Shown here: positions 1-64,000 of the stretch, piece by piece | Position numbering within the stretch: position 1 is the stretch's first letter | Layout of the letters: each line of letters starts with the position of its first letter | Source of the DNA: Spirochaetia bacterium | Lineage (GTDB): Bacteria; Spirochaetota; Spirochaetia; SZUA-6; Fen-1364 | Length of the DNA: 64,000 nucleotides | Assembly (NCBI GenBank): GCA_049515135.1 | Contig: JBEKUJ010000017.1 | Location: 7,332 to 71,331, forward strand | Direction: 5' to 3' | The notes under the pieces: generated by a model | What the model saw: the letters and a program-made list of their open reading frames with translations, nothing else | What the model was told of the DNA's origin: nothing | Databases searched by the model: none | Program-made: the position numbers and the translations under genes

Positions 1-261
1 ATCCACGATCCAGACGTACGGATCGACTCCGGGCGCGTACCCCATCTCCTCTGACAGTATCCCGTGCCCGGGAAAGCGCTCGCGAATGATGCCCACAATG
101 CTCTCTTCGCACGTTCTGTCGAGGCGCAGCTTCAGATCGTGCGCCTCGGTTGCATCCACCTGCAGGGCCGACTTGAAGCTGGCGCTGATCAGCTCGCCGG
201 CAGTGGTGGCCGCATCGATGGCGGCGCTGCGAACGGGTGAGACCGTCGCTTCAGCGGCCAC
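1..261 (-). CDS. Inositol monophosphatase (IMPase/SuhB) family protein, N-terminal part; gene continues beyond window start
   Basis: Reverse-strand translation of 1-261 gives ...AAIDAATTAGELISASFKS..DLKLRLDRTCEESIVGIIRERFPGHGILSEEMGYAPGVDPYVWIVDP, which aligns with the SuhB N-terminus (NVDKAAE..IRKSYPQHTIITEESG..VWVIDPLDG). Putative GTG start at 261 overlaps the upstream acetyltransferase stop. Not in the ORF track because it is truncated. Confidence 0.5.
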   Translation of the reverse strand, partial: MAAEATVSPVRSAAIDAATTAGELISASFKSALQVDATEAHDLKLRLDRTCEESIVGIIRERFPGHGILSEEMGYAPGVDPYVWIVD

Positions 262-910
262 CGTACTTCTCCATGAATGCATCCACCGAGCACAGGTCCC
301 TCCAGCGCTCCTCCAGCTGGAGCCGGTCCCAGTTCCACCATTCGCTTCTCAGGATGCACGCGATGACATCCTCGGAAAACCGCTTCCTGACCGGCCGCGC
401 GGGCACGCCCACCACTACCTGATAGGGCTCCACGTCTTTGGTGACCACGGCGGCCGCGCCGATCACGGCCCCCGTGCCGATGCGCACCCCGGGGAGCACG
501 ACCGACGCGTGGCCGATCCACACGTCATGCCCGATCACGCAGGGGTGGGCGCGGCGCCAGTCGAAGAACTCCTGGTCGTCACAGGCGTCCAGCCCGAACT
601 GTCTCCTTCGATACGTCATGTGGTGCTGCGTTACCCGGTCCTGGGGATGATTTCCGGGATTGATGCGCACCCTGTTGGCGATGGAGCAGAATTTCCCGAT
701 CTCGGAATAGTAGATCGACACGTCGCCGTCGTCGTAGGAATAATCGCCGATGATCGATTCCACGATGCGGCTGCCGGGGCCGATCTCCGTCCATGAGCCG
801 ATCCTGCTCTTTTCGATGTGCGCTCCTTCATGGATGAAGGGAGCCTCGGATAGCCGCACCTCGGGGATGCCGCGGAGCGCCGGCGGGCGGATGTCGATCT
901 CATGAAGCAT
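251..910 (-). CDS. Hexapeptide-repeat (left-handed beta-helix) acetyltransferase, phn-operon associated type
   Basis: 219 aa with repeated [LIV]G.... hexapeptide pattern (VIGHDVWIGHASVVLPGVRIGTGAVIGAAAVV), similar to xenobiotic/Vat-type acetyltransferases. Sits immediately after phnM with an 11-nt overlap. Such transferases are a recurrent accessory gene of C-P lyase operons. Confidence 0.7.
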   Translation of the reverse strand: MLHEIDIRPPALRGIPEVRLSEAPFIHEGAHIEKSRIGSWTEIGPGSRIVESIIGDYSYDDGDVSIYYSEIGKFCSIANRVRINPGNHPQDRVTQHHMTYRRRQFGLDACDDQEFFDWRRAHPCVIGHDVWIGHASVVLPGVRIGTGAVIGAAAVVTKDVEPYQVVVGVPARPVRKRFSEDVIACILRSEWWNWDRLQLEERWRDLCSVDAFMEKYGGR

Positions 911-2123
911 GGGAGACCTCCCGGGCCCACAGGTCGCCCATGGCGCTCATTGCGCTGTCATGCATCTCGTAAACCCGGTGTCCTCCGATCCAGGCGCCCA
1001 CCACCGAGGGCATGTCCGAAGCGTCGCTGACCATGATCAGGTCGGCCCGCTTGCCGATCTCCAGGGAGCCCAGCTCCCCCTGTAGGCCGGCGGCTTTTGC
1101 CGGGTTTGCGCTGACCATTCGCACCGCCTCGGGCAGCTGCATGAGCCCTTCCCTGGCAAGACGGAACACCGCATGGAGGAGCGCAGGCGTGTAGTAATCC
1201 GAGCAGAGGATGTCGACGGTCTTTGCGCGGATGGCTTCCAGGGCGCTCAGGTTGTTGGTGGTGGATTTCCCGCGCAGGACGTTGGGGGCGCCCACGGCGA
1301 CGTGCATGCCTCTTTGAGAAGCTGCTCTGGCGGCTGCCATGTCCACCGGAAACTCGCTGATGGTGATTCCGAGCCCGTCCATGCGGGCGACCTTTTCCGG
1401 TGTGTCGTCGTCGTGGGACGCAATGGGCAGGCCCACTCCCCGGGCATGCGCCGCGAGCTTCTTCAAGACAACGCCCACCGTCGGGTTGCGGGCCCGCTCC
1501 TCCCGATTCCTCAGGAGCGCCTGGATCTCCCCGACGGGGGAGTTGTACTTCCGGACATAATAGTTCACCAGGTAGTCCGGGTTCCTGTACTGTCCCTGTC
1601 CGGGAGTGTGGTCCATGAATGACACGAGGTTCACGAGGCGCTCGTCGATCAGGCGGCGAAAAAGCTCATAGTGATGGAACTCCACCATCTCGTAGCGCGC
1701 GTGAATCAGATGCCTGATGACACCCGTGCGCCGAAGGGTGTTCAGCTCATGCACCGTGGGCTCCAGCAGATCCGGATGGAGAGTCCCTTCGCGGCCGTCC
1801 ATGAAGGAGAAGGAATGGAAGATCGTCGTGATGCCATGGCTGACGAGCTGGCTCTCCAGCGAATGGAGCGCAATAGCCAGCGGGAAGATGGCGTGCGGCC
1901 GCGGCTCGATCTCCTGCTCGATCCCATCGTTGTGCAGGTCCACGAAGCCCGGCATCAGAAGCCGGCCCTGGCCATCAACCACCGTCGCGCCCGCCGGGAC
2001 CGAGGCTCGCTCTCCGCTGGCAAGCAGGGAGAATATCCTGCCGTCCCTGACCGCAAGCGAGCCGCGTTCGATCACGGCATTCGGAGTGACAAGGCGCACG
2101 TTCGTGAAGACCGTGTCCGTCAT
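900..2123 (-). CDS. phnM: PhnM, amidohydrolase-family alpha-D-ribose 1-methylphosphonate 5-triphosphate diphosphatase
   Basis: 407 aa metal-dependent amidohydrolase fold (FVDLHND, IASHDDD motifs). Positioned after phnL with an ATGA overlap (ATG 2123 / TGA 2120). Confidence 0.85.
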   Translation of the reverse strand: MTDTVFTNVRLVTPNAVIERGSLAVRDGRIFSLLASGERASVPAGATVVDGQGRLLMPGFVDLHNDGIEQEIEPRPHAIFPLAIALHSLESQLVSHGITTIFHSFSFMDGREGTLHPDLLEPTVHELNTLRRTGVIRHLIHARYEMVEFHHYELFRRLIDERLVNLVSFMDHTPGQGQYRNPDYLVNYYVRKYNSPVGEIQALLRNREERARNPTVGVVLKKLAAHARGVGLPIASHDDDTPEKVARMDGLGITISEFPVDMAAARAASQRGMHVAVGAPNVLRGKSTTNNLSALEAIRAKTVDILCSDYYTPALLHAVFRLAREGLMQLPEAVRMVSANPAKAAGLQGELGSLEIGKRADLIMVSDASDMPSVVGAWIGGHRVYEMHDSAMSAMGDLWAREVSHAS

Positions 2124-2818
2124 GCGGCATCCCCTGCGTGCATGGGAGCCATTTCCAGGATCTGGTCGGACAGACTCCTGAGAAGGGCAATGTCATGGAA
2201 GATTCCGATCATCGCGGTCCCCTCCAGTTTCAGCTCCTGGATGAGGGAGACCGCCTCGCGCGCCGTTGCCGCGTCAAGGGACGCAGTGGGCTCGTCCAGC
2301 AGGAGGAGACGGGGCCGGGCAATGACCGCGTGGATGATGTTGATCCTCTGCTTCTCGCCCCCCGAGAACGTGGACGGGGACAGCTCCCAGAGCGAACGGG
2401 GAATTGCAAGCCGGCTCAGCAGATCACACGCCCGGGAAAGGCTTGCCTCCCGGGGGAAGCCGCGCGCGACCATGCTGTCCGCAATGGTGTCCAGCGCGGA
2501 CACCCGCGGAATCACGGGGAAGAACTGGGAGATGTACCCGATCTCGTGCCGGCGCAGCCGCAGGATGGCGTGCTCGTCCGCGGAAACAATGTCGCGGGTT
2601 TCGGCGGCAGCGTCCGTGTACCAGACCGATCCGGCCGAGGGAAGGTACGTCCGGTAGAGGCACTTCAGCAGGGAGGACTTGCCGGCGCCGCTGGGACCGC
2701 TGATGCCCAGAAACTCACCCTTCGAGAGGCTGAAGCTCACGTCCCGGAACGCATGGATCAGCGTGCCGTCCCGCACGTGCATCAGGAAAGTCTTGGAAAG
2801 CCCCTCGCATCGCATCAT
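2120..2818 (-). CDS. phnL: PhnL, C-P lyase system ABC-type ATPase-like subunit
   Basis: Walker A GPSGAGKSSLLK and Walker B LLLLDEPTASLD. Likely ATG start at 2818 (MMRCEGLSKTF), 27 nt after the phnK stop. The ORF-track N-terminal extension is judged non-coding. Confidence 0.8.
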   Translation of the reverse strand: MMRCEGLSKTFLMHVRDGTLIHAFRDVSFSLSKGEFLGISGPSGAGKSSLLKCLYRTYLPSAGSVWYTDAAAETRDIVSADEHAILRLRRHEIGYISQFFPVIPRVSALDTIADSMVARGFPREASLSRACDLLSRLAIPRSLWELSPSTFSGGEKQRINIIHAVIARPRLLLLDEPTASLDAATAREAVSLIQELKLEGTAMIGIFHDIALLRSLSDQILEMAPMHAGDAA

Positions 2819-2844
2819 GGTCGGCGTCTCACTTTCTTGCGCTC

Positions 2845-3681
2845 CTACAGCGCTGAATGCACGAGCAGCTGGGTATAGGCATGCTGCGGGTCCTCGAGGA
2901 TCTGGTCGGTAAGCCCCTGCTCCACCACGCACCCGTCTTTCATGACGAGCGTGCGGTCGGCAAGGAGCCGGATCACCCCCATGTCGTGGGAGACCACGAT
3001 CATGGAGATCCCCAGCTCGCGCTGCAGCTCGCGGATCAGGTCAAGCACGCGGGCCTGCACGCTTACGTCCAGGCCGGAGGTGACCTCGTCAAGGAGAACG
3101 AGGGGCGGATTGTTCGCCAGGGCTTTTGCAATCTGGATCCTCTGCTGCATCCCCCCGGAAAGAGACCGGGGGAAGCGATCGATGTAGGTCGCGGGAATTT
3201 CCGTCCTGGCAAGCAGTCCTGATGCCCGCTCCCGTATGCGGGCAAAATGGAAGACGTCTGCTTCCAACAGTTTCTCCGCGACGTTGGCGCCGCTTGTGAT
3301 GTCCATACGGAGCCCGTGCATCGGGTTCTGGTACACCATGCCCATCAACCGGCCGCGCAGCCTTCGCTTTTCGCTGCGGGGCAGCCCAAGAACGTTGTCC
3401 CCGCCGTTCTGGCCGTTGAAGGCGATCTCCCCATGGGTGGCGTCCAGGTCGAAATAGATACATTGAACAAGGGTGCTCTTGCCGGACCCGCTTTCACCGA
3501 CGACACCCAGTATCTCCCCTTCCTTGAGGTCGAATCGAATGCCTTCCATCGCGGCTATGGACCCGCACCTGGCGCAGATGTTCGTGGAATGCTCGGGGCC
3601 CGTGAGGTCGCGGCAGGAGCTGCATCCGGGGCCGTAGCGCTTTCCCAGGTCCTGCACGCGGAGGAGAACCTGGTCACCCAT
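2845..3681 (-). CDS. phnK: PhnK, C-P lyase system ABC-type ATPase-like subunit
   Basis: Walker A GESGSGKST, signature LSGGMQQRIQIAKAL, Walker B LVLLDEVTSGLD. Start ATG at 3681 (MGDQVLLRVQDLGKRYG) overlaps the phnJ stop (ATGGGTGA). The ORF-track extension upstream of 3681 is rejected. Confidence 0.85.
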   Translation of the reverse strand: MGDQVLLRVQDLGKRYGPGCSSCRDLTGPEHSTNICARCGSIAAMEGIRFDLKEGEILGVVGESGSGKSTLVQCIYFDLDATHGEIAFNGQNGGDNVLGLPRSEKRRLRGRLMGMVYQNPMHGLRMDITSGANVAEKLLEADVFHFARIRERASGLLARTEIPATYIDRFPRSLSGGMQQRIQIAKALANNPPLVLLDEVTSGLDVSVQARVLDLIRELQRELGISMIVVSHDMGVIRLLADRTLVMKDGCVVEQGLTDQILEDPQHAYTQLLVHSAL

Positions 3682-4570
3682 GGGCAAGCCTCCCCCGCCG
3701 GGGGATTGCCCCCTCGCGCACGAGGTCGCAGAACCCGGAATCGGAGCAGACGCGCGAGGCTTGACCCGTGGTTTCATCATAGATCTCGTCCAGAAAAGTG
3801 CCGCTGGACCCGCAGCGCGCGCAGCACATGCCGAAGAAGTTCTCCACGGTGAACGGCATGTCGTCGAACTCCAGCGGCTGCACGGATGTGTGGGGCGGCA
3901 CAGCATAGACCCGCTTCTCCCGCCCTGCTCCAAGGAGAGTCAGGTGCTCGGCGTCGTGAAGAAGGGGCAGGTCCCACCGGGGCAGGGGCGAAGGAGACAT
4001 GATGTAGCTGTCGTGGACCCGGCAGGGATAGCCGGAAGTCAGGGAGATGGACCCGTTCTGAACGACGTCCTCATAGAGGGACACCCACATGCGGGCGTAG
4101 TCCCCTTCGGAGTGCATCCGCCGGGTCTCGACCTCGCTGGGCTCCACCAGGCGGAGGGGCTCAGGGAGTGGGACCTGGAGCACGGCGATCTGGTCGGATC
4201 TGAGCGGCACCTCGGGGAGACGGTGCCGGGACTGCAGGAGTGTGGCCTCGCGGGAATCGAAGGTCGTGCGCACGCCGGTGGTTGCCACCAGGAGCTTGCG
4301 CAGGTTCACTGCATTCACGCTGCCGTCGCAGCCCTGGTCGATGATTTTCAGCACGTCCTTCGGGCCGATCAGGGACATGGTCACCTGGAGGCCCCCGGTT
4401 CCCCAGCCCCGTGCAATGGGAAGCTCCGGCGAGGCGAACGGCACCTGGTGGCCGGGCAGGGCCACTGCCTTCAGGAGCGCGCGCCGCACCTCCTTCTTCA
4501 CCCCTTCGTCAATGAAGGCGAAGTTGTAGCGAAAGCCCTTCCCCTGGGGCAGAAGCTCTTTCAGCGTCAC
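3674..4570 (-). CDS. phnJ: PhnJ, radical-SAM-type C-P lyase catalytic subunit
   Basis: 298 aa aligning along its full length with E. coli PhnJ (AVAIPGYQVPF, WGTGG, LFGAGREKRIYAVPP). Carries the C-terminal four-Cys cluster CCARCGSSGTF...RVCSDSGFC. GTG start at 4570 overlaps the phnI stop (GTGA). Confidence 0.9.
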   Translation of the reverse strand: MTLKELLPQGKGFRYNFAFIDEGVKKEVRRALLKAVALPGHQVPFASPELPIARGWGTGGLQVTMSLIGPKDVLKIIDQGCDGSVNAVNLRKLLVATTGVRTTFDSREATLLQSRHRLPEVPLRSDQIAVLQVPLPEPLRLVEPSEVETRRMHSEGDYARMWVSLYEDVVQNGSISLTSGYPCRVHDSYIMSPSPLPRWDLPLLHDAEHLTLLGAGREKRVYAVPPHTSVQPLEFDDMPFTVENFFGMCCARCGSSGTFLDEIYDETTGQASRVCSDSGFCDLVREGAIPRRGRLAHG

Positions 4571-5658
4571 TCTTCTGCGCCTCTTTGCGCACGCAGCCGG
4601 TCAAGGTCCGCCTGGAAGGTGACGTAATGGGGGAGCTTGAAGTGGGAGCAGAACCCCGAGGCCTCCACGCCGTCGGTGTGAAGGAGCACGAACTCCTGGT
4701 CCTCTGCGGGCGCGTGAGGGGTCGGCGACCTCATGGTGCGGTCCAGCACCCCGAGGGAGATGGCCTTCACCTCGTTGTGTCCGAAACACGAGCCGTACCC
4801 CAGCGTGAAAGTCGGCTTTTCCTCCCCCTCGGCGCGCTGGAACGATGCGACGATCTCCACCTCGGTCAGTGACACCGAGCCCAGCGTGACTGCTGCGCCT
4901 TTCCTCCATGGGTGAGGGATCTGCACGCTCACCCGGCCCACGCGCAGCTCCCCGACCGTGGGATGGATGCTGCCGTAACCGCGCATGCTGCTGTACGCCA
5001 GCGCCAGCACGCCGCCCGTTTCCGCCCGGGCCAGCATCTGCAGCCTGCCGCTGCGGTCCAGGGGGAAAGTGGCGGACTCCTGCGTGATGTCAGTGGGCTC
5101 GGCGGACGAGGCCGGCGGCACGGGGGGGACCAGCTTCTGGTCGCGAAGCATGTCCACCACTTTGCGGAAGTGCGCGGGCTTCAGGGGGTCCGCAGCGTTG
5201 TCGAGGCCAGCCTCGAACTCACGCACAGCTTCCTGCTGGACCTCCGCGGTCTCTTCCGCCAGAGAGAAATCCAGGATCCGCTGCTCGTAGTCGGATGTGG
5301 AGCCCAGGACTTGCCCCCCCGGGATCGTCTTGAACGCGCTGGAGATTCGCCGCAGGATCCTCATCTCCCCGTTGCGGACCGGAAGGCTGTCCACCAGGCG
5401 GCGCAGCGTGGACCGATACGCACGAAGAAGGAACGACGCCTCAATCGGATCGCCGGATGCCTGTTTGATTGCAAGGGCCGCATGAAACGGAGAGTACAGG
5501 CCCCCCTCGCTCATCACCCTGTCCACCAGCGGGCCCATCTGTTCCATGATCTGATTGACCGAAAGCGGCGCGCTCTGTCCCTGGAGTCTCCGATACCGGT
5601 TGAGCTTCTGGGAGTTTTCGATGGCGGTTATCCCGCCCTGGACTGCAACGTAGCCCAT
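4567..5658 (-). CDS. phnI: PhnI, ribose 1-methylphosphonate 5-triphosphate synthase subunit
   Basis: 363 aa with PhnI-like N-terminus MGYVAVQGGITAIENSQKL and conserved central region. Lies between phnH and phnJ with overlapping stop/start codons. Confidence 0.9.
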   Translation of the reverse strand: MGYVAVQGGITAIENSQKLNRYRRLQGQSAPLSVNQIMEQMGPLVDRVMSEGGLYSPFHAALAIKQASGDPIEASFLLRAYRSTLRRLVDSLPVRNGEMRILRRISSAFKTIPGGQVLGSTSDYEQRILDFSLAEETAEVQQEAVREFEAGLDNAADPLKPAHFRKVVDMLRDQKLVPPVPPASSAEPTDITQESATFPLDRSGRLQMLARAETGGVLALAYSSMRGYGSIHPTVGELRVGRVSVQIPHPWRKGAAVTLGSVSLTEVEIVASFQRAEGEEKPTFTLGYGSCFGHNEVKAISLGVLDRTMRSPTPHAPAEDQEFVLLHTDGVEASGFCSHFKLPHYVTFQADLDRLRAQRGAEE

Positions 5659-6269
5659 CAGGCGGGCTCCGCCGAGCTTGTGCGCGGAATGCCTGCGACT
5701 CTGCCGTCTTTGTCGACAAGGAGGAGGTCGATGCCCATGGGGTAGAACATGTTCGCCTTGGACCGCTCTTCGAGGTAGCGCGGGTCCAGACCGGTAACGG
5801 AAAGAATGGCCGCGTCCTTGACCCCGGGGCCGCTCAACCGAAGCGCGTACCCGGCCCGGCCCGGGTCCCCTTCCTCCGACAGCCGGCCCACGCAGAGCAG
5901 AGCGGTGGCGGAGAACTCTGGAAACTCCGGCGTCCCGCGGTTCAGGCGCGTGAAATCCGCATCGAACCTCTCTCCCTCAAAAAGCACGTAGTCGGCCACG
6001 TCGACGTGTCGGAAGGGAGTGGCTAGGTTCATCGACAGGTAGCTGACCCAGTCGGGCCTCAGGCCGGAGGAACCCACGGAAAAAGAAACTCGATGATCGC
6101 ACATTGTCTTGAGGATGGAGAGCGCGGGCGGGCAAAACCCTGCCGGCGCCGACTCATATGGCCGGAGCGGAAGGATCCTGATGGTCCCGGGCCTGCTCAA
6201 GGAATCAAGAAGAACGCGGAACGTGGCCTGGCTGTCGAACACTTCGTCGAAGGCAGTCTCCCGAACCAT
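5658..6269 (-). CDS. phnH: PhnH, C-P lyase complex subunit
   Basis: Start ATG at 6269 (MVRETAFDEVFDSQATFRVLLDSLSRPG), which matches the PhnH N-terminal consensus. About 204 aa. The upstream extension of the ORF-track ORF is rejected. Confidence 0.8.
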   Translation of the reverse strand: MVRETAFDEVFDSQATFRVLLDSLSRPGTIRILPLRPYESAPAGFCPPALSILKTMCDHRVSFSVGSSGLRPDWVSYLSMNLATPFRHVDVADYVLFEGERFDADFTRLNRGTPEFPEFSATALLCVGRLSEEGDPGRAGYALRLSGPGVKDAAILSVTGLDPRYLEERSKANMFYPMGIDLLLVDKDGRVAGIPRTSSAEPA

Positions 6270-6280
6270 CTTCGCGCCTC

Positions 6281-6718
6281 CTACCGCACTTCGAAGCTGA
6301 CACGGGTTGTGGCCGCAGCCCTGCTTTCCGCTTCCCATCGACTCCTGATCCGTCTTTCCTCGGCTTCCAGCAGCGGGGCGAGCTGCGCGGCCATGGCGTG
6401 CCCGCCGCCGATTACGGCATCCAGCAGGGCGCTGCACAGCGCCCGGTCTTCTCCCGAACCCAGGACGCAGCCGTACCCCGGCAGGCCGCCCACGTCCACT
6501 TCACATTCCGTAACGTACGCCTCTCCGAGCAGGAACTGGATGTTCTCCAGAGGGTCGACCTGCCTCACCATGACCATGCCCGGAGAGGGGGACTTCAGGA
6601 CTCTGACGGGTAGCCGGTTCACGATGACCTGGGCAATCTCACGCACCGCGTCAAGCTCACCCTCGGCGGCAATCTCTGAATGGTCCATCATGACGGGACG
6701 ATAAAACCAGAGTTGCAT
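6281..6718 (-). CDS. phnG: PhnG, C-P lyase complex subunit
   Basis: About 140 aa, alignable to E. coli PhnG (…RMGGTGERFFAGDATLTRAAV… vs …QVDPLENIQFLLGEAYVTECEV…). Real start may be the ATG at 6691 or 6688 (MMDHSE) rather than 6718. No clear RBS for any candidate. Confidence 0.7.
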   Translation of the reverse strand: MQLWFYRPVMMDHSEIAAEGELDAVREIAQVIVNRLPVRVLKSPSPGMVMVRQVDPLENIQFLLGEAYVTECEVDVGGLPGYGCVLGSGEDRALCSALLDAVIGGGHAMAAQLAPLLEAEERRIRSRWEAESRAAATTRVSFEVR

Positions 6719-6750
6719 TAGTTTTCGATTAGGGAGGTGTTAAAAATCTG

Positions 6751-7881
6751 TTATTTCCCGGCCAAAGTCCAGGACGTGCAGTCTTTCACCGCATCGACAA
6801 GGGATCTCATCGTCGCCGGGGTGACGTCTCCGATGGTCCCGATGCGGAATGTGCGTGCGAGCGAGACCTTGCCGGGATAGATGACAAAACCCCGTGACTT
6901 CAGCCCTGCATAGAATGCCGGAAACGAATACCCCGGATCTTCCGGCTCCAGGAGCGAGGTGATGATGGGAGACTGAAGGCTCTCATCGAGAAGGCTTTGA
7001 AACCCCAGCTGACTCATGCCCTGCACGAGCACGAAATGGTTCGCGCGATACCGGGCGTTTCGGGCCGCCACGCCGCCCTCGTTGTCCAGCTCAAGGAGCG
7101 CCTGGGCGAATGCCCTCACCACGTGAGTGGGAGAGGTGTACCTCCACTTGCCGTTCTCCTTCTCCATCGTGCGCCACTGATCGTACAGGTCCAGGGAGAG
7201 GGAACGCGCCCTGCCTTCGCACGCCTCGAGGGTCTTTCTGCGGGCAACGACGAAGCCGAACCCGGGCACACCCTGGATGCATTTGTTGGCGCTGCTTACC
7301 AGGAAATCCACTCCCAGCTCGCCGATGTCCATGGGAATGCCGCCGAAGCTGCTCATCGCATCGACAATGAAGCAGCGGCCGCTCTGGCGAACAATAGCCG
7401 CGATGTCGTCCAGGGGATTCAGGATGCCGGTGGTGGTCTCACAGTGCACCAGGGCGACATGGGTGATGGAGGGATCGGCGCTGAGCATTGTCCGCAGCTG
7501 TTCCGGGTCGGGCCACGCTGTTTCCACGCTCCGCGCCACCGTATGTGCAATCCGCAGCCTCTGGGCAATCTGCGCCATCCGCTCGCCGTAGGCGCCGTTG
7601 GCCAGTATCAGGACCTTTCCGTCGGCCGGCACCGCGGTGCCGAGCACAGCCTCGACGCAGAATGTGCCAGATCCCTGCATCAGCACGCCCGTGTAGCTCT
7701 CCGGGAAACCGACAGTGGCAATCTCCACAAGCCGGCGCCGAATGTCCTGCACGATCTCGTTGTATTCAGCGTCCCACGTGCACCAGTCACGCAGCATGAC
7801 CTCTTTGACCGTCGCGGTCGTGCTCAAAGGCCCGGGGGTGAGGAGCACATACGGGTTCCCGGGCAGCTCACGCGCGCTCAT
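6751..7881 (-). CDS. phnW: 2-aminoethylphosphonate:pyruvate aminotransferase (PhnW)
   Basis: 376 aa class-V aminotransferase with the PhnW-type N-terminus [32 protein letters not shown] and PLP-lysine region [15 protein letters not shown]. Overlaps the phnX stop by 14 nt. Confidence 0.85.
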
Positions 7882-8728
7882 GCGACTTCTCCCGGGCAGG
7901 CTGCTCGCCCTTGATGATGCGCTCCTCGATCCTGGCCAGGACCTCCCGGCAGCTTGCCACGCTTTCCGTCACGTAGTGGGCGCCCGTTGCGCGAAGGCGC
8001 TTCTCAGCCTCCTGGATGCGCGCGACGCGCTCCTCAGCGCTCAACTGCTCTGCGTCGGTCCTGGAAAGCCCGACCTCGTTGCCGGAGAGCGTGACGCCGA
8101 CCGTCCACATGCCGGCGTTGAGACCTTCCGCGACGTCCGCCTGCGTGTCACCGATCTTCACCATTCGTCGGGGAGGAAACACCTGGAGCTTGATCGCGTT
8201 GAGAAAGCACATCCACGGGTAGGGCCGGCCGGCGGTGACATCCGAAGGACAGACCACGGCATCCGCGGTGAATCCCTGCCGGGCGGCTTCCGCGGTGAGG
8301 ATGTCCATGAGGGGACGCAGGTACCCTGTTGTGGAGCCGATCTGGATGCCCCAGCAACGAAGCTCGTCAACCAGCTCTCTGGCTCCCGGAACCAGCTCCG
8401 AATGCCGCCGTACAGCCGCCATGAGGCGGGGCTCAAGCTCTTCGTACAGGGAGTCCACGTCCTGGGGCCCGGGATCAGCTCCGCAGGCATCCCTCCAGAG
8501 GCTGCTGATGCCGGGATCGGCCAGGAGACTGCGGATGTGCTCCCGCTTCTCCAGGCCCATGGGTCCGCGCGCCTGCGCGATCGTGAGCGGCACCCCTCGG
8601 CGTGCGAAGGTCTCCACAATCGAGACAGCTGGCGCGAAGCACCCGAAATCCACGACCGTGCCCGCCCAGTCGAAGATGACCGCCGATATTCCGCCATCGT
8701 CGTTACTGCCGCCGTTCTGTTTCCGCAT
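7868..8728 (-). CDS. phnX: Phosphonoacetaldehyde hydrolase (phosphonatase, PhnX), HAD superfamily
   Basis: HAD motif I in [14 protein letters not shown], matching PhnX (AVILDWAGTTVDFGSFAP). C-terminal [17 protein letters not shown] also matches. The ORF-track start at 8764 is TTG. The internal ATG at 8728 gives an N-terminus of E. coli-like length, but the start is uncertain. Confidence 0.8.
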
Positions 8729-8789
8729 AACCCGCAGAAAGCATTCCGACAGAGTGTTAGGCAACGGTGAAGCCAGCGTGAATTTTCTG

Positions 8790-10076
8790 TTAGCTTGCGC
8801 CGGTGAGGATGCCTTCCGCCGCGCGTATTCCGCTTGCCCAGGCCGCGGTGATCCCGCGGCTTGTGCCGGCGCCGTCTCCGATCATCCAGATGCCCGGACG
8901 GGCCTGGAAGCTTTCATCGATGAATCGAGGCCTGTTCCCGTACAGCTTGATCTCGGGATAGTACATGATGGTCGAGGGATGGAGCACGCCCGGGATGATC
9001 GTGTCCAGGAGCTTCATGGAGCGCCATATCGCGCGCAGGATCTTGGAAGGCATGGCAAGAGCAATGTCCCCCGGAGTGCAGGCGGAAAGAGTGGGGGCAA
9101 AATCGTACAGGTCCTCGTTGAAGCTCTCCGCCTTTGAGCGCTTGCCCAGCCGGAAGTCCCCTACGCGCTGCACCAGGGGCTGACCACCGCCCATGAGCAT
9201 GGCTTGGTGGCCCAGCATCTCCGCAAACTCCTGGCCGCTGGCCAGGGGCTCCGTGAAACGAACGGTCTTCAGGAGCGCAAAGTTAACAAGGCCCGTTGCC
9301 TCTCCGCGCTCCGAGAAGGCATGACCGTTCACGCTGAAATACGCGCGGCCGTCCGCGGTCTCATACTTTTCCTTGACCACGAACGCCCTGCCGCTGTTCG
9401 TGCAGAACGTGCGCACCTTCTGAGGAAAGTGGAACTTCGGATCGTAGTAGTCCTGGACAATCGGGTAGTTCTGCTCGCGCGCCTCCAGACGCAGTCCGAT
9501 ATCGACCACATTGTCGACGTACGGGACCTCCAGCCGGTCCATCAGCTTCTGCAGGAAGGAGAACCCCTTCCGGCCGGGCGCAACCACGAGACTTCCAAAG
9601 CCGATTTCGCGGCGGTCCGTGAGAAGCACGCGGTCCGCCGCTCGAACGTCGAGCGCGGTTTCCCCCAGGGAGAAGACCGCCCCTGCCCGCCCCAGCTGCT
9701 CCCTCATGCCGTGGGCAAGGGCAATCCCGCCGTCCGTGCCGAGATGGCTCTGGCGCACCTCCAGCAGCTCGACGCCCAGCTTCTGGGCCCTGTTCGCATA
9801 GATGCCGAGATTGCTCTTCGAGAGGATCCGGGGCTGGAGCCGGGCGGTGACCGAACCAAGGTAGCGCTCGGCGGCATGCCGGTCCCAGTATTCAAGGGGG
9901 AACCCGATGGGGAAAGTGAAGTTCATCTTGCAGTCGTTGCACATGCCGCCGGTGCTGAGGGAGGACTTGTCGATGAGCAGAACGGTCCCAGAGGGCCTTG
10001 CCTCCAGGAAGGAGAACGCGGCGCCGAGGCCTGCCGGCCCCGTTCCAATGATCACAAGGTCGAAGCGCTCTTTCAT
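8790..10076 (-). CDS. NAD(P)/FAD-dependent oxidoreductase (COG2509 / HI0933-like family)
   Basis: N-terminal dinucleotide fold DLVIIGTGPAGLGAAF and C-terminal GIWMIGDGAGTSRGITAAWASG. ATGA overlap with the upstream gene, and 25 nt before phnX. Confidence 0.65.
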   Translation of the reverse strand: MKERFDLVIIGTGPAGLGAAFSFLEARPSGTVLLIDKSSLSTGGMCNDCKMNFTFPIGFPLEYWDRHAAERYLGSVTARLQPRILSKSNLGIYANRAQKLGVELLEVRQSHLGTDGGIALAHGMREQLGRAGAVFSLGETALDVRAADRVLLTDRREIGFGSLVVAPGRKGFSFLQKLMDRLEVPYVDNVVDIGLRLEAREQNYPIVQDYYDPKFHFPQKVRTFCTNSGRAFVVKEKYETADGRAYFSVNGHAFSERGEATGLVNFALLKTVRFTEPLASGQEFAEMLGHQAMLMGGGQPLVQRVGDFRLGKRSKAESFNEDLYDFAPTLSACTPGDIALAMPSKILRAIWRSMKLLDTIIPGVLHPSTIMYYPEIKLYGNRPRFIDESFQARPGIWMIGDGAGTSRGITAAWASGIRAAEGILTGAS

Positions 10077-10945
10077 ACAGGGACCGCGAACCAGCTGTCC
10101 ATCGCGTCGATGAGAGCCGGGGTCGTGGGCAGGGCAAAGCGGGCGCCGTTGGCAGTCACCTCCACCGTGTTTCCCATGCGAGCGACCGATTGGATCCGGG
10201 CCCGGGCCATGAACAGGCTGTCCACGCCATACGAGAGCTCTGACTGCGGGGGATCACGCAGAGAGATAAGCTCGTAGGGAGTCACGATCATCATGTGGCA
10301 GCGCGCAATCTTTCCGTGCCGTCCGTAGGACTGGACAGAAAATCTAAAATCCCGCGGGGCCGACTCATCCAGAGTGGAATAGGGATAGTTGAGAAGAAAG
10401 TTCCATTTGAACGGAATTGTCGTCACCCTGGCTCGGCGGCAGGGAACCTCGAACCCGGGACCGGCAAGCGTCCTTCTCAAGCCTGCCAGGACCGGCTCCA
10501 GCACGCGCCGACAGATGGTGTTGTAACGGATGGTCAGGCGCTGGTCATGCGAAAGGAAACTGAGCCTCCCATAGAGAAGAATGTGCACGTCTTCGATTGC
10601 AGAGAGCTTGTCGAGAGCGATGCATACCTTCACGCCCGGCTGGGGCTTTTCCGCCCACAGACCGACTGCGATGTCTCCGACTGCCAGGACTTGCAGAGGG
10701 GTTATCACCCTGCGGTTCCCCCGGGCCGTGGCGCGCACGCACGAAGGAATGATCAGCGTATGCCCAAGTTCCTTCACGCCGCACGTGTCCTGAAGAGATT
10801 CAAAAGCGCCCGCCGGAAGGTCCCCGGGTTTCTTCGGAACAGACGGGTGACCGGCGTAGCGGTCGCGAAAATAGAATCCGCCGCCCAGCTCCGTATATGG
10901 CGCTTCCCAGGTTTCCGCCGGGTCCTGCGCCCACGTCATTTTCAT
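10073..10945 (-). CDS. Hypothetical protein (about 290 aa), unrecognised family, embedded in the phn operon
   Basis: Start ATG 10945 (MKMTWAQDP) forms an ATGA overlap with the gluconolactonase-like gene stop. Its own stop overlaps the FAD oxidoreductase start. No motif recognised. Confidence 0.45.
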   Translation of the reverse strand: MKMTWAQDPAETWEAPYTELGGGFYFRDRYAGHPSVPKKPGDLPAGAFESLQDTCGVKELGHTLIIPSCVRATARGNRRVITPLQVLAVGDIAVGLWAEKPQPGVKVCIALDKLSAIEDVHILLYGRLSFLSHDQRLTIRYNTICRRVLEPVLAGLRRTLAGPGFEVPCRRARVTTIPFKWNFLLNYPYSTLDESAPRDFRFSVQSYGRHGKIARCHMMIVTPYELISLRDPPQSELSYGVDSLFMARARIQSVARMGNTVEVTANGARFALPTTPALIDAMDSWFAVPV

Positions 10946-11856
10946 GGCTCCTGCGCGCCGCGCGCGTTCACGTACATGGCGTACAGCGACGAATGGCCGG
11001 CGATGAAGAGCCTGTTCCGCCGCGGTCCGCCGAACGTCAGGTTCGCCACGGTCTCTGGAACCAGGATCTTTCCGAGGAGATCTCCCTGTGACGAATAGCA
11101 CAGGACGCCGTCCGCGCAGCTTATCCAGGCATTCCCGCCGGTATCTGTTCGAAAGCCGTCCGGCACACCAGGGCTGATGTCCGCAAAGACTTCTCCCCCG
11201 GAAAGTCTGCCGTTGGACACCTGGAACCTGCGCACATGATGGGGACCGCCCTCCGTGTGAGTGGCGCCCGAGTCGGCGACATACAGCAGGCGTTGATCCG
11301 GCGAAAATGCCAGCCCATTTGGCTTGTCGAAATCGTCCGCTGCAATCGTCACGCTGCCTGTTGCAGGATCCGCACGGTAGACGTTGTTGCCGTCCTGTTC
11401 CGAGTCGGCCTTCCCTCCCTCATAGTCGGAAAGGATGCCGTACGGCGGATCGGTGAACCACACCGCGCCGTCCCGGGATACCACCACATCGTTGGGTGAG
11501 TTGAGCCGCCTGCCCTCGTAGCGGTCAGCGATTGTGGTGATGCTCCCGTCCAGCTCCGTGCGGGTCACGCTCCGGCTGCCATGCTCGCAGCTCACAAGCC
11601 GCCCTGTCGTGTCGCGTGTGTTTCCATTTGCAAAGCGCGAGGGGAAGCGGAACACCGTGACGGGCCCTCCGTCCACCCATCGGAGAATTCTGTCGTTCGG
11701 AATATCGCTGAACAACAGGTACTGGCCGTCAGCGAACCAGACCGGCCCTTCAGCCCAGAGGGCACCGGTGAACAGCCTTTCCATTCTTGCGTTCGGCAGG
11801 GTGAGGTCGCGAAAACGCCTGTCGTAGATTTCCCAGTCAACCATGTTTCCCCTCAT
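10942..11856 (-). CDS. SMP-30/gluconolactonase/LRE-family protein (lactonase-like beta-propeller)
   Basis: 304 aa; motifs EGPVWFADGQYLLFSDIPNDRILRW, NSPNDVVVSRDGAVWFTDPPYG, PNGLAFSPDQRLLYVADS. First gene of the long minus-strand operon. Confidence 0.75.
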   Translation of the reverse strand: MRGNMVDWEIYDRRFRDLTLPNARMERLFTGALWAEGPVWFADGQYLLFSDIPNDRILRWVDGGPVTVFRFPSRFANGNTRDTTGRLVSCEHGSRSVTRTELDGSITTIADRYEGRRLNSPNDVVVSRDGAVWFTDPPYGILSDYEGGKADSEQDGNNVYRADPATGSVTIAADDFDKPNGLAFSPDQRLLYVADSGATHTEGGPHHVRRFQVSNGRLSGGEVFADISPGVPDGFRTDTGGNAWISCADGVLCYSSQGDLLGKILVPETVANLTFGGPRRNRLFIAGHSSLYAMYVNARGAQEP

Positions 11857-11877
11857 GAAATCCGATACACCGCTTCT

Positions 11878-11906
11878 TTACAAGTGCGGAGCCCGGTGTG
11901 TAGAAT
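11878..11906 (+). promoter_or_regulatory. Putative sigma70-like promoter for the nitroreductase gene (TTACAA-17-TAGAAT); it would give a near-leaderless mRNA
   Basis: TTACAA at 11878-11883, 17-nt spacer, TAGAAT at 11901-11906. ATG at 11916, only 9 nt after the -10, with no SD. Lies in the 59-bp divergent intergenic region shared with the phn operon. Confidence 0.3.
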
Positions 11907-11915
11907 CGCCTCACC

Positions 11916-12497
11916 ATGGAAATGTCTGATCTCGTTTCGAAGTGCCGCAGCTACCGGAGGTTCGACGCCGGCTTTGCCGTGGATGCTGCAACGCTGAGGG
12001 ACCTTGTGTCCCTAGCCAGACGGGTGCCCTCGGCGGCCAATCGGCAGCCCCTGAAATACGTCCTGTCCTGCTCTCCGGAGATGAACCTGCGGATCTTCGA
12101 AACGCTTGCGTGGGCGGCCTATCTCAAGGACTGGCCGGGGCCGGGTCCCCGGGAGCGCCCGACCGCCTATATCGTGGTCCTCCAGGACACAGACATCTCT
12201 CCGTCTGCCGAAATCGATGTCGGCATTGCGGCGCAGACCATTCTCCTGGCCGCGACCGCCCGCGGGCTTGGAGGGTGCATGTTCGGGGCCATCAAGAGAT
12301 ACCAGCTGGCGGAAAGGCTCAGGCTTCCGCCGCATCTGTCAATCGCGCTGGTCATCGCCATAGGAAAGCCCGTGGAGAAGGTGGTCCTGGAGGACATGCC
12401 GGCCGGCGGCTCCATCAAATACTACCGCGACCCGGACGGCACGCATCACGTGCCCAAGCGCGCGGAAGAAGAGCTGATCCAGGCCGTCTACGATTGA
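11916..12497 (+). CDS. Nitroreductase-family protein
   Basis: 193 aa; nitroreductase fold motifs RRSYRRF, AANRQP, GLGGCMFGA. Confidence 0.7.
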   Translation: MEMSDLVSKCRSYRRFDAGFAVDAATLRDLVSLARRVPSAANRQPLKYVLSCSPEMNLRIFETLAWAAYLKDWPGPGPRERPTAYIVVLQDTDISPSAEIDVGIAAQTILLAATARGLGGCMFGAIKRYQLAERLRLPPHLSIALVIAIGKPVEKVVLEDMPAGGSIKYYRDPDGTHHVPKRAEEELIQAVYD

Positions 12498-12500
12498 CGC

Positions 12501-14213
12501 CTACTTTGTCGCCTGTTTCGGCTGGTCTTTGGATACCTGGATCTGGAAGAGCTTCTGCGTGCCGTCCTCCGCGGTCACAAAAAACCTTATGATGTCTTTC
12601 TGCCCGGGATCCACGTTCACCGGGACTGTGGCGCTCTGCGATCGTGGAGCGTCTCCCTGATCTGATGTGGATACTCGGGCAAACGGGCTTGCCGCGGCGG
12701 CAGTGAGCTGCACGCCGGTGGCATCAGCCGGGAGACGCAGCGAGTACGTATCCACCTTGACTGAGAAAGCCGGAGTCAGCACACCGGCGGAGGCAGTAAG
12801 GGACGCGAGGTCCGCCGTTCGGTCTGGCGCCGCCCTGTGCAGAAGCAAGGTATAGCGCAATGTCTCTCCGTTCTGCGCGGTGGTTATGATATTGAGGCCT
12901 TTCAGCTCCGGCTCCGGGAACTCTACCTGGACGCCTGTGGCATCCCCGGGATACACGCGGACGGAGGGCGGAGGAGAGGCATTGGGGCCCGCCGCCTGGG
13001 CGGTCTCCAGGCTGATGGCGGCGTTCTTGTCCTGCGGTATTGCGCGGACGGTCAAGCGGGTGAGGGAATACGGGACCTCCGCGGTGTAGGCAAGGGTGTC
13101 GGGTTTGAATGGCGGCGTCAGCGGGGCGTCCACGACCACGAGGTCGGAGAGCAGGTTGTCATTGTTCGCCTCCCGCCGGAGGATCTCCAGGTTGTATCGC
13201 TGCGTCGTGCCGTCCTGCGCAGTCACCGTCAGCACCAGGGGGAGCCTTCCCCCGGAGGGAAAGTCCACCCGCACATTGCCAGCGCTTGCACCCCGTGCAA
13301 GCGGAATGGGCCCTTTGGTTGAGTTGGGGGTTGTCATGGTGACGGAGGCATAGGGGCTCTGCGCCTGCGCGTTCAGCACCACCTCTTTCACCTCGAATGA
13401 CACCGAGGCGGAGTACGCGAACTTGGTGGGCGAAAAGGGCTGGGTGAACACCGCATCAGGTATATAGAGGACGCCCAGGAGCGCGTCGCGGTCCGGCGGG
13501 CTGCGTTTCACGACGAAAGTGTAGCGGGACCTGGTGGTCCCGTCCTCAGCCAGCACGGAGATGGGAAACGTGGTTTGCTGACCGGAAGAGAAATCGACAT
13601 CAGCAACAGCCAGGTGACCCGGGGTGGATGTGCCTCCGATTGTAATGCCCTGGGGGTTGGCGCTCTGCGCGAGGGCGGCCACGCTCAGGGTCTTGGTCTC
13701 GAACGGGACCTGAATGGTGTACTGGTCCACGATGGGGCTGAACGCAGGCTGGAGCACCGAGCGCGCCGGAAGGGTGACCTGCGCCAGGCGCGCGTTCGTG
13801 TCCGCTTCCCGCACCACCACCCGGTAGAGCCACGGCTCTTTCTCACCCGGGATCTCGATGGAGTAGAGAACAGGGGAAGTGAAGTCATTCGCCGTGATCC
13901 CGTTGGTCTGCACGACCCTCTGGTCCCCGTTCACCACGGCAATGACCGCATTCGTGTTGAGCTTCACGGAGGCTATGAGCTTTCTGATGTCGACCCCGTG
14001 AGGCACGACGACGATGATGAGCTCCGGCTCTCCCTGCGCTATGATCCGTCCTGCCGTATCCTTGGGAAGGCCAGGGTTCGCCGAGCCCATGAACGTCAAC
14101 GAATCAATGGGGCCTGTGCCGTGTCCAGTCACACCCATGGTAGCGCAGGCGCTCATGCCAAGGGCAAGGACCGCCACCATGACCGCGCAGAATGACGCAG
14201 CCCTCAACTTCAT
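12501..14213 (-). CDS. Secreted lipoprotein with tandem cadherin-like beta-sandwich repeats
   Basis: Signal peptide plus lipobox LALGMSAC. At least five repeats of the L(T/S)P.FSP....Y(T/S) pattern (LQPAFSPIVDQYT, FTQPFSPTKFAYS, LTPPFKPDTLAYT, LTPAFSVKVDTYS). Strong RBS AGGGGGAG upstream of ATG 14213. Confidence 0.65.
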   Translation of the reverse strand: MKLRAASFCAVMVAVLALGMSACATMGVTGHGTGPIDSLTFMGSANPGLPKDTAGRIIAQGEPELIIVVVPHGVDIRKLIASVKLNTNAVIAVVNGDQRVVQTNGITANDFTSPVLYSIEIPGEKEPWLYRVVVREADTNARLAQVTLPARSVLQPAFSPIVDQYTIQVPFETKTLSVAALAQSANPQGITIGGTSTPGHLAVADVDFSSGQQTTFPISVLAEDGTTRSRYTFVVKRSPPDRDALLGVLYIPDAVFTQPFSPTKFAYSASVSFEVKEVVLNAQAQSPYASVTMTTPNSTKGPIPLARGASAGNVRVDFPSGGRLPLVLTVTAQDGTTQRYNLEILRREANNDNLLSDLVVVDAPLTPPFKPDTLAYTAEVPYSLTRLTVRAIPQDKNAAISLETAQAAGPNASPPPSVRVYPGDATGVQVEFPEPELKGLNIITTAQNGETLRYTLLLHRAAPDRTADLASLTASAGVLTPAFSVKVDTYSLRLPADATGVQLTAAAASPFARVSTSDQGDAPRSQSATVPVNVDPGQKDIIRFFVTAEDGTQKLFQIQVSKDQPKQATK

Positions 14214-14287
14214 TTTTCTGGCTCCCCCTTTGGTTGGGGCCCATCATACCCCAAGCAGGACGGAAGCGCCAGACGCGTGAGACGCCG

Positions 14288-15544
14288 CTAAGCCCCCGCG
14301 CAGTGGTGCAGGCTCGGCGCGGCAAGGACGGGAACGCCGGCCGCAAGCAGCGTACGCGCGGTCCTCTGGACTGATTCGTGCTTGTCCAGGTAGTTCCTCT
14401 CCATGGCCGGCATGAGTCCCCTGGACTCCACGTCCGAGCGCGCCATGAAATAGTCCAGGATGTCGGAAGGGTGCTCCCTCGTCTGCTCGACGCTCGGCAC
14501 TCCTCCTTCGTGCTTCGCGGAGATGTTCCTCACTTTCTGCGCAATCTCCACCAGCTCCGGGAGCTTGTCGTAGGGCTGGCGGACAATGCTTTTCCAGGTC
14601 TCCGTGATGTGGTGCTCGAAACGGACCTTGTCCTCGAACCCCAGCGCGGCGCGGACGCGAGATGCCCTTTCGATTGTCCAGTTGTTCACGGAATTGGCCA
14701 GGTTGAATCCGATCAGGGACGTGCTGCCGTCCTCCCGCGCAAAGAGCTTTGCCGTGAGAAGAGTCCAGAGAATGTTGAACGGATTGTCGTTGCCCATGAA
14801 AACCGAGATCTTGAACTCCATGTCGATACCGAGCTTGTGGAGAAGATAGCCGACAAGAACCGTCCCGCCGTTGAGATTGAGGACCTGCTTGACTCCGTAG
14901 GCAGTGTAATAGTGGAGGTATTCCTCCAGCCAGCGGTACGGGTGGTCATTGGGCTGTCCGACGCCGCCGAAGTACCCGGTGATTGTGTCCGGGCCTCCCA
15001 GGTGAACGTTTGATCCGTCGGTTCCCCGTGTGTCCAGGGACTCCACCCAGGAGGAGCCGAGGATCTTCATGCCGGCCGCCACGGCGGGAAGGTCTCCATC
15101 CTCCTCCTGCTCTTTCATGGCCCGCACGCGAATAAAGCGGCTGGGCATCAGCTCCCCACGGGAGACCGCCTGCCTGGCCTGGGAAATGAGCCATGGGAAA
15201 TACTGCAGGGCGGAGATCTCCAGCGTCACCTGATAGGAGTCGTCCTTGAGCCGGGCCGGAGCGCCGGCTTCCCTGCGGAAATCTTCAATAGAAATGAATT
15301 TCCTGCCGTCCCTCTGCTCGATCAGCCATTCCAGGTCATCAGCGTAGCGGGGATTTCCCGCCCGAACCTTCTCCATCAGCTTCTCAAGCTTTCCGTTCTC
15401 CGCGGCTGCCGCATTGATTGCCCGCGGGCCTCCGTGCTTTTCAACGATCCTGACCAGATCCTCGATGACCGCGTTGTCGTCGCTCAGGAGGAACCTGTTG
15501 ATTGATTCAAGAGCCTTGCGGTCGATTTTCAGCAACTCTTTCAT
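14288..15544 (-). CDS. Hypothetical protein (about 418 aa), unrecognised family, co-transcribed with the panB-like gene
   Basis: Start ATG 15544 (MKELLKIDRKAL) overlaps the upstream stop by 11 nt. The ORF-track N-terminal 40 aa are rejected. No family recognised. Confidence 0.5.
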   Translation of the reverse strand: MKELLKIDRKALESINRFLLSDDNAVIEDLVRIVEKHGGPRAINAAAAENGKLEKLMEKVRAGNPRYADDLEWLIEQRDGRKFISIEDFRREAGAPARLKDDSYQVTLEISALQYFPWLISQARQAVSRGELMPSRFIRVRAMKEQEEDGDLPAVAAGMKILGSSWVESLDTRGTDGSNVHLGGPDTITGYFGGVGQPNDHPYRWLEEYLHYYTAYGVKQVLNLNGGTVLVGYLLHKLGIDMEFKISVFMGNDNPFNILWTLLTAKLFAREDGSTSLIGFNLANSVNNWTIERASRVRAALGFEDKVRFEHHITETWKSIVRQPYDKLPELVEIAQKVRNISAKHEGGVPSVEQTREHPSDILDYFMARSDVESRGLMPAMERNYLDKHESVQRTARTLLAAGVPVLAAPSLHHCAGA

Positions 15545-15551
15545 ACCCAGA

Positions 15552-16433
15552 TCACTTCCTCCTTTCCGAATACCTGCGAACCACGTCCTTGAACGCATCA
15601 AGCTCCTTCTCCAGCACGCCGTAGCCGTGCTCTGGACCGGGAAAGTTGCCCGAATGCACGTCACTGATGTAGCTGGTGAACGCCTCCGTGATGACCTGCG
15701 CCAGGTTGGCGTATTTCTTCACGAACTTGGGCGTGAAGGCATCAAAGTACCCCAGCATGTCGCCGTTGATGAGGAGCTGTCCATCCGTATGCTTCCCGGC
15801 GCCAATGCCGTACACGGGGATGTCCAGGAGCTCCGTGATGGCCTTGCCGAGCTCGGGAGGCACTGCCTCCAGGAGCAGGGCAAACGCCCCGGCGTCCTGG
15901 ATTGCCAGGGCATCCTGAATCAGCTCTTCCGCGCTGGCCGCCGTCCGCCCCTGCGCCTTGAAGCCTCCCAGCTGCCCGCTGCTCTGGGGGGTCAAGCCGA
16001 TATGCCCGATGACAAGGATCCCCGCATCGACGATTCCCCTGATCTTGTCGATGATCCGCCGTCCTCCCTCGAGCTTGATTGCGTCCATGCCGGCTTCCTT
16101 CAGGAAGCGACCCGCATTCACGATAGCGTCATAGGGGCTTGTCTGGTAGGACATGAAGGGCATGTCCCCCACGACGAACGTGCCCGGAGCGCCCCGGCGG
16201 ACGGCCTTGCAGTGGATGATGCATTCATCCATGGTCACCGGTATGGTGCCGTCATAGCCGTACACCACCATCCCCAGGGAGTCGCCCACGAGGATCATGT
16301 CGATCCCCGCAGTTTCAGCGAAATAGGCAATGGGGTAATCGTACGCCGTGACCCAGGTGAGCTTGACGCCGTCCTTCTTCATTTTCAGGAACTCGAATCG
16401 ACCCTTCTTGATCTTTTTCTCGGCTTTTTCCAT
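15552..16433 (-). CDS. panB: 3-methyl-2-oxobutanoate hydroxymethyltransferase (PanB family; PEP mutase/isocitrate lyase superfamily)
   Basis: Full-length similarity to E. coli PanB (VTAYDY, ILVGDSLGMVV.GYDGT.PVT.DE, GHIGLTPQS, IGAG...DGQ). ATG 16433 is preceded by GGGGGAGAG. Confidence 0.75.
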   Translation of the reverse strand: MEKAEKKIKKGRFEFLKMKKDGVKLTWVTAYDYPIAYFAETAGIDMILVGDSLGMVVYGYDGTIPVTMDECIIHCKAVRRGAPGTFVVGDMPFMSYQTSPYDAIVNAGRFLKEAGMDAIKLEGGRRIIDKIRGIVDAGILVIGHIGLTPQSSGQLGGFKAQGRTAASAEELIQDALAIQDAGAFALLLEAVPPELGKAITELLDIPVYGIGAGKHTDGQLLINGDMLGYFDAFTPKFVKKYANLAQVITEAFTSYISDVHSGNFPGPEHGYGVLEKELDAFKDVVRRYSERRK

Positions 16434-16460
16434 GTCTCTCCCCCTTGGCAGGCACGACAT

Positions 16461-16480
16461 CATTCCATATAATGGAATAG
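16461..16480. promoter_or_regulatory. Perfect inverted repeat ATTCCAT-ata-ATGGAAT containing TATAAT; candidate IclR operator overlapping a -10 element in the divergent intergenic region
   Basis: Seen directly at 16462-16478 between the divergent panB-like gene (start 16433) and the IclR regulator (start about 16567). Confidence 0.3.
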
Positions 16481-16566
16481 GATTTTTATTATTCGGATAC
16501 CGCCAGGATACCAGACCTTCCGGCGCCTGTCAAGGATCATGGAGCCCCGGAAAGAAAGGCAGTTGT

Positions 16567-17331
16567 GTGAGCACGGTGGACAAGGCCCTGAGGATCGTCG
16601 AGCTGCTGGAAAACACGGGTGAAATGGGCATCACGGCAATTGGAAAAAGCCTGCACCTGGCTCCCAGCACTGCTCACCGCCTTGTGGCATCGCTGGCCAA
16701 CCACGACTTCATAGCCCAGGACCCTGCAAGCAGAAAGTACCGGCTGGGCATGGGCGTCTTTCGGATCGGCAGCAGCGTGGCAGCCCGTTTCGGCGTTCGA
16801 AGCGCCGCCCTGCGCAACATGGAGATCCTGGCCGAGCGCAGCAGAGAGACAGTGAATCTGGGCGTCCTGGTTCGAAACGACCTGTTCTATGTTGAGAAGA
16901 TCCAGAACAATGATCCCGTCCGCGTCGACCTCCAGGTGGGTCACGCTGTTCCTCCGCACTGCACGGCAATGGGCAAGGCCATCCTTGCCTGGCTTCCGGC
17001 GGATGCGTTGGATATGCTCTTCCGCACCGCAAGCCTCGAGAAAAGGACCCCCCGTTCCATCGGAAATCGGGCGGCGCTGAAAAAGGAGCTGGCCGTCATC
17101 CGACGGCGCGGGTACTCTCTCGACGATTCGGAGCTGGTGGAAGGAATTTCCTGCATCGCCGCCCCGATACTTTCTTCCACGGGGGTCGCCCTTGCTGCAA
17201 TCAGCGTTGCCGGCCCGTCCAACCGGATGACGGCCGCGAGGATCAGAAAGCTCATCCCGCTGGTCACAACGGCGGCAGCAAACACCTCTTCCGAGATCAA
17301 GGACCTGGGCATGGCGTCCTTCAGGCCCTAA
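16567..17331 (+). CDS. IclR-family transcriptional regulator
   Basis: N-terminal wHTH (VDKALRIVELLENTGEMGITAIGKSLHLAPSTAHRLV) and C-terminal IclR effector domain. GTG start at 16567 with GAAAGG upstream. The ORF-track upstream extension is rejected. Confidence 0.75.
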   Translation: MSTVDKALRIVELLENTGEMGITAIGKSLHLAPSTAHRLVASLANHDFIAQDPASRKYRLGMGVFRIGSSVAARFGVRSAALRNMEILAERSRETVNLGVLVRNDLFYVEKIQNNDPVRVDLQVGHAVPPHCTAMGKAILAWLPADALDMLFRTASLEKRTPRSIGNRAALKKELAVIRRRGYSLDDSELVEGISCIAAPILSSTGVALAAISVAGPSNRMTAARIRKLIPLVTTAAANTSSEIKDLGMASFRP

Positions 17332-17499
17332 AGCCTCCTGGCGTGTCTCCAGACAAGGCGCCTGCCGTACACTGGAGTGAGCGCGCGTGTCGTCGCCAAG
17401 CTTCACGCGCAATCGGCGCACGCACATCTTGATTGTGGAAGCCTCAACGAACGTGACCCTCCAGACATTGCATGCCAGCATCTTCGGGGGAAGACTCCG

Positions 17500-17725
17500 G
17501 AGTCCTGCCAGAGAGACGGCATGTGGCTTCGTCGCAGCACGGCCCGGATGCGGGCCAGAAGCTCGGCGTGGGAGAATGGCTTTGCCCCTCGACGCTCACC
17601 ATGATCACCGGCACGTCGGACCGCGTCCTGATGTCCCTTGAGCACGTCGAGGCCGCTGGCGTCCGCAAGCACGAGGTCCAGGATCACAAGGTCAGGAAGC
17701 TCGGTCTGGATGAGTTGCAAGCCGT
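17500..17725 (-). pseudogene. Degraded OmpR-type response-regulator receiver-domain remnant (frameshifted and truncated)
   Basis: One frame reads LQLIQTELPDLVILDLVLADASGLDVLKG ... GAKPFSHAELLARIRAVLRRS. An overlapping second frame reads IRTRSDVPVIMVSVEGQ. These are consecutive receiver-domain segments that need two frameshifts and an internal deletion to join. There is no intact N-terminus or winged-helix domain. Confidence 0.35.
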
Positions 17726-17842
17726 GCCCCCCTTCGGCGTGGAATGGATGGTGCACTCCGGCCACCGGATGGCGATGCACAGCTTCCGCGGAGCCCTTGC
17801 CAAATATGCCGTTCGTGGCAGTATCGAAGGATGCAAAGGAAC

Positions 17843-19042
17843 ATGCTCGGAGCATACGGGCCATGGATGGCGGCCCGCGTGGGAGAAGGGCCCGGTCGGC
17901 TTTCGTTCCGAAACCCTCTGTGGGCCGATGTCGATGAATGGAAAAAGACAGCACGGGAGACCCTGACAGGGCTTCTGTGCGGCCCGGGAGAGATGCGTCC
18001 TGAAGATGTCCGGGTGCACCGACGCTCCACCTCGGAGGAGCTGGAAATCGAGGAGCTCTCCTGGCAGCTTGCCTGCGGGCCACGGACGCAGGCCTACCTT
18101 CTGAAGCCAGCAGGGTCGAGGAAAAGACTCCCCGGGATCCTGGCGCTGCACGATCATGGCGGCAACAAGCACTTCGGGAAGCGCAAGATCGCCCGCGTTG
18201 GTCCTGTTGTCCACCCTCTGATCAAGACGCATCAGGATTGCTACTACGGCGGGGTGGGCTGGGCGAACGAGATGGCGCGCAGAGGGTTTGCAGTGCTCGT
18301 GCACGACGTGTTCCCGTTCGAGAGCAGGAGAGTTCTTGCGTCGGACCTGCCCGGCCACGTGGTCAGGCGCCTGATGAGCGCTCCGGATGAGGTCCGCGAG
18401 GTGACGCCGCAGGATCTTGCTGAAGACGTGCCTGCGACGCAGATCGACGTGCCCGACAGCGAACCGGAGGAGAAGGTGGCCGCGTATAACGCCTTCGCCG
18501 GGCAGCACGAGGGGGTCATTGCCAAGTCTCTGTTCTGCGCAGGGCTCACCTGGCCCGGCCTCACCCTTGCCGAGGACAGGGCGGCCCTGGAGTATCTCGC
18601 CCAGCGGCCGGACGTGGACCCGGAAAGGCTGGGCTGCGGTGGTTTGTCCGGGGGAGGGCTTCGAACCGTCTTCCTTGCCGGCCTCGACCCCCGCATCCGC
18701 GTGGCAGTGTGCGCCGGATTCATGAGCACCTGGCGGGACTTCCTGCTCAATACGAGCTACACCCATACGTGGATGATGTACGTTCCCGGGCTGCCGGCTC
18801 TTCTGGACTTCCCCGAGGTCCTTGCCGTGAGGGTCCCGCTGCCCACCCTCGTTCTGTCGACAACAGAAGACCCCCTTTTCACGTCGGGAGAGGTCAGGCG
18901 CGCTGGGCAGATCCTGGAGGAAATCTTCCGCAAGGCAGGAGCATCCGAGGGACTGTCCATCAGCATCCACGCCGGCGCGCACAAGTTCGACCTGCCAATG
19001 CAGGCAGAGGCTTTCCAGTGGGTGGAGAGATGGCTCACGTAG
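17843..19042 (+). CDS. Alpha/beta hydrolase (acetyl-esterase/dienelactone-hydrolase-like)
   Basis: ILALHDHGGNKHF (oxyanion region), nucleophile elbow GCGGLSGGG, C-terminal His region. Start ambiguous (ATG at 17831, 17843 or 17867). 17843 has AAGGA 4 nt upstream. Confidence 0.6.
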   Translation: MLGAYGPWMAARVGEGPGRLSFRNPLWADVDEWKKTARETLTGLLCGPGEMRPEDVRVHRRSTSEELEIEELSWQLACGPRTQAYLLKPAGSRKRLPGILALHDHGGNKHFGKRKIARVGPVVHPLIKTHQDCYYGGVGWANEMARRGFAVLVHDVFPFESRRVLASDLPGHVVRRLMSAPDEVREVTPQDLAEDVPATQIDVPDSEPEEKVAAYNAFAGQHEGVIAKSLFCAGLTWPGLTLAEDRAALEYLAQRPDVDPERLGCGGLSGGGLRTVFLAGLDPRIRVAVCAGFMSTWRDFLLNTSYTHTWMMYVPGLPALLDFPEVLAVRVPLPTLVLSTTEDPLFTSGEVRRAGQILEEIFRKAGASEGLSISIHAGAHKFDLPMQAEAFQWVERWLT

Positions 19043-19080
19043 CCTTTCGTGGCTGGGGGCCGCGCCTTCCGCACATCCAT

Positions 19081-19098
19081 CCCACGCTACCGCGTGGG
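19081..19098. terminator. Short GC hairpin (CCCACGC-tacc-GCGTGGG) between convergent genes; weak terminator candidate with no U-tract
   Basis: Perfect 7-bp stem seen in the 84-nt gap between the hydrolase stop (19042) and the methyltransferase stop (19127). Confidence 0.2.
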
Positions 19099-19126
19099 AG
19101 GCTCGGCGCGGCTCCGCCATCCCTGG

Positions 19127-19687
19127 CTAGGGGCTGGCGCGATACAGATCCATGTGAGCCATTGCGATTCTTTCGATGGATGAAAGGCCGGCCGATTCCG
19201 CCAGCTCCAGGACACGCTGGGGAGCAAGTCGATGAGCCAGCGGCGGCCCTTTCTCCTCCTCCCGGTAGGGCCATTCCAGAATGACGATTCTCTTGCGCGC
19301 CACGCGCCGGGCCTCCTGAAGTGCCCGGACCGGATCATCCGTCTCGTGCAGGACGTGTCCCAGGAAGACGAGGTCGAAGGAGCGATCTTCGAACGGTAGG
19401 CTTTCCGCAACTGCCACCTGAAACGGGACCTGGGGAGCAAAGCGCCGCGCCACGGCAAGGAGATCGGGGTTCGGATCAATTCCGGTCACGCGAAGGGATT
19501 CCTGCGCAAAGACCTCTGCAAAGACCCCGGTCCCCGTGCCGACGTCCAGGACGCTGGAAAGCCGCAGGCCGTCCCTGCTGAGCCGAACGACAGTTGCGGT
19601 CTCCAGGAGCGCCAGCCGTTCAGGGGCGCGAAGGCGCTCGGCCCCTCCATGGAAACGGCGCTCGTGAGAACCGTGCTCGTTTTTCAC
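19127..19687 (-). CDS. Class I SAM-dependent methyltransferase
   Basis: Motif I VLDVGTGTGVFAE, then FDLVFLGHVLHE. The ORF-track start at 19771 is TTG and would overlap the divergent DUF1893 gene. GTG at 19687 (GAGAGG upstream) is preferred. Confidence 0.6.
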   Translation of the reverse strand: MKNEHGSHERRFHGGAERLRAPERLALLETATVVRLSRDGLRLSSVLDVGTGTGVFAEVFAQESLRVTGIDPNPDLLAVARRFAPQVPFQVAVAESLPFEDRSFDLVFLGHVLHETDDPVRALQEARRVARKRIVILEWPYREEEKGPPLAHRLAPQRVLELAESAGLSSIERIAMAHMDLYRASP

Positions 19688-19740
19688 CCGGTGCCTCTCA
19701 TGGTTACACAAAGGCGAATATATCGTATAAAAGGGGCGCA

Positions 19741-20142
19741 ATGGCTTCGAATACGACACTCGAGTTTTCAATAGATGGGCAGCTAGTCTTTTCCAGCTCG
19801 GGAAAGTGGCTCCACCCCCTCTTCGAGCTGGAGGAGTTCCTGAAGGCGCGCGCGGGAGTGGACCCGGCCAGGGCGCATGTCCGAGACAAGATCATCGGGC
19901 GCGGCTCCGCCTTCCTCATCGTCAGAATGGGAATCTGCAAGGTTCATGCAGGAGTTCTCAGCAGGCTGGGAAAGGACGTGCTGGACCGGGCGGGGGCCGC
20001 CTGCACTTGGGACCAGCTTGTCGACACTATCCAGTGCCGCACTGAGGGGCTTCTTCGCGACACAACAGATCCCCAGGAGGCATACCGCGTGCTGGCGGAC
20101 CTTGCCGGCGCGGGTTCTCCTCTAAAGAGGCAGAGCCTGTAG
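19741..20142 (+). CDS. DUF1893-like (TM1506-type) small protein
   Basis: ATG 19741 (MASNTTLEFSIDGQLVFSSSGKWLHPLFELEEFL...IIGRGSAFLIV). Recognition is from memory of the DUF1893 pattern. The preceding AT-rich stretch (tatatcgtataaaa) is promoter-like. Confidence 0.45.
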   Translation: MASNTTLEFSIDGQLVFSSSGKWLHPLFELEEFLKARAGVDPARAHVRDKIIGRGSAFLIVRMGICKVHAGVLSRLGKDVLDRAGAACTWDQLVDTIQCRTEGLLRDTTDPQEAYRVLADLAGAGSPLKRQSL

Positions 20143-20150
20143 CCTCCCCT

Positions 20151-20585
20151 TCAGCGCTGCCGGGAGCTCCCGGCTTTTGAGGACGCGGGGCGCGGGCGGC
20201 CGGCTTTGGCGGGAGCTGACGGAGCAGCTGCGCGCGGCCTGGCCAGGGCTGTGGGATGGCGCGGCTGATAGAGTCCAAGCTCACCGCCTCCCGGCAGCGC
20301 AATGGCGCAGACCCTGCCCCAGCTCTCTTCGCTCACGGCCCGGGAGAACTTCACACCCTTCGCTCGGAGCTCCCCGATCGTTTTCTCGATGTCCTGGCAC
20401 ATCAGGTAGAGATCCAGCCGTGGTGCGCCGTCTGTGGGATGAACTGCTATTTCAGCAGGCGGAAGTGCAAAGATCGTCCATCCGCCGCCGGCGTCAACCT
20501 TGTTGGTGTCCAGGATTTTTTCCAAGAGCTCCCGTGCCTCGGCCGGCGCCCGGGAAAACACGATGGAATGTGCGCCGAAGATCAT
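20151..20585 (-). CDS. VOC (glyoxalase/bleomycin-resistance-like) family protein with low-complexity C-terminal tail
   Basis: About 110-aa VOC-like core (GGWTIFALPPAEIAVHP...GGGELGLYQP), then an Ala/Pro/Arg-rich tail. Confidence 0.5.
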   Translation of the reverse strand: MIFGAHSIVFSRAPAEARELLEKILDTNKVDAGGGWTIFALPPAEIAVHPTDGAPRLDLYLMCQDIEKTIGELRAKGVKFSRAVSEESWGRVCAIALPGGGELGLYQPRHPTALARPRAAAPSAPAKAGRPRPASSKAGSSRQR

Positions 20586-20634
20586 GGATGCGCCTCCTCA
20601 CATGTAAGAATACCACTTCGTGAACTGAAAACTT

Positions 20635-21882
20635 CTACTGTCCCGCAGCAAACAGTATCCGGGAGAGTTTTGCAACCGTGAAATGATTGCGCAGGTAGTG
20701 GGCACTCTGGAAGGCCTGGTCGCGATCAGAGTCGGAGAGCCCCAGCTCCTGCGTGCTGGCAGGCCCCCCTGTCTGATGGATGAGCCGGCCAATCTCCTCA
20801 GGACCGGGCACCATTCCAGCTATCTCCTGGATTTCGGTCCAGGAATCCAGGGTCTTCTGCTTCAATTGCTCCCACGCTTCGCTGCTCATCCCGATGAATC
20901 GCGTCTGCGTTTCGGCCACATCGTCCGCCGCCTGCCCGTACGCCGCCCTGATGCGCTGCAGCTCCTCCTCCCGGGAAGGCTGCGGGGATCTCTGGAGCAG
21001 CTCGGCCGCTTTGCTGCGGGTAAGTTGCCTGATGGCGGCATAGAGCTCCGCCGCAAGCATGGTTGCCACCCCCACCTTGGCCCCATGCAGGATTGCCGGC
21101 CTTCCCTCCCTGAGGAGCTTCATCTCCCAGAAGTGCGAGTAATGGTGCTCGGCCCCGGATGCAGGCAGGGAGCTTCCGAAATCCAGCATGCAGAACCCCG
21201 ATTCCAGCAAAGCCTCGAAGAGACGGCGGACTCCCTGCTTTGTGGCCGCTGCTATTTCCGCGGCCGCCTCCTGGCAGGTCTGCGCCGCGCTGAGACACCG
21301 GTCGGCAACTTCCTGGTCGAAGCGGAAGCCCCAGAGCAAAGAGCCCAGCCTCCAGTCCGCCACGGAGGTATGCTTGCCCATCATGTCGCCGAAACCAGCC
21401 GCAATCATGCTCCGGGGCGCTGAGCATAGCACTGCCAGGTCTGCGAAAATGGCCAGCGGCGGATGCGCCAGGGCAGTTGTCTTGATTCCGCGAACGACGA
21501 GGGGCGAGCCGAGGGAGGTGAACCCGTCCACGGAAGGGGCCGTGGGCATGACAATGAAAGGGACGCCGACCCTGTGGCTGACGAACCTTGTGATGTCGGT
21601 AATAGTTCCTGAGCCGACGGCCACAAGGCACTGGTCCCGCCTGTCGAAGAACAGCAGGCACTGCAGAATGGAATGCGCATCAGCCACGACCTCGGGGCCG
21701 GCAAGGATCACCGACCGGACCTCACGGCCGCTTCGCCGAAGGGATTCTTCCACAGTCCGGCCCAGGACCCCGTGGGTGGTCTGGTCCGCGATGACGAGCA
21801 GCCGTTTGAATCCGGCCTGCCCGCAGAACGAGACCAGGTCCGAGACGGCCCCCGCGCCAATGGCGACGCGCGGCCTGGTCAT
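20635..21882 (-). CDS. Iron-containing alcohol-dehydrogenase superfamily enzyme, sn-glycerol-1-phosphate dehydrogenase (G1PDH/AraM)-like
   Basis: Start ATG 21882 (MTRPRVAIGAGAV) overlaps the upstream Zn-ADH stop (ATGA). Motifs GSGTITDITRFVS and PFIVMPTAPSVDGFTS resemble the G1PDH/glycerol-DH nucleotide and metal site. The ORF-track N-terminal 46 aa are rejected. Confidence 0.6.
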   Translation of the reverse strand: MTRPRVAIGAGAVSDLVSFCGQAGFKRLLVIADQTTHGVLGRTVEESLRRSGREVRSVILAGPEVVADAHSILQCLLFFDRRDQCLVAVGSGTITDITRFVSHRVGVPFIVMPTAPSVDGFTSLGSPLVVRGIKTTALAHPPLAIFADLAVLCSAPRSMIAAGFGDMMGKHTSVADWRLGSLLWGFRFDQEVADRCLSAAQTCQEAAAEIAAATKQGVRRLFEALLESGFCMLDFGSSLPASGAEHHYSHFWEMKLLREGRPAILHGAKVGVATMLAAELYAAIRQLTRSKAAELLQRSPQPSREEELQRIRAAYGQAADDVAETQTRFIGMSSEAWEQLKQKTLDSWTEIQEIAGMVPGPEEIGRLIHQTGGPASTQELGLSDSDRDQAFQSAHYLRNHFTVAKLSRILFAAGQ

Positions 21883-22910
21883 GGCTCCAGGATGACCTTC
21901 ATGAGATCGGGCTCCTGGCGGTAGAGCCTGTCGAACCATGCAGCCCCCTCCGACAGCGGCGCACGGGCGCTGATGAACGAATCCACGTTCACCCGTTTGC
22001 GCGCAATCAGGTCCAGGCATTCCGGGTATTCCCCCTGTGACGCGCAGGACCCCAGAAGGGTGACCTGGCGCGTGACCACTGACTGGAGCGCAAGCTCGAT
22101 CTTCGGCGAGAGGTTGCCCACCAGGACCACCCTCCCGCCCATGCGGACCGCTTCCACGGCCCTGCCAACCGCAGCAGTGATCCCCACTGCCTCGAAGGCC
22201 ATGTCGGCGCCGCGGCCTTGCGTCAGGTCCAGGACCTGCTTGATCGAGTCAGGCGATTTAGAATCCAGTCCGACGTCCGCGCCGAGCTCGCGCGCGCGGC
22301 GCAGCTTGCCTTCATCGACGTCGAGGGCAATGATGGTGGAGCAACCGGAGGCTCGGAGGACCTGGACCAGGAGGAGCCCGATCATGCCGGTCCCCACCAC
22401 GACCGCGGATTCACCCACCTCGGGCCGGGCAAGCCGAACGGCGTGGAAGGCCACCGACAGAGGCTCCGTCATTGCCGCCTGGTGGAATGCGACCTCGGGC
22501 GGGATGCGATACAGGATGTGCTGCGGAACCGCAACCAGCTGGGCAAAAGCCCCGTTGCGCCGGTAGTCGGCGCAGGAGACGCCAAGGACGCGGCGGCGCT
22601 CGCAGAGGTTGATTTCCCCCCGGCGGCAGCGCCAGCACTCGCCGCAGGAGATGGTTGAGTCGAACGTGACCCTGTCCCCGACGCGCCACCCCTGCACCCG
22701 GGCGCCGATCTGCGTGATCACCCCGGCAGCCTCATGGCCCATGATGACCGGGGGCAGCCGCCTGCCGGTGGAGCCGTCCATGCCGTGCACATCGCTCCCG
22801 CAGATGCCGCATGCCTTGACCTGCACCATGACCTCATTGTCTTCGGTCTGCGGGTCCGGTGAATCTCCGTAGACAAGCTTGCCGTATTCCTTGAGCGTCA
22901 GCGCCTTCAT
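21879..22910 (-). CDS. Zn-dependent medium-chain alcohol/polyol dehydrogenase (sorbitol/threonine-DH-like)
   Basis: GHEAAGVI, structural-zinc CGECWRCRRGEINLC, and Rossmann VVVGTGMIGLL. ATG 22910 or 22913 with GGGGAGG upstream. Confidence 0.75.
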   Translation of the reverse strand: MKALTLKEYGKLVYGDSPDPQTEDNEVMVQVKACGICGSDVHGMDGSTGRRLPPVIMGHEAAGVITQIGARVQGWRVGDRVTFDSTISCGECWRCRRGEINLCERRRVLGVSCADYRRNGAFAQLVAVPQHILYRIPPEVAFHQAAMTEPLSVAFHAVRLARPEVGESAVVVGTGMIGLLLVQVLRASGCSTIIALDVDEGKLRRARELGADVGLDSKSPDSIKQVLDLTQGRGADMAFEAVGITAAVGRAVEAVRMGGRVVLVGNLSPKIELALQSVVTRQVTLLGSCASQGEYPECLDLIARKRVNVDSFISARAPLSEGAAWFDRLYRQEPDLMKVILEP

Positions 22911-22965
22911 CATGGCCTCCCCTGACAATAGTACACTATAATGCGGCGGAGGAAATCGAGAGGCA

Positions 22966-24075
22966 ATGGACTCAGTCGACGTGCTCGTCATCGGCGCAGG
23001 AGTGATAGGGCTTGCCATCGCCGAGCGCCTGGTCGGCCCGAAGCGGGAGCTGGTGGTATGCGAACGCCATGACGGGTTCGGGAGGGAAACCTCTTCCCGA
23101 AACAGCGAAGTGATCCATTGCGGCATGTATTACGCGGAGGACCTCCTGAAAACAACTCTCTGCGTCCGCGGCAATCCGCTTCTCTATGAGCTGTGCGCCC
23201 GCGCCGGGATCCCGCACCGCAAGACAGGGAAGATCGTCGTTGCAACGGATGAATCGGAGTCGGAGAAGCTCCACCGGATCCTGGATCAGGGAAGGAGAAA
23301 CGGCGTCACCGGCCTCAGGCTGCTCTTGGCCGGGGAAATCCGCGACATGGAGCCGGACGTGAGCGGTTGTCTGGGACTGCACAGCCCGGAAAGCGGGATC
23401 GTTGACAGCCATCGACTGATGGAGCACCTGGAGCGCTCGGCCCGCTCCCGGGGAGCCATCATGGCGTACGGCTGCGAGGTGACGGGCATTCACAAGGAGC
23501 GGTCCGGGTATCGAGTGGAGATCACGCAGGGAGGCGGGGAGACCGTTGTGATTGCCGCCGGGTGCGTGGTCAACTCTGCGGGCCTCGGGGCGGACGGGAT
23601 TGCCGCAATGGCGGGAATCGACATCGATGAATCGGGCTACCGCATCCATCCGTGCAAGGGCGAATACTTCCGGATAGCCAGCAGACACCGGGGCAGGATC
23701 CGCCGGCTTGTGTACCCCACGCCGTCTCCTGTCCACCTGGGCGCGCACGTGGTCCTGGGACTCGATGACGGCCTGAAGATCGGTCCTGATTCCAGCTACG
23801 TGGACCGGATCGACTATGCCGTCGATGCCGGCCACCAGCGCGAGTTCTTCGAAAAAGCAGTCCGCTTCCTGCCCTTCCTTTCCTATGACGACCTTTCACC
23901 GGACATGTCGGGAATTCGGCCCAAGCTGTACCGGCGGGGCGAGCCTTTTCGGGACTTCGTGATCCGCGAAGAGGGTGATCGGGGACTTGCGGGCCTGGTC
24001 AACCTCATCGGCATGGAGTCCCCTGGGCTGACGTCGTGTCTCACCATCGCAGAAAAGGTGGAAAGCCTTCTCTAG
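22966..24075 (+). CDS. FAD-dependent oxidoreductase, L-2-hydroxyglutarate oxidase (LhgO/YgaF)-like
   Basis: VDVLVIGAGVIGLAIA and overall LhgO-like architecture. Divergent from the Zn-ADH gene with a 52-bp spacer that contains TATAAT. Confidence 0.7.
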   Translation: MDSVDVLVIGAGVIGLAIAERLVGPKRELVVCERHDGFGRETSSRNSEVIHCGMYYAEDLLKTTLCVRGNPLLYELCARAGIPHRKTGKIVVATDESESEKLHRILDQGRRNGVTGLRLLLAGEIRDMEPDVSGCLGLHSPESGIVDSHRLMEHLERSARSRGAIMAYGCEVTGIHKERSGYRVEITQGGGETVVIAAGCVVNSAGLGADGIAAMAGIDIDESGYRIHPCKGEYFRIASRHRGRIRRLVYPTPSPVHLGAHVVLGLDDGLKIGPDSSYVDRIDYAVDAGHQREFFEKAVRFLPFLSYDDLSPDMSGIRPKLYRRGEPFRDFVIREEGDRGLAGLVNLIGMESPGLTSCLTIAEKVESLL

Positions 24076-24077
24076 GG

Positions 24078-24533
24078 TTATTTCTTCAGGAATCTCTTCT
24101 CGTACTCGGAGATGCGCTCAACTTTTGCCGTCGAGCCTCCACCCTGGAACTCTGACTCGAGCCAGGCGTCGACCACCGTCTTCGCCAGCTCAGGGCCAAT
24201 GACCCGGGCCCCCATGGTGAGGACCTGGGCGTTGTTGCTCTTGCGGGCGCGCTCCGCCGAATAGGTGTCGTGGCAGGTTGCGGCCCTGATGCCGGGGACC
24301 TTGTTGGCCGTGATGGCCATCCCCAGGCCCGTCCCGCACATGAGGATCCCGCGTTCGTGCTTCCCCTCCGCAATGGCAACCGCCACTGCAAACGCGATGT
24401 CCGGGTACAGGGAAGGGCGTGTGTCGAACACGCCGTAGTCCGTCACCTCGATATGCTTTTCCTCGACGAGGTGCTTCTTGATGATTTCCTTCAGCTCGTA
24501 GGCGGCGTCGTCGGCGCCCAGGGCAATGGTCAT
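24078..24533 (-). CDS. rpiB: Ribose-5-phosphate isomerase B / sugar-phosphate isomerase (RpiB/LacA/LacB family)
   Basis: MTIALGADDAAYELK, GILMCGTGLGMAITANK, NNAQVLTMGARVIG. ATGA overlap with the upstream reductase stop. Confidence 0.8.
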   Translation of the reverse strand: MTIALGADDAAYELKEIIKKHLVEEKHIEVTDYGVFDTRPSLYPDIAFAVAVAIAEGKHERGILMCGTGLGMAITANKVPGIRAATCHDTYSAERARKSNNAQVLTMGARVIGPELAKTVVDAWLESEFQGGGSTAKVERISEYEKRFLKK

Positions 24534-25402
24534 GCGCGTCCTCCTGGCTCTCTCCACAGCTCGATGATTGCGGGCTGGGAGTACGGTCCCTTCCCTGCCG
24601 CCTGGCCTGCCACGAAGATCTCATGCGCCGCGGCGGTCATGGGGATGGGGACATGGCTCTCCGCCGCAAGGGACCTGGCGTAGCTGAGGTCCTTCTCCAT
24701 CATGTTGATGGTCCCCCCGGGAGTGTAGTCCCGGGCCATCATTGCGGATGCGCTGACGTCCAGCACCTTGGAGCCGGCCCATCCCTCGCGGATGGCGTTG
24801 TACAGGGACCCGGTATCAACGCCGTTTTTTCCCGCCAGGGCGAATCCCTCTGCAATCACGGCAAAGGCCGAAGCGACGATCATATTGTTGACCAGCTTTG
24901 CGACGTTGCCTGCGCCCGCATCGCCCACCCTGACCACGGTCTTCCCCATCGCCGAGAGGAGCGGCAGGCACCTTTCAAAGGCGGCTGTGCTGGCGCCTAC
25001 CATGATGGCAAGCGTGGCCGCCAGCGCGCCCCCTTCCCCTCCGCTGACCGGCGCATCGGCAAACTCGATGCCCGACCGGGCAAACCTGGCTGCGATGCGG
25101 CGCGACACAGCGGGAAGGCTTGTGCTGAGGTCTATCACGAGAGACCCCGGCCGGAGCTCATTGACAAGCCCCGTGCCCCCAATGGCCACCTCTTCCACCG
25201 TCTTCGCGTCCGGCAGGGACAGGCATACCACTGTGCAGCGCCTGGCAAGCTCGGAGAGCGTGCCGGCGCGTGTCACCCCCGCCAGCCCCTGGAACCTTGC
25301 CTCGTTCACGTCATAGCCGGTGACGGGGTATTTCTTCACCAGGTTCCCCGCCATGGCGCGGCCCATGACCCCAAGCCCGACGAAACCAGCTTCTTCTGTC
25401 AT
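24530..25402 (-). CDS. NAD-binding 3-hydroxyisobutyrate-dehydrogenase family reductase (tartronate-semialdehyde / 2-hydroxy-3-oxopropionate reductase-like)
   Basis: GFVGLGVMGRAMAGNL, DAPVSGG, AKLVNNMI. Confidence 0.8.
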   Translation of the reverse strand: MTEEAGFVGLGVMGRAMAGNLVKKYPVTGYDVNEARFQGLAGVTRAGTLSELARRCTVVCLSLPDAKTVEEVAIGGTGLVNELRPGSLVIDLSTSLPAVSRRIAARFARSGIEFADAPVSGGEGGALAATLAIMVGASTAAFERCLPLLSAMGKTVVRVGDAGAGNVAKLVNNMIVASAFAVIAEGFALAGKNGVDTGSLYNAIREGWAGSKVLDVSASAMMARDYTPGGTINMMEKDLSYARSLAAESHVPIPMTAAAHEIFVAGQAAGKGPYSQPAIIELWREPGGRA

Positions 25403-25489
25403 GTCCCTTCAATCATACTCACGGAAGCGCCGCCGCGCCACCCGGGCGGCCACTTGCCGGGCGGCGTCCGTTCCGTGCACCATTCCCGC

Positions 25490-26533
25490 ATGCAGCTCAC
25501 GAAGCGCGTCCTTGCCCGGCTGAAATCTCCCTATCCCCTCGGCCTTCTCGCGCTGGACGGCAAGCAGTGCGTGGTCGGGTCCACGGAGGATCACGGTCCG
25601 GTAGTGATGGCGGCCCCGCCTTACGATGAGGCCATTGAGATTGTCCCAGGGCCCGGCGGCTGTATGGCCCTGGTCCCGGATGCGGAGCGGCCCGGCGAGC
25701 TGTATGCCATCATGGGGTGCTTCCCCGGGTACAAATTCCAGACCGGCGCCATCTACCGGATCGGTCGGGAAGCGGGCCAATGGACCCGCACAAAGCTTGC
25801 GGACCTGCCTTTTGCGCACAGGATCGACTTCGTCACCCGCGGCGGTAACCGCTACCTGATGGCGGCGACCCTGGCGGCCGACAAGAGCGACCCCTCGGAC
25901 TGGTCCAGGCCGGGGACCCTCTATGCGTGCCGGGTCCCGCGCCAACCCGAGGAGCAATGGTCGCTTGTCCCGGTTCTGGAGAACATCCACCGCAACCACG
26001 GGCTCCTTGTCCAGCGCTTCGAAGGACGGAGGTCGATCCTTGTTTCCGGGACCGAGGGGCTGTTTGCCTCAAATCTTGAACAGCCCGGCGGCAGCTGGGC
26101 TTTCAAAACGGTCCTCAGGGATGAAGTCAGCGAGGTTGTGGTCCTGGATGTCGACGGTGACGGAGAGGACGAGCTCATCACCATCGAACCGTTCCATGGA
26201 AACTTTCTCCGGGTCTACAAGCGGTTTCCAGGCCGGTATGAGAAGGCATGGGAGGGCGAAATTGCCTTCGGTCACGGCCTGCTGGCGGGAAGGTTGGGCG
26301 GCGCGCCGAGCATCCTTGTCAGCAACAGGGCTGAATCGCGCGACCTGCTCCTGTTCCAGTTCCCTCAGGGGACCCGGCCGTCCGGTCGCGGTCTGTCGGA
26401 GCCGACTCGGACAGTGGTTGACCCGGGGGCAGGCGCGGCGAACATGCTGATCCTGAGCCATAACGGCGAAGACCGGATATTCTCTACGAACCAGTCCGCG
26501 GGCGAGATTGCTGTGTACTCGGCAGCGCCTTGA
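25490..26533 (+). CDS. Hypothetical protein (347 aa), possibly beta-propeller (VVLDVDGDGEDELITIEPFHG)
   Basis: The coherent protein-like sequence begins at ATG 25490 (MQLTKRVLARLKSPYPLGLLALDG). The 290-aa upstream part of the ORF-track ORF is antisense to the reductase gene and is rejected. Convergent 50-nt overlap with the SDR gene end. Confidence 0.45.
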   Translation: MQLTKRVLARLKSPYPLGLLALDGKQCVVGSTEDHGPVVMAAPPYDEAIEIVPGPGGCMALVPDAERPGELYAIMGCFPGYKFQTGAIYRIGREAGQWTRTKLADLPFAHRIDFVTRGGNRYLMAATLAADKSDPSDWSRPGTLYACRVPRQPEEQWSLVPVLENIHRNHGLLVQRFEGRRSILVSGTEGLFASNLEQPGGSWAFKTVLRDEVSEVVVLDVDGDGEDELITIEPFHGNFLRVYKRFPGRYEKAWEGEIAFGHGLLAGRLGGAPSILVSNRAESRDLLLFQFPQGTRPSGRGLSEPTRTVVDPGAGAANMLILSHNGEDRIFSTNQSAGEIAVYSAAP

Positions 26534-27299
26534 GCGCCCCGACGGAAATGCCGCCGTCCACCAGGAGGATCTGCCCTGTCACGTAGCGGCTCTCTTCCGA
26601 GGCAAGGAAGACAACGGCCCCGTCCAGGTCATTCGGCGCGCCGGGACGTCCCAGGGGGATCCGCTCGGACAGGTACTCCACCCAGCCCGCGTCCTGGTAC
26701 ATCACTGCGTTCTGGGCCGTCTTGAACCAGCCCGGCGCCAGGCAGTTCACCGTTATTCCGTACTCCCCCCAGTCATGGGCAAGGCTCATGGTCAGCTGCT
26801 TGATCCCCCCGCGGCTTGCGCCGTACGGAGCCAGGCCGGAATAGCCCGCAACGGAGGTCTCTGAGCCGATATTGATGATGCGGCCGTAGCGCGCTTCGAT
26901 CATGGGCCGTGCGATGGCCTGGGCCACGAAGAACGATCCGCGCAGGTTCGTGTCCAGAATGAGGTTCCAGTCATCCCATGTCACCTCGAGCGCCCGCTTT
27001 CGCACGTTGCACCCGGCGTTGTTGACCAGGATGTCGATCCGGCCGAACGCCTTCTTGGCCCGCTCCGCCACGCGCTGGATGCTGTTGTAGTCCCGCACGT
27101 CGAGCTCGAGCGGGACTGCCGTGCGGCCAAGCTCTTCGACTTCTTTCCGAAAAGCCTCCAGCGCCTCGGCATGCCTGCTTGTGATGATCAGGTCCGCCCC
27201 GGCGCGCGCCAGCGCCCGGCCGAAGTACTGGCCAAGGCCCCTGCTTGCCCCCGTGACCAGCGCGACTCTTCCCGAAAGGTCGAACTGTGTGGCTTTCAT
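26484..27299 (-). CDS. SDR-family oxidoreductase (gluconate-5-dehydrogenase-like)
   Basis: Start ATG 27299 (MKATQFDLSGRVALVTGASRGLG). NNAG and catalytic YGASRGGIK present. C-terminal about 17-aa tail. Confidence 0.8.
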   Translation of the reverse strand: MKATQFDLSGRVALVTGASRGLGQYFGRALARAGADLIITSRHAEALEAFRKEVEELGRTAVPLELDVRDYNSIQRVAERAKKAFGRIDILVNNAGCNVRKRALEVTWDDWNLILDTNLRGSFFVAQAIARPMIEARYGRIINIGSETSVAGYSGLAPYGASRGGIKQLTMSLAHDWGEYGITVNCLAPGWFKTAQNAVMYQDAGWVEYLSERIPLGRPGAPNDLDGAVVFLASEESRYVTGQILLVDGGISVGALKALPSTQQSRPRTGS

Positions 27300-27353
27300 G
27301 GGGTTTGAGTATGCTCGTTTGCGGAAACAAATCAACAGAGACGCGCGCCCGGA

Positions 27354-28277
27354 TCAGATCGCCACGGCCAGCCCGAGCGATGCGAACACGGCAAGGGGAT
27401 AGAAGCAGGCCTTGTTGAAAAAGGCCAGGGCCGACCTCCTGCTCAACTCCCGCTGCCACGCAAGGGATGGAAAGACCAGGAGATATGCGGCCGCGGCCAG
27501 CGAGCCCAGCTCATACAGGGGCCAATGGGCAAGGGGCGACGCAAGGGGGAAGAGGGCAGCGCAGAGCACAACCATCATCATGGCGACAAAAGAGATCCTG
27601 GCCGCGCGCGGAAGCCCGAAACGGATGGCAATGGTCTTGATTCCAAGGGCGGCGTCTTCGTCGAAATCTGTCCAGTCGTTGGCTATGTTTCGGCAGCCCG
27701 TCTCCCACGCCAGGGACCACATGAAGTACAGAGACACCAGGCCGGCCGACGGGAAGCGCGTCACAGCGTAGAGCCCGGCAAGACCCCCGACTGCGACATT
27801 GCAGCCGGAGAGAACGGTCTTCCACGGTGTCACCCGCAGCAGGCTGCAGTAGGCTGCCTCCAGACCCGCCGCAGCCAGGAGAAGCCACGCGCAGGCAGGC
27901 CTGACGAGCCAGGCCGTGGCAAAGGACAGAACGCCCCAGAAAAGCACCCACGCCAGCCCTGTCTTGAAAGAAAGCTTGCCCTGCGCAACGGGGTGGCGAA
28001 GCCCGAGGGAATCAAGGTCGAACGGAGCAGGCCTGCCCGCGACGGCCTTCATTTTCTCCGCGTCCACGCGGTGGTCCATCATGTCGTTGAGCCCGAATAT
28101 CGCGGTGAGCCCGGCGAATGCCGACACGAGCCCCAGGACTACCGTGCGAACGGGTGGCATCCCCCCACGGGCCAGGATGGCTCCTACTGCGAGGTAGGGC
28201 ACGTCGAGAATCGAGTGGCTCATCCGCGAGAGGCCATAAAACCGCCCTACCAGGCTCCGAAGTGCGGGCTGCCGCAT
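27354..28277 (-). CDS. UbiA-family integral-membrane prenyltransferase
   Basis: Asp-rich motif LNDMMDHRVD followed by RHPVAQGKLS (the RP.P.G-like second site). Multiple hydrophobic helices. 307 aa. Confidence 0.7.
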   Translation of the reverse strand: MRQPALRSLVGRFYGLSRMSHSILDVPYLAVGAILARGGMPPVRTVVLGLVSAFAGLTAIFGLNDMMDHRVDAEKMKAVAGRPAPFDLDSLGLRHPVAQGKLSFKTGLAWVLFWGVLSFATAWLVRPACAWLLLAAAGLEAAYCSLLRVTPWKTVLSGCNVAVGGLAGLYAVTRFPSAGLVSLYFMWSLAWETGCRNIANDWTDFDEDAALGIKTIAIRFGLPRAARISFVAMMMVVLCAALFPLASPLAHWPLYELGSLAAAAYLLVFPSLAWQRELSRRSALAFFNKACFYPLAVFASLGLAVAI

Positions 28278-28328
28278 TGAAAATACCTACGCGAAAATCC
28301 GCCCCATGGATGGCTACCCGCGAGGGGC

Positions 28329-28359
28329 TTGACGGACCAATTTTATTTAGATAATCTAA
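28329..28359 (+). promoter_or_regulatory. marR promoter (TTGACG -35) with perfect palindrome TTAGAT-a-ATCTAA overlapping the -10; candidate autoregulatory MarR operator
   Basis: TTGACG 28329-28334; palindrome 28347-28359; -10 candidates TAATCT/GATAAT inside the palindrome; RBS aaaggtga before ATG 28380. Confidence 0.35.
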
Positions 28360-28379
28360 TAGTTAGAAAGGTGAATAAA

Positions 28380-28835
28380 ATGGCACGTGAAGAAGAAGAA
28401 TGCGCCCGGCAGCTGCTGGAGGTCGTTCCTTCCGTGGCCCGGTTCATCCGTACGCAGATGCGCAGCCATCGCGCGATGGGCTTGAGCGTTCCGCAGTTTC
28501 GCACCCTCGCGTTCATCGAGCGCGTCGGCGGCGCCTCCCTTGGCAGTGTGGCGGAGCACCTGGGGCTGACGCCTCCTTCGGCATGCAAGATTGTCGACGG
28601 GCTGGAAGCGCGGGAGCTGATCAGCCGCGCGCAGTCCTCTGACGACCGGCGCAAGGTGAGCCTCGGGATCACCCAGGGAGGGAAGAGCGCCCTTTCCGAT
28701 GCACGCAGGGAGACGCTGAAGAGCCTGGCTGACGTCCTTTCGGCAATCGACCGGGATGATCTGGCAAGAGTCATTCAATCCATGGAAGCCCTCAGGGGCG
28801 CGTTTGCAGGGGAGACCGTCCATGCCCATGCTTGA
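28380..28835 (+). CDS. MarR-family transcriptional regulator
   Basis: wHTH region LSVPQFRTLAFIERVGGASLGSVAEHLGLTPPSACKIVDGLEARELISR. Start ATG 28380. Confidence 0.8.
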   Translation: MAREEEECARQLLEVVPSVARFIRTQMRSHRAMGLSVPQFRTLAFIERVGGASLGSVAEHLGLTPPSACKIVDGLEARELISRAQSSDDRRKVSLGITQGGKSALSDARRETLKSLADVLSAIDRDDLARVIQSMEALRGAFAGETVHAHA

Positions 28836-29619
28836 GCTGCAAGGCCTCACGCGGCGCTTCGGCCCGCTGATTGCCGTCAATGACCTTCATCTTTCCATCG
28901 ACAAGGCGGAGATGTTCGCCCTTCTGGGTCCCAATGGAGCGGGCAAGAGCACAACCATCAAGATGCTCACCACGCTGCTCGCCCCCAGCGCGGGGACGGC
29001 TATTGTGGACGGCCTCGACATAGTCCGCCAGCCGGGAGCAGTGCGGCGGATCATCGGCTACGTGCCCCAGATGCTTTCGGCGGACGGAACGCTGACCGGC
29101 ATGGAGAACCTTCTGGTGTTCGCGAAGCTCTACGACCTGCCGCGCAGGGAGCGGCGGGAACGGGTTTGGGCAGCCCTTGATTTCATGGGGCTCTCCGATG
29201 CGTCGGACAGGCCGGTGCGCCAGTATTCCGGCGGCATGATCAGGCGCCTGGAAATCGCGCAGTCCATGCTGCACAACCCGCGCGTCCTGTTCATGGACGA
29301 GCCGACGGTGGGGCTGGACCCTGCTGCGCGGCGCGCGGTCTGGGACCACATCGAAGAGCTCAGAAGGCGCACAGGCGCCACTATCGTCCTTACGACGCAC
29401 CAGATGGAGGAGGCGGATTCACTGTGCGACAGGATCGCGATCATGCACAGGGGGGTCCGTGTGGCCCAGGGGACCCCGGCAGAGCTGAAGTCTTCAATCG
29501 GGGGGAACGGGACCACCCTTGACGATGTTTTCATCCACTACACGGGCAGCAATCTGGATTCAGGAGGTACATACCGTGAAACCAGGCGGACACGCAGGCG
29601 GGTTCGCCGTCTCGGCTGA
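28822..29619 (+). CDS. ABC transporter ATP-binding protein (ABC-2/DrrA-like)
   Basis: Walker A GPNGAGKSTT, signature YSGGMIRRLEIA, Walker B LFMDEPTVGLD. Start overlaps the marR end. Confidence 0.8.
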   Translation: MPMLELQGLTRRFGPLIAVNDLHLSIDKAEMFALLGPNGAGKSTTIKMLTTLLAPSAGTAIVDGLDIVRQPGAVRRIIGYVPQMLSADGTLTGMENLLVFAKLYDLPRRERRERVWAALDFMGLSDASDRPVRQYSGGMIRRLEIAQSMLHNPRVLFMDEPTVGLDPAARRAVWDHIEELRRRTGATIVLTTHQMEEADSLCDRIAIMHRGVRVAQGTPAELKSSIGGNGTTLDDVFIHYTGSNLDSGGTYRETRRTRRRVRRLG

Positions 29620-30424
29620 GCTCGACCTTGGCAGGACGGACCTTTTTTTCTGGCTCGCCCGCTACATCGGGAGGACGCTCACCATTGCGGGGATGGAGGC
29701 GCGCAAGCTCCTCCATGACCCGACCGAGCTTCTCACCCGCGCAGTTCAGCCTGCTCTGTGGCTCCTGGTCTTCGGCCAGGTCTTCACGCGCATTCGCGCC
29801 ATCCCGACGGGAAACATGCGCTACATCGACTTCATGGCGCCCGGGATACTTTCGCAGAGCGTGCTGTTCATAGCGATTTTCTACGGCATCTCCGTTATCT
29901 GGGAGCGGGACCTCGGGATCCTCCACAAGTTCCTCGTGAGCCCAACCCCAAGGTCCGCCCTCGTGCTGGGCAAGGCCATTTCCGCGGGGCTGCGCGGCCT
30001 TGCGCAGGCCCTCATCGTCTATCTCCTTGCAGTGCTCCTGGGCGTCGGGATGGATTGGAACCCTCTTTCCCTCCTGGGCGTGCTGCTGGTGGTCATGCTG
30101 GGCGCAGCCTTTTTCTCGACATTTTCGCTTATCATTGCCTGCCTGGTGAAAACCCGGGAACGCTTCATGGGGATCGGACAGATCCTCACGATGCCGCTGT
30201 TCTTTGCCAGCAACGCAATCTACCCGATATCGATCATGCCGCGATGGCTGCAGATCATCTCCCACGCGAACCCGCTCACCTACCAGGTCGATGCGCTGCG
30301 CTTCCTCATGCTGTCGAGCGGCAGCAGCTTGAACGGGCTGGGAATGGATTTCGGGGTGCTGGCGGCGGCCACGGTGCTCGTCGTGGCTGTCGGATCCCGC
30401 CTGTACCCGACACTCGCGACATGA
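29576..30424 (+). CDS. ABC-2-type transporter permease
   Basis: Six hydrophobic segments. GTG 29576 preceded by CAGGAGG; overlaps the ATPase gene end. Confidence 0.65.
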   Translation: MKPGGHAGGFAVSAELDLGRTDLFFWLARYIGRTLTIAGMEARKLLHDPTELLTRAVQPALWLLVFGQVFTRIRAIPTGNMRYIDFMAPGILSQSVLFIAIFYGISVIWERDLGILHKFLVSPTPRSALVLGKAISAGLRGLAQALIVYLLAVLLGVGMDWNPLSLLGVLLVVMLGAAFFSTFSLIIACLVKTRERFMGIGQILTMPLFFASNAIYPISIMPRWLQIISHANPLTYQVDALRFLMLSSGSSLNGLGMDFGVLAAATVLVVAVGSRLYPTLAT

Positions 30425-30439
30425 GCGGAAGCGGCAGAG

Positions 30440-31864
30440 CTACCTGATGGGAATCTCAAGGTAGCCGGTTTTGCCTGTCACCCCGTCGCGAAGGAGGACA
30501 ACGACGCTACCCGTCTGGATGGCGTCGCCGGCATGCTGGCGGAACTGGTCCTGGTCGTTGACGTCCTCACCGTCCACCTGGAAAATGATGTCCCCCTTGT
30601 CGATCCCCGCGCTGTCGGCCGGGCTGCCAGTCACGACCTCCCTGACAACGACACCGGCGGTCTCGGTCAGACCGATGCTTTGAGCAAGGGAGGAGGAGAC
30701 AGATTCCACGCGCAGACCCAGGAGCGCGTAGCCGGGACGGGCGGCCTGCTTTTCCGCCAGAACCAGCTGGTCCGCCACCGTGAGCTTCAACCGGAGAGCC
30801 GTTCCGTTCCTGAGGAGCCCGATGGTAAGGATCGACCCGGGCGTTGATGCCGCAATCAGCCTGTTGAGCTGGGCGGCTGAGGCGACGGGCGTCTCCTGCA
30901 GGGAAGTGACGAGGTCCCCCGCTGCCACGGCCGATGCGGCGCCCGGGCCAAGGGGAAGGGCTTCAGTCACCACGACGCCGCGTGTGCCGGGCGGCAGCTT
31001 CAGGACCCGGCGGATGGATTCGGTCAGGTCCTGCACGGCGATTCCCAGGTCGCCCCGGGTCACTTTTCCCTCCCTGATGAGGGTCCCGGCAACGGCCTTC
31101 AGGAGGTTGGAAGGGATGGCGAACCCCAACCCCTCCGAGCCCTGGGTCGCAGACAGAATCAGAGCGTTCATCCCGACAACCTCGCCCCTGAGATTGAGGA
31201 GCGGGCCGCCGCTGTTGCCTGGATTTATGGCGGTGTCGGTCTGGATGAAATCCTCCAGCCCCGCGGGGGCCCGGGCGCCCACCCCCAGCCTGTGGGTGGC
31301 GCTCACAATGCCGGCCGTCACGGTCCAGTCGAGGCCTCGGGGAGAGCCGATTGCAACAACCCAGTCTCCCACCCGAAGAGTATCCGAGTCACCCAGTCTG
31401 GCCACGCGGGCCTGACCAGTCCCTTCGACCTTGAGGACTGCCACGTCGGTGAAGCGGTCGGAGCCGACCAGCCTGGCGGGACTCTCCGTGCCGTCATAGA
31501 AATGGACCGTGATGGAATCAGCATTCTCCACCACGTGGTTGTTCGTGACGATGAGCCCCTCGGGGTCGATGAGGATTCCGCTGCCCAACGCGCGCATGGG
31601 CACCTTGGAAATCCCCAGGGGAGCATCCGAGAACAGGCCCAAAGGACCCAGGCGGGGGATCTGACGAAGCGTTGTGCCGGACACGTCGATGTGAACGACG
31701 CTGGGAAGCGCAGAATCCGAAACCGCGGCGATGGCGTCCTGGAACCCCCAGACATCATGGACAACCACTCGATCCGCCGGCTGCGCCCCGCCGGACTGGC
31801 CGCTGGATGCGCACCCGTAGAGAGCCCACGCGCAGGCGGCAACAAGGATCCACCTGACTTTCAT
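30440..31864 (-). CDS. HtrA/DegP-family serine protease lipoprotein with two PDZ domains
   Basis: Lipobox in MKVRWILVAACAWALYGCASS. Trypsin-like catalytic triad regions TNNHVV, DVAVLKV, GNSGGPL; two PDZ-like segments. Confidence 0.8.
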   Translation of the reverse strand: MKVRWILVAACAWALYGCASSGQSGGAQPADRVVVHDVWGFQDAIAAVSDSALPSVVHIDVSGTTLRQIPRLGPLGLFSDAPLGISKVPMRALGSGILIDPEGLIVTNNHVVENADSITVHFYDGTESPARLVGSDRFTDVAVLKVEGTGQARVARLGDSDTLRVGDWVVAIGSPRGLDWTVTAGIVSATHRLGVGARAPAGLEDFIQTDTAINPGNSGGPLLNLRGEVVGMNALILSATQGSEGLGFAIPSNLLKAVAGTLIREGKVTRGDLGIAVQDLTESIRRVLKLPPGTRGVVVTEALPLGPGAASAVAAGDLVTSLQETPVASAAQLNRLIAASTPGSILTIGLLRNGTALRLKLTVADQLVLAEKQAARPGYALLGLRVESVSSSLAQSIGLTETAGVVVREVVTGSPADSAGIDKGDIIFQVDGEDVNDQDQFRQHAGDAIQTGSVVVLLRDGVTGKTGYLEIPIR

Positions 31865-32019
31865 TCTCACCTTCTCTGGCCTATAAGATAACGCTGTCGG
31901 CCGCGGGCGGGAAATGCGCACCGTCCGGCAGGCTGCCGGCACGGAAACCGGCGCCGGGGATAGCTTTGCTCCGGGGAACGGCCTATACTGCCGGGAGAAA
32001 CCGCGGAAAGGAGGCCGGC

Positions 32020-33234
32020 GTGGCCAGGCGCAGAGACGATCCTTCTCTGTTGAACATGATCCTGGAAAAACAGGAGAAACTCCATCACATCCGGGATCTG
32101 AACACGCTGCTGGACAATCTGCTGTATGAGACCCGCGCGCTGACCGCAGCGGATGCCGGGTCGATTTTCCTGGTAGAAGGGAAAAAGCTTCAGTTCAGCT
32201 ACGTGCAGAACGATTCGCTGTTCAAGAGCGATTTCCTTTCCAACAAATACATCTATACGAACAATGAGATCGATATCGACGAGCGGTCCATCGCCGGCTA
32301 TGTGGCGTTCACCGGCGAGTCTCTCCTGATCGACGATGCGTACGCCATCGATTCCTCCTTCCCGTTCTCCTTCAACCCCTACTTCGACCAGATTTCGTCC
32401 TACCGCACCGTCAGCATGCTCATCGTTCCCATCCGGACCAGCAAGAACGCAATGGTGGGGGTGCTGGAGCTGATCAACCGCCTCGACGTGGCCGGGACTC
32501 CCGTCCCCTTCACGGAGGATCAACGGTTCTACATCACGCAGTTCGCCTTCTATGCGGGGATCGCGATTGAGCGCGCGCGACTGCTGCGGGACGTGGTGTT
32601 CAAGATGGTGCGCACCACGGAGCTGCGCGATCCTGAGGAGACGCAGCCCCACGTCAGCCGCGTGGGCTCCTACGCGGTGGAGCTGTATCAGAAATGGGCG
32701 GAGAGGCACGCGGTAGCCCGGGATGAGGTGAATGATTTCAAGGATATCCTGAAGATCTCCTCGATGCTCCATGACATCGGCAAGGTGGGCGTATCGGATG
32801 CCATCCTGAAAAAGCGGCAGGACCTGACCCGTGAGGAGTTCGATGCCATCAAGTACCACACCGTGTACGGCGCTCAGTTCTTCGAGAACCCCACCTCTGA
32901 GTGGGACACCCTTGCCTATGAAGTGGCACTGAACCACCACGAGCGTTGGGACGGGACAGGGTACCCCGGTGTCGTGAAGGACATCCATGAGAAGATTCTG
33001 AAGTTCGGTCCGGGGAAGAAAGGCAGCAGCATCCCCCTGTCTGCACGGATCGTCACGCTTGCGGACGTCTACGACGCTCTGATCTGCAAACGGGTCTACA
33101 AGGATGCCTGGGAGGAGGACAGGGTCCTCTTCTATATCAAGGAGCAGGCGGGCAGGCAGTTCGACCCGGAGCTGGTTTCCCTTTTCTTCGAGATCTACGA
33201 CATCATACGAGCGATCAGGGAAAAGTGGGCGTAA
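32020..33234 (+). CDS. GAF domain / HD-GYP domain c-di-GMP phosphodiesterase
   Basis: HD motif HDIGKVGV and HHERWDGTGYP (HD-GYP signature). N-terminal GAF-like region. GTG 32020 preceded by GGAAAGGAGG. Confidence 0.8.
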   Translation: MARRRDDPSLLNMILEKQEKLHHIRDLNTLLDNLLYETRALTAADAGSIFLVEGKKLQFSYVQNDSLFKSDFLSNKYIYTNNEIDIDERSIAGYVAFTGESLLIDDAYAIDSSFPFSFNPYFDQISSYRTVSMLIVPIRTSKNAMVGVLELINRLDVAGTPVPFTEDQRFYITQFAFYAGIAIERARLLRDVVFKMVRTTELRDPEETQPHVSRVGSYAVELYQKWAERHAVARDEVNDFKDILKISSMLHDIGKVGVSDAILKKRQDLTREEFDAIKYHTVYGAQFFENPTSEWDTLAYEVALNHHERWDGTGYPGVVKDIHEKILKFGPGKKGSSIPLSARIVTLADVYDALICKRVYKDAWEEDRVLFYIKEQAGRQFDPELVSLFFEIYDIIRAIREKWA

Positions 33235-33251
33235 CACGGCCGAAGGCCGTG

Positions 33252-34502
33252 CTAGAATTGCTCCACGAGGTTTTGTTTCGCCGTTGCCTTGTCCAGATAG
33301 TCCGCGGCCTGTTCGTAGCTGACGTCGATCGATACGATGGTCCGGAGAAGGTCGATTGCGCCTTTGAAGTCCTCGTTCCTGTAATCGTTGACCGCTGCGG
33401 CATACATCTGAGGCAGGTATGAGCGCACCTTCTGCCTGCGGGTGTCCAGCTGATCAAGACCGGCCTGGTCCACCGTTCTCTTAGCAAGGGCCTCGATCCT
33501 GGTGCTTGCCGCAGCCAGATCCCCCCCGTCGATCAGGCTGTCGATCTGCTGGATGGACGCATCGAAGGAAGTCTGCTGCTCCTCCTGGGCGGCGAGGTCC
33601 GCGATCTTCTTTTTCAGCGCCAGGGCCTCGTCCGTCTCCGAGAGCCTGAGAGCCTCGTCGACCTTGTCCTCCGCCAGTACATACGCCTTGTGCGAGTACA
33701 GGCTGCGAGCCCACCGGTAGTCAAGGGAATAGCGTGCCGCGGCCACCCGGGCATCCAAGATCCCTCCCACCTTCCTGCTTGCCGCAGCGATCTGCGCAAT
33801 CTGGTCACGCGCGTTTTCGAACTGGCCGGCGACAACGAGCTTGTTGACGCCGGCAAGCTGCGAGGCGGCAATCTGGTCCAGCGCAGTCTTCAGGGATTTC
33901 GTCTGGCCGGTGGCGGTCGAGTTCTGCGGATCCAGCAGGATGACCTTGCCGAAGCTCTGATAGGCGTCGATGTCCGCGTTTTCCCTGTCCGTGATCTGGG
34001 CCGCCTGGGCGGCCTTTGCAAGGGACGTCCAGGCCTTTGACAGATACTGCGCAATGAGCGTCTGGCGCGTGGTCTCCGTGTCCCGGGCCAGCCGCGCAGC
34101 GGAGGCATTCGAGGGGTCAAGGCGGCTGGCAGTCTGGACGGCCGCGCACATGGCGTAGTTTTCCTCCTCGCTCCTTCTCTGGCGCGCGAAGTAGGATTGG
34201 GCTTCTTTCAGGGCCTGGGACACCTGGGCTGACCGGAAATTATCCACGAGATCGCGATACCGGGCGGCAAGGAGGTTCTGCGGGTCGTAGCGAAGCGCCA
34301 TGGTGAAATACTCCCGCACCGAGGCCACCTTGCTCAGGTCTCCCTTCCTGATCAGCTGAGACTGGTACTGGATCACCCCCTGGTCCACGAGGGCCCTGGC
34401 CTTTGCCTGGGCGTCGAGATTCGAGAGCAAGAAACTGTCCTGGGCTGATGCGCAGCCGAAGACAGCCAGCGCGGCGAGGGCGGCGATGCATTTGAACCGC
34501 AT
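33252..34502 (-). CDS. Alpha-helical lipoprotein (coiled-coil/TPR-like), hypothetical
   Basis: Start ATG 34502 (MRFKCIAALAALAVFGCASAQD, lipobox). The ORF-track N-terminal 155 aa (Arg/Pro-rich) are rejected. Confidence 0.5.
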   Translation of the reverse strand: MRFKCIAALAALAVFGCASAQDSFLLSNLDAQAKARALVDQGVIQYQSQLIRKGDLSKVASVREYFTMALRYDPQNLLAARYRDLVDNFRSAQVSQALKEAQSYFARQRRSEEENYAMCAAVQTASRLDPSNASAARLARDTETTRQTLIAQYLSKAWTSLAKAAQAAQITDRENADIDAYQSFGKVILLDPQNSTATGQTKSLKTALDQIAASQLAGVNKLVVAGQFENARDQIAQIAAASRKVGGILDARVAAARYSLDYRWARSLYSHKAYVLAEDKVDEALRLSETDEALALKKKIADLAAQEEQQTSFDASIQQIDSLIDGGDLAAASTRIEALAKRTVDQAGLDQLDTRRQKVRSYLPQMYAAAVNDYRNEDFKGAIDLLRTIVSIDVSYEQAADYLDKATAKQNLVEQF

Positions 34503-34510
34503 GTCTTTCT

Positions 34511-34849
34511 CTACGACCTTTTTCTCTTGCCCCGGCTGATTTTCCCTGCAGGGGATTGCCGAGTTCCAATCCGGGCCCCGGGGATCACCCCGGCAGCCAT
34601 GTCGCGCGGCGGGAACGGCAGGGGGCCGGCAGCGCGGGCATCCGCAATGAAAGCCGCGTTGCAGATCCTGCCGACGCGGTCCACCACTTCTCGAACGATC
34701 AGGAGCTCGACGAAGTTGCGATCCACTCCCTGCTTCAGGGTTTCGGCGTCCAGCTTTCTTGCAATGCTCCCCGCGGCGTCGAGCTGTTGGAAGGCGCGGC
34801 CAAGCGCTCCTTCCGCTCGTCTCATCAGTTGTTCGATGCGTTTTGTCAT
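34511..34849 (-). CDS. Small hypothetical protein (about 112 aa), helical
   Basis: ATG 34849 (MTKRIEQLMRRAEGALGRAFQQLD...). Its stop lies 9 nt before the lipoprotein start. Low confidence. Confidence 0.3.
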   Translation of the reverse strand: MTKRIEQLMRRAEGALGRAFQQLDAAGSIARKLDAETLKQGVDRNFVELLIVREVVDRVGRICNAAFIADARAAGPLPFPPRDMAAGVIPGARIGTRQSPAGKISRGKRKRS

Positions 34850-35089
34850 TTGCCGCCCAGGCTCTTTCCTGCACAGCATACCTCTTTTTGAGAGACCACA
34901 GCAAGTCTGCGCGGGCAGGCTTCGCGGAATATTTTTGCCTTGCCGCCGTTGTCTGCATATCTTTCACGTGTCAGATACGTGCACGGCACGGCACGTGCCT
35001 GTGCTGCAGGTGAGAATAGTTGCAAGGGCGTCGGGAAAGGGCTTTTCAACCGACTGTTGATGGGCTGCTCAGCGCGATGGAGAAAGGAG

Positions 35090-35257
35090 TTCCTTGGGCA
35101 CGCATTCGAGGGCGTTGACCGAAATGGACGTGCAGCCCGGGTCTGCCTCTCCGCGGACGCACGCGGCTCCGAGATCGTCTCCGCCATCATCGCCATGAGC
35201 CGCAGCCTGAATCTCGACGTGAGACCCCCAATGAGGCGGAGGTCGAGGGGAGTATGA
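35090..35257 (+). pseudogene. EAL-domain (c-di-GMP phosphodiesterase) C-terminal remnant
   Basis: Translation ...VDRNGRAARVCLSADARGSEIVSAIIAMSRSLNLDV matches the conserved EAL segment (..IDRSFV...D..AIVRAIIAMAHSLGLKV), then stops after 10 more residues. The upstream region is too short for a full EAL domain. Its TGA overlaps the kinase ATG (ATGA). Confidence 0.35.
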
Positions 35258-35742
35258 GTCCGGAGCTCGAGCTTCGCGTGGCGTCTGATTGGAACGAGGT
35301 CGGCAGAGTCAATCAGGCGGTGAGCGAGTTCCTGAGCGGCTGCGGGCTGCCGGCCGAGGGCGTCGACAAATACACCATGGTCGCCTGCGAGCTCGTGGAG
35401 AACGGGATCAAGTACGGGCATTTCAGCGGGGAAAAGGACGTCGTCAACGTGCGGGTGTGGATCGCCGGCGGCACGATCTCTGTCCTGGTCTCGAACCCGA
35501 TCGGCAATTACTCCCGGACGTACCTGAGCGAGCTCGACCGCACAATCCAGTGGGTTCGCGGGTTCCAGGCCCCGTTCGAGGCGTACATTGCGAGGATGAA
35601 GGCGATCTCCCGCGAGCCCCTTGAAACCGACAAGAGCGGCCTCGGCCTCGTTCGGATAACGTACGAGGGCCGGGCGATGCTCGATTTCTACCTGGACGAA
35701 AACGACACGCTCAGCGTCTCAGCGGTCTCGACGCTGGAGTAA
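35254..35742 (+). CDS. GHKL-type anti-sigma-factor-like Ser/Thr kinase (RsbW/SiaB-like)
   Basis: N-box-like ACELVENGIKYGH and G2-like GLGLVRI in a single small HATPase_c domain of 162 aa. RBS GAGGGGAG. Confidence 0.7.
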   Translation: MSPELELRVASDWNEVGRVNQAVSEFLSGCGLPAEGVDKYTMVACELVENGIKYGHFSGEKDVVNVRVWIAGGTISVLVSNPIGNYSRTYLSELDRTIQWVRGFQAPFEAYIARMKAISREPLETDKSGLGLVRITYEGRAMLDFYLDENDTLSVSAVSTLE

Positions 35743-35758
35743 ACTCCGGAGGAGCACA

Positions 35759-36133
35759 ATGGCGAAAGCACAGACGTTCACGAACAATCAGCTGACCATC
35801 GACGTGGCGGACGAAGAGCGCACAATCACGGTCCACTTCCTCGGCAAGAGCATCCTGCGGGACCCCAATGATTTCGTCATGCCCATTCTCCTGCGGACCC
35901 TTGGGGAAGCCATACCGGCCAGGAAGCGGATCGTGATGAACTTCCGTGACCTCTCCTATATGAACTCCTCGACGCTGACGCCGGTGATCAAGATCCTGGA
36001 AAGAGCGCGGGTGGGCGAAGGCCAGATCACCGTGGAGTACCGCAAGTCCCTGAAATGGCAGGATATTTCCTTCTCCGCGCTGGTCATTTTCCAGACCCCC
36101 GATGGCAGGATCGTCATCGAAGGCACGGATTGA
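35759..36133 (+). CDS. DUF1987 (SiaC-like) partner-switch phosphoprotein
   Basis: 124 aa. Motifs ITVHFLGKSILRDPNDFVMPIL and LSYMNSSTL match the SiaC/DUF1987 pattern (F.G.S.PE..F..P; L.YFNSSS) as recalled from memory. Lies between a GHKL kinase and a PP2C phosphatase. Confidence 0.55.
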   Translation: MAKAQTFTNNQLTIDVADEERTITVHFLGKSILRDPNDFVMPILLRTLGEAIPARKRIVMNFRDLSYMNSSTLTPVIKILERARVGEGQITVEYRKSLKWQDISFSALVIFQTPDGRIVIEGTD

Positions 36134-36139
36134 ACTGTC

Positions 36140-37534
36140 ATGACGCCGCAACCCCCCGTCCTTCAAGGCTGGCTCACAGCGGGAAGAATGAGGATCACGG
36201 TGCAGGCAGCCTACGCTTCACGCTACTCCGTCTGGGTGGAAGGCAATGGTGAGCAGCTCGGCCCTGAGATAGAGAACCTCGAAATCTCCCTCAACGACAA
36301 GCTCATCCAGATCGGGGCCTGCCGCGTGCTCCCGGGGAAGAACGGGGAGCACGCACGGCGGCTTGTCGCCGTGGGAAAGACCCATGATTTCGAGAAGCTT
36401 TTCTTCCATTCAAAAGTGGAAACCCTGGAATCTGCCGGGGTCAACCTGGCGCTCATCTTCGGCTACAAGAACAGCATCGATCCTGCCTTCCGCAACTTCG
36501 TCTCAGACCTGACCTACGACCTGAACGTCTATCTCAACGTCCTGGACCAGATGGACGCAGACTGCGCGAACGAGCCTCCCGATGTGCGGGAGGTCATCCA
36601 GCAGAGCATCATCAGCAGCGTGGGAAGGGAACTGCGAGACTACATGGAGAAGCAGAACGCGCAGCTGGACCGCGTGGTCAGCGGCTTCAGCGAGAAAGAG
36701 CATGAGCATCACGGGTTCTATTTCCGGCGGCAGCTCTGGAATATCCTGCTTCGCGCCCCCATCATGGCGCGCACCAACCTCAAGCCGCGGGGATACAACG
36801 GGGACTCGGAGATGATGCGCATGATCTACCTGGACACCTACCAGGGAGACTCGACGTTCGGGAAGGTCATGCACAAGTTTTCGGTGGACCAGCAGGCCGC
36901 GCAGGCCGTGCGAAACAGGCGGCATGAAGTGGCCGGGATGCTCCACCGCTTCATTGAAAAGTCCCCCCTGCCCGAGTCGCAGAAGCTGCGGGTCCTCTCC
37001 GTGGCGTGCGGGCCGGCCTTCGAGGTGAGGGACATCCTGCGGACCCCGCAGGACTGCGCGCGGATGCACTTCTCCCTCTTCGACCAGGACCAGCAGGCCC
37101 TGCTGGAGGCGGCGGGGCTTGTGAGCGACATTGAGAGCGCCCTGCACACGGAGATTTCAGCGGATTTCATCCGTGAGTCGGTGCGGACAATGCTTGTCAC
37201 CCGGGCTCTCCAGGAGAGATGGGGGCAATTCCATTTCATCTATTCAATGGGGCTGTTCGACTACCTCACTGCCCCGGTTGCAACGGCCGTCCTCAGGAAG
37301 CTCTACCAGCTTCTGACCCCGGGCGGGGAGATGGCAATCGGCAACTTCTACGTCGTGAACCCCAGTCGTTTCTACATGGAGTACTGGCACGACTGGAAGA
37401 TCATATACCGCACGGAGGACGACTTCACCCGGCTGGTGGACAACCTGCCGGGCGCCGAGGTCTCCGTGGAATACGACGCGACACGGATCCAGATGATGCT
37501 TCACGTCAGGAAGGCGAGCAATGCCGAAGGCTGA
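36140..37534 (+). CDS. Two-domain protein: N-terminal about 280-aa domain of unknown function fused to a C-terminal class I SAM-dependent methyltransferase
   Basis: C-terminal motif I LRVLSVACGPAFE, post-I acidic region, and IYSMGLFDYL...LTPGGEMAIGNF. The N-terminal part (RMRITVQAAYASRYSVWVEG..EISLNDKLIQIG) is unassigned and possibly PilZ-like. Confidence 0.6.
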   Translation: MTPQPPVLQGWLTAGRMRITVQAAYASRYSVWVEGNGEQLGPEIENLEISLNDKLIQIGACRVLPGKNGEHARRLVAVGKTHDFEKLFFHSKVETLESAGVNLALIFGYKNSIDPAFRNFVSDLTYDLNVYLNVLDQMDADCANEPPDVREVIQQSIISSVGRELRDYMEKQNAQLDRVVSGFSEKEHEHHGFYFRRQLWNILLRAPIMARTNLKPRGYNGDSEMMRMIYLDTYQGDSTFGKVMHKFSVDQQAAQAVRNRRHEVAGMLHRFIEKSPLPESQKLRVLSVACGPAFEVRDILRTPQDCARMHFSLFDQDQQALLEAAGLVSDIESALHTEISADFIRESVRTMLVTRALQERWGQFHFIYSMGLFDYLTAPVATAVLRKLYQLLTPGGEMAIGNFYVVNPSRFYMEYWHDWKIIYRTEDDFTRLVDNLPGAEVSVEYDATRIQMMLHVRKASNAEG

Positions 37535-38960
37535 GCGCACAGGCCCGTCCACCTCCTCGGGACGCAGACGGGACCAGATGGACGCATGGACCTCCCGGGC
37601 CATTGATGCGAACGACTTCGCCGAATATCGCAACGGGATCATGCACGACTGGCTGCGCACGCTCACGCCCCTGGCGGTGGTCCTGGTTCCCATTTTCTTC
37701 ATCCTCGATTACTTCATGATGCCCTCCGGCCTGCTCCCCCGCTTCGCCGTCTACAGGCTCATCTCCACCGCGCTGGCCCTGGCGCAGTTCCTGATTGTGC
37801 GAAACACGCCGCCCAGCCGATGGTCCTACCTGCATGGCTATTTCATTTCCCTGCAGGTCGGTGGGATCATCGCCCTCATGACGGTGGACCTCGGAGGGTT
37901 CAACTCCACCTATTACGCGGGGCTGATCCTGGTGATCATCGGCGTCAATCTCCTGATGCCCTGGCGCGCAACGCACACTGCCGTCAACGCCATCGCCATC
38001 ATGGCCGCGTACATAGCCTTCAACATGATCGCCGGCAAGCCCTTCGACCAGGCAAAGCTGACGAACAACCTCTTCTTCCTGGCATCCACTGCGGTCCTGG
38101 CCGTGAGCATCAACCACGTCCGCTACAACCTGATCGAGAAGGAGTTCTCCCTCCTTGTGAAGCTGAAAAAGGCCCGTGACGCGCTCTGGGGGGAGATGGA
38201 GCTTGCCAAGAGGATCCAGACCGCACTCCTCCCGCAAAGGAAAGGCGGCATTCGGGGCTTCGAGAGCGCCGTCACCTTGCTGCCGGCAAAGGAAGTGGGA
38301 GGAGACTACTACGACATCATAGAGACGGATTCCGGGGACAGGTGGGTGGCAATCGGGGATGTGGCCGGCCATGGCGTGGATTCCGGCCTGATCATGATGA
38401 TGGCGCAGGCAAGCGTCATGACTGTCATCAAGGGCAACCCGGCCGCCAAGCCACTCGACGTGCTGTCCACCACCAACAGCGTCATCAAGGAGGATATCGG
38501 CCGGCTGGGCTCCAACCACTACATGACCATGATGGTGGTCAAGCTGGAAGACAGCTGCATGATGGTTGCAGGTCACCATCAGGACGTGCTGGTGTACAGA
38601 TCTTCCCTGGGCTCGGTGACGGCCATTCCCACGAAGGGGACCTGGCTTGGCATCACGGACCAGATCGAGTCATTCATGGAAGTCAAGACCATCGATATCG
38701 ATGACAATGACGTTGCGCTCTTTTTCACGGACGGAGTCACCGAAGGCACCAACAGCTCCGGGGAGATGTACGGCCAGGAGCGCCTGCAGCGGGTGTTCGC
38801 GCAAAGCGCCGACCTTCCGGTGGAAAAGACGCTGGAGCGGATCCTCGATGACGTGCGGGCCTTCCAGGCCGACCAGGAGGACGACATGACCCTGATCCTG
38901 CTGAAAAAGATACCGCAGGAGACCGGCAAGAAGACGGCGCATGAGGGAGGCGGCGCATGA
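37521..38960 (+). CDS. Membrane-anchored (multi-TM) PP2C/SpoIIE-type Ser/Thr phosphatase (SiaA/RsbU-like)
   Basis: At least six hydrophobic helices, then SpoIIE/PP2C motifs (LPAKEVGGDYYDI, AIGDVAGHGVDSGLIM, FFTDGVTE). RBS AGGAAGG before ATG 37521. Overlaps the previous gene by 14 nt. Confidence 0.75.
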   Translation: MPKAERTGPSTSSGRRRDQMDAWTSRAIDANDFAEYRNGIMHDWLRTLTPLAVVLVPIFFILDYFMMPSGLLPRFAVYRLISTALALAQFLIVRNTPPSRWSYLHGYFISLQVGGIIALMTVDLGGFNSTYYAGLILVIIGVNLLMPWRATHTAVNAIAIMAAYIAFNMIAGKPFDQAKLTNNLFFLASTAVLAVSINHVRYNLIEKEFSLLVKLKKARDALWGEMELAKRIQTALLPQRKGGIRGFESAVTLLPAKEVGGDYYDIIETDSGDRWVAIGDVAGHGVDSGLIMMMAQASVMTVIKGNPAAKPLDVLSTTNSVIKEDIGRLGSNHYMTMMVVKLEDSCMMVAGHHQDVLVYRSSLGSVTAIPTKGTWLGITDQIESFMEVKTIDIDDNDVALFFTDGVTEGTNSSGEMYGQERLQRVFAQSADLPVEKTLERILDDVRAFQADQEDDMTLILLKKIPQETGKKTAHEGGGA

Positions 38961-39337
38961 GACCCATGAGGGAGGAACGCACGCATCTCATCTATCGGCT
39001 GCGCGTGTTCGACGCGAAGAGCGGCAAGCTGCTGGGGCACATGACGGACATTACTCCAGAAGGCATGATGCTCATCGGTGAAAAGGCCGTGAAGCCGAAG
39101 AAGGAGTTCTCCCTCCGCATGGACCTCCCCCGCAACGTTATGGAGGACAGACACCTGACCTTCGCTGCCGTGAGCAAGTGGTGCCGCAAGGACGCAAGCG
39201 GAGACTACTACAGCATGGGCTTCCAGATTCAGTCCATAAGCCCTGAGGGCCTGGCCGTGGTCCGCACTCTCATCCGCGACTTCTTCCGGGAGGAGCTGGA
39301 GGGAGACTCCGTCACTGACCTGAACCCGGTGCTGTGA
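38957..39337 (+). CDS. PilZ-domain protein (putative c-di-GMP receptor)
   Basis: 126 aa. N-terminal R-rich REERTHLIYRLRV and D.(S/T)..G element DITPEGMML. ATGA overlap with the phosphatase stop. Confidence 0.5.
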   Translation: MRPMREERTHLIYRLRVFDAKSGKLLGHMTDITPEGMMLIGEKAVKPKKEFSLRMDLPRNVMEDRHLTFAAVSKWCRKDASGDYYSMGFQIQSISPEGLAVVRTLIRDFFREELEGDSVTDLNPVL

Positions 39338-39380
39338 GATCGCGGTCCGATCTGCCGGCCCGCTTCCGCTCTACGCCTGC

Positions 39381-40334
39381 TCACTCCCTGGGATAGCGGT
39401 ACTCGTTCCCGTCCGGGCCGAGCAGGACATACGCGTCCTGTTCAGTGCGCACAAGGGACGACTCCACCGGGGCTTTTCCGCCTCCCCCGGGAAGATCGAC
39501 AGCATACGTGGGGATGGCGATGCCCGAAAGTCGGGACCGGAGCTCTTTCATCAGTGCGATGCCTTTCTCCAGGGGAACTCGAAAATGCGCCGTGCCTGAG
39601 GCAAGGTCGCCCTGAAAAAGGTAGTACGGCTTGACTCCCGCCCTCACCAGACCGCGAAAGAGCGCCTCCAGGGTGACAGCGTCGTCATTGACGCTGCGCA
39701 GGAGCACGGCCTGGTTCAACACCGGCACCCCCGCCGTGATGAGCCTGCGAACGGCCTGACGGAACTCATCCGTGAGCTCCCGCGGATGGTTGGCATGGAT
39801 CACGGCCCACACGACGCCCGGTTTTCCCAGCATGCCGGCAAGGTCAGCGGTGATTCGCGCAGGATGGACCACGGGGATCCGCGTGCACACGCGGAGAATG
39901 TACGAGGGATCGACCTGCAGGAGGCGGTGGATGATGCGCTCCAGGTCCTGGTCTGACAGCATCAGCGGGTCCCCGCCCGAAAGCAGGACCTCGTGCACCG
40001 ATGGATTGCGAGCCAGGTAGCCGCAGGCAGCTTCGAGCTGCTCAGGGGTGATCTGGCCGCCGCCGTGGCCCGTGAAGTGCCTGCGGAAGCAGTGCCGGCA
40101 GTACGTAGCGCACCGGTCGCTCACCAGGAGCAGGGCCCGGTCCGCGTAATGATGGATGAGCCTGTCGGTGACCAGATAGCGGGAATCTCCGATGGGATCC
40201 GGGGACTCATAAGGGAGGGTTGTCTGCTCCGCGTCGCGGGGAACGTACTGGGCGGCAATGGGGTCCTTGTCGGGATCCTTCGAACGGGCAAGTCCTGCAT
40301 AGTAGCGGCTGACGCCGAAGGGAAGGCGGGTCAC
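39381..40334 (-). CDS. KamA-family radical SAM protein (lysine 2,3-aminomutase / EpmB-like)
   Basis: CATYCRHCFRRHF (C...C..C) and KamA-family flanking motifs. 317 aa, i.e. the short EpmB-like length. Confidence 0.75.
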   Translation of the reverse strand: MTRLPFGVSRYYAGLARSKDPDKDPIAAQYVPRDAEQTTLPYESPDPIGDSRYLVTDRLIHHYADRALLLVSDRCATYCRHCFRRHFTGHGGGQITPEQLEAACGYLARNPSVHEVLLSGGDPLMLSDQDLERIIHRLLQVDPSYILRVCTRIPVVHPARITADLAGMLGKPGVVWAVIHANHPRELTDEFRQAVRRLITAGVPVLNQAVLLRSVNDDAVTLEALFRGLVRAGVKPYYLFQGDLASGTAHFRVPLEKGIALMKELRSRLSGIAIPTYAVDLPGGGGKAPVESSLVRTEQDAYVLLGPDGNEYRYPRE

Positions 40335-40358
40335 GGGCTCAGGATAGGAAATATCGAC

Positions 40359-40832
40359 CTACAGTTCAATCTTCCTGGTCAGGTATTCCGTGTAATCCCG
40401 TCTGATGGGCTCATACGGCGCTTCCATGAGCTGGGACGAGATGAGGAAGTCCGCGGTGGAGCGGTTGCAGGCGGCCGGAATGTTGTACAGCACCGAAATG
40501 CGAAGCAGCGCCTTCACATCGACGTCATGGGGCTGCGGCTCCATGGGGTCCCAGAAAAAGATCAGCACATCGATCTTTCCGTCCACGATCATTGCGCCCA
40601 GCTGCTGGTCCCCCCCGAACGGCCCGGACTTCAGCTTGATAATGGTGGGCCCCTGCTCCGAGGTGCCGCGCGTGCGGCTGGAGAGCGTTTCCTCCACCAG
40701 CCTCCCGGTGGTCCCCGTGCAGATCAGCTGGTGGCCGAGGAGCAGCTTCCAGTTCCAGTTCACCCATTCGACGAGGTCTTTCTTGCAGTTGTCGTGCGCG
40801 ACAAGCGCAATGTTTTTGCTTGTCTCCATCAC
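40359..40832 (-). CDS. mgsA: Methylglyoxal synthase
   Basis: IALVAHDNCKKDL, ICTGTTG, GPFGGDQQLGAMI, LIFFWDPMEPQPHDVDVKALLR are classic MgsA motifs. Confidence 0.85.
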   Translation of the reverse strand: MMETSKNIALVAHDNCKKDLVEWVNWNWKLLLGHQLICTGTTGRLVEETLSSRTRGTSEQGPTIIKLKSGPFGGDQQLGAMIVDGKIDVLIFFWDPMEPQPHDVDVKALLRISVLYNIPAACNRSTADFLISSQLMEAPYEPIRRDYTEYLTRKIEL

Positions 40833-41236
40833 CGCAGCCCATGCTCATTGAAGCATGCCTGGTAGCGCTTGTCGGTCCCCATGATGTGGTTCTGCAGCCA
40901 CCCCCTGAGGAAGTTCAGGATCTCAATGGTGAGAATGAAGCTGGCCCGGTCCGCTCTTGCCTGCAGCTCGAGGGCCTTTGCGGTGAACTTCTGGTGCTCC
41001 AGCCTGTGGGCCTCGTAGCCCTTGTAGCTGAATGCCTGCATGTAGCGCTCGTCTGTGGCAAAGTGGGTCGCCGCGTAGCCCACCATTGCGTCTATCGTTG
41101 CCTTCTGCGCCTCCCTCCCCTTGCGCGCAAGCATGGCTTCGTTCAGGGAGTTGATCATTTCAATGAGCTTGCGATGCTCGTCATCGATTTTACGCACGTT
41201 CACGCTCAGCTCTGTGGACCATTCGAAATATGCCAT
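40829..41236 (-). CDS. Hemerythrin-like metal-binding (bacteriohemerythrin) protein
   Basis: 135 aa. N-terminal FEWSTELSVNVRKIDDEHRKLIEMIN and His/Glu ligand pattern (HF..DE, H..EH, H). Confidence 0.75.
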   Translation of the reverse strand: MAYFEWSTELSVNVRKIDDEHRKLIEMINSLNEAMLARKGREAQKATIDAMVGYAATHFATDERYMQAFSYKGYEAHRLEHQKFTAKALELQARADRASFILTIEILNFLRGWLQNHIMGTDKRYQACFNEHGLR

Positions 41237-41263
41237 GGACTGTTTCCCTCCGCCCCTGGTATA

Positions 41264-44251
41264 TCACGCGGTCCGATTTAGCGCGAGGCTCCACGCGGTA
41301 AATTTCCTATTGAGATTTTTCAAGGTCAGCCCTGTCGTGTCCTCAAGGAGCCAGTGAGCGTCTTGAAGGCCGGCGCCGATCCCCACGGCGAACATGCGCG
41401 CATCGATGATCGCCTGAATCCCTGCCTGGGAGTCCTCGATGCCCGAGCAGTTTTCGAAAGGCACACCCAGACTCTCCGCGGCTCGGAAGAAGATCTCTGG
41501 ATCGGGCTTTCCCTTGACCACGGCCGCAGGGTCCACGACGTGGTCCACCACTCCTTCGATGCCCAGCCGGCGCACCACCTCCCACACGTTGTGGCTGACC
41601 GATGCGACGGCCATCTTGATGCCTGCTTCCTTGAGACGGGCAAAAAGGTCCCCCATCCCCGGCAGCAGGTCTCCCGGCGTGACCCCGCCGATGAGCTCCC
41701 GGTAATATCCGTTTTTTCTTTCGGCAAGCCTCAGCTTCTCCGCGGGCGGGAAGCTGGCCCCCGACTCTGTCAGGATGATCTCCAGGCTCTCGTTCCTGCT
41801 CACGCCCTTCAGCCGCTCGTTGACCTTCCTGTCGAAGCTGATCCCCAGCTCGTTGCAGAGGCGCTTCCAGGCGCGGAAGTGCAGCTCTGCCGTGGAAGCG
41901 AGGACCCCGTCCAGGTCGAAGATGACGCATTCGAGGGCGGGAGCAAGGGTGCATGAGACCGCGGACCCCCGCGACACCACGATCTCCCTGCCTCGATGGA
42001 CAACCGCCAGCGGATCGCCATCCAGCACGTCGTAGGCCGCTTTCTCATGAGTGATGGTTATCGCAAGGGACCTCCCTTTGTACTGGAGCCTGAAAGCAAG
42101 GCTTTTCCAGCGCGAAGGGAGCCGCGGGGAGAAGGAGAGCGCGCCAACCCTGTCGCGCATGCCTGCAAAGCCATAGAGGAGCGATATCCAGGTCCCCGCC
42201 ATGGCCGCCATGTGCACGCCGTCTGCGACGTTTCCGTTCACGTCGTCCAGGTCCATGCGCGCCGTGCGCGAGAAATATCGGTATGCCTCTTCGGTATAGC
42301 CCAGCTCCGCCGCGGCCACACTCTGGATGCACGGGGACAGCGACGAGTCCCCCGTTGTCAGCCTGTTGTAGTAGTCGAAGTTGCGCTTCTTGTCCGCGGC
42401 GGAAAACTTCTCACCCAACAGGACCTGTGCCAGGACGACATCGGGCTGCTTCAGGACCTGGAAGCGGTAGATGACCAGCGGATGATAATGGAGCAGAAGG
42501 GGGTAGTTTTCCCGGGGAGTATTCTGCAAATCCCAGCGCGCGCGGGTGAGGAAAAGGTCGTCCTGCGCATGGATGCCTTTGTCGCGATTGTAGGGGATGC
42601 GCATCCGCCGCGCGGCTTCCTTCCAGCCCTGCACTTCCTCGGGAAGCAGGGAAAGGGTGGAAGCGATCCGGCGGTACTGTTCGGGTGAGCGTGCGGCCAG
42701 CTCGTCGGAGAGGTCTGCAGCGAACAGGAGGTGCTCCTGCGCCATGAGGTTCGTGTAGAGGTTGTTGTTCACAAGGGCGCTGTACTCGTCGGGGCCCGTC
42801 ACCTCGTTGATGCAGAAATCTCCGTTCATCTCCGGGATGAAATCCCCCAGGTCCGCCCACAGACGGGCGGTCTCGAAAACCATCTCGGCTCCCCCTTCCA
42901 GGAGGATGGCGCGATCACCCGTGGCGTCCACGTATTTCTTCAGGGCGTACACGATGTCGGCATTGATGTGGTACTGAGCGGTGCCGGCGGGATAATAGGG
43001 TGATGTCTCCTCGCCTCCTATGGTCCGCCACGGGTAGAGCGCGCCCCTCTGGCTCATCTCGGCGGCGCGGGTCCTTGCCTTGTCCAGGAGCCGTATCCTG
43101 TACTGCGCCAGTGAGCGGGCAATGTCAGGAGAGGTGTAGACAAAGAAGGGGAGCACGTAGATCTCGGTGTCCCAGAAGTAGTGCCCTTCGTAGCCCTCGC
43201 CGCTCAACCCCTTTGCCGCAACGCTTGTGCGGCCGTCCCGTCCGGCTGACTGGAGGAGGCTCCATATATTGAAGCGCAGCCCCTGCTGCAGGCTGTCGTC
43301 TCCTTCGATTCGCACGTCAGCCCGCTCCCAGAACGACTTGAGGTAGCCTGCCTGCTCCGCGCAGAGCGTCTCGAATCCGGCCCGCATGGCTTTGTCCACC
43401 GCGTCAGCCGCCCGGCCCTGAGCCTCGGAAGCAGGGCATTCCAGCGATGTGCAGTACCCGATGTACTTGACGAGGCGGACGGACTGTCCGCCGCGCCGCG
43501 CGGCATCGACGCGCAGGGTGGCGCTCTCGGCACCCATGTCCATACGCTCTTTGCCGCCCCCCGAAGCCAGGTCGTGATCGACTACGCAGGCAAGGGTGAG
43601 CTTCGTATTCCTGGTCTGCTGGACCAGCGCGGCGCGTCGCCCCGTGCCCTCCACGTGGATGGTCTGGAGCGGCCTCTCGTGAAAGTGAGCCCCCACCCGC
43701 GGGTCTGCGCCAGCCGCCTGGTTGGAAACGCCTCCGTCGACAGCCGACTCCAGCCGAGCGGCGCCCTCGAAACTGGCAATGACGTACTCGATTGCCGCGA
43801 CATGCCGGCGGGTGAGGGAGACGAGCCTGCGGACAGTGAGATCGATTCGGCGCCCTGCCGGGGATCTCCAGCTGAGGGTCCGAACCAGGACGCCCTCCCT
43901 CAGGTCCAGGCGGCGTTCATAGGACAGCAGCCAACCCGAGGAGAGATCCAGCGGCTCGTCGTCCACGAAGAGGCGGATGACCTTTGCGTCCGCAACGTTC
44001 AGCATGACCTGCCGGTTCCTGGCATACCCGTAGGCTGTCTCGCCGTACACGATGGGGGTCTCTTCGAAAAAACCGTTGATGTACGTTCCCGTGACCCCGA
44101 CGCACCGGCCCTCCTCCAGGTTCCCGCGCATGCCGAGATGGCCGTTGCCCAGCGCGAAGATCGTCTCATTGCGCGCCGCCAGGGAAGGATCGAATGAGGT
44201 CTCCCGTATCTTCCATGCGTCTGACGGATAAATCTCCTTCCGGACCGCCAT
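41264..44251 (-). CDS. Glycoside hydrolase family 65 disaccharide phosphorylase fused to a C-terminal beta-phosphoglucomutase (HAD) domain
   Basis: 995 aa. GH65 N-terminus (ETSFDPSLAARNETIFALGNGHLGMRGNLEEG). C-terminal beta-PGM (CVIFDLDGVLASTAELHFRAWKRL...LKGVSRNESL... VGIG). Confidence 0.8.
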   Translation of the reverse strand: MAVRKEIYPSDAWKIRETSFDPSLAARNETIFALGNGHLGMRGNLEEGRCVGVTGTYINGFFEETPIVYGETAYGYARNRQVMLNVADAKVIRLFVDDEPLDLSSGWLLSYERRLDLREGVLVRTLSWRSPAGRRIDLTVRRLVSLTRRHVAAIEYVIASFEGAARLESAVDGGVSNQAAGADPRVGAHFHERPLQTIHVEGTGRRAALVQQTRNTKLTLACVVDHDLASGGGKERMDMGAESATLRVDAARRGGQSVRLVKYIGYCTSLECPASEAQGRAADAVDKAMRAGFETLCAEQAGYLKSFWERADVRIEGDDSLQQGLRFNIWSLLQSAGRDGRTSVAAKGLSGEGYEGHYFWDTEIYVLPFFVYTSPDIARSLAQYRIRLLDKARTRAAEMSQRGALYPWRTIGGEETSPYYPAGTAQYHINADIVYALKKYVDATGDRAILLEGGAEMVFETARLWADLGDFIPEMNGDFCINEVTGPDEYSALVNNNLYTNLMAQEHLLFAADLSDELAARSPEQYRRIASTLSLLPEEVQGWKEAARRMRIPYNRDKGIHAQDDLFLTRARWDLQNTPRENYPLLLHYHPLVIYRFQVLKQPDVVLAQVLLGEKFSAADKKRNFDYYNRLTTGDSSLSPCIQSVAAAELGYTEEAYRYFSRTARMDLDDVNGNVADGVHMAAMAGTWISLLYGFAGMRDRVGALSFSPRLPSRWKSLAFRLQYKGRSLAITITHEKAAYDVLDGDPLAVVHRGREIVVSRGSAVSCTLAPALECVIFDLDGVLASTAELHFRAWKRLCNELGISFDRKVNERLKGVSRNESLEIILTESGASFPPAEKLRLAERKNGYYRELIGGVTPGDLLPGMGDLFARLKEAGIKMAVASVSHNVWEVVRRLGIEGVVDHVVDPAAVVKGKPDPEIFFRAAESLGVPFENCSGIEDSQAGIQAIIDARMFAVGIGAGLQDAHWLLEDTTGLTLKNLNRKFTAWSLALNRTA

Positions 44252-44263
44252 GAGCTTCTCCGT

Positions 44264-45283
44264 CTACAGGGGCCTGCAGCTGTCTCGCACCGCAAGCAGC
44301 ATGGGCAGCGGGGGGGCTGGCTCGAGGGCCGCATGGCCTCGAAGAACGCCGATGAGCAGCCGCGCCGCCTCTGCGCCCAGGCTCGGCGCGGGGTTCGTGA
44401 CGGTGGTGAGGGGAGGATTGACATACCGGGAGGGAAGGTCGTCATCGAAACCGACAATGGAGATGTCGGCCGGTATTCCAAGCCCTGCGTCCTTGATGGC
44501 CTGCATGGCCCCATAGGCAACGACGTCGTTGCCCGCGAACACCGCGGTGGGCCGTTTTTCCTCCGTGAGGATTTCCACCATGGCTTTGTACCCGCTCTCC
44601 TCAGTCAGATCTGCGCTGCGCACCCACCCTTTTCGCACGACGCATCCGGCGCTTTCCAGCGCGGCCCGGTAGCCTTCGAATCGGTCCCGCGCCGCATAGT
44701 ACGAGCTGGGAGCGTGAAGGATCATCGCGACGTCTCGATGGCCGAGGGACACCAGGTACTCCACCGCGCTACGCGCCGCTGACCGGTTGTCGATGTCGAT
44801 CTGCAGCACGTCGGGGTGGGAAATGGTGCCGATCACGACAAGAGGAAAGCGGGCCGTTATCAGCTCGGCAAGTCCCTTGTCGTCGTCATGCGTGTTCATG
44901 AGGATGATGCCGTCCACGCTGTCCTGCCGCGCGCGCGACATGTAGTCCTTCTCCTGGAGCTTCAAGGGCTGCAGGACGAGCTGGAACCGGTTCTTGTTCA
45001 GCACCGGAGTCATCCCTTCGATCACGCGTATGATATAGGCATCGGAGGAGATGTATCCCGCGTGAGGGATGAAAAAGCCGATGGAGTGATGCTTGATCAT
45101 GGCCACGTCACGGGCTTTTTCATTGGGAACAAAGCCCAGCTCTCGTGCCGCCTCCAGCACCTTCCGCCGGGTCCCGTCAGGGATGTTCTTCCCTGGAGTA
45201 TTGTTCAGCACGAATGAGACCGTTGTGCGTGATACGCCGGCCCTGTTTGCAACGTCTGCGGATGTCGCTTTTCGTTCCGCCAT
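44264..45283 (-). CDS. LacI-family transcriptional regulator
   Basis: ATG 45283 preceded by GGAGTGAGG. HTH TSADVANRAGVSRTTVSFVLNN. Periplasmic-binding-fold C-terminus. Confidence 0.8.
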   Translation of the reverse strand: MAERKATSADVANRAGVSRTTVSFVLNNTPGKNIPDGTRRKVLEAARELGFVPNEKARDVAMIKHHSIGFFIPHAGYISSDAYIIRVIEGMTPVLNKNRFQLVLQPLKLQEKDYMSRARQDSVDGIILMNTHDDDKGLAELITARFPLVVIGTISHPDVLQIDIDNRSAARSAVEYLVSLGHRDVAMILHAPSSYYAARDRFEGYRAALESAGCVVRKGWVRSADLTEESGYKAMVEILTEEKRPTAVFAGNDVVAYGAMQAIKDAGLGIPADISIVGFDDDLPSRYVNPPLTTVTNPAPSLGAEAARLLIGVLRGHAALEPAPPLPMLLAVRDSCRPL

Positions 45284-45378
45284 CGCTTTGACCTCACTCC
45301 TGCCGGGGGCCACGTATTTTCGGCGAGTTACTAACACAGAATAGCATGAGTCCGCGCAAGGTTCAAGGGCGTTTTCAC

Positions 45379-45392
45379 GTTGCTGATGCAAC
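45379..45392. promoter_or_regulatory. Inverted repeat GTTGC-tgat-GCAAC in the LacI/GH38 divergent region; candidate LacI-family operator
   Basis: Seen at 45379-45392, about 75 nt upstream of the GH38 start. Confidence 0.2.
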
Positions 45393-45467
45393 TACTCCAT
45401 GTTAAGATCGAAGCGGACCCATTTCGAGCAGGTTGATGCCCACACATCCGGGAGGGTCACTCTTTCC

Positions 45468-48317
45468 ATGAGCCTTTCTTACTGGTTTATTCCTCACACC
45501 CACTGGGACAGAGAATGGTACCTTTCCTTCCAGGACTTCCGGTTCAAGCTCGTGGCCAGCATCGATGCAATCATCGACACCCTCCAACGGCAACCGGACT
45601 TCAAGCATTTCATGCTCGACGGTCAGACAATCGTCCTGGAGGACTACCTCGAGCTGCGGCCCGAGCGCCGTCAGGAGCTGGAGGACCTGATCCAGGCAGG
45701 AAGAATCGCCGTGGGCCCCTGGTATGTGCAGCCCGACGATCTGCTCGTCACCGGCGAAGCCCTGGTCCGTAACCTTGAGCGGGGACTGCGGACGGCCCGT
45801 GCGTCCGGTGGGGTCATGTCAGTGGGATACCTTCCTGACAGCTTCGGTCATTGTTCGGGGCTGCCGTCCATCCTTCAGGGCTTCGGCATCGAGTCCGCCT
45901 CCCTCATGCGCGGGGCCGGCCCGGAGCTCGACAAGACGTTCTTCGGCTGGAGCGCCCGCAGCGGATCCCGTGTGCTTGTCGCCTACCTCATCGACAGCTA
46001 TGGCAACGGCGCCGACCTCGTGATGGAGCCGGAAGCGCTGCGGGAGGGACTTGCGGCGCTGTTGGAGCGTCAGCAGGGTGCGCTGCTCCCCGAAGTGCCG
46101 CTCCTTGTCATGAACGGCATGGACCACCGGTCCATAGCAGCGGACCTTCCGCGGACGCTCAAGGAATCCGGCCTCGGGGACCGTGCCCGCATCGGCCCCC
46201 TGGACCGCTACATCGAAGCCGGCAAGGGCATCTCCGGCATTCCGGAATGGAAAGGAGAGCTGCGGTCGTGCTGGAGGTTTCCCATCATAGTCGGCTGCAC
46301 ATCGTCGCGCCGGTGGATCAAGAAGGAAGACCAGGCGATCTCTTCCCTTCTGGAGCGGGAGGCAGAGCCTCTGTCCGCCCTGGCCTCGTGGCTCGGGGCG
46401 CAGTATCAGAGAGTAGCCATCGACCTGGCGTGGAAGCATCTCCTCCAGAACCAGCCCCACGATTCGATCTGCGGGTGCTCCATCGATGAAGTTCACGAGG
46501 ACATGAGATTCCGTTACGCGCAGGCCCGAGGCTTGGGGGAGAATGTTGCGGCTCAGGCAGCCGCTGCAATCGCAGCACAGGTCGATTCTTCCTTCGCCGG
46601 CAGCGGAGAAACAGTTGCCGTGGCGGTGAACCCCGGACCTTCCCGAAGCGCCGCCCTCCTGTCCTTCCCGGCGGAAAACCTGCCTGTCGACCCCGTCCTG
46701 GTTGACGCCGAAGGCCGGCGCCACCCCGTGCAACTCCTCTCTGAAGAGGGGGGAAGCGCCGTATTCTTCGACGAGCATTTCACCACCAGGCAGCTGAAGT
46801 TCGTCATGGGCATGGTCAAGGAAGGGAAGCTGCTGGAGTTCAGCGTTACGGACGCAAGAGCATCCTGGGAAAGTCAGTCCGTGCTCCGCATTGACCTGCA
46901 GCTGGTGGAGCGCGGCTATTCCCGGTTCGACTGGAATGCCTGGGTGCGCGAAACTTTGCCTCTCCTGGAAACACGCGGCCTCACCCACGTGCATGCCGTG
47001 GGCCTGCGCTCGGGAAGAAAGACGGCCCTCTTTGCCGCCGATCTCCCCTCCTTCGGCGCAAAGGCATTCGCCCTCGCGGGCGGCGGTGCCGCCGGGGGTC
47101 CGGCACTTCATGCAGGCCGACGTATCCTGGAGAATCAACGCTACCGGATCCGCCTTCTCAGGGACGGAAGCCTCGAAGTCCTGGACAGGAAGCTCGGTCT
47201 GCGCTTGAGCGGCGTCAACAGGATAGTGGACGACGGCGACCGTGGGGACGAGTACAACTACGACGCCATCCCCGGGGATCGGGCCATCAACGCGCCGTAC
47301 CTTCGTTTCCCCGCGATGCGCAGGATCCGCGCGGATGTCGTGGAATCAGGGCCGGTTCGGGCAACCCTTCGCATCCGGGCAGGGTATCGGCTCCCGGCAT
47401 CGATCGGAGGAGACCGCGCCTTACGGGCGCGCCCGAAAGTGAACGTCGAGGTGGTCCGCTTCGTGAGCCTCACCCAGTCGGGAGACCGGATCGAGTTCCG
47501 CACTGAAATAGAGAACCAGGCCCGGGACCACCGCATGCGCGTGCATTTCCCGTTTCCCGAGGAATCGAAAGAGAGCCTTGCGGGCGGAACGTTCGAAGCA
47601 GTCACACGGCCTGCGCGTCCGGTCCCGTTGCCGCATGGCTTGCAGAGGCCCATCTCCCCCGAGCTGGGCGAGGAGCAGCCCGCCTCAACGCATCCCTTCA
47701 CCGGTTTTGTCGCCTGCGCCGCGGGAGCTTTCACGGTGGGCTTGCTGGCGCGCGGCATCCGCGAATACGAAGTTCTCCCGGGGGGGCGCTGGATTGCGCT
47801 CACCCTGTTCCGCTCTGTCGGCTGGCTTTCGCGGGCCGACCTTGCGTCCCGCAAGGCCAACGCCGGCCCCGACATCCCGACCCCGAACGCCCAGGAGATC
47901 GGCAGGCAGGTGTTCGAGTACTCCCTGCTCCCGTCCGGCGGCGCTCCTGATGAGACGCTCCTGAGCCGGGAATGGGAGGACTACCGAGTGACTCCCCAGG
48001 TCCTGCTGCGCTTTGCCGGGCCGGGGCGCCTCCGAAACGGCGCAAGTCTCCTTGAGATTTCCGACCGGACGCTGATCTTCAGCTCCCTCAGGCGCACGCC
48101 AGGAGGGGCCTTTTCGGTCCGGCTCTTCGATACCGGAGGAACAGAGCGCACCGCCTCCATCAGGTTCGGCCTGCCGGTCACCTGGGCAAGGAAAACGAGG
48201 ATCGACGGGACGTCTATCCGTGAGCTTTCCGTCCAGAGTGAGGACACAGGCGCGGTGGCCGAGGTTCCTGTCGATCCATGGGAGATCATCACAGTGGAGT
48301 TCGGAGGAAACACATGA
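45468..48317 (+). CDS. Glycoside hydrolase family 38 alpha-mannosidase (MngB/mannosylglycerate-hydrolase-like)
   Basis: N-terminal YWFIPHTHWDREW (GH38 H.H.D..W signature), about 950 aa. ATG 45468 with GGGAGGG upstream. Confidence 0.8.
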   Translation: MSLSYWFIPHTHWDREWYLSFQDFRFKLVASIDAIIDTLQRQPDFKHFMLDGQTIVLEDYLELRPERRQELEDLIQAGRIAVGPWYVQPDDLLVTGEALVRNLERGLRTARASGGVMSVGYLPDSFGHCSGLPSILQGFGIESASLMRGAGPELDKTFFGWSARSGSRVLVAYLIDSYGNGADLVMEPEALREGLAALLERQQGALLPEVPLLVMNGMDHRSIAADLPRTLKESGLGDRARIGPLDRYIEAGKGISGIPEWKGELRSCWRFPIIVGCTSSRRWIKKEDQAISSLLEREAEPLSALASWLGAQYQRVAIDLAWKHLLQNQPHDSICGCSIDEVHEDMRFRYAQARGLGENVAAQAAAAIAAQVDSSFAGSGETVAVAVNPGPSRSAALLSFPAENLPVDPVLVDAEGRRHPVQLLSEEGGSAVFFDEHFTTRQLKFVMGMVKEGKLLEFSVTDARASWESQSVLRIDLQLVERGYSRFDWNAWVRETLPLLETRGLTHVHAVGLRSGRKTALFAADLPSFGAKAFALAGGGAAGGPALHAGRRILENQRYRIRLLRDGSLEVLDRKLGLRLSGVNRIVDDGDRGDEYNYDAIPGDRAINAPYLRFPAMRRIRADVVESGPVRATLRIRAGYRLPASIGGDRALRARPKVNVEVVRFVSLTQSGDRIEFRTEIENQARDHRMRVHFPFPEESKESLAGGTFEAVTRPARPVPLPHGLQRPISPELGEEQPASTHPFTGFVACAAGAFTVGLLARGIREYEVLPGGRWIALTLFRSVGWLSRADLASRKANAGPDIPTPNAQEIGRQVFEYSLLPSGGAPDETLLSREWEDYRVTPQVLLRFAGPGRLRNGASLLEISDRTLIFSSLRRTPGGAFSVRLFDTGGTERTASIRFGLPVTWARKTRIDGTSIRELSVQSEDTGAVAEVPVDPWEIITVEFGGNT

Positions 48318-49747
48318 GCGGAACACCGGAGAAACTGCCCACCTGGAAGCTCGGCATCTTCGCCCTTGGCCAGCTGGGATGGTCTCTTGCCTCCTACGGA
48401 GTGAGCAACCTTGTCATGTATTTCTACATGCCGCCGGAGACGGCCGCCGCCCAGCGGATTTTCCCCCCGTTCATCTTCGAGGGAGTTTTGATCGGAATAT
48501 TCACCATCATAGGGATCATCAACTTCGGCGCGCGGTTTTTCGACGCGGTGAGCAACCCGCTCCTTGCGTCGTGGTCCGACAGGTCCCGCGCAAAGATAGG
48601 GCGGCGCAGGTTTTTCCTTGCAGTAAGCTTCGCTCCTTTCGCTTTGTTTTCCGTTCTGGTGTTCCTCCCGCTCAGGCATTTCACGTCCAACCCCAGCCCG
48701 CACGCCAGCTTGTTGAACACTGCATGGCTTGCGGTGACGATCCTCCTTTTCTACTTCTTCTATGTGATGTACACGGCGCCCTACAACGCCCTGATCAGCG
48801 AGCTGGGCCACAATCCCAAGGAGCGCCTTTTCATCAGCACCGCCATCGGGATCACGTGGTCCCTCGGATTCGCGGTGGGGAATTTCGTCTACGACTTCCA
48901 GACAATGTTCGAGCACACGGGGATGAGCTCCACCAGGGCCTTCCAGACAGTGGAGGCGATTTTCGGCGTCCTTTCCCTCATCCTCATGGCGTTGCCGGTA
49001 ATCATCATCGATGAGAAGCGCTACGCGGCGTATTCGGTCTCCGACGAAGGCACTTTCCAGGCTCTTGGCTCCTCACTTCGCAACAAGAACTTCGCCCGGT
49101 TCCTGGTCTCGGAGCTCCTGTACAACATCTGCCAGACAGTCATCCAGATGGGGATCGTGTATTACGTGGTCACCCTCCTGCGCCTGGACAAGGAGATCAC
49201 TTCATTTCTCATGATGGTGATGTTCATCCTCTCGTTCATCTTCTACCCCGTGATCACAGCGTCTGCCGTGCGCTGGGAAAAGAAGAGGGTGATTCTGATC
49301 GGCTTCGGGCTTCTTGCCTTTCTCTTTGTGCTGTTCTCCTTCATGGGCGTTCTCCCCGTGTCCGGCCTGGTGTACGCCTATATCACGGTGGTCTTTGCCG
49401 CGCTGCCCATCGCCATCTTCACCATCGTTCCCAACGCCGTAGTGGCCGACATAGCCGAGGCTGACGGGATAGAGACGGGGAACTTCAAGGCAGGGATGTT
49501 CTTCGGCGTGCGCTCATTCGAAACGAACCTGGGGATCTCGATTGCGAATATCCTCTTCCCGTGGATGCTCACCCTGGGGATGTCCGTCGAACATCCCTTC
49601 GGCATCCGCATGAGCGCGGTCGTGTCGGTGGCGGTGTGCGTTGCCGGATTGCTCGTCTTCCTTCTCTACGATGAGAAAGCGGTGCTTCGCAGCCTGGCCA
49701 AGAAGGAGAAGCTTTCCGCGCGTGAGACGGAGGGGCTCAAAGCGTGA
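48314..49747 (+). CDS. Glycoside-pentoside-hexuronide (GPH)/MFS-type sugar:cation symporter
   Basis: 12 predicted TM helices. ATG 48314 overlaps the GH38 stop (ATGA). Confidence 0.75.
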   Translation: MSGTPEKLPTWKLGIFALGQLGWSLASYGVSNLVMYFYMPPETAAAQRIFPPFIFEGVLIGIFTIIGIINFGARFFDAVSNPLLASWSDRSRAKIGRRRFFLAVSFAPFALFSVLVFLPLRHFTSNPSPHASLLNTAWLAVTILLFYFFYVMYTAPYNALISELGHNPKERLFISTAIGITWSLGFAVGNFVYDFQTMFEHTGMSSTRAFQTVEAIFGVLSLILMALPVIIIDEKRYAAYSVSDEGTFQALGSSLRNKNFARFLVSELLYNICQTVIQMGIVYYVVTLLRLDKEITSFLMMVMFILSFIFYPVITASAVRWEKKRVILIGFGLLAFLFVLFSFMGVLPVSGLVYAYITVVFAALPIAIFTIVPNAVVADIAEADGIETGNFKAGMFFGVRSFETNLGISIANILFPWMLTLGMSVEHPFGIRMSAVVSVAVCVAGLLVFLLYDEKAVLRSLAKKEKLSARETEGLKA

Positions 49748-49754
49748 AGGAAAA

Positions 49755-49778
49755 GCCTCCGCCCGGGCGGGCGGAGGC
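49755..49778 (-). terminator. GC-rich hairpin (GCCTCCGCCCG..CGGGCGGAGGC) followed on the minus strand by TTTTCC; likely terminator of the minus-strand ABC transporter operon, possibly bidirectional
   Basis: 11-bp perfect arms at 49755-49778, in the gap between the convergent MFS stop (49747) and the solute-binding-protein stop (49797). Confidence 0.4.
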
Positions 49779-49796
49779 GTGATGAAGCACTTGGAC

Positions 49797-50795
49797 CTAG
49801 CGGATGCCTTTCTCGATGAGAGGCTTGATCTCGGCGATGTTCTGCGGAGTCACGGTTCCTACGCCCGTGTTCACGTGCAGGCCGGGGATCTTGTAGAGCT
49901 TCGTCCAAATAATATGCATGACGGGCACGTACCCCTGCAGATACAGGACCTGGTCAAAGCTCGCGCTCATCCAGCCCTGCTCGATGCCGGCAATGGTGGC
50001 GGGAGAGAGGTCGATGCCGCCGCAGATCACGTCACCGGGCTTCTTGCCCGAGGCCTGGAGCACCTTGGGAAGGTTGGCGGTGATGTTGCCGTGTTGTGTG
50101 CCAATGGCCTTCAAGTCAGGATGGCGCTGGATGTAGGCGGTCAGGATGGGGATTGCAAGGGAGGTGTCGCTGTCCACTTCGGTGGAGACGTCGAGCTTGT
50201 CCACCTTCAGCCCCGCCTTGACCAGGGCGTCATACACGCCCTGCGAGCTGCGGCTGCGTCCCTCCTGGTGCCAGATGTCATACACGAGTGCCTTGTCTCC
50301 AGCCTTCAAACCGGCCTTCACCATGGTCGTGCCCGTGAGGTAGCCGCCTTGGTAGAGATCCGCGCCTGCATAGCCGAAGCCCTTGTCCTGGTACTTGGCC
50401 TCGATGTTGGGGAGCGGGTTGTTGCCGCTGGTCACGATGATCCCCTGCGCCTCCGCCTGGTCGACCAGCGCTGCAAACGCCGCCTCGCCGGGGTGGCCCA
50501 TGATGGCGATGCCGTCGGGCTTCGCCGCCATTGCCTGCTTGAACTGGTCGATCATGGTCTGCGGATCCCACTTGGAGTACTGCTCGATCAGCTTCACGCC
50601 GTTGGCTGCAGCAGCCGCCCGCGCGCCGTTGGTGCGAGCCAGCGTCGACGCGTCACCCGCTGTTCCGCCCATCTGCATGTAGACGACAATCTGCTTGCCG
50701 CCGGTTTCCTTTGTTCCGCCTGTACAGGCTGCGAAAGTCAGAACTAAGCCCAGGACGACCAGAATGGTCAACGTCCTTCGTACTGAAATACTCAT
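49797..50795 (-). CDS. Sugar ABC transporter substrate-binding lipoprotein (periplasmic binding protein type I)
   Basis: Lipobox LTFAAC; type-I PBP fold. Confidence 0.75.
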   Translation of the reverse strand: MSISVRRTLTILVVLGLVLTFAACTGGTKETGGKQIVVYMQMGGTAGDASTLARTNGARAAAAANGVKLIEQYSKWDPQTMIDQFKQAMAAKPDGIAIMGHPGEAAFAALVDQAEAQGIIVTSGNNPLPNIEAKYQDKGFGYAGADLYQGGYLTGTTMVKAGLKAGDKALVYDIWHQEGRSRSSQGVYDALVKAGLKVDKLDVSTEVDSDTSLAIPILTAYIQRHPDLKAIGTQHGNITANLPKVLQASGKKPGDVICGGIDLSPATIAGIEQGWMSASFDQVLYLQGYVPVMHIIWTKLYKIPGLHVNTGVGTVTPQNIAEIKPLIEKGIR

Positions 50796-50851
50796 CGCAG
50801 ACTTCCTCCTGTTCTACACAGAAACTTTTTCCGCGCCGACGGCGCGGTTTA

Positions 50852-51880
50852 TCAACTTGTTCCTGGACGGTCGGGGACCGCCCACTTGCGCACGGCGCGC
50901 GAAAGCACCGAAACCCCTCCTTCACTGATGACGATGTTGAGGATGACGGATGCGGCCATGACGAGCCCTTCAACCAGCTGCACCCAGTATCCTCCCACCC
51001 CCGTGGCCACTACCCCGGCTTCCAGCGAGCCGATGATATAGGCGCCGAAGACGGTGCCGACAACCACCCCGTTGCCGCCCGCAATGGAGGTTCCGCCGAT
51101 GAACACGGCGGCCATGACGGGAAGCAGGAAACCCCCGCCTTGCGTGGGGTAGAAGACGTTTATCTCGGAGGTGAGAATGAGCCCCGCGAAGCCGGCAATG
51201 AGGCCCATCAATGTGAAGAGCGCCACCCGGGTGGACTCCACGTTGATCCCCATGACCCGTGCCACCTCGGCATTGTCGCCGATGAACATGATGGCTTCCC
51301 CGAATTTGTGCCGGTTGAGAATGAACCACATCACAACGGCAAGCCCGACTGCCCAGAGGGCCTGCGTGGGCATCACCCCGAAAAGCCGGCCGGTGAAGAT
51401 GGTATGCGCGAGGCTAGGAATCACTGCGGCAATATCGAGCTGCAAGCCACCGGCCAGCAGGATGGTGACGCCATACCAGAAGAACTGCGTGGCAAGGGTG
51501 GCCATAATAGAAGGGACCCGCACGCGCGCCACCAGCAATCCGTTGATGTAGCCCACCAGCCCGCCACCAGCCAACCCGGCCAGGAACCCGAACCAGGGCG
51601 GCAGGCCATGCTTGAACGACCACGCGAAAAGAAAGCCTGACAGCGCCACGATGGCCGGAAAGCTCAGGTCTATCTCCCCCGCCGTGATCACCAGAGTGAG
51701 ACCGAGGGCCAGGACGAGCTGGGGCGGCACTGTCTGGAAGAAAGACATGTAGATGCGGTACCCAAGGAAGACCTGGGGGGTGAGAATAATGAACACCAGG
51801 TAGAGTACGGCGAGGACCATAGCGATGGGCAGCCCTTCGATCTTTGCTACACCTGAGAAAAACGAGCTCCCCTTCTTCAT
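50852..51880 (-). CDS. Sugar ABC transporter permease (BPD_transp_2, RbsC-like)
   Basis: About 10 TM helices; RbsC/XylH-like conserved loop region. Confidence 0.8.
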   Translation of the reverse strand: MKKGSSFFSGVAKIEGLPIAMVLAVLYLVFIILTPQVFLGYRIYMSFFQTVPPQLVLALGLTLVITAGEIDLSFPAIVALSGFLFAWSFKHGLPPWFGFLAGLAGGGLVGYINGLLVARVRVPSIMATLATQFFWYGVTILLAGGLQLDIAAVIPSLAHTIFTGRLFGVMPTQALWAVGLAVVMWFILNRHKFGEAIMFIGDNAEVARVMGINVESTRVALFTLMGLIAGFAGLILTSEINVFYPTQGGGFLLPVMAAVFIGGTSIAGGNGVVVGTVFGAYIIGSLEAGVVATGVGGYWVQLVEGLVMAASVILNIVISEGGVSVLSRAVRKWAVPDRPGTS

Positions 51881-52680
51881 GACTTTTCCTTGTCCTTCAA
51901 TCCATGAGCGTACTCGAGGAGGAACTCGTCCAGCGCCTTCAGCGAAATATCCTTCTTGGCAATGCTGGCTACAACTTCCCCCCTGTCCATGATGATGAAC
52001 CGGTCGGAGATCTCGTACACGTCCTGGATGTCGTGGGAAATGTAGACGCTGGCCTTGCCAGCCTCCTTGATCTTGTGGACGAAGTTGAGGACTTTTCGTA
52101 CTTCCTTCAGGGAAAGTGCGACAGTGGGCTCGTCAAGGATGATGAGATCAGCCTCGAAATGCATTGCCCGGCCAATGGCCACCCCCTGCCTCTCCCCGCC
52201 GGAGAGCTTGCTTGCCCGGGAGTCCACCGTGATCCCCTTTCCTCGGAACCCGATGGTGGTCAGCATGATCTCCTGTGCAATCTCTTTCTCCCGCTTCACG
52301 TTGATGAACCCGAACGGGAGGGTGATTTCTCTTCCAATGAAGAAGTTGCGCCACAAGGCCTGTTTTTCGCCCAGTGACTTGTCCTGGTAGACAGTTTCGA
52401 TGCCGTGGGCGTGGGCGCTGAGGACCGAGTAGGCCCTCCAGTCGACCTTTCGGCCTGCAATGGAAAGCTCACCGCGGGTGGGGGGGAAGACGCCAGTGAG
52501 GATCTTTACAAGGGTAGATTTGCCTGCCCCGTTGTCGCCGATGAGCCCCACGATTTCGTTTTTTCCGACCTCGAGGTTGACGTTCTTTAAAGCACAGACG
52601 AGCCCGAAATACTTCTCAACTCCGACCATACTGAGAGCCAGGGGTTCTCCGGCACTTCCATGGGACGTTGAGGCGGCCAT
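51877..52680 (-). CDS. ABC transporter ATP-binding protein, single nucleotide-binding domain
   Basis: Walker A GDNGAGKST, signature LSGGERQGVAI, Walker B LIILDEPTVALS. Start ATG 52680 or 52629. The 270-aa N-terminal extension in the ORF track is rejected as non-ATPase-like. Confidence 0.7.
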   Translation of the reverse strand: MAASTSHGSAGEPLALSMVGVEKYFGLVCALKNVNLEVGKNEIVGLIGDNGAGKSTLVKILTGVFPPTRGELSIAGRKVDWRAYSVLSAHAHGIETVYQDKSLGEKQALWRNFFIGREITLPFGFINVKREKEIAQEIMLTTIGFRGKGITVDSRASKLSGGERQGVAIGRAMHFEADLIILDEPTVALSLKEVRKVLNFVHKIKEAGKASVYISHDIQDVYEISDRFIIMDRGEVVASIAKKDISLKALDEFLLEYAHGLKDKEKS

Positions 52681-52738
52681 CAAGGGGGCGCCAGTATCGC
52701 CGAAAACATCGGGCACGACAGAACCTCCTCTGGATGAT

Positions 52739-52883
52739 GGTACAGCTTGTACCTTTTTTGCTGTAGCCGCAGAGTAGCATGGTTCTGGACCGAAATCAAC
52801 AAAAAAATCGGCTGAAATTGGTACTATTTTATTGCATAACACTGGGAGAACAGATAAAATACAACTTGTACCAACAGGTAAAC
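52739..52883. promoter_or_regulatory. Divergent control region with GTAC-core inverted repeats (GGTACA-gct-TGTACC at 52739-52753; TTGTACC-aaca-GGTAAAC at 52866-52883); candidate AraR/GntR-type operators
   Basis: Repeats seen directly. They resemble the B. subtilis AraR box core (TTGTAC/GTACAA), from established knowledge. Lies between the ABC ATPase start and the GntR-PBP regulator start (52891). Confidence 0.3.
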
Positions 52884-52890
52884 AATATTC

Positions 52891-53994
52891 ATGAAGAAGC
52901 ACGAGCTGGTTGGGTCGTGGATCCGAAAGAACATCATTGAAAACAAGTTCGCTCCCGGAGAAAAGCTTCCTTCGGAAAGCGAGCTCTGCGCCCAGTTCGG
53001 CGTTTCGCGAAACGCGGTGCGCCAGGCGATCCGGGACCTCGCCCAGGAAGGGTGGGTGCAGACCGCTCGGGGGGTCGGGACTTTCTGCCGCTCCCGCGTT
53101 CCAGCAACCCAGCTGACCACGAACATCGCTTTCGTTGCCTTTTTTGCAAGCTCGTACATTTTTCCGGAAATCATCCGCGGATGCGACCATGTCCTGTATT
53201 CCCGGGGCTTCAACCTCATCCTCAACCAATCCGAGTACGACCTTGACAAAGAGAGAAGCATCCTCCTCTCCCTGAGAAAGAAGCGCGTGGACGGGATCAT
53301 CATAGCCCCGGTGTATGACGGGAAGGACCGCTCGAACGCTGGCCTGCTGGAAGAGATGCAGGCGGAGGGCACAGCCATCGTGTTGTGCGACAGTACGTTC
53401 CTGGACAGGAGGTTCAGCTTCGTAGCCCTGGATGACCTTGCAGGCGGCGCCGCTGCCGCGTCGCACCTCTGGGACCGCGGCCATCGGAAGATCGGAGTTT
53501 TCTTCCAGGACGACTACATGGTCAAGATCAGAAGGATGGAAGGCGTGTACGGCTTTCTTGAGCGGAAAACTTCATCCGTGCGCAATGACTGGATCGTCAG
53601 GTTCAGGGGCCAGGGGCCCGCAAGCGAGGCGCCTGCAGCGGCGGAGCGTTTCTTCCGCGCCGCCTCCGACCTTCCCACTGCTTTTGTCTGCTCCAGTGAC
53701 GAGGATGCGCTGCATCTCATCCAGGCAGCGGAAAAGTACAACGTGCGCGTTCCGCGGGACCTGTCGGTCGTCGGGTTCGACAATTCCAGCGTTGCCCAGC
53801 TGGAGCGCGTCTCCCTCTCCTCGGTGGATCATCCAGGGTTCTCCATGGGTGAGATCATGACCAACATCCTGCTGGAGAAGATATTTCACCCCGAGATACG
53901 ACTGGTCACGCGTACCCTCATCTCCCCGTCCATCATAGAGCGGTCTTCCGTGCGGAGTCTTGTGGACGGGACTGACCAGGCCATCAGCCCTTGA
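52891..53994 (+). CDS. GntR-family regulator with C-terminal periplasmic-binding-protein sugar-sensor domain (AraR-like architecture)
   Basis: N-terminal GntR wHTH (SESELCAQFGVSRNAVRQAIRDLAQEGWV) plus C-terminal LacI/GalR-type ligand domain (GIIIAPV...VVGFDNS). Confidence 0.8.
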   Translation: MKKHELVGSWIRKNIIENKFAPGEKLPSESELCAQFGVSRNAVRQAIRDLAQEGWVQTARGVGTFCRSRVPATQLTTNIAFVAFFASSYIFPEIIRGCDHVLYSRGFNLILNQSEYDLDKERSILLSLRKKRVDGIIIAPVYDGKDRSNAGLLEEMQAEGTAIVLCDSTFLDRRFSFVALDDLAGGAAAASHLWDRGHRKIGVFFQDDYMVKIRRMEGVYGFLERKTSSVRNDWIVRFRGQGPASEAPAAAERFFRAASDLPTAFVCSSDEDALHLIQAAEKYNVRVPRDLSVVGFDNSSVAQLERVSLSSVDHPGFSMGEIMTNILLEKIFHPEIRLVTRTLISPSIIERSSVRSLVDGTDQAISP

Positions 53995-54826
53995 CCGCGC
54001 CCGCGGTCAGCCCTTCCACAAGGCGCGTCTGGACAAATGAGAAAAGGATGATGGTCGGGACGATCGTGAGCACCGTTGCCGCCGCCACCTGTCCCCACCG
54101 CAGGATGAGAGCGCTCCCCAGTCTCTGGAGGGCAAGGGTGACGGTTGCGGTGGTCTGGCTCTGCGAAATGACGGACACCACAAGGTAGTCTCCCCAGGAC
54201 ACCACGAAGGCGTAGAAGGCGGCCACCGAGACACCAGGCGCCGCCATGGGCAGGACCACTCTGGCAAGCGTCTGCCACAGGTTGCACCCGTCGATACGGG
54301 CCGAGTCCTCGATGTCCTTCGGGAGGTTGTCGAAATAGCCCTTCAGCATCCAGGCGGCGAAAGGCAGCACCAGCATGAGCTGACCAAGGACAACGCCGGC
54401 GATGGTATTGAAGAGCCTCAAGGCAAAGAGGACTGTGTAGATCGGAATGAGAAGGAGCACAACGGGGAACATCTGGGTGGAGAAAACGCCCATGATGTAG
54501 GCGTTGCGGCCGCGAATGGGATATCGGCTTAAGCCGTAGGCGCCGAGGATGGACAGGGCCATGGACAGGACCGTCACGAACAGCGCAATGCGCAGCGAGT
54601 TCCAGAAGTACTTGGGGAAATCAGTGACGGAGAGCACCGTTGCATAGTTGGATAGAGTGAACTGCCCAGCCGGAGTCCCCACCTTGCCGCTGAAGATGGC
54701 GTCCGTGGACCGAAAGGAGCTGTAGGTCACCCAGAGCATGGGAGAGATGAAGAAGAACAGCGCCAGGAGGCAGATGAGATACGTCAGGATGATGCGTACG
54801 ATCCGTCTTTGCCGCTTTGTGGCCAT
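53984..54826 (-). CDS. Carbohydrate ABC transporter permease (CUT1, MalG-like)
   Basis: EAA-loop region DSARIDGCNLWQTLARVVLPMAAPG. Confidence 0.8.
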   Translation of the reverse strand: MATKRQRRIVRIILTYLICLLALFFFISPMLWVTYSSFRSTDAIFSGKVGTPAGQFTLSNYATVLSVTDFPKYFWNSLRIALFVTVLSMALSILGAYGLSRYPIRGRNAYIMGVFSTQMFPVVLLLIPIYTVLFALRLFNTIAGVVLGQLMLVLPFAAWMLKGYFDNLPKDIEDSARIDGCNLWQTLARVVLPMAAPGVSVAAFYAFVVSWGDYLVVSVISQSQTTATVTLALQRLGSALILRWGQVAAATVLTIVPTIILFSFVQTRLVEGLTAGAVKG

Positions 54827-54829
54827 GCG

Positions 54830-55705
54830 TTACCCCTGCTGTCTCTGATAGATGCGGATGTAGACCATGAAGTAGATCATGAGGAGCACGAACATCACCG
54901 TGCCGATGCTGGAAGCGTATCCGATGGTGTAGCTGATCCACGACTGCTGGTAGAGATACACGGGAAGCACCTCCGTGGCGTACACCGGGCCGCCGCCGGT
55001 GGTCAGGTACACCATGTCGAAGTTGTTGAAGGTCCACAGGACGTGGATGGTCACCATCACGATGATCATGTTGCGGCAGCCGGGAACGGTGATTCTGAAG
55101 AAGCTGTCCACGGGCCCCGCCCCGTCTATCTCCGCGGCTTCGTACAGGCTGTGAGGGATTGCCTGCATGGCCGCGAGGAAAGCGATCCCATAGAACGGCA
55201 CGTTGCGCCAGAGGTGGAGGAGGACCATGGCGGGAAGAGCGGCATGAAGGTCGCCGAACCAGAAAGAATTGGCCTTGATCCCCAGGAGCCGCAGCACGAT
55301 GTTCACGTACCCGTACCCGGGCTCCACCATGAAGGTGAACATGACCGCGGTTGCAGCCACGGGGATGACCCAGCTGGCCATGATGACGCTCCGAAACAAG
55401 CGTATGCCCGGCAGCTCCTGCTTGAGCGCAAGTGCCAGGATCATGCCCAGGACCAGCTGCAGGAAAACGGCGGCGGCCGTCAGAACAAGTGAGTGCCACA
55501 GAGACGACCAGAACACAGGGTCCGCGAACAGCTTTGTGAAGTTTGCCAGTCCAACGCCCCGCAGCCCTTTGTTGAGGAGGTTTGCATCCGTGAAGGACAA
55601 GCGGATCCCCTCGATCAAGGGGAAGATCGAGAAAAGCGCCATGATGAGAAGGGTCGGCAGGAGGAGAGCCAGGCCGCTGTTCTCCTGGATGATCCGTGGT
55701 CTCAC
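54830..55705 (-). CDS. Carbohydrate ABC transporter permease (CUT1, MalF/UgpA-like)
   Basis: EAA-loop EAAEIDGAGPVDSFFRITVP. Start uncertain. The ORF-track start is TTG. GTG at about 55705 gives a typical N-terminus. Confidence 0.7.
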   Translation of the reverse strand: MRPRIIQENSGLALLLPTLLIMALFSIFPLIEGIRLSFTDANLLNKGLRGVGLANFTKLFADPVFWSSLWHSLVLTAAAVFLQLVLGMILALALKQELPGIRLFRSVIMASWVIPVAATAVMFTFMVEPGYGYVNIVLRLLGIKANSFWFGDLHAALPAMVLLHLWRNVPFYGIAFLAAMQAIPHSLYEAAEIDGAGPVDSFFRITVPGCRNMIIVMVTIHVLWTFNNFDMVYLTTGGGPVYATEVLPVYLYQQSWISYTIGYASSIGTVMFVLLMIYFMVYIRIYQRQQG

Positions 55706-55863
55706 ATCGGGCTCCTGTCTGTCAATCTTCTGCGGAACAAAAAAAGGCCGCGGGAACGGCGGTGAACCCCGCGCCCGCGTGCCGGATTGAGCCAAGAAAC
55801 GGCGCGATCGACGATTGTCACCCGACCGCGCCGGAAAAGCAACCCCTCGAAGGGTATGCCCTG

Positions 55864-57195
55864 TTAGATCTGTCCGCCCGTCACGAGCGCCTGCACGGTG
55901 TCATGCAGCCACTGCGCCGCGTCATGCGGCGACTTCTGAGCATAGACGACGAAGTTGACTGCCCGCATGTTGGCATCGCTGACAGGGCCCCAGTTGACGG
56001 GCTCCTGCGCGTGGGCCTGCGGAAGCAGGGCGGCAAACATCTTGATCCAGTTGCCCAGCGGACCCTGGAAGGCCGGCAGATCGAGGGAGTCCGTCCGGGC
56101 CGGAATTCCACCCGAGCTCGCCATCCAGTTGCCCATATTCTCCTTGGAGGTGACAAACTGAATCAGCTTCCACGCGCCTGCCTTGTCCTTGGAATAGTGG
56201 TTCATCATGATGGGCTTCACTTCGAGATACGTGCCAGCAACGCCGCCGTCGGGAACGGGGAGGGCGGTGACGATGGAAGTGTCCAGTATCTTCTGAGCCG
56301 TGGGGTCATTGTTGCGCCTGCCCCAGAGCCACGGTCCTTCGGGTGCCATGGCCCACTTGCCGGAGGCATAGCCGGGGTCTTCGCTTGGCCAGCCGTTCCC
56401 GCGCTCTTCAGGGTTGGCCGCGGGGTTGTCGCCAGTGTATGCCTGCCCGTAAAGGGTCAGGATCTTCTCCAGCTGGTCAACAGTGGGATTGTAGGTCTTC
56501 TGGCTTCCCGACACGGTGAACATCGGTTTGCCCTCTCCCACCTGGAACCACCAGGAAATGAACTCCTGCGGAGCGCGCGGATCGCCGACTTTGGTGCAGA
56601 GGAACAGGCCCCACATCTGCTTGTTCGAGGCCTTGGTGATTGCCTGGGCGGTGCTGATCAGCTCAGACCACGTCTTGGGAACCGACAGGTTATACTGATC
56701 AAGAACATCCTTGCGATAGATCAACCCTCTGGCGTTCGTGTTGTACGGGATTCCGTACAGCTTGCCGCCGATTGTCAAAGGGGCAAGCGTTGCAGGAACG
56801 AACTGGCTCTTTTCAGCCCAGCCGTTGAAATACGAATCCAGGGGCTCGATATCGCCTTTCTGGACATACACGGCCGTGTCCTCGAGTAGTCCCTCAATAA
56901 CGTCAGGCGAACCGCTCTGGGCCTGCACGAGGTACTTTTCTCTCTGGGGTCCATAGTCGCCCGGCCCGAAGAAGTTGTCGACGTTGTAGTCCGGCAGGAC
57001 GGTCTTTACGTTTGCAACCCATTGCTTCACGTAGTCGGGTGAAACCTCCTGGGTCACGAAAGGCATGGCCCAGAACGAGAGTGTTCCCTTGGCGCCTCCG
57101 CCGCCTTCCGCCTTTCCGCCGGCAAATGCCGCCGCAGCGCTGCTCAGGAGCAGGGCCGCAACGAGAATGCAGACAATACTTTGAATTCGTCTCAT
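55864..57195 (-). CDS. ABC transporter extracellular solute-binding protein (family 1)
   Basis: Signal peptide MRRIQSIVCILVAALLLSSAAAAFAGG. SBP_bac_1-like. RBS GAAGGAG before ATG 57195. Confidence 0.8.
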   Translation of the reverse strand: MRRIQSIVCILVAALLLSSAAAAFAGGKAEGGGGAKGTLSFWAMPFVTQEVSPDYVKQWVANVKTVLPDYNVDNFFGPGDYGPQREKYLVQAQSGSPDVIEGLLEDTAVYVQKGDIEPLDSYFNGWAEKSQFVPATLAPLTIGGKLYGIPYNTNARGLIYRKDVLDQYNLSVPKTWSELISTAQAITKASNKQMWGLFLCTKVGDPRAPQEFISWWFQVGEGKPMFTVSGSQKTYNPTVDQLEKILTLYGQAYTGDNPAANPEERGNGWPSEDPGYASGKWAMAPEGPWLWGRRNNDPTAQKILDTSIVTALPVPDGGVAGTYLEVKPIMMNHYSKDKAGAWKLIQFVTSKENMGNWMASSGGIPARTDSLDLPAFQGPLGNWIKMFAALLPQAHAQEPVNWGPVSDANMRAVNFVVYAQKSPHDAAQWLHDTVQALVTGGQI

Positions 57196-57499
57196 ACGTG
57201 TAACTCCTTCTCTGGAGAGTTTAGCATTCCTGGCATGACGCCATCCCTGAAGCCGTCCGTCGGCATGTTCCCTGATGCCTGGAGACTTTTTTCAGCATCA
57301 CCTCCTTCCAACTGGTTGTCCGGGAAATACGACGAGGGACGGTCTGCTGGGCTGCGTCCGCCGGGTGAGGAATGAATGTGTGACGTGAAAATTACATGAG
57401 AGAAGCAGGCATGAGATGACTGACTGAAGACCGCATCACCCCACACGGATCCCAGGTTAATGAAAACCCGAAAACCATGTCAAGGGCTTATGGTACATA

Positions 57500-59206
57500 T
57501 CAGGTTTCTGGATTCGATTCTCCCTGCTGAAGTGACTTTCGGACCCTGGAAAGCAGGCCCACCTCGTCGAATGGCTTTTCTAGAAGGTCGGCGTCAGGCT
57601 CCAGCATCCCGTGACGAGAAACAAGGTCCTCGGAATAGCCTGACATATAGAGGATTCTCACTCCGGGCTGCAGCGCGCGAAGTCTGAGCGCCAGTTCGGG
57701 GCCGCTCATGCGCGGCATGACCACATCAGTCAGCAGGAGGTGCACCTCACGATGCGTCGAGCTGACGATCTGCAGGGCTGCGTCGCCGCTGTCTGCCTCC
57801 AGCACACGATAGCCGTTCCTCTCCAGGAGTGCGCGACAGTAATTCCGCAGGGCTTCCTCATCCTCCACCAGGAGTATCGTGCCGCCGCCCCGGTCCGATG
57901 AACCCGGCACGGGCCGGCCCGGGTCCGCGGACCGCGGCTCGAAGGCCCTCGGGAGGGAGATCTGGAAGGTGGTCCCTTCTCCTACCGCGCTGGTGCAGTA
58001 GATGTAGCCCCCGCTCTGCTTGATGATCCCGTACACGGTTGCAAGTCCGAGGCCGGTGCCCTTGCCCATCTCCTTGGTCGTGAAGAAGGGCTCGAAGATC
58101 CGGGTGAGAGTCTGGTCGTCCATTCCCATGCCGGTGTCCGCGACGGTGAGCATCACGTATTCACCGGGCGGCATTTCCGGATGGGCCGCCTGCGCGGCGG
58201 CAAGCTTGAGGTTGGAGGTCCGAAAGGAAAGGATGCCTCCCCGCGGCATCGCATCACGGGCATTGGCGGCCAGATTCATGATCACCTGCTCGAGCTGCCC
58301 CTGGTCCGCCCTGACGTTTCCCGCGTCCGGTTGAAGGTGGATCTTCAGCTCGATGTCCTCACCGATCATGCGCGGAAGGATCTTCTCCATGCGCCGCACG
58401 ATCTCGCCGAGGCTGAGGATACGCGGCTGGAGGATCTGTTTGCGGCTGAAGGCCAGGAGCTGGGCAGTGAGATCAGCCGCCCTGTCCACGGCCCTCCTGA
58501 CCTCACGCATGTCGGCCCGCAGGGAGCCCGTTTCCGGCAGTCCCTCCTCCACCAGCTCCGTGTAGCCCCGTATCACCGTGATAAGGTTGTTGAAATCGTG
58601 AGCAATTCCGCCAGCAAGCCTTCCCACCGCCTCCATCTTGCGCGCCTGCGAGAGCTGCTCTTCGCTTCGGCGAAGCGCCGTCTCTGCCTGGACCCGCGCG
58701 GAGATGTCCAGAACGCTGACCAGCATGTAGGGGTAGGGATCGTCTTCCGGCGGGATGTACATCCGGATCGCGATGTCGATCCTCTTGCCGGTGGTCGTCA
58801 CCGCGTTGGACTCCGCGGCGCAGTACCTCCTGCCCTCCCACACTGCAAGGATGTTGTCCCGCATACTGGCGCGAGCCGCAGGGTCCCGCAGATCGAGCCG
58901 TGAGTCCAGCGGTCCGCGCAGAGATTGGGCCCTGGCCACTTCGTAGAGGGCCAGGGTGGCCTCGTTCACATCGACCACCCGGATCAAGCGGGCGGCCTCA
59001 CCCAGGAAATCCGGGTTGGAATCCAGCCAGGCTCCCAGGTCATCCACGCCTTGGGCCCGCAGCTCCTTGAGCGCGGCCCGAAGCCCGGCTATGTCCTCTT
59101 CCCAGAGGGAGACCGCAGAATGCTGGAAGATACTCCTGTAGCGCGATTCCCCATGAGACAGAACAGGCCTGCCCCTTGCGGCCCCCTTTCGCGGGCGTGC
59201 GTGCAC
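57500..59206 (-). CDS. Hybrid sensor histidine kinase/response regulator (PAS - HisKA - HATPase - REC)
   Basis: H-box [13 protein letters not shown] boxes ([24 protein letters not shown]), C-terminal receiver [11 protein letters not shown]...LLLTDVVMP...KPF. GTG start 59206, 7 nt after the upstream stop. Confidence 0.85.
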
Positions 59207-59212
59207 AACGGT

Positions 59213-61150
59213 CTAGTTGCCGCCCGGTCCGCCCTGCGGCCTTTGCCCACCCTGCGGCCCCGGTTCACCCTGCGGCCCCGGTTCACCCTGCGGCCCCTGC
59301 CCGCCCTGCGGCCCCTGCCCGCCCTGCGGCCCCTGCCCGCCCTGCGGCCCCTGCTCGCCTCCCTGCTCAGGCCTCTTCTTCTTCAGAATATCGTCGTTCG
59401 ACGGCCCGGGCTGGCCCCCTGGCCCACCCGGCTGTACCCGCGGTCCTTGCCCTTGCGGCCCCCGTGGTCCTTGCGGTCCCGGCGGCGTCCCTGCCTGCGA
59501 CCCACGCGATCCTTGCGGCCCCGGCTGCACTCTGGGCCCGGGCTGACCGGCTCCTGATCCCGGGGAGACCACTCGCGGTCCCTGAGGATTTCCTGGCTGC
59601 GGGCCCTGCCCTCCCTGGATCCGCTGAGGCCCGCCTTGAGACCGAGCGGCCGGGTTCACGACCACCGGCGGACTCTGCCCCGGCGAAGTCCTCCGCAAGC
59701 CCTGGAGCGTAGTCTGGTCTACAGGTCTTCCAGGATGAGCCTGCATGGCTTGCTGCCGGGCGGCAAAAGGCACCGGAGCCGGGGGCGGAGCCACCCGGGC
59801 CACGACCGGCCGCGACATGATCATGGCCGGCGGCTGCGCCGCGGGGCCCATCACCGGCCGGCCGTAAACGCTCTCCCTCACGGGCGCCACGGGGGCATAT
59901 GTGCCCCGAACCGGAGCCCGCATGATTTCTGCATTCGACACGGCAAACGCCGAGCTGTTCACAGGTTGTGCGCCCACAAACGCCCGGTTCGGCACGGCCA
60001 CCACCGCGCCCGGCACGGAACGGTTCACCCATCGGTAGGTTGTTACGTTGATGGTCTGCGCGTTCATGACTGTCACGTGACTGATGTTGATGTTCCGTAC
60101 GTAGACATTGCTCACTGCATAGGGAGGAACGTACGGCTCACGCGGGCCGAGGGGGAACCACGCCACGCCTCCGGCGGATCCCATGGAGGAGCCCCAGCCG
60201 TTCCCGCCGACAAAGACCACAAGAGCGGGGGCGTAGATGGGACGGACGACAATCCTCCCGGGAACCCATACCCAAGCCCCGCCGAAAAACGTCCAGCGTC
60301 CATAGTGGAAAGGCGCAAAGCCCCAGGGCGCATCGTCGATCCATGTCCAGCCCCAGGGATCCACCCAGGCCCAGTGCCCGTAGCGGTAGGGCGCCCAACC
60401 CACCTCAACCGTGGGCTGCCACACCGCACCATACCCCGGCATGACCCGCCACACGCCATTGGCGTCCAGGTCCTCGACCCCGATCATCTCCCGGGGCACG
60501 TACTGCGTCGACGCCATCCGATCTTCCCCGCGGTCCCGGTCCTGGCACCACTGGTCCCACTCGTCGGGCTCGCCGGCCATGCTCGCTTCATAGCTTGGGG
60601 AATCGAGGCCGGATATGTCGGCGGCCTGGTCCGGGTAGACGGAGAAGGAGGAGTCCCCGGCCATGACCTCGGCTTCGCCGGACCGCACCGTGAGGCTCGA
60701 GTCCCCTGTTTCCTGTACGTCCACTCGGTAGCTGCCGGGCTGCGTCAGCGTAATGCTGGAGTTGGGGGTGTCCACCTCCACGACCTCGTTCGGGTCCAGG
60801 CGGCGCAGCCTGATGTTCAGCGATCCGGTGGAAAGCCGGATCTGCATTGTCTGGTCATCCAGGTTCAGCAAGGAGAACTCCGTGTTCGATGCCAGGCGGA
60901 TGGCAGTGGAGCCGACATGTATCTCCGCCTGTCCGTCCTGGTCCGCCCAGAGATGGTCGCCTGCGGTGAGCGGATAGTTCAGAGTGGCAGGAACCCAGTC
61001 CTCCATGCTGCCCGGGCGGAAAGAGACCGTCCCCGTAAGGAGGTTTATGCGGCCCACCCGGTCGGGCGGATCAGCCCACAGAAGGCCGCCGCACCCGAGC
61101 ACAATGAGCATGCCCACGAATGCCAGGACCAGTTTTTTGTTTGTTTTCAT
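59213..61150 (-). CDS. Secreted protein: FecR-like beta-sandwich N-domain, Trp-rich central segment, C-terminal collagen-like G-P-Q repeats
   Basis: Signal peptide [26 protein letters not shown]. Trp-rich segment [31 protein letters not shown]-terminal ([12 protein letters not shown])n Gly-X-Y tract. ATG 61150 with GGAGAC RBS. Confidence 0.6.
59226..59360. repeat. Tandem 18-bp and 21-bp direct repeats encoding collagen-like GPQGxQ units
   Basis: ccctgcggcccctgcccg repeated about four times (59286-59358) and ccctgcggccccggttcac repeated twice (59250-59291), seen directly. Confidence 0.7.
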
Positions 61151-61344
61151 GTTCGTCTCCGGAAGCCCTTGAGAGGCTTGTATCCTCATAAAATGGTATC
61201 TCCCTGCTGGCTGACTGTCAATTCAAGTCAGGCCCTCCGAGGGCCACGCCAGGTGCGCGTGAAAGAAAATTAACACATTGATAACACCGCCCGAGCCGGA
61301 TTGGTATACTTTCCTTGGAGAGGTTTTTTATGGAGGTTTCTTTC

Positions 61345-62760
61345 ATGACCAAGCGACGCGCGGCGAGTATCGGGTTGATCCTTCTTCTGGCTTTCCCAGG
61401 GCTTGTTTCCGCCCAGGCCCCCAATGCCCTTCAGTCCATGCAGGCTGCCTTCCGGCAGGTGGCGCAGAAGGTGCTTCCCGTCATTGTGGAAATCGACGTC
61501 ACCGAAGTCATCAAGCAGAGACAGCCTCAGCTGGACCTTCCGTTCGACTGGTTCTTCGGCCAGCCCCAGCCCAATGGCGGAGAGCGGTCATTTCGACAAT
61601 CCGGCCTGGGATCCGGCATCATAGTGCGCAAGGCCGGAAACACGGTTTACGTCTTGACCAACAACCACGTGGTCAAGGACGCCACCGACATCAGCGTAAG
61701 AATGAACGACGGCCGCATTTCCAAGGCAAAGGTGGTGGGCGCGGACCCGCGGAAGGACATGGCGCTGGTGTCATTCGAGACGCAAGACCAGGTGAGCCTG
61801 GCCGAGCTGGGAGATTCCAACTCGCTGGAGGTGGGGGACATTGTTTTTGCCGTGGGCAATCCCCTGGGCTTTACCTCCTCGGTGACGATGGGAATCGTGA
61901 GCGCTCTTGGCCGTCGGGCGCCCAGCGGCGATGTTGCCACGTACACGGACTATGTCCAGACCGACGCTCCGATCAACCAGGGCAACTCGGGCGGCGCGCT
62001 GGTGAACATCCGGGGTCAGGTCATCGGGATGAATACATGGATCGCCGCCCCCAGCGGCGGGAACGTCGGGCTCGGGTTTGCAATCCCCATCAACAACGCG
62101 CGGCAGGCCATTGACGACTTCATCGCCAAGGGACGGGTGGAGTACGGCTGGCTTGGGGTGCAGATCGGAGACATCCAAAGCGATGGACCGTCCCTTGCCA
62201 TTGCCCGGGACCTCAAGGTGGAAGGCACGAAAGGCGCCTTCATCTGGAACCTCTACCGGGGCTCCCCGGCGGACAAGGCCGGGCTTCTTCCCGGCGATTT
62301 CGTGACCAGGGTGGAAGGCAAGAGCATCACCGACAGCAGCGAGCTCACCCAGATCATCGGCTCGCTCCCTGCCGGTGAATCGCGGGAGTTCACCGTGGTC
62401 CGCTACGGGAAACCCCTCACGCTGCGCGTCACCATTGGCCGGCGGGACGACCAGGACCGCGTGGCGCAGTCGAAAAACCTGTGGCCTGGGCTGTCAGCCG
62501 TTCCCCTCACCGACGAGGTGCGCCAGGACCAGAACATTCCCCGGGGAGTCCGCGGGGTCATCGTGGGTGACATCACGGATCAGAACACGCCGGCAGCCGT
62601 CGCGGGGATCCAGGCAGGGGACATCATCAAGACCGTCAGCGGGAAAAACGTGAACAGCATGATGGACTACTACCGGACGCTGAACGAAGCCTCCGGGCGG
62701 ATGGTAAGCTTCGGGATACTGCGCGACGGGAATGACATCACCATCGGGCTCACCCGGTGA
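61345..62760 (+). CDS. DegP/DegQ/HtrA-family periplasmic serine protease with two PDZ domains
   Basis: Signal peptide MTKRRAASIGLILLLAFPGLVSAQA. TNNHVV, DMALV, GNSGGAL catalytic motifs. Alternative ATG at 61330. Confidence 0.85.
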   Translation: MTKRRAASIGLILLLAFPGLVSAQAPNALQSMQAAFRQVAQKVLPVIVEIDVTEVIKQRQPQLDLPFDWFFGQPQPNGGERSFRQSGLGSGIIVRKAGNTVYVLTNNHVVKDATDISVRMNDGRISKAKVVGADPRKDMALVSFETQDQVSLAELGDSNSLEVGDIVFAVGNPLGFTSSVTMGIVSALGRRAPSGDVATYTDYVQTDAPINQGNSGGALVNIRGQVIGMNTWIAAPSGGNVGLGFAIPINNARQAIDDFIAKGRVEYGWLGVQIGDIQSDGPSLAIARDLKVEGTKGAFIWNLYRGSPADKAGLLPGDFVTRVEGKSITDSSELTQIIGSLPAGESREFTVVRYGKPLTLRVTIGRRDDQDRVAQSKNLWPGLSAVPLTDEVRQDQNIPRGVRGVIVGDITDQNTPAAVAGIQAGDIIKTVSGKNVNSMMDYYRTLNEASGRMVSFGILRDGNDITIGLTR

Positions 62761-63749
62761 GCTCAGAGCCTGGCGGCCCGGCGGCCAACCCTCCTCCTTC
62801 GCTGCTCACCGTAACGCCTGCTCATCGCGGCCTCCGGGCGGACGCCTTCCTGGCGATTGCGCTCCCGTTTCTCTCACGCACCAGAGTTCGCCAGAAGATC
62901 CAGACCGGTGAGTCCCTCCTCAACGGGCGGCGCTATGCCACGTCGGCCCGCCTTGCGGCCGGAGACGTCCTCACTGTCTCCTGGAGAAGCGCCCCTCCGT
63001 CGAGGTCTACCCGGCAGTTCCACGTTCTTTTTCAGGATGAGCACATCATTGCCGTGGACAAGCCAGCCGGCGCTGCTTCCCATCCTGCCGGGAGGTTTCA
63101 ATCCGACACCGTCATTCAGTTCGTTCGGGAGCTCCTGGCCGCCGAAACCCGGGCAAGCTTGAGTCAGGACGGGGATTTCTTCCCGAGGCTGGTCAACAGG
63201 CTCGACGTATTCACAAGTGGCGTGATCCTGGCTGCCACGACAGGCCTTGCCTTGCGGGAAATGCAGAGCCTCGCTGCCTGCGGAAAGATCAACAAGCGCT
63301 ATGTCGCCCTGGTGGAGGGTGTCGTAGCCGGGGAGCACGGCATGATCGATCTGCCCCTCGGGCCTGATTCCAAAAGCTCCACCAACCTTCGCATGGCTCC
63401 GCGGGAGGACGGCCTTGCATCCGTCACTGACTTCGTTGTGCTCCGCCGTCTTCCCGCGCACACGCTCCTGGCGGTCTTTCCCCGAACAGGCCGGCAGCAC
63501 CAGATCCGGGCTCACCTGGCCGCCGCGGGGCATCCGGTGTGTGGTGATCTCCTGTACAAGGATGAATCCCTGTTTCTCAGATACCAGCGCGCCGGCGGGG
63601 TGCCCGACCCGTCACTCCCTCTCCGACACTGCCTGCACGCGGAAGAGGTCGAGTTTCTCCAGCCGTTCACAGGCCGGCGCATCCTCATCCGCTCGGCTCT
63701 GCCATCCGATTTCCTGGACATCCTCCACGACGTTAAAAGCCCGGCGTGA
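62757..63749 (+). CDS. RluA-family 23S rRNA pseudouridine synthase (RluD-like)
   Basis: HIIAVDKPAG and catalytic-Asp region RLVNRLDVFTSGVILAA. GTG 62757 overlaps the protease stop (GTGA). Confidence 0.8.
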   Translation: MSSEPGGPAANPPPSLLTVTPAHRGLRADAFLAIALPFLSRTRVRQKIQTGESLLNGRRYATSARLAAGDVLTVSWRSAPPSRSTRQFHVLFQDEHIIAVDKPAGAASHPAGRFQSDTVIQFVRELLAAETRASLSQDGDFFPRLVNRLDVFTSGVILAATTGLALREMQSLAACGKINKRYVALVEGVVAGEHGMIDLPLGPDSKSSTNLRMAPREDGLASVTDFVVLRRLPAHTLLAVFPRTGRQHQIRAHLAAAGHPVCGDLLYKDESLFLRYQRAGGVPDPSLPLRHCLHAEEVEFLQPFTGRRILIRSALPSDFLDILHDVKSPA

Positions 63750-63772
63750 CAACCGAGGGGACGGGCCTGCCC

Positions 63773-64000
63773 TCACCCCTCCCACCGCTCGTGACGGAGT
63801 ATGCTGTCCAGCGCAAGCCGCTTCTTGGCAGCCGCTCGCGGGTCCAGCGGGTATCCAAGAGGCATGAGTTGGACCACGCGCACATCCTTTGGGATACCGA
63901 GCGCACTTTTCACCTCCTCCTCATCAAAGGAGCCGACCCAGCAGGTCCCCAGGCCTTCAGCGGCCGCGGCCAGGGAGATATGGTCCATCGCAATGGCCAC
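63773..64000 (-). CDS. Nitroreductase-family protein, C-terminal part (gene continues beyond window end)
   Basis: ISLAAAAEGLGTCWVGSFDEEEVKSALGIPKDVRVVQLMPLGYP matches the nitroreductase C-terminal region. Confidence 0.55.
   Translation of the reverse strand: MAIAMDHISLAAAAEGLGTCWVGSFDEEEVKSALGIPKDVRVVQLMPLGYPLDPRAAAKKRLALDSILRHERWEG

Follow-up and report, generated by a model that had tools for sequence, protein, structure and literature searches.

A Spirochaetota phosphonate-utilisation locus with parallel phosphonatase and C-P lyase genes and a putative IMPase/2H phosphoesterase back-end

Genes for substrate-specific hydrolases are already known within C-P lyase operons (PMC9381506), and PhnO has been described to acetylate aminoalkylphosphonates (PMC3463581). 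In phn operons without phnP, a 2H-superfamily gene was noted earlier, according to a passage in PMC10574752 that cites Podzelinska 2009. We analysed a stretch of 64,000 nucleotides (the window) from contig JBEKUJ010000017.1 of a Spirochaetia bacterium, where 14 co-directional genes, all on the minus strand, span from position 11856 to the window start (Table 1).

Profile searches with Pfam and NCBIfam upheld every family assignment among the 14 genes, and the gene identities of the original prediction were correct throughout. The 290-aa protein had no match in Pfam, NCBIfam or the PDB. PhnX shows the HAD motif DWAGT and PhnJ the C-terminal cysteine pattern CxxC-x21-C-x5-C. PhnK has a CxxC...CxxC insertion close to its N-terminus, and this N-terminal region including the insertion is kept across loci. 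The gene-called ATG of phnX at 8728 is the same in L005 and L006, and the earlier start TTG 8764 falls within a conserved non-coding repeat array. The phnG start was set to the ATGATG at 6691, which is kept in 10 loci, whereas the ATG 6718 of the longest reading frame is missing in 5 of these 10. With these starts, the FAD gene and phnX are separated by 61 nt and phnW and phnG by about 59 nt. At the remaining junctions the spacing varies between an overlap of 14 nt and a gap of 32 nt, with the 290-aa gene start overlapping the SGL stop by 4 nt. A spacing of 35 nt or less, as originally predicted, was therefore confirmed for most junctions but not for these two. It was also confirmed that phnXW lies physically beside phnGHIJKLM.

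Table 1. Genes and repeat blocks of the phosphonate locus (window positions unless L001 is given; bit scores vs family cut-offs)
Feature	Position	Strand	Evidence and remarks
SGL (SMP-30/gluconolactonase-like)	10942..11856	-	PF08450, E 1.3e-47
290-aa protein, no family	10073..10945	-	start 10945 per gene call
FAD-dependent protein (COG2509-like)	8790..10076	-	weak PF07992 and PF21688; weak PDB 3nlc match
Pho-box-like array before phnX	8756..8793	-	CTAAC-N6-TTCAC-N6-TTCAC-N6-CTAAC, four pentamers, 11-bp period
phnX, phosphonoacetaldehyde hydrolase	7868..8728	-	TIGR01422, 327.8 bits vs 220
phnW, 2-aminoethylphosphonate:pyruvate transaminase	6751..7881	-	TIGR02326, 566 bits vs 400.8; NF010006, 567.5 bits
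Conserved non-coding block before phnG	6716..6756	-	ATAAC-N6-TTAAC-N6-CTAAT-N6-CTAAT, 11-bp period
phnG	6281..6691	-	PF06754, 74.5 bits vs 32.4; TIGR03293, 85.6 bits, slightly below cut-off 89
phnH	5658..6269	-	TIGR03292, 128 bits vs 91.5; start from gene call
phnI	4567..5658	-	PF05861, E 1e-134
phnJ, radical-SAM C-P bond-cleaving subunit	3674..4570	-	PF06007, E 1.5e-126
phnK	2845..3681	-	best match TIGR02323, 242 bits, below cut-off 303; start at MGDQVLL
phnL	2120..2815	-	TIGR02324, 262.5 bits vs 256.3
phnM	900..2123	-	NF011990, 417 bits vs 233; TIGR02318, 387 bits
Hexapeptide-repeat acetyltransferase	251..910	-	TIGR03308, 256 bits vs 201.65
IMPase-family phosphatase, first 87 codons of 276-aa protein	1..261	-	PF00459; continues past window
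Complete IMPase gene	L001 10650-11480		276 aa; motifs DPLDGT and WDFAA intact

The cluster was originally thought to lack a transporter. The locus L001 (JGI Ga0427938_0000562, a metagenome contig of 74,417 bp) matches window positions 1-10910 at 100% identity and continues past position 1 with the remainder of the IMPase gene, a LigT-like 2H phosphoesterase of 186 aa, phnD, phnC, phnE, a second phnE, a 132-aa membrane protein and a GNAT gene. Its PhnC matched TIGR02315 with 335 bits vs 266, and the first PhnE scored 220 bits vs a cut-off of 217. Since L001 continues with phnD-C-E-E, the missing phnCDE were an artefact of the window edge, and a transporter directly past position 1 is the very find that the original prediction had named as counter-evidence. 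The predicted absence of phnN, phnP and phnF was upheld, as tblastn with the E. coli proteins, which may overlook very remote homologues, gave no match in the window or L001 (about 71 kb of genome) except a GntR helix-turn-helix at 52957-53097, which was part of a GntR-HTH/LacI-type sugar regulator. PhnPP was likewise absent from these 71 kb, although phnN, phnP or PhnPP may be encoded in other parts of the genome.

Judged from these sequence comparisons, an uncultured Spirochaetota bacterium would carry here a complete locus for phosphonate utilisation, of which the 14-gene region represents the 5' two-thirds. The locus would begin at phnX, not at SGL, with the order phnX-phnW / phnGHIJKLM-TIGR03308 acetyltransferase-IMPase-2H / phnD-C-E-E-membrane protein-GNAT. 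The whole explanation, with two parallel routes, a 2H and IMPase back-end, at least three Pho-box promoters and a PhnO-like acetyltransferase, is given a probability of about 0.68.

The relation of phnXW to the lyase genes was followed in related loci. The block phnGHIJKLM-acetyltransferase-IMPase-2H was constant in 12 related Spirochaetota loci, with a degraded acetyltransferase in L007, and was kept in Spirochaetota loci even at 41-44% identity of the IMPase and 2H proteins. The phnXW pair, in contrast, was missing in L004, L095 and L097, reduced to phnX in L006, L092 and L094, divergent in L009 and L010, set apart by 1-4 kb in L008, L013 and L029 and located downstream of phnM in L044. phnXW is a variable add-on to a lyase block that is invariant in the clade. 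The two routes had been taken to occupy separate loci in characterised systems, but hydrolase genes in C-P lyase operons are already published (PMC9381506). A channelling of intermediates derived from 2-aminoethylphosphonate (AEP) into the lyase found no support: close relatives lack phnXW, keep phnX only, or carry the genes inverted or displaced. The phosphonatase and lyase routes appear to run in parallel, and nothing suggests channelling.

SGL adjoins the phn cluster only in the close relatives L006, L091, L094 and L097 and is probably an upstream neighbour outside the phn system. About 65 homologues of the FAD protein with 61-67% identity were found in metagenome loci without phn neighbours, and in L101 and L103 the phn genes lie on the strand opposite to the FAD gene. 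The FAD gene is widely conserved, with the phn cluster adjoining it in this lineage. SGL, the 290-aa gene and the FAD gene are best regarded as lineage-specific neighbours and not as phn genes; their inclusion in a 14-gene unit was not borne out, since they are unlinked to phn genes beyond close relatives.

The acetyltransferase was also listed as an unusual accessory. However, TIGR03308 is by definition a family of C-P lyase operons, and the gene is therefore not unusual. Dozens of loci carry it after phnM; they come from several phyla and include Spirochaetota, Bacteroidota, Clostridia and Sporolactobacillus. The enzyme would probably N-acetylate aminoalkylphosphonates like E. coli PhnO, which is the least secure of the roles proposed here.

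The sole real oddity of the cluster is probably its back-end. The original proposal that lyase products may be handled by non-canonical enzymes held, as the IMPase and the edge-adjacent 2H phosphoesterase fit the role; gene linkage and a structure model suggest that they probably replace the enzymes that normally carry out the final two steps of this pathway. The 2H phosphoesterase would open the lyase product 5-phosphoribosyl 1,2-cyclic phosphate to a ribose bisphosphate, and the IMPase-family enzyme would then strip the 1- or 2-phosphate, yielding ribose 5-phosphate and Pi. Together they would be a two-enzyme equivalent of PhnPP, in place of PhnP and PhnN. The 2H motifs HVTL and HLTL are intact, and none of H43, T45, H130 and T132 varies among 35 homologues. 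The 2H family is small, with about 100 clusters, and even at 30-38% identity its members lie in phn clusters. The structure model of a homologue that is 70% identical to the 2H protein of the contig (pLDDT 95) had its best PDB match with 1jh6/1fsi (TM 0.70), the Arabidopsis ADP-ribose 1'',2''-cyclic phosphate phosphodiesterase, which opens a ribose 1,2-cyclic phosphate.

The gene neighbourhoods were consistent with a joint role. In L088, phnDCEE and a PhnF-like regulator are followed by IMPase and 2H genes with a 4-nt overlap. In L085, L086 and L087 the 2H gene is located behind phnDCEE, and a 554-aa PHP-domain/IMPase fusion adjoins the acetyltransferase and phnM. The best match of its PHP domain is NF041661, "phosphoribosyl 1,2-cyclic phosphate 1,2-diphosphodiesterase" (E 2e-82). 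The back-ends were mutually exclusive among 83 loci: L088 and 13 Spirochaetota loci had IMPase and 2H, 7 loci had PhnPP alone and 22 had PhnN. An IMPase gene follows phnM also in one locus of Desulfobacteraceae and one of Bacillota (L045, L062). Since L085-L087 carry a PhnPP-like domain together with 2H, the latter is not simply a PhnPP substitute and may have another substrate. Also against the proposal, PhnPP alone reportedly completes both hydrolyses, which leaves an IMPase fused to such a domain without an obvious function.

The two enzymes could also be unrelated housekeeping proteins, for example a SuhB-like IMPase and an RNA 2',3'-cyclic phosphodiesterase, with the cyclic phosphate handled by unlinked or non-specific enzymes. 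The closest solved relatives of the IMPase are SuhB/IMPase (E 3e-37), the 2H protein is annotated just as "2'-5' RNA ligase family" and both score below the NCBIfam equivalog cut-offs. This is improbable, however, because the phn linkage persists to 30% identity and across four gene orders, the IMPase is fused to the PhnPP-like domain in L085-L087, the pair occurs in a pattern complementary to that of PhnN and PhnPP, and the genes are translationally coupled via 4-11-nt overlaps. Alternatively, 2H alone would replace PhnP and yield ribose 1,5-bisphosphate for an unlinked kinase or isomerase, and the IMPase would act elsewhere, for example on other phosphorylated by-products or on the phosphonate-ribose intermediates. 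A 2H enzyme as PhnP substitute has a precedent in the passage mentioned above (PMC10574752), the fold is nearest to an enzyme yielding ribose 1''-phosphate, and L045 and L062 had no 2H homologue in the available stretch, where the L062 contig stops about 270 nt past the IMPase match. We regard this as unlikely, since PhnN was found in no Spirochaetota locus, unfused IMPase and 2H genes are always adjacent and overlapping where both occur, and the PhnPP-like fusion ties the IMPase to cyclic phosphate processing.

The transcription of the locus was addressed with the repeat arrays. The array before phnX overlaps the stop codon of the FAD gene, and 27 nt lie between the end of the array and the ATG of phnX. 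The pattern, which was derived from this same site, matched nowhere else in the 64 kb, with 0.00 matches expected from shuffles. L005 and L006 keep the array upstream of phnX, and L008, L009, L010 and L012 have a weaker version of it. Comparable arrays are few in 218 kb of related loci, mostly immediately upstream of phnX or phnD. The block before phnG overlaps the phnW stop codon and showed invariant AAC, ATT.TTAAC and CTAA columns in a 10-locus alignment, where it is kept irrespective of the upstream gene, which can be phnW, phnX, FAD, a GDPD gene or a divergent phnX. In L009 and L010 the same phnG-proximal block sits in the divergent promoter region, and we consider it a putative promoter or operator. 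No Shine-Dalgarno sequence precedes phnX, phnG and SGL; most other cluster genes have one. A sigma-70-like -10/-35 pair was not found, nor was a terminator-like site above chance inside the cluster.

Direct repeats with an 11-bp period are a hallmark of OmpR/PhoB-family binding, and the array core is similar to the PhoP repeat of B. subtilis, TT(A/T/C)ACA. Transcription would start at at least three promoters, marked by Pho-box-like arrays before phnX, phnG and phnD and bound by an OmpR/PhoB-type regulator encoded elsewhere. It is possible, though rather doubtful, that the arrays are bound by another, for example phosphonate-specific, regulator or act at the RNA level or in translation. The cluster encodes no regulator and the window no OmpR-type protein, and the consensus of the pentamers is a loose one. 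Only 25-27 nt separate the phnX and phnG arrays from the start codons, an unusual distance for a classical promoter. The repeat period, the PhoP-like core, the position of most comparable arrays, the lack of an Rfam match and the L085 phn genes, which adjoin a response regulator and an alkaline phosphatase gene, favour Pho boxes.

The arrays before phnX, phnG and phnD point to several promoters rather than to the predicted single 14-gene transcript, which is unlikely also from the missing Shine-Dalgarno sequences at phnX and phnG and the divergent promoter region of L009 and L010. In its fullest form, one long polycistron would start upstream of SGL (11856) and couple phosphonatase and lyase, with AEP-derived or acetylated intermediates feeding the lyase. 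The genes are co-directional, most junctions overlap or are at most 32 nt, no above-chance terminator-like site interrupts them and read-through from the upstream genes is possible. This version is nevertheless very unlikely, given the variable phnXW beside a constant lyase block, the conserved operator-like blocks and the three upstream genes unlinked to phn genes beyond close relatives. Moreover, to N-acetylate substrates ahead of the lyase is the canonical reaction of PhnO in E. coli and no rewiring (PMC3463581).

In conclusion, PhnW and PhnX would convert 2-aminoethylphosphonate to acetaldehyde and Pi, and the C-P lyase would take other phosphonates. The two parallel routes would share one transporter and one phosphate-starvation control.

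The 14 minus-strand genes from position 11856 down to the window start were scanned with profile HMMs, and every gene identity of the original prediction was upheld (see table). The seven subunit genes of the C-P lyase core are all present and contiguous in the order G-H-I-J-K-L-M. The C-terminus of PhnJ, read in translation (...MCCARCGSS...RVCSDSGFC), shows the pattern CxxC-x21-C-x5-C. This four-cysteine pattern serves the Fe-S cluster and the thiyl radical, and its spacing matches that of C241, C244, C266 and C272 in the E. coli protein. PhnW and PhnX both scored above their equivalog cut-offs, and the HAD nucleophile motif DWAGT was seen in the PhnX translation. The hexapeptide acetyltransferase gene lies directly 3' of phnM with an overlap of 11 nt. 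It had been counted as an unusual accessory gene, but it scores above the curated cut-off of TIGR03308, the phosphonate metabolism hexapeptide-repeat transferase, and because of how NCBI describes this family it is a known accessory of C-P lyase operons.

Genes of the phosphonate locus in the window and on the metagenome contig L001 (JGI Ga0427938_0000562), listed along the operon strand
Gene product	Position	Strand	Family match
SMP-30/gluconolactonase-like (SGL)	10942-11856	-	PF08450
290-aa protein	10073-10945	-	no family
FAD-dependent protein	8790-10076	-	weak PF07992 and PF21688
PhnX	7868-8728	-	TIGR01422, 328 bits vs cut-off 220
PhnW	6751-7881	-	TIGR02326, 566 bits vs cut-off 401
PhnG	6281-6691	-	PF06754, 74.5 vs 32.4; TIGR03293, 85.6, slightly below cut-off 89
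PhnH	5658-6269	-	TIGR03292, 128 vs 91.5
PhnI	4567-5658	-	PF05861, E 1e-134
PhnJ	3674-4570	-	PF06007, E 1.5e-126
PhnK	2845-3681	-	TIGR02323 top match, 242 bits, below cut-off 303
PhnL	2120-2815	-	TIGR02324, 262.5 vs 256
PhnM	900-2123	-	NF011990, 417 vs 233
Hexapeptide acetyltransferase	251-910	-	TIGR03308, 256 bits vs cut-off 201.65
IMPase-family protein, first 87 codons	1-261	-	PF00459
IMPase-family protein, remainder (full length 276 aa)	L001	operon strand	
2H/LigT-like phosphoesterase, 186 aa	L001, after IMPase	operon strand	
PhnD	L001, after 2H	operon strand	PF12974
PhnC	L001, after PhnD	operon strand	TIGR02315, 335 bits vs 266
PhnE	L001, after PhnC	operon strand	TIGR01097, 220 vs 217
Second PhnE	L001, after first PhnE	operon strand	
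132-aa membrane protein	L001, after second PhnE		
GNAT acetyltransferase	L001, after membrane protein		
Second PhnD	L001, after GNAT	convergent	

In PhnK, about 25 inserted residues with a CxxC...CxxC motif (GCSSCRDLTGPEHSTNICARCG; window about 3550-3627, minus strand) separate the first beta-strand from the Walker A region. This insertion is kept in Spirochaetota, Clostridia and Desulfobacterota loci, the Bacteroidota version has no cysteines and the E. coli protein has no insertion. The phnK call of the metagenome gene caller is truncated and starts after it. The cluster is bordered by a divergent nitroreductase gene (11916-12497), and just past this gene a 570-aa protein with four cadherin-like beta-sandwich repeats (PF12733) is encoded on the minus strand (12501-14213).

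The locus had been described as lacking a transporter. The contig L001 (74,417 bp), found by a look-up of the acetyltransferase, is 100% identical in its first 10,910 bases to window positions 10910-1, and 7,194 bases extend past the window start. When this extension was inspected, the genes for PhnC, PhnD and PhnE were found linked to the lyase genes right past the window start, an outcome that the original prediction itself had counted against its reading. The 2H gene overlaps the IMPase gene by 4 nt, and the gap from 2H to phnD is 156 nt, or 129 nt if an upstream ATG with a good ribosome-binding site is used. The end of the cluster (L001 15821-17827) encodes the membrane protein, which has four helices and no family match, and the GNAT protein, which has 179 residues and is dissimilar to E. 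coli PhnO. The absent transporter is an artefact of the window edge, which cuts the locus in two. The locus is a complete, largely conventional phosphonate-scavenging locus and not a transporter-less, rewired hybrid pathway.

The absence of phnN, phnP and phnF was confirmed by tblastn with the E. coli proteins over the approximately 71 kb of the window and L001. PhnN, PhnP, PhnO and PhnF gave no matches there, except for one PhnF-like hit to a GntR helix-turn-helix at 52957-53097, 40 kb from the cluster. This hit was rejected as PhnF; it is part of a gene (52891-53994, plus strand) in which a GntR-type helix-turn-helix is fused to a LacI/PurR-type sugar-binding domain and which adjoins sugar ABC permease genes. 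The other small and medium ORFs of the window considered as PhnN, PhnP or PhnF were identified as a methyltransferase, RpiB, methylglyoxal synthase, an SDR, ABC transporter components, a prenyltransferase and the sugar regulator.

For comparison, a PhnJ-based scan with one genome per GTDB species yielded 80 loci, onto which all 22 proteins of the extended cluster were mapped. The closest PhnJ loci (81-93% identity) belong to uncultured Spirochaetota MAGs, whose record names suggest peat, fen and bog samples. With the E. coli queries, tblastn detected PhnN and PhnP in none of the Spirochaetota loci, and PhnN in 22 other loci. A domain like PhnPP, the PHP-family enzyme that NF041661 describes as 'phosphoribosyl 1,2-cyclic phosphate 1,2-diphosphodiesterase', was searched with the domain of locus L085 as query; it was found in 7 other loci and in none of the window, L001 and the Spirochaetota loci.

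The E. coli pathway continues from the PhnJ product, 5-phosphoribosyl 1,2-cyclic phosphate, with two enzymes: PhnP opens the ring, giving ribose 1,5-bisphosphate, and PhnN phosphorylates this to PRPP (PMC10574752). Here, the place of the missing PhnP and PhnN is occupied by the IMPase and the 2H phosphoesterase. The order phnGHIJKLM-TIGR03308 acetyltransferase-IMPase-2H is invariant in 12 Spirochaetota loci (L004-L014, L029), among which the identity of IMPase and 2H falls to 41-44%. In one of them, L007, the acetyltransferase is reduced to fragments in a 382-nt gap between phnM and the IMPase gene and is likely a pseudogene. The 2H subfamily is small, with about 100 clusters at 90% identity, and members of 30-38% identity still lie in phn clusters. 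In L088, the order is phnM-acetyltransferase-phnL-phnDCEE-PhnF-like regulator-IMPase-2H, with the last two genes overlapping by 4 nt. IMPase is also found 3' of phnM in one Desulfobacteraceae and one Bacillota locus (L045, L062).

In three further loci (L085, L086 and L087), the 2H gene directly follows phnDCEE, and a 554-aa fusion of a PHP domain to an IMPase adjoins the acetyltransferase and phnM genes. The top NCBIfam match of the PHP domain is NF041661 (E 2e-82, full model length, below the equivalog cut-off). Since a 2H gene coexists with a PhnPP-like domain in these loci, the 2H protein may have an additional or different substrate. In all three, 2H is followed by a 214-aa protein without a family match (L085 8660-9304, L086 1081-1725, L087 5540-6184). 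The flanks of the L085 cluster (163-4016 and 13180-16636) encode an alkaline phosphatase, an OmpR-type response regulator, a CHAD-domain protein, a PFK-family protein (PF00365) and polyphosphate kinase, and these surroundings resemble a phosphate-economy island.

The back-ends, i.e. the enzymes recycling the cyclic ribose phosphate, were mutually exclusive over 83 loci: the IMPase and 2H pair occurred in 13 Spirochaetota loci and L088, PhnPP alone in 7 (Clostridia, Peptococcaceae, Sporolactobacillus) and PhnN in 22, mostly Bacteroidota. The 2H motifs HVTL (residue 43) and HLTL (residue 130) are invariant in 35 homologues, and the protein fits the 2H superfamily, in which two HxT/S motifs sit on a duplicated alpha+beta fold. 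In the IMPase (PF00459, 166 bits), the metal-binding motifs DPLDGT and WDFAA are present; as its scores miss the SuhB, HisN and CysQ equivalog cut-offs, no characterised specificity can be assigned to it. PDB sequence searches were uninformative for the 2H, FAD and 290-aa proteins. When a homologue 70% identical to the 2H protein was compared by its AlphaFold model (pLDDT 95), the best match was the Arabidopsis ADP-ribose 1'',2''-cyclic phosphate phosphodiesterase (CPDase; TM 0.70), with YjcG and LigT structures ranking behind. CPDase opens a ribose 1,2-cyclic phosphate, the same chemical group as in the lyase product.

Linkage, fusion, distribution, active sites, fold and independent occurrences are six lines of evidence which suggest that 2H and IMPase take over the job of PhnP and PhnN. 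The 2H protein would open 5-phosphoribosyl 1,2-cyclic phosphate to ribose 1,5- or 2,5-bisphosphate, and the IMPase would then strip the 1- or 2-phosphate to give ribose 5-phosphate and Pi. The net reaction of PhnPP, from cyclic phosphate to ribose 5-phosphate and Pi, is reportedly the same (Ghodge and co-workers, in 2013). The idea that the lyase products are handled by non-canonical enzymes thus gains support from the pair standing in place of PhnP and PhnN, with its function predicted. No mention of an IMPase ('inositol monophosphatase') together with C-P lyase was found in the literature searched.

The phosphonatase genes were variable among the relatives. phnXW are adjacent to the lyase block on the same strand in the window, L005, L090 and L093, and are separated from it by 1-4 kb of other genes on the same strand in L008, L013 and L029. 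phnX occurs without phnW in L006, L092 and L094, neither gene was found in L004, L095 and L097, and phnXW are divergently transcribed in L009 and L010. Phosphonatase genes embedded with C-P lyase have been noted before (PMC9381506), and the arrangement recurs in L044 (Geopsychrobacteraceae), with phnW-phnX downstream of phnM. The juxtaposition of phnXW and the lyase genes is real, yet modular and with precedent, and nothing points to an exchange between the two routes, as the proposed rewiring or channelling of intermediates had it.

Even very close relatives (FAD protein identity 84-93%) are polymorphic and have phnX and phnW, phnX alone or none (L004, L006, L092, L094, L095, L097); where phnX has no phnW next to it, the source of its phosphonoacetaldehyde becomes a question. 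In L005 (5843-6699), phnX matches as two pieces in different frames, indicating a frameshift or an assembly error. Directly 5' of phnG, a glycerophosphodiester phosphodiesterase (GDPD)-like gene recognised by its HRGY...PENT motif only lies in L008 (7051-7812), L013 (4818-5648) and L029 (7006-7770), and may represent a further phosphate-scavenging function that came to occupy this site.

Of the three genes 5' of phnX, the FAD protein was considered as a phosphonate-pathway oxidase that replaces or feeds PhnW. It is widely conserved: a scan of metagenome contigs found about 65 loci with 61-67%-identical homologues and no phn genes nearby, and in L101 and L103 the phn genes lie on the strand opposite to the FAD gene. 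This candidate was rejected, and because these FAD homologues have no phn neighbours and the strand flips in L101 and L103, the SGL, 290-aa and FAD proteins are, judged from their neighbourhoods, lineage-specific neighbours and not members of the phn system. The 290-aa protein, for which no Pfam, NCBIfam or PDB sequence match was obtained, occurs only in close Spirochaetota relatives (59-75% identity), between the SGL and FAD genes.

Transcription of the cluster was analysed from the spacers. Consensus promoters and terminators occurred in the cluster and its extension about as often as chance predicts, and no credible Rfam match was obtained for L001. The 61-nt spacer between the FAD gene and phnX contains four pentamers with an exact 11-bp period, CTAAC-N6-TTCAC-N6-TTCAC-N6-CTAAC (window 8756-8793). 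The array occurs once in the 64 kb, against 0.00 occurrences expected from shuffled sequence, although the pattern was derived from the same site and the figure is not independent. Phylogenetic footprinting found the array again before the phnX genes of L005 and L006, and weaker versions of it in L008, L009, L010 and L012. Ten loci share a conserved block of about 40 nt 5' of phnG, A(T/C)AAC-N6-TTAAC-N6-CTAAT-N6-CTAAT, whichever gene lies upstream (phnW, phnX, the FAD gene, a GDPD gene or a divergent phnX); in L009 and L010, this block sits in the sole possible place for a phnG promoter. Similar arrays precede phnD in L001 (12048-12085), L010, L012, L014 and L029. The alignment of the 10 loci places the phnG start at a conserved ATGATG (window 6691) and not at the ATG at 6718, so the phnW-phnG spacer is about 59 nt. 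A Shine-Dalgarno sequence is absent for phnX, phnG and the SGL gene and present for most other cluster genes.

Regulators of the OmpR/PhoB family typically bind direct repeats with an 11-bp period, and Pho boxes are direct repeats at a 10-11-bp period before phosphate-starvation genes, to which PhoB or PhoP binds. The array core presumably resembles the B. subtilis PhoP repeat TT(A/T/C)ACA. No OmpR-type or PhoB-like regulator gene was found within the 64-kb window. From the arrays we infer three putative Pho-type promoters, at phnX, phnG and phnD; besides, there may be read-through between the phn units. The tight packing of the genes was confirmed, but gaps of 35 nt or less throughout hold only with mis-assigned phnX and phnG starts. 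Given the conserved arrays and the missing Shine-Dalgarno sequences before these two genes, a single 14-gene operon is probably not formed.

In our joint reading, to which we give slightly less than even odds (a probability of roughly 0.45), a LigT-like 2H protein and a dedicated IMPase acting in sequence would be an undescribed third back-end, besides the pair PhnP and PhnN and besides PhnPP. The PhnPP-IMPase fusions would hint that IMPase partners belong to the pathway more widely and have been overlooked, and the clade would use a new Pho box of (C/T)T(A/C/T)A(C/T) pentamers with an 11-bp period, driving transcripts with very short or no leaders.

Like the E. coli operon phnCDEFGHIJKLMNOP, the locus has a phnCDE-type ABC transporter, phnGHIJKLM in the same order, an acetyltransferase accessory gene and, presumably, phosphate-starvation control. 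It differs in that the transporter lies downstream and not upstream, homologues of PhnF, PhnN, PhnP and PhnO are missing, the acetyltransferases are a hexapeptide-repeat TIGR03308 protein and an unrelated GNAT, PhnK has the four-cysteine insertion and phnXW are adjacent. PhnPP of Eggerthella lenta and Clostridioides difficile shares the proposed net reaction without PhnN and, in the 7 Firmicutes-type loci, the place in PhnP/PhnN-less clusters; here, there is no PHP-domain homologue, and the steps are proposed to be split between two other folds, 2H and IMPase. A 2H-superfamily gene, 'rcsF'/DUF1045, has been proposed before as a cyclic phosphate opener replacing phnP in 16 phnP-less C-P lyase operons (PMC10574752, citing Podzelinska 2009; PMC3266647). 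In contrast, a Pfam scan (E up to 0.01) of our 2H protein matched only the LigT-like families PF13563 and PF02834 and not DUF1045. In alpha- and beta-proteobacteria, the usual neighbour of DUF1045 is phnN (PMC3266647); in our locus, no phnN is nearby and the partner is the IMPase. The Arabidopsis and yeast CPDases (PDB 1fsi, 1jh6) share the 2H fold with two HxT/S motifs, but are only about 15% identical and act on a by-product of eukaryotic tRNA splicing. The phosphonatase loci of Salmonella, Enterobacter and Pseudomonas also contain PhnW and PhnX, with phnRSTUV or a LysR regulator; those of Salmonella and Enterobacter belong to the Pho regulon (PMC3266647). Our locus has no dedicated 2-aminoethylphosphonate transporter or regulator; the pair lies beside the C-P lyase cluster and presumably shares PhnDCE.

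Upon phosphate limitation, PhnDCE would import phosphonates. PhnW and PhnX would convert 2-aminoethylphosphonate to alanine, acetaldehyde and Pi, and the C-P lyase is predicted from its genes to take alkyl- and other phosphonates. E. coli PhnO acetylates aminoalkylphosphonates (PMC3463581), and we speculate that the TIGR03308 acetyltransferase, perhaps also the terminal GNAT, probably does the same. The 2H and IMPase pair would then free the phosphate.

The remaining value of the locus concerns how the cyclic ribose phosphate of PhnJ is recycled in the many organisms without PhnP and PhnN, which to our knowledge has been settled by experiment for PhnPP only. The conserved IMPase and 2H pair and the PhnPP-IMPase fusions offer two directly testable enzyme candidates, and the conserved arrays provide a first candidate for the Pho box of this Spirochaetota lineage. 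The pair and the fusions may also serve as a marker when anaerobic bacteria of peat and sediment are annotated for C-P lyase potential; in these habitats, C-P lyase releases methane from methylphosphonate.

Follow-up and report, generated by a model that had tools for sequence, protein, structure and literature searches.

A predicted carbohydrate/polyol redox-isomerase cassette adjoining a UbiA-family prenyltransferase gene in a Spirochaetota contig

Gene layout of the locus

The window is the whole 64,000-nucleotide stretch of DNA analyzed. The source contig belongs to a soil Spirochaetota metagenome. Every gene named in the initial annotation was found in its place, including the MarR, ABC ATPase, and ABC-2 permease genes next door (Table 1). 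Seven of the genes (SDR, beta-propeller, HIBADH and RpiB, FAD oxidase, and Zn-ADH and AraM-type G1PDH homologue) are referred to as the cassette.

Table 1. Positions of the cassette genes and flanking features in the window.
Feature	Position	Strand	Basis or remark
orf144, conserved hypothetical	20151..20585	-	right-hand flank of cassette, stable
AraM-type sn-glycerol-1-phosphate dehydrogenase homologue, Fe-ADH_2 fold, 415 aa	20635..21882	-	PF13685
Zn-dependent polyol/secondary-alcohol dehydrogenase (Zn-ADH), MDR family	21879..22913	-	ADH_N + ADH_zinc_N domains
FAD oxidoreductase, DAO family, LhgO/L2HGDH-like, distantly GlpO-like	22966..24075	+	PF01266
RpiB-family sugar-phosphate isomerase	24078..24533	-	PF02502
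HIBADH-family (beta-hydroxyacid) dehydrogenase	24530..25402	-	NAD_binding_2 + NAD_binding_11 domains
Uncharacterized 7-bladed FG-GAP/VCBS-type beta-propeller, 347 aa	25490..26533	+	structure model
SDR, gluconate-5-DH/KduD-like, left edge of cassette	26484..27299	-	adh_short_C2
UbiA-superfamily prenyltransferase, putative orphan subfamily, outside cassette	27354..28277	-	PF01040
13-bp palindrome TTAGATTATCTAA, candidate MarR operator	28347..28359	.	read from sequence
MarR-family regulator, divergent from UbiA	28380..28835	+	PF12802 + PF01047
ABC ATPase	28828..29619	+	PF00005
ABC-2 permease	29693..30424	+	PF01061 + PF12698

The stop codon of the Zn-ADH gene overlaps the start of the AraM-like gene as ATGA, the coupling first described for this locus. 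The HIBADH gene is ATGA-coupled to RpiB, and the 3' end of the propeller gene overlaps the SDR gene by 50 bp. The initial description of a same-strand cluster holds for the minus-strand genes it listed, but two plus-strand genes split them into three units (UbiA-SDR, HIBADH-RpiB, and ZnADH-AraM-like-orf144). The two convergent and two divergent junctions give at least three minus-strand units in the interval. Because the plus-strand genes break the cluster, the predicted layout cannot yield a transcript common to UbiA and the AraM-like dehydrogenase. UbiA and the SDR gene lie on the same strand 54 bp apart; no recognizable terminator was seen in the sequence of this gap, and read-through from UbiA into the SDR gene may occur. 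Gene callers place the UbiA start at 28223; position 28277 is favored because homologues share the N-terminal 'FxGLSRMxHS'.

Protein family assignments

The AraM-like dehydrogenase matches PF13685 (117 bits) and scores 182 bits on the NCBIfam G1PDH model NF002022 versus 48 on GldA and 38 on AroB. Against solved structures, archaeal G1PDH gives about 92 bits, GldA at most 49, and DHQS at most 33. The best match among PDB entries, 9h4x, is named 'G1PDH' and is 42% identical over 281 aa (E 2e-69); its length (414 aa) and sequence suggest that it is probably Bacillus subtilis AraM itself. The enzyme falls in the AraM/G1PDH clade, not with the glycerol dehydrogenases, and because of this membership G1P production is the most likely chemistry predicted for it. 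A halophile protein annotated 'G1PDH' turned out to be a glycolaldehyde reductase (PMC9700705).

Apart from RpiB, which passes the generic RpiB model, none of the cassette enzymes reaches a substrate-specific equivalog cut-off. RpiB matches PF02502 (183 bits) and TIGR01120 (152.9 bits, cut-off 138.65), but on the DerI equivalog its 185 bits fall short of the cut-off of 240. Among NCBIfam models the Zn-ADH comes nearest to the IolM-like and threonine DH ones, with every score under its cut-off, and in the PDB it is related to sorbitol, threonine, and butanediol DHs. The FAD oxidase (PF01266, 209 bits) scores 230 bits on LhgO (cut-off 299) and 146 bits on the type 2 G3P oxidase model; its PDB matches are 3dme (function unknown, 1e-78), Drosophila L2HGDH (1e-40), and Mycoplasma GlpO (2e-19). 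The nearest model to the HIBADH enzyme is tartronate semialdehyde reductase (258 bits, cut-off 397), with PDB 1vpd at 1e-55. The SDR matches adh_short_C2 (208 bits) and reaches no NCBIfam equivalog cut-off, and orf144 has no Pfam or NCBIfam match. The propeller protein is modeled with seven blades (pLDDT 96). Weak PF22301 matches occur in 11 of the 66 members of its family, and a conserved His cluster could bind metal.

UbiA (PF01040, 105 bits) has both Asp-rich motifs, NDxxDxxxD and the second, and on this basis is predicted to be catalytically intact. It reaches no NCBIfam equivalog; the top model is TIGR01475 (78.7 bits, cut-off 180.8), and the DGGGPS equivalogs give 32-35 bits against cut-offs of 296-353. 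The top solved structure by sequence for its family profile is a DGGGPS (34.8 bits). The structure model is a nine-helix UbiA fold (pLDDT 89) that best matches ApUbiA (TM 0.77-0.81). A word-indexed search found 62 relatives, and JGI labels relatives '4-hydroxybenzoate polyprenyltransferase'. One relative at 34% identity is translationally coupled to a UbiE-like methyltransferase near ETF/FixC genes, and relatives at 52% identity are paired with a class-B-like radical SAM gene. The failed models indicate that UbiA is not a DGGGPS, and it does not group firmly with the quinone or heme enzymes either; it is placed in an orphan subfamily. The initial annotation had held that a glycerol or polyol dehydrogenase together with a quinone- or heme-type UbiA would mark an ordinary carbohydrate cluster beside a housekeeping gene; the dehydrogenase groups instead with G1PDH/AraM, and UbiA is not firmly of either type.

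Synteny and interpretation of the locus

The gene order is more than a chance arrangement: L006/L092, L007, and L027, three further genomes of Spirochaetota, keep it at 63-95% amino acid identity. UbiA adjoins the cassette in L007 and L027; in L006/L092 the cassette is preceded by Tex with no adjoining UbiA, and L095 also has a cassette without adjoining UbiA. The converse arrangement is found in L088, where a UbiA 70% identical to that of the window lies in the order HtrA, ABC-2, ABC, MarR / UbiA, orf144, TM1506, MTase, PepS9 (70-90% identity). No cassette lies between UbiA and orf144 in L088, and the spacer sequences align across the junction. In L088, orf144 (83% identity) directly follows UbiA; in the window and in L006, L007, and L027 its direct predecessor is the AraM-like gene. 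The 335-kb L088 contig also carries, about 75 kb from UbiA, orthologues of five genes of the cassette (DAO 76%, propeller 68%, HIBADH 80%, ZnADH 75%, and SDR 78-94% over frameshifted fragments). This distant set is joined to the dihydroxyacetone-kinase genes Dak1 and Dak2 and includes a remoter RpiB homologue (56%), with Amidohydro_2, AP_endonuc_2, PfkB, KDPG aldolase, MR_MLE, and GFO_IDH. The ancestral order would be UbiA followed by orf144, TM1506, and the class I methyltransferase.

MarR also adjoins UbiA in L007, L027, and L088, and the ABC ATPase and ABC-2 permease are 80-93% identical there. The palindrome TTAGATTATCTAA in the MarR/UbiA divergent spacer is identical in L027 and has a degenerate form (TTAGATAAACTAA) in L007 and L088.

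A UbiA ORF lies within 7 kb of the AraM-like gene at 3 of 81 loci, all close relatives (hmmsearch, UbiA profile). Among the Spirochaetota loci examined, the more distant ones (L008-L011, L018, and L091) keep the AraM-like and DAO pair, which in L011 adjoins Dak2-Dak1-RpiB and an SDR. Neighbors of AraM-like genes were counted by ORF clustering at 75 loci and annotated from one representative per cluster or one locus. They comprise FGGY kinases (33/75), RpiB (21/75), SDR (19/75), class II aldolase-like proteins (16/75), 2-hydroxyacid DH (14/75), and HAD-IIA phosphatase (11/75). Contexts of the dehydrogenase and cassette homologues also include ABC sugar transporters, Dak1/Dak2, AP_endonuc_2, PfkB, and KDPG aldolase; FGGY kinases and class II aldolase-like genes lie near the Chloroflexota homologues.

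Synteny decides that UbiA and the cassette are separate. The interval as a whole is best explained as two functionally independent units that are neighbors in this lineage only (probability about 0.8). One is a modular, movable carbohydrate/polyol redox-isomerase cassette that runs from the SDR through the AraM-like gene. The other is UbiA, which belongs with the divergent MarR and ABC-2 exporter genes. UbiA would be expressed from the spacer that it has in common with them, and its acceptor is most likely aromatic or quinone-like, not glycerol phosphate.

We infer that the cassette acts on small (C3-C4) polyols, ketoses, and their phosphates, with flux into DHAP or erythrose-4-phosphate. The Zn-ADH and SDR would convert free polyols to ketoses. 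The AraM-type enzyme would interconvert a polyol-1-phosphate (sn-glycerol-1-phosphate or a close analogue) and a DHAP-type ketose phosphate with NAD(P), and RpiB would interconvert ketose and aldose phosphates. The FAD oxidase would take a second hydroxy substrate, the HIBADH enzyme would reduce or oxidize a 3-hydroxy-acid/aldehyde pair, and the propeller is perhaps a keto-sugar dehydratase. Phosphorylation and uptake would be encoded elsewhere in the genome. This pathway is a sketch because only the generic RpiB cut-off is reached and genes for a kinase, an aldolase, or a transporter are absent from the window cassette. Rare-sugar or polyol catabolism, as first proposed, is borne out in kind by the carbohydrate contexts of the homologues; its specific tetritol form is not established, given the RpiB score on DerI and a cassette without a kinase.

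A glycerol/dihydroxyacetone/glycerol-phosphate node is a tentative and rather unlikely alternative. The AraM-like enzyme (G1P/DHAP) and the FAD oxidase (G3P-type substrate to DHAP) would catabolize or interconvert both glycerol-phosphate enantiomers, with the Zn-ADH as a glycerol/polyol dehydrogenase and Dak kinases in sister cassettes. The pair retained in distant Spirochaetota, the nearby Dak1/Dak2 in L011 and L095, and the detectable similarity of DAO to type 2 G3P oxidase are consistent with this node. However, DAO is nearer to L-2-hydroxyglutarate dehydrogenases than to GlpO, neither a glycerol kinase nor a facilitator is adjacent, and RpiB, HIBADH, and the propeller are not accounted for.

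Still less probable is a dedicated tetritol (erythritol, D-/L-threitol) pathway with the AraM-like enzyme as a tetritol-phosphate dehydrogenase, an EltD-like Zn-ADH, a DthD-like SDR, and RpiB as DerI (D-erythrulose-4-P to erythrose-4-P). The D-threitol route of Mycobacterium smegmatis is laid out as DthD, DerK, and DerI, presumably the layout of Dak1/Dak2 beside RpiB and SDR in the related cassettes L011 and L095. The FGGY kinases and class II aldolase-like genes of the Chloroflexota loci belong to what we take to be the protein families of LerK and LerI. The RpiB score on DerI also points this way, but the cut-off is missed while the generic model is passed, and neither a kinase nor a LerI-type gene is part of the window cassette. 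EltD, LerK, LerI, and DerI are described as enzymes of the tetritol route (PMC10733421). The published tetritol routes leave HIBADH, the FAD oxidase, and the propeller without a function, and the SDR and Zn-ADH cannot be assigned to DthD or EltD.

In the initial proposal, UbiA would prenylate G1P or a different polyol phosphate supplied by the AraM-like enzyme, and the MarR-controlled ABC-2 system would export the amphipathic product, an archaeal-type ether lipid or a lipid-linked carrier. This reading draws on the G1PDH/AraM clade, the intact Asp motifs, the DGGGPS hit of the UbiA profile, and the adjacency in L007 and L027, but is very improbable: adjacency is limited to three close relatives, UbiA (L088) and cassette (L006/L092, L095) each occur without the other beside them, two opposite-strand genes intervene, DGGGPS models are missed by about 260-320 bits, the annotated genes of the 64-kb window include no GGGPS/PcrB or CarS (CDP-archaeol type), and known pathways form the first ether bond to G1P with the TIM-barrel enzyme GGGPS/PcrB, not a UbiA enzyme (PMC4244643).

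Comparison with known systems

The locus resembles the archaeal ether-lipid pathway (EgsA G1PDH, GGGPS, UbiA-family DGGGPS, and CarS) and its bacterial FCB-group or Bacillus PcrB versions in having a G1PDH-clade dehydrogenase and a UbiA-superfamily enzyme less than 6 kb apart. It differs from them in a window without annotated GGGPS/PcrB or CarS, in a UbiA that fails the DGGGPS models, and in two genes that are not co-transcribed and are syntenic in three close relatives only.

The tetritol systems of M. smegmatis and Brucella (EltD, DthD, LerK, DerK, LerI, and DerI/EryI) share Zn-ADH-type and SDR-type polyol dehydrogenases and an RpiB-family isomerase with the cassette, and sister cassettes add Dak-type kinases. 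Unlike those systems, the window cassette has an RpiB under the DerI cut-off, lacks a kinase and a LerI-type isomerase, and contains HIBADH, FAD oxidase, propeller, and AraM-like genes without counterpart there. The propeller resembles that domain of aldos-2-ulose dehydratase (AUDH, PDB 4a7k) in its weak PF22301 matches and conserved His cluster, but is just 15% identical and lacks the cupin and lectin domains.

UbiA shares the nine-helix fold and both Asp-rich motifs with the aromatic prenyltransferases UbiA, MqnP, and ApUbiA, and the relative at 34% identity has the coupled UbiE-like methyltransferase noted above. Unlike these enzymes, UbiA has about 15 residues inserted behind the first Asp motif, reaches no equivalog cut-off, and is paired here with MarR/ABC-2 and in 52%-identical relatives with the radical SAM gene.

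B. subtilis AraM is a Ni-dependent G1PDH whose gene lies in the araABDLMNPQ-abfA L-arabinose operon. The dehydrogenase here, unlike AraM, is translationally coupled to a Zn-polyol dehydrogenase, adjoins an LhgO-like FAD oxidase, and lies at a locus without arabinose genes; unlike in Bacillus, no PcrB partner was seen within the window. It is like AraM in clade (42% identity to the 414-aa 9h4x over 281 aa), in its length of about 415 aa, and in its C-terminal helical extension. As with AraM, genes of this family occur in sugar operons, where the FGGY kinase, class II aldolase/epimerase-fold, and HAD-IIA phosphatase genes are analogues of AraB, AraD, and AraL.

Gene content and transcription units

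Every gene named in the initial annotation is present, as judged by ORF listing and by Pfam and NCBIfam matches. A 74-kb JGI metagenome contig, Ga0427938_0000562, matches the window, and the closest genomes are uncultured soil Spirochaetota MAGs with dehydrogenase identities of 66–74%. The window gene order was found in three other genomes at protein identities of 63–95%, which shows that the arrangement did not arise by chance. Base composition revealed no GC shift marking a recent foreign origin across the cassette, the seven genes from the SDR to the AraM-like dehydrogenase.

Positions and strands of features in the window and in related loci
Feature	Locus	Position	Strand	Basis or context
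C-P lyase phosphonate operon	window	~1–11100	-	
orf144, hypothetical gene	window	20151–20585	-	
AraM/G1PDH-like Fe-ADH_2 protein	window	20635–21882	-	ORF, Pfam, NCBIfam
Zn-ADH	window	21879–22913	-	ATGA overlap with dehydrogenase start
DAO-family FAD oxidoreductase	window	22966–24075	+	ORF, Pfam, NCBIfam
RpiB	window	24078–24533	-	ORF, Pfam, NCBIfam
HIBADH-type dehydrogenase	window	24530–25402	-	ATGA overlap with RpiB
Propeller, 347 aa	window	25490–26533	+	ORF listing
SDR	window	26484–27299	-	ORF, Pfam, NCBIfam
UbiA	window	27354–28277	-	ORF, Pfam, NCBIfam
Palindrome TTAGATTATCTAA	window	28347–28359		MarR/UbiA spacer
MarR, ABC ATPase, ABC-2 permease	window	28380–30424		next after UbiA
GH65-HAD fusion	window	41264–44251	-	
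Four-gene insertion	L006/L092	~4950–7800		between RpiB and DAO
Propeller family member	L095	10001–11035		
Propeller family member	L096	8001–9035		
UbiA/radical SAM locus	L086	6573–8930		
UbiA/radical SAM locus	L087	6556–8930		
UbiA relative and UbiE-like gene	L097	7001–8829		overlap at the UbiE-like gene start

The genes had been described as a same-strand cluster. The minus-strand assignments hold, but the genes do not form one unbroken unit because the two plus-strand genes, DAO and propeller, split them. The SDR/propeller and RpiB/DAO junctions are convergent, with a 50-bp overlap and 2 bp between the genes, respectively, and the HIBADH/propeller (87 bp) and Zn-ADH/DAO (52 bp) junctions are divergent. 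The interposed genes leave three minus-strand units, UbiA-SDR, HIBADH-RpiB, and Zn-ADH-AraM-like dehydrogenase-orf144, and a single transcript for UbiA and the dehydrogenase is therefore impossible. A consensus scan of 20000–29000 found no promoter-like sites, and the four terminator-like sites in this interval were not above shuffled sequence. The scan is uninformative, so the transcription units are drawn from gene orientation only. No Rfam families or tRNAs were found in a scan of the whole window, which gives no riboswitch clue to the ligand.

Elsewhere in the window, the C-P lyase operon encodes PhnG, PhnH, PhnI, PhnJ, ABC ATPases, and an amidohydrolase, with an aminotransferase and a HAD hydrolase upstream. 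A GH65 glycoside phosphorylase is fused to a beta-phosphoglucomutase-like HAD domain in a 995-aa protein, and genes for a LacI regulator, a GH38 alpha-mannosidase, and an MFS transporter adjoin its gene.

Separation of UbiA from the cassette

The UbiA locus of a relative, L088, lacks the cassette. Its UbiA is 70% identical to the window protein, and its gene order is HtrA, ABC-2, ABC ATPase, and MarR on one side and UbiA, orf144, TM1506, methyltransferase, and peptidase S9 on the other, with 70–90% identity to the window flanks throughout. In L088, all seven cassette genes are missing from the space between UbiA and orf144. The UbiA-side spacer (ATACTC) and the spacer preceding orf144 (GAAG(A)GTGGTA...GAGGAGGCGC) both align between the two loci, and this alignment on either side of the junction identifies the cassette as a clean insertion or deletion. 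About 75 kb away on the same 335-kb contig, locus L095 contains orthologs of DAO, SDR, propeller, HIBADH, and Zn-ADH (68–94% identity). It also contains a more distant RpiB homolog (56%), Amidohydro_2, Dak1, Dak2, a second SDR, and AP_endonuc_2, followed by PfkB, KDPG aldolase, an enolase-superfamily dehydratase, GFO_IDH, and an ABC permease. L095 is evidently a carbohydrate island, and no AraM-like gene was found within 10 kb of it.

In L006/L092, which otherwise keep the window gene order, it is Tex rather than UbiA that stands ahead of the cassette, and an insertion of four genes unrelated to it (HEAT-repeat, OMP beta-barrel, flavodoxin-like reductase, and TetR) separates RpiB from DAO. Thus, the cassette tolerates internal insertions. 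UbiA and the cassette thus occur apart both in L088/L095 and in L006/L092. This separation is the decisive observation at the locus and shows that the cassette is a module that is mobile with respect to UbiA, with the AraM-like gene as one of its optional parts.

Several cassette genes look frameshifted in these long-read MAGs, probably owing to assembly errors. The orf144 product has no Pfam or NCBIfam match; its first 107 residues are 82–93% identical in relatives, its C-terminal tail is Pro/Ala/Ser-rich and not conserved, and its gene always lies directly downstream of UbiA or the AraM-like gene.

Predicted functions of the encoded proteins

The dehydrogenase has the Fe-ADH_2 (DHQS-like) fold (PF13685, 117.1 bits; cut-off 28). 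The initial annotation called it G1PDH-like, and the PDB and NCBIfam scores agree in placing it with the G1PDH clade over GldA and DHQS. Among solved structures its top relative is 9h4x, which has 414 residues and was deposited under the name glycerol-1-phosphate dehydrogenase (237.6 bits, E 2e-69; 42% identical across 281 residues). On this bacterial relative the query scores far above the archaeal G1PDHs (~92 bits), GldA (≤48.6), and DHQS (≤33.4). The NCBIfam ranking is the same (G1PDH 181.9 bits, GldA 47.8, AroB 38.3). The 181.9-bit match covers residues 5–283 only and misses the 413-bit cut-off of the G1PDH equivalog NF002022, a model that we take to be built mainly on archaeal EgsA. D166, H246/H247, and H266, in the GxGD, EHH, and LHG motifs, are invariant across 22 homologs and align with the same motifs in Methanocaldococcus jannaschii G1PDH. 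As family knowledge suggests, the metal ligands are presumably the Asp of GxGD and the His residues of EH and LHG. By sequence, then, the predicted enzyme belongs to the G1PDH/AraM clade and is neither a glycerol dehydrogenase nor a dehydroquinate synthase. The family comprises 2436 proteins at E ≤ 1e-20 among the candidates; 472 matching stretches were found in species-representative genomes, and the homologs come mostly from Chloroflexota and Spirochaetota. Earlier work has already recorded AraM-type G1PDHs in bacteria, Spirochaetes among them (PMC5059525). Despite its annotation as a G1PDH, the halophile protein VNG_6270G turned out to be a glycolaldehyde reductase (PMC9700705); it is much more diverged from true G1PDH than the window dehydrogenase. 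An NAD(P)H-dependent DHAP/G1P activity would be unsafe to assign from annotation alone.

The nearest relative of the FAD oxidase is 3dme (1e-78), a solved protein of no assigned function, followed by L-2-hydroxyglutarate dehydrogenase; Mycoplasma GlpO is only distantly related. The oxidase missed the LhgO equivalog NF008726 (229.8 bits in two stretches; cut-off 299). Tartronate semialdehyde reductases are nearest to the HIBADH enzyme, and sorbitol, threonine, and butanediol dehydrogenases together with an IolM-like model are nearest to the Zn-ADH. The propeller is modeled as a 7-bladed FG-GAP/VCBS protein (pLDDT 96.3). It belongs to a family of ~345-aa 7-bladed proteins (471 representatives) with an invariant His/Arg cluster, and its AUDH-like assignment has a small margin over other propellers. 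In a distant genome the gene lies among HPr, enzyme I, DeoC, OMP-decarboxylase-fold, and AP_endonuc_2 genes. Family members also occur in L095 and L096, and the family recurs in carbohydrate clusters of unrelated genomes. The protein may represent a new enzyme that converts sugars, and the family may be worth following biochemically.

The window UbiA matches PF01040 (104.6 bits; cut-off 34.2) and carries two Asp-rich motifs, NDMMDHRVD (NDxxDxxxD) and DWTDFDED, in which N46, D47, D50, D54, D183, D186, and D190 are invariant. Its predicted structure is a confident nine-helix model (pLDDT 89). The best NCBIfam match is TIGR01475 'UbiA-like' (78.7 bits; cut-off 180.8), and none of the equivalog cut-offs for quinone and heme prenyltransferases (UbiA, MenA, MqnP, CyoE/CtaB) was reached. 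The scores were 41.3 bits for ubiA_proteo (cut-off 275), 35.3 for MqnP (430), and 19.6 for MenA (102); CyoE gave no match to the window protein and weak matches in 13 of 31 relatives. A DGGGPS-like identity, entertained in the initial annotation, was not borne out by NF009522 (34.8 bits; cut-off 353) or NF009521 (32.1 bits; cut-off 296). The UbiA family profile scored 34.8 bits against M. jannaschii DGGGPS (6m31) and 31.6 against AfUbiA, and the top structural match of the model is ApUbiA (TM 0.77–0.81, compared to ~0.70 for DGGGPS). By these scores, the protein fits none of the characterized subfamilies.

A word-indexed search of a large protein collection found only 62 relatives of this UbiA. 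Those in L007, L027, and L088 (at least 70% identity) keep the divergent MarR/ABC-2 unit. In L086 and L087 (52%), a ~475-aa radical SAM gene immediately precedes UbiA; its best match is slr0320-like, and it resembles the 'lipid biosynthesis B12-binding/radical SAM' family more weakly. The arrangement is suggestive of a prenylation-plus-radical-SAM pair; the window contains no homolog of the radical SAM partner. The L097 relative (34%) is coupled translationally with a UbiE-like methyltransferase gene and has ETF/FixC genes alongside, a hint that the role of the wider subfamily may be of the quinone type. A perfect 13-bp palindrome, TTAGATTATCTAA, was read from the sequence of the MarR/UbiA spacer, 20 and 70 nt upstream of the marR and UbiA starts, respectively. 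L027 conserves it, L007 and L088 have degenerate versions, and it is a candidate MarR operator. An inverted-repeat search of four short spacers, with a length threshold that excluded 6+1+6 palindromes such as TTAGATTATCTAA, found no repeats in the MarR/UbiA, DAO/Zn-ADH, and UbiA/SDR spacers. We conclude that UbiA belongs with MarR/ABC-2; its acceptor is most likely aromatic or quinone-like, a weak assignment. This small orphan subfamily, with MarR/ABC-2 here and a class-B-like radical SAM or UbiE-like methyltransferase in relatives, may also merit biochemical study.

Interpretation and comparison with known systems

The best-supported account of the locus has two units. One would be a modular polyol/ketose-phosphate redox-isomerase cassette, and the other an unrelated UbiA-MarR-ABC-2 unit beside which the cassette was inserted. 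Two substrate assignments each fit some of the evidence, and neither accounts for all seven genes. The tetritol route, raised in the initial annotation, draws support from two sister cassettes, L011 and L095, which carry Dak1/Dak2. However, RpiB falls below the cut-off of the DerI equivalog NF051858 for D-erythrulose-4-P isomerase (185.0 bits; cut-off 240) and passes the generic rpiB model TIGR01120 instead (152.9 bits; cut-off 138.65), and no erythrulose kinase of the FGGY or Dak type was found in 20151–30424. The other assignment is the glycerol/dihydroxyacetone/glycerol-phosphate node. Our literature search turned up no relevant description of the 9h4x structure and no relevant link between tetritol metabolism and G1PDH or AraM.

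A further reading takes the conserved pair of AraM-type G1PDH and LhgO/GlpO-like FAD oxidase in these soil Spirochaetota as a non-catabolic glycerol-phosphate stereo-inversion module (G3P to DHAP to G1P), whose G1P would go into a bacterial product, for example heterochiral acyl-glycerolipids or a G1P-containing polymer. The sugar cassette would have been recruited around the pair, and UbiA would be unrelated. A recent study reported that both PlsY and PlsC can use G1P (PMC13400652). We consider this module improbable.

Ether-lipid or lipid-carrier synthesis by the AraM-like enzyme and UbiA, the bolder proposal of the initial annotation, is contradicted by synteny, gene orientation, the failed DGGGPS test, and the absence of GGGPS from the window, and we judge it very unlikely. 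Pfam-annotated gene calls for window positions 1–54251, with the remaining long ORFs scanned separately, contained no GGGPS/PcrB (PF01884-type), CDP-archaeol synthase, or other archaeal-lipid genes. Of 81 dehydrogenase loci searched with the UbiA-subfamily profile (hmmsearch), only 3 have a UbiA ORF within 7 kb of the dehydrogenase, namely those of the window and of its two closest relatives. The predicted UbiA structure, closest to ApUbiA, also argues against the proposal. Comparative synteny identifies the adjacency as an accident of insertion, and a G1PDH-clade gene near UbiA is a tempting false positive for archaeal-type ether lipids in a bacterium. A DprE1/DprE2-like arabinan-type route (UbiA phosphoribosyltransferase, FAD oxidase, and SDR) was rejected because the FAD enzyme is DAO-type and not VAO-type, Rv3806c is a weak match (16.8 bits, TM 0.61), and SDR and UbiA are decoupled in relatives.

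ORFs within 7 kb of 75 homologs of the dehydrogenase were clustered, and annotation covered a single representative of each cluster or a single complete locus. Among the recurrent neighbors, FGGY sugar kinases occur in 33 of the 75 loci, followed by RpiB (21), SDR (19), class II aldolase-like proteins (16), D-2-hydroxyacid dehydrogenases (14), and HAD-IIA phosphatases (11), often with a sugar ABC transporter upstream. The DAO-family oxidase is the neighbor kept in more distant Spirochaetota (L008–L011, L018, and L091), and in L011 the AraM-like/DAO pair adjoins Dak2-Dak1-RpiB and an SDR. AraM-type 'G1PDH' genes in Chloroflexota and Spirochaetota thus typically sit inside sugar/polyol operons. 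We found no explanation in the literature of what they do in this setting, whether G1P supply, DHAP overflow, or another polyol-phosphate substrate. The window locus is a carbohydrate cluster with an AraM-type gene, an already known kind, and the neighbors of the AraM-like homologs follow the same pattern as the Bacillus ara operon, with its AraB, AraD, AraL, and AraM.

Follow-up and report, generated by a model that had tools for sequence, protein, structure and literature searches.

The locus lies in a stretch of 64,000 nucleotides of contig JBEKUJ010000017.1 from a Spirochaetia bacterium (the window). The open reading frames named in a preliminary description of this DNA are all present and intact. 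Four consecutive plus-strand genes encode a single-domain SpoIIAB-like GHKL protein of 162 aa (KIN; 35254–35742), a STAS/SiaC-like phosphoprotein of 124 aa (STAS; 35759–36133), a PhcB-family SAM-dependent methyltransferase of 464 aa (MT; 36140–37534) and a membrane phosphatase of 479 aa with MASE8 and PP2C domains (37521–38960). They are followed on the same strand by a gene for a stand-alone PilZ protein (38957–39337; Pfam PilZ, 25.0 bits vs 22.5). The five genes were previously described as chained by overlaps. This holds for MT/PP2C (14 bp) and PP2C/PilZ (4 bp), but KIN and STAS are separated by a gap of 16 bp, and STAS and MT by 6 bp. The dN/dS ratios of these genes are in the range 0.02–0.11, and the five genes remaining in this genome are, as judged from sequence divergence, under purifying selection.

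Two further features, also on the plus strand, are found upstream. The first is a gene for a GAF and HD-GYP protein, a predicted c-di-GMP phosphodiesterase (32056–33234; Pfam HD_5, 4e-21; GAF, 6e-12), with the HD and HHERWDGTGYP motifs visible in the translation. It is syntenic in the close relatives L001–L004, has dN/dS of 0.04–0.05, and is a peripheral neighbor of the four-gene cassette. The second, 72 bp long (35151–35222), is what remains of a deleted PAS-GGDEF-EAL gene and derives from its EAL domain.

Conservation of the gene cassette

The gene order KIN-STAS-MT-PP2C is kept in 63 of the 72 related loci that have enough flanking DNA for gene order to be counted, and recurrence of the identical order at this frequency puts the arrangement far beyond chance. 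The cassette was found in Spirochaetota, Desulfobacterota, Gammaproteobacteria, Calditrichota, Fidelibacterota, SAR324, Leptospirales and Bacteroidota, and on one truncated Nitrospirales contig; its host range covers at least eight phyla. It is estimated to be present in hundreds to thousands of environmental genomes. We found no description in the literature of such a combination of a PhcB-like synthase, a MASE8-PP2C phosphatase and a partner switch.

The link between the methyltransferase and the switch genes, proposed from the window alone, was confirmed: in the survey of related genomes MT stays linked to them, in an order conserved across phyla. The distance from the 3' end of STAS to MT is 6 bp in the window and tens of base pairs or less in other loci; the two genes are probably translationally coupled. 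By its genomic context, MT is thus an integral, tightly linked member of the cassette.

Several loci deviate from the standard content. In some of them MT and KIN are kept together with a MASE8-HK-REC protein in the absence of STAS or PP2C, which ties KIN to the MT/MASE8 pair. One locus (L005) has STAS, MT and PilZ but lacks KIN, whereas four others (L050, L067, L069, L076) have MT and KIN but lack STAS; hence the direct partner is ambiguous. The recurrent neighbors of the cassette are GGDEF/EAL proteins, histidine kinases, REC, CheX, PilZ and HD-GYP proteins. No sigma-factor gene recurs among the linked genes.

Components of the partner switch

The proposed partner-switch-type trio of KIN, the STAS/SiaC-like protein and the PP2C phosphatase is supported. 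KIN matches HATPase_c_2 (29.7 bits; Pfam gathering score 27.4), and the profile of its family aligns to residues 1–81 of SpoIIAB (E 0.005), where the similarity ends. The N-box ELxENxxKYG is conserved and an SGLGL motif resembles the G2 box, but NPxD/G stands in place of the G1 box DxGxG. KIN probably acts in the switch as a serine kinase or as an anti-factor; as the canonical G1 box is missing, activity as a kinase is uncertain.

The profile of the STAS family (A2) matches the anti-sigma antagonist TM1442 (E 2.5e-5) and also SpoIIAA. Ser70 (codon 35966–35968) is invariant within the motif YMNSSTLTP, whose counterparts in the alignment are YMDSAGL in TM1442 and FMDSSGL in SpoIIAA, and is the predicted phospho-acceptor. 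The preliminary description had assigned this protein to the SiaC family (DUF1987). The window protein scores below the Pfam threshold for that family (PF09345; E 0.0014, 18.7 bits, gathering score 24.5), and in the comparison of the family profile with PDB only STAS antagonists, and no SiaC chain, were found among the two types. The broader assignment stands: the protein matches the STAS antagonist family, and many of its homologs have precomputed PF09345 matches.

The cassette resembles several known systems, each of them in part. Partner switches control sigma factors, secretion and diguanylate cyclases. The cassette shares with SpoIIAB/SpoIIAA/SpoIIE and RsbW/RsbV/RsbU a KIN protein aligned to the N-terminal half of SpoIIAB, a STAS serine in a DSSG-equivalent motif and a SpoIIE-family PPM phosphatase; it differs from them by the non-canonical G1 box, by the lack of a sigma factor among recurrent neighbors, and by MT as a constant fourth member. 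With SiaABCD of Pseudomonas aeruginosa it shares a membrane PP2C, a small kinase-like GHKL protein and a STAS-fold phosphoprotein beside an enzyme that they possibly control, and relatives of the window locus also have a GGDEF-containing gene in the operon. In contrast to the Sia system, the window STAS appears closer to classical anti-sigma antagonists than to SiaC, and the phosphatase, which carries a MASE8 sensor, scores 61.7 bits against the SiaA model NF038263 (cut-off 700), with the PP2C domain alone matching. Moreover, the GGDEF partner in relatives is a PAS-GGDEF-EAL protein, unlike SiaD, and is gone from the window, while the PhcB-family MT, constant in the cassette, is absent from Sia.

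A likeness to slr1658/slr1659 of Synechocystis, two consecutively numbered genes, concerns the KIN and STAS pair. KIN is a distant match to the NCBIfam slr1658_superfam (1.5e-7) and STAS to slr1659_superfam (7.6e-7), both far below threshold (31 and 29 bits, respectively, vs a cut-off of 100); 8 of 19 KIN homologs match DUF6272. For slr1658, a regulatory role is known from genetics only (PMC7555055).

A PhcB-family methyltransferase

MT consists of an N-terminal domain (aa 1–82; 36140–36385), a helical lid (aa 84–274; 36389–36961) and a class I methyltransferase core (aa 283–457; 36986–37510). As a reference for the PhcB type we used methyltransferases whose genes immediately precede that of a PhcS-type MASE8 kinase, in phcBSRQ-type operons of Cupriavidus, Massilia, Janthinobacterium, Pseudoduganella and Paraburkholderia. 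Comparison of the two family profiles (A1 vs A6) by hhalign yielded a probability of 100% and E 3e-39 over 394 columns, the alignment spanning residues 41–456 of MT and 47–460 of the PhcB-type proteins. The families have 45 conserved columns in common, including RTxxKPxGYxGDxxM, CGPAxE and GLFDY, and JGI gives the PhcB KEGG name to both. The profile comparison establishes MT as a member of the PhcB methyltransferase family over nearly its full length. Pairwise identity to PhcB-type proteins is only 24–27%, so the substrate of MT may differ from that of PhcB.

MT had been viewed as an orphan fusion with an N-terminal domain of unknown type. Instead, this domain has a PilZ beta-barrel fold and is attached to a full-length PhcB-family enzyme. 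The c-di-GMP-binding motifs RxxxR and (D/N)xSxxG are absent from it (A1 and A5 consensus), and only S30, G59 and C61 are invariant. The domain has no profile similarity to the PilZ-protein family and no detectable sequence similarity to the part of PhcB preceding residue 41.

Methyl 3-hydroxymyristate or methyl 3-hydroxypalmitate is the product of PhcB and the signal sensed by PhcS (PMC8578825, PMC6989110). The Phc systems of Ralstonia and Cupriavidus and the cassette have in common the methyltransferase family, with PhcB-type proteins of 463–468 aa, and a MASE8 membrane sensor encoded beside the synthase.

Alternatively, MT could be a protein methyltransferase that covalently methylates one of the switch proteins or a receptor, similar to CheR-dependent adaptation. 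A few homologs have weak precomputed matches to CheR (PF01739), one plasmid homolog is annotated as CheR, and Leptospirales loci contain CheX and CheY-like neighbors. These CheR matches are marginal, of the kind that general class I similarity typically gives, whereas the full-length homolog PhcB is a small-molecule methyl-ester synthase and the best structural neighbors of MT are mostly small-molecule or natural-product methyltransferases. We regard protein methylation as very improbable.

The phosphatase carries the sensor domain of PhcS

The catalytic SpoIIE/PPM domain of the phosphatase (aa 272–462; 38334–38906; SpoIIE, 2e-33) has the motifs GGDYYD, GDVAGHG, FTDGVTE and DDMT intact in the translation. 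The protein has about four hydrophobic segments and, N-terminal to the catalytic domain, a MASE8 membrane domain at about aa 30–215 (37608–38165). MASE8 was assigned from precomputed Pfam data and hhalign; local hmmscan misses this domain even in PhcS. PF20968 (MASE8) and SpoIIE are both present in the precomputed Pfam annotation of an identical protein, and PF20968 is also found in relatives. For the Saccharospirillum PP2C, precomputed Pfam gives no MASE8. The membrane domain aligns to MASE8 of PhcS with hhalign probability 97.1% and E 6.8e-11 (E 0.59 for the reversed control). These matches identify the domain as MASE8, the sensor domain of PhcS. That PhcS binds its ligand through MASE8 has been deduced in the literature from genetic data.

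Desulfobacterota loci encode a further MASE8 protein, either MASE8-PAS-HK or MASE8-PAS-GGDEF-EAL, directly after PP2C, and the membrane domains of this protein and the phosphatase are homologous (E 7.6e-18, and Pfam). The pairing would be explained if both proteins were receptors of a single signal. The histidine kinase variant is a further resemblance of the Desulfobacterota loci to Phc. The window locus differs from the Phc system in that MASE8 resides on a PP2C phosphatase instead of the histidine kinase PhcS, no PhcR, PhcQ, HK or REC gene is present, and SpoIIAB-like and STAS genes precede the synthase; the hosts are Spirochaetota, Desulfobacterota and others, as opposed to Burkholderiales.

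On balance we favor, with modest confidence, a Phc-like pair of synthase and receptor whose signal passes into a partner switch and not into a two-component phosphorelay. The location of MASE8 on the phosphatase suggests that the product of MT is likely an input of the switch and not just its output. A rival scheme, along the lines of the preliminary description, is a Sia-type switch with MT as the sole output. Here the phosphatase would respond to a membrane or environmental cue of another kind, STAS would bind and activate MT depending on its own phosphorylation, and MT would act on a target unrelated to the sensor. The tight coupling of STAS and MT, the position of MT between STAS and PP2C in 63 of the 72 loci, and the persistence of the cassette under purifying selection in the window and L003, which have no GGDEF gene, agree with such a scheme. 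It also has a precedent in the Sia system, in which the neighboring enzyme is under the control of a DUF1987 protein (PMC8457831). However, it leaves unexplained the PhcB-family identity of the enzyme, the PhcS-type MASE8 of the phosphatase and the second MASE8 receptor in Desulfobacterota, and it is difficult to accept as coincidence that the same synthase and sensor families occur together in two systems that otherwise differ. We therefore consider this scheme unlikely.

c-di-GMP-related neighbors and a lost GGDEF gene

The window contains no GGDEF gene, and it had been proposed that MT takes the place of SiaD. Comparison with the close relative L001 contradicts this. Window positions 31951–35141 correspond to L001 1506–4715, positions 35151–35222 to 6878–6949 (94% identity), and positions 35228–39500 to 7089–11330. 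The L001 segment 4702–7095 encodes an intact PAS-GGDEF-EAL protein (EAL, 1e-72; GGDEF, 2e-53), and the 72-bp remnant corresponds to codons about 725–749 of this gene. A deletion of ~2.2 kb has removed the gene from the window, sparing only the remnant; the same structure is seen in the independent assemblies L089 and L090. The degraded EAL fragment reported earlier is therefore real but confined to 72 bp. The enclosing reading frame (34940–35257) was rejected as a gene, being a spurious frame around the remnant.

A PAS-GGDEF-EAL gene is retained directly upstream of the cassette in 18 related loci from Spirochaetota and Gammaproteobacteria. With intact GGDEF and E(A/V)L motifs, it often overlaps the start of KIN, by 4 bp in L009, L029 and L074. 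Since the gene was lost locally and kept in 18 loci, MT does not replace SiaD; the absence of GGDEF from the window reflects a recent deletion and not the design of the system, which corrects a tempting misreading. The suggested tie of the island to c-di-GMP is borne out and reappears elsewhere in the tree under other forms: in Desulfobacterota, the downstream genes encode REC-GGDEF with a PilZ-like protein, or REC-HD_5.

It could thus be argued that the true output of a Sia-like circuit is a c-di-GMP enzyme, either PAS-GGDEF-EAL or a kinase feeding REC-GGDEF or REC-HD-GYP, with MT as an accessory, e.g. for tuning or adaptation, and the window as a partly disabled relic that lost its PAS-GGDEF-EAL gene. 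The 18 loci with an intact upstream gene, the downstream PilZ genes of the same lineages and the Desulfobacterota neighbors all point in this direction. Nevertheless, the c-di-GMP partner differs between loci in type, position and presence, whereas MT is constant, and many loci (L011, L015, L017, L018 and L028 among them) have no adjoining GGDEF, EAL or HK gene. Furthermore, the GGDEF-EAL gene has been lost from two lineages, with breakpoints that differ between them, and still the five other genes remain intact with the low dN/dS values given above. A c-di-GMP enzyme as the principal output is quite doubtful.

Proposed signaling circuit

In the Phc-like circuit that we favor, the product of MT would be a small, methylated and hydrophobic molecule, and the analogy with PhcB points to a methyl ester of the fatty-acid type. 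The MASE8 domain of the phosphatase would perceive this product in the membrane and change the phosphatase activity, and the balance between the phosphatase and KIN would set the phosphorylation of STAS Ser70. Depending on this state, the STAS/GHKL pair could bind or release a partner. The most likely partner would be MT itself, possibly contacted through its degenerate PilZ-fold N-terminal domain, and such binding would produce post-translational feedback on signal synthesis. Gating of MT by the switch is a plausible hypothesis. In lineages that have an adjoining c-di-GMP enzyme, this enzyme may be a further partner. More tentatively, we speculate that the cassette represents a widespread, largely post-translational form of autoinduction, in which a PhcB-like enzyme makes a membrane-soluble methyl ester, and MASE8-PP2C, as the receptor of this ester, acts through the STAS/GHKL switch to gate both the synthase and neighboring c-di-GMP enzymes.

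The cassette joins a PhcB-family synthase and a PhcS-type sensor domain to a serine-phosphorylation switch. To our knowledge, signaling by 3-hydroxy fatty-acid methyl esters of the Phc type has been studied almost only in Ralstonia and its relatives and is so far known from Burkholderiales only. If this more tentative scheme is correct, methyl-ester signaling of the Phc type reaches Spirochaetota, Desulfobacterota, Calditrichota, Fidelibacterota, SAR324 and several Gammaproteobacteria, and the cassette would be the first case in which a partner switch responds to a diffusible signal made by the cell itself and also controls it. The circuit would also imply that lipid-like signals of anaerobic and sediment bacteria form a large class still to be explored, provide a testable class of ligands for MASE8, and offer a compact four-protein system for studying partner-switch feedback on signal synthesis.

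The stand-alone PilZ gene is a lineage-specific fifth gene, present in 14 of the 72 loci, in Spirochaetota and Saccharospirillum/Natronospirillum. Its family has the RxxxR and (D/N)x(S/T/N)xxG motifs, and dN/dS of the gene is 0.07–0.09. In the window protein the second motif takes the form DITPEG, and the window clade has Met for the first Arg of RxxxR, which is Arg in other members.

Gene content of the locus

All genes named in the preliminary description were recovered in the ORF list and in Pfam and NCBIfam scans, each on the plus strand. The GAF–HD-GYP gene (32056-33234) matches HD_5 (4e-21) and GAF (6e-12) in Pfam, and the motif HHERWDGTGYP is visible. The cassette itself consists of KIN, a 162-aa GHKL protein (35254-35742; HATPase_c_2, 29.7 bits, slightly over the gathering threshold), a 124-aa STAS-like protein (35759-36133; Pfam SiaC only, under gathering, E 0.0014), the 464-aa methyltransferase MT (36140-37534; weak class I methyltransferase matches) and a 479-aa membrane PP2C phosphatase (37521-38960; SpoIIE, 2e-33). 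A stand-alone PilZ protein of 126 aa follows (38957-39337; Pfam, over gathering). The junctions in this block of five genes comprise two overlaps (14 and 4 bp) and two gaps (16 and 6 bp), and no promoter-like sites were found within the block.

Two minus-strand genes separate the HD-GYP gene from the cassette, one for a 416-aa lipoprotein-like protein with a signal peptide ending in a Cys lipobox (33252-34502) and the other a 112-aa ORF (34511-34849). Both are kept in the close relatives (loci L001-L004), and neither has a match in Pfam or NCBIfam. A 25%-identical relative of the lipoprotein-like protein is located after the cassette in another related locus, L008.

The STAS family profile matches the anti-sigma antagonist TM1442 (E 2.5e-5) and SpoIIAA. 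Its invariant motif YMNSSTLTP aligns with the phospho-Ser motif of both proteins, and Ser70 is thus the predicted phospho-acceptor. The KIN profile aligns to residues 1-81 of SpoIIAB (E 0.005). The N-box of KIN is conserved; kinase activity is probable from the sequence, although not assured, because NPxD/G stands in place of the G1 box. Both KIN and STAS also have sub-threshold matches to the slr1658 and slr1659 superfamilies. The phosphatase carries all PPM catalytic motifs.

Conservation of the cassette

More than 1,600 MT homologues of about equal length were found. Scanning of one genome per species gave 80 loci, and the order KIN, STAS, MT, PP2C is kept in 63 of the 72 with enough flanking DNA, as judged by tblastn with the window proteins and ORF clustering. 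The hosts belong to Spirochaetota, Leptospirales, Desulfobacterota, Gammaproteobacteria (Saccharospirillum, Natronospirillum, Aquisalimonas and Ectothiorhodospiraceae), Calditrichota, Fidelibacterota, SAR324 and Bacteroidota; in Nitrospirales, KIN, STAS and MT occur on one truncated contig. Across loci, the identities of the four proteins to those of the window co-vary (r 0.90-0.96; r 0.36-0.74 without the four closest relatives). From the conserved order and the co-varying identities, MT therefore belongs to the unit as an integral part, and its linkage to the switch genes, on which the preliminary description depended, holds in related genomes. The PilZ gene is present in 14 loci only. One locus (L005) has STAS, MT and PilZ, and another (L052) has MT and PilZ.

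A variant was found in four loci of uncultured Desulfobacterota (L050, L067, L069 and L076, at about 7900-12400 in each), where a gene for a PhcB-like MT is followed by a KIN-like GHKL gene and a MASE8-HK-REC gene, and the STAS and PP2C genes are absent. This variant suggests that the GHKL protein can act alone with an MT and MASE8 pair.

The methyltransferase is related to PhcB

The AlphaFold2 model of MT (pLDDT 89.5) divides into a six-stranded beta-barrel (aa 7-77), a helical region (aa 84-274) and a methyltransferase core of class I (aa 283-457). The RxxxR and (D/N)xSxxG motifs are absent from the MT family, and hhalign detected no similarity between the MT N-domain and the family of the window's PilZ protein; a PilZ assignment of this domain is one of predicted fold only. 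A direct sequence search of MT against PDB returned noise (E above 0.2), and the NCBIfam scan gave no matches, so that the protein has no curated name.

Many MT homologues carry the KEGG label of PhcB in JGI naming. PhcB is the synthase of the quorum-sensing signal methyl 3-hydroxymyristate or methyl 3-hydroxypalmitate (PMC8578825). A 468-aa homologue encoded on a Paraburkholderia plasmid has Arg22, as does Ralstonia PhcB (PMC6989110); downstream of it lie genes for a histidine kinase and two response regulators. In its relatives from Cupriavidus, Massilia, Janthinobacterium and Pseudoduganella the next gene encodes a MASE8-HisKA-HATPase protein, and in three of these four REC-HK and REC genes come next, matching the phcBSRQ layout; in Janthinobacterium REC alone follows. 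Profile-profile comparison of the MT and PhcB-type families gave a probability of 100% (E 3e-39, residues 41-456 with 47-460), and 45 columns hold the same residue conserved in both families, including RTxxKPxGYxGDxxM, CGPAxE and GLFDY. The N-terminal 185 aa of the MT family had no significant alignment with the Paraburkholderia PhcB-like N-terminus, the target being a single sequence. From the profile match and the shared columns, the 464-aa protein is thus assigned to a distant subfamily of PhcB, with 24-27% identity. Next to this kinship, an MT that methylates a protein appears very improbable. Plasmid MT homologues were also seen in Pseudanabaena and Rhizobium, in uninformative gene contexts.

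The phosphatase carries a MASE8 sensor domain

The N-terminus of the phosphatase is a multi-pass membrane domain. The phosphatase gene of Desulfobacterota, Calditrichota and Fidelibacterota is followed by one for a PAS histidine kinase, or in L034 and L070 for a PAS-GGDEF-EAL protein. The N-terminal membrane domain of these downstream proteins (about 265 aa; 52-64% identity between kinase and cyclase versions) is homologous to that of the phosphatase (hhalign probability 99%, E 7.6e-18; reversed control 0.21). The profile of this phosphatase domain was also matched by MASE8 from PhcS proteins (probability 97.1%, E 6.8e-11; reversed control 0.59). Independently of hhalign, precomputed Pfam annotation assigns PF20968:MASE8 and SpoIIE to the window's own phosphatase and to Desulfobacterales relatives. 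One downstream kinase is annotated there as MASE8-PAS-HisKA-HATPase-REC-Hpt; the MASE8 match of the phosphatase at that locus is weak. MASE8 calls were taken from precomputed Pfam and hhalign; local hmmscan misses PF20968 even in Cupriavidus PhcS, and because this positive control failed the lack of a local match is uninformative.

What stays constant in the system is a synthase of the PhcB family, a receptor domain of the MASE8 type and a switch that works by Ser phosphorylation. Otherwise different, phcBS and the cassette share this combination of synthase family and sensor family. We consider it somewhat probable that a Phc-like pair of synthase and receptor feeds the partner switch, with MT possibly gated by the switch in turn. 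MT would make a hydrophobic methylated signal and, in the most economical reading, the MASE8 phosphatase would perceive it, as would the MASE8 kinase or cyclase where present. MT is the only constant candidate for the binding partner of the switch, and its role as such, proposed in the preliminary description, is plausible; neighbouring c-di-GMP enzymes could be lineage-specific partners. That MT serves purely as the output of the switch, as originally suggested, would agree with its constant presence and is unlikely given the shared pairing with MASE8. All parts belong to known families, and their combination and its breadth are new: open-access papers and preprints yielded no description of this cassette, of a MASE8 phosphatase, or of PhcB homologues outside Burkholderiales.

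Association with c-di-GMP and other signalling genes

A link to c-di-GMP recurs across lineages in different forms. The neighbours are PAS-GGDEF-EAL and PilZ in Spirochaetota and Gammaproteobacteria, and a GAF–HD-GYP gene lies about 2 kb upstream in the window and its close relatives. In Desulfobacterota a MASE8-PAS histidine kinase lies downstream of the cassette (L030:10825-14277, also L033, L042, L048 and L022; L093:10944-15172). After it come REC-GGDEF and a weak PilZ-like gene in L030 and, in L093, a REC-HD_5 response regulator, probably an HD-GYP protein resembling RpfG. By domain content, these pairs would connect the same sensor domain to c-di-GMP turnover by way of a two-component system. 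In Leptospirales and some Spirochaetota (L012, L062, L065, L066, L071, L073, L078 and L079) the flanks hold a histidine-kinase-type gene, a CheX phosphatase and a single-domain receiver, a predicted chemotaxis-like output in place of c-di-GMP enzymes; the kinase of L065, the one scanned among them, contains PAS_8, Hpt and HATPase_c.

In 18 of the 80 loci the gene immediately upstream encodes a PAS-GGDEF-EAL protein whose GGDEF and E(A/V)L motifs are intact, and a 4-bp overlap with the start of KIN is frequent. Since ORF clusters merged unlike proteins (PAS-GGDEF-EAL with PAS-HK, REC-GGDEF with REC-HD), neighbour counts rest on domain-level re-annotation or Pfam-tested examples only. A Sia-like system with c-di-GMP as its true output would account for the recurrent link; many loci have no such neighbour, and we regard this reading as quite unlikely.

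Loss of a GGDEF-EAL gene from the window

The GGDEF gene, correctly reported as absent from the window, was lost by deletion. L001, L002 and L004, among the closest relatives, have an intact PAS-GGDEF-EAL gene between KIN and the lipoprotein-like gene; in L001 it is called as a 797-aa ORF (EAL 1e-72, GGDEF 2e-53). Window 31951-35141 is colinear with L001 1506-4715, window 35151-35222 matches L001 6878-6949 at 94%, and window 35228-39500 matches L001 7089-11330; therefore about 2.16 kb and a further 140 bp or so are missing. The EAL remnant noted earlier is real and represents the 72 bp of the EAL domain left after the deletion. The same structure occurs in the independent assemblies L089 and L090, which rules out an assembly artefact. 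L003, whose MT is 85% identical, also lacks the gene, with different breakpoints and no EAL remnant (L003:6833-7121 versus window 34888-35262), which indicates recurrent loss or further erosion. None of the five remaining genes is truncated, and dN/dS is 0.02-0.11 against both L001 and L003; a decaying pseudo-operon is thereby ruled out.

In the stand-alone PilZ protein (38957-39337) of the window clade, Met replaces the first Arg of the c-di-GMP-binding motif RxxxR, which is kept in more distant orthologues. The change is common to L001 and L004, both of which still have the GGDEF-EAL gene.

The flanks of the locus are syntenic in L001-L004, and their genes look like ordinary housekeeping genes outside the signalling unit. 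On the minus strand, 39381-44251 encodes a KamA-like radical-SAM aminomutase, a methylglyoxal synthase-like protein and a GH65 phosphorylase fused to a HAD phosphatase domain, together with a small ORF (40829-41236) taken from its sequence as hemerythrin-like. The opposite flank (30440-31942, minus strand) encodes an HtrA-like protease with PDZ domains.
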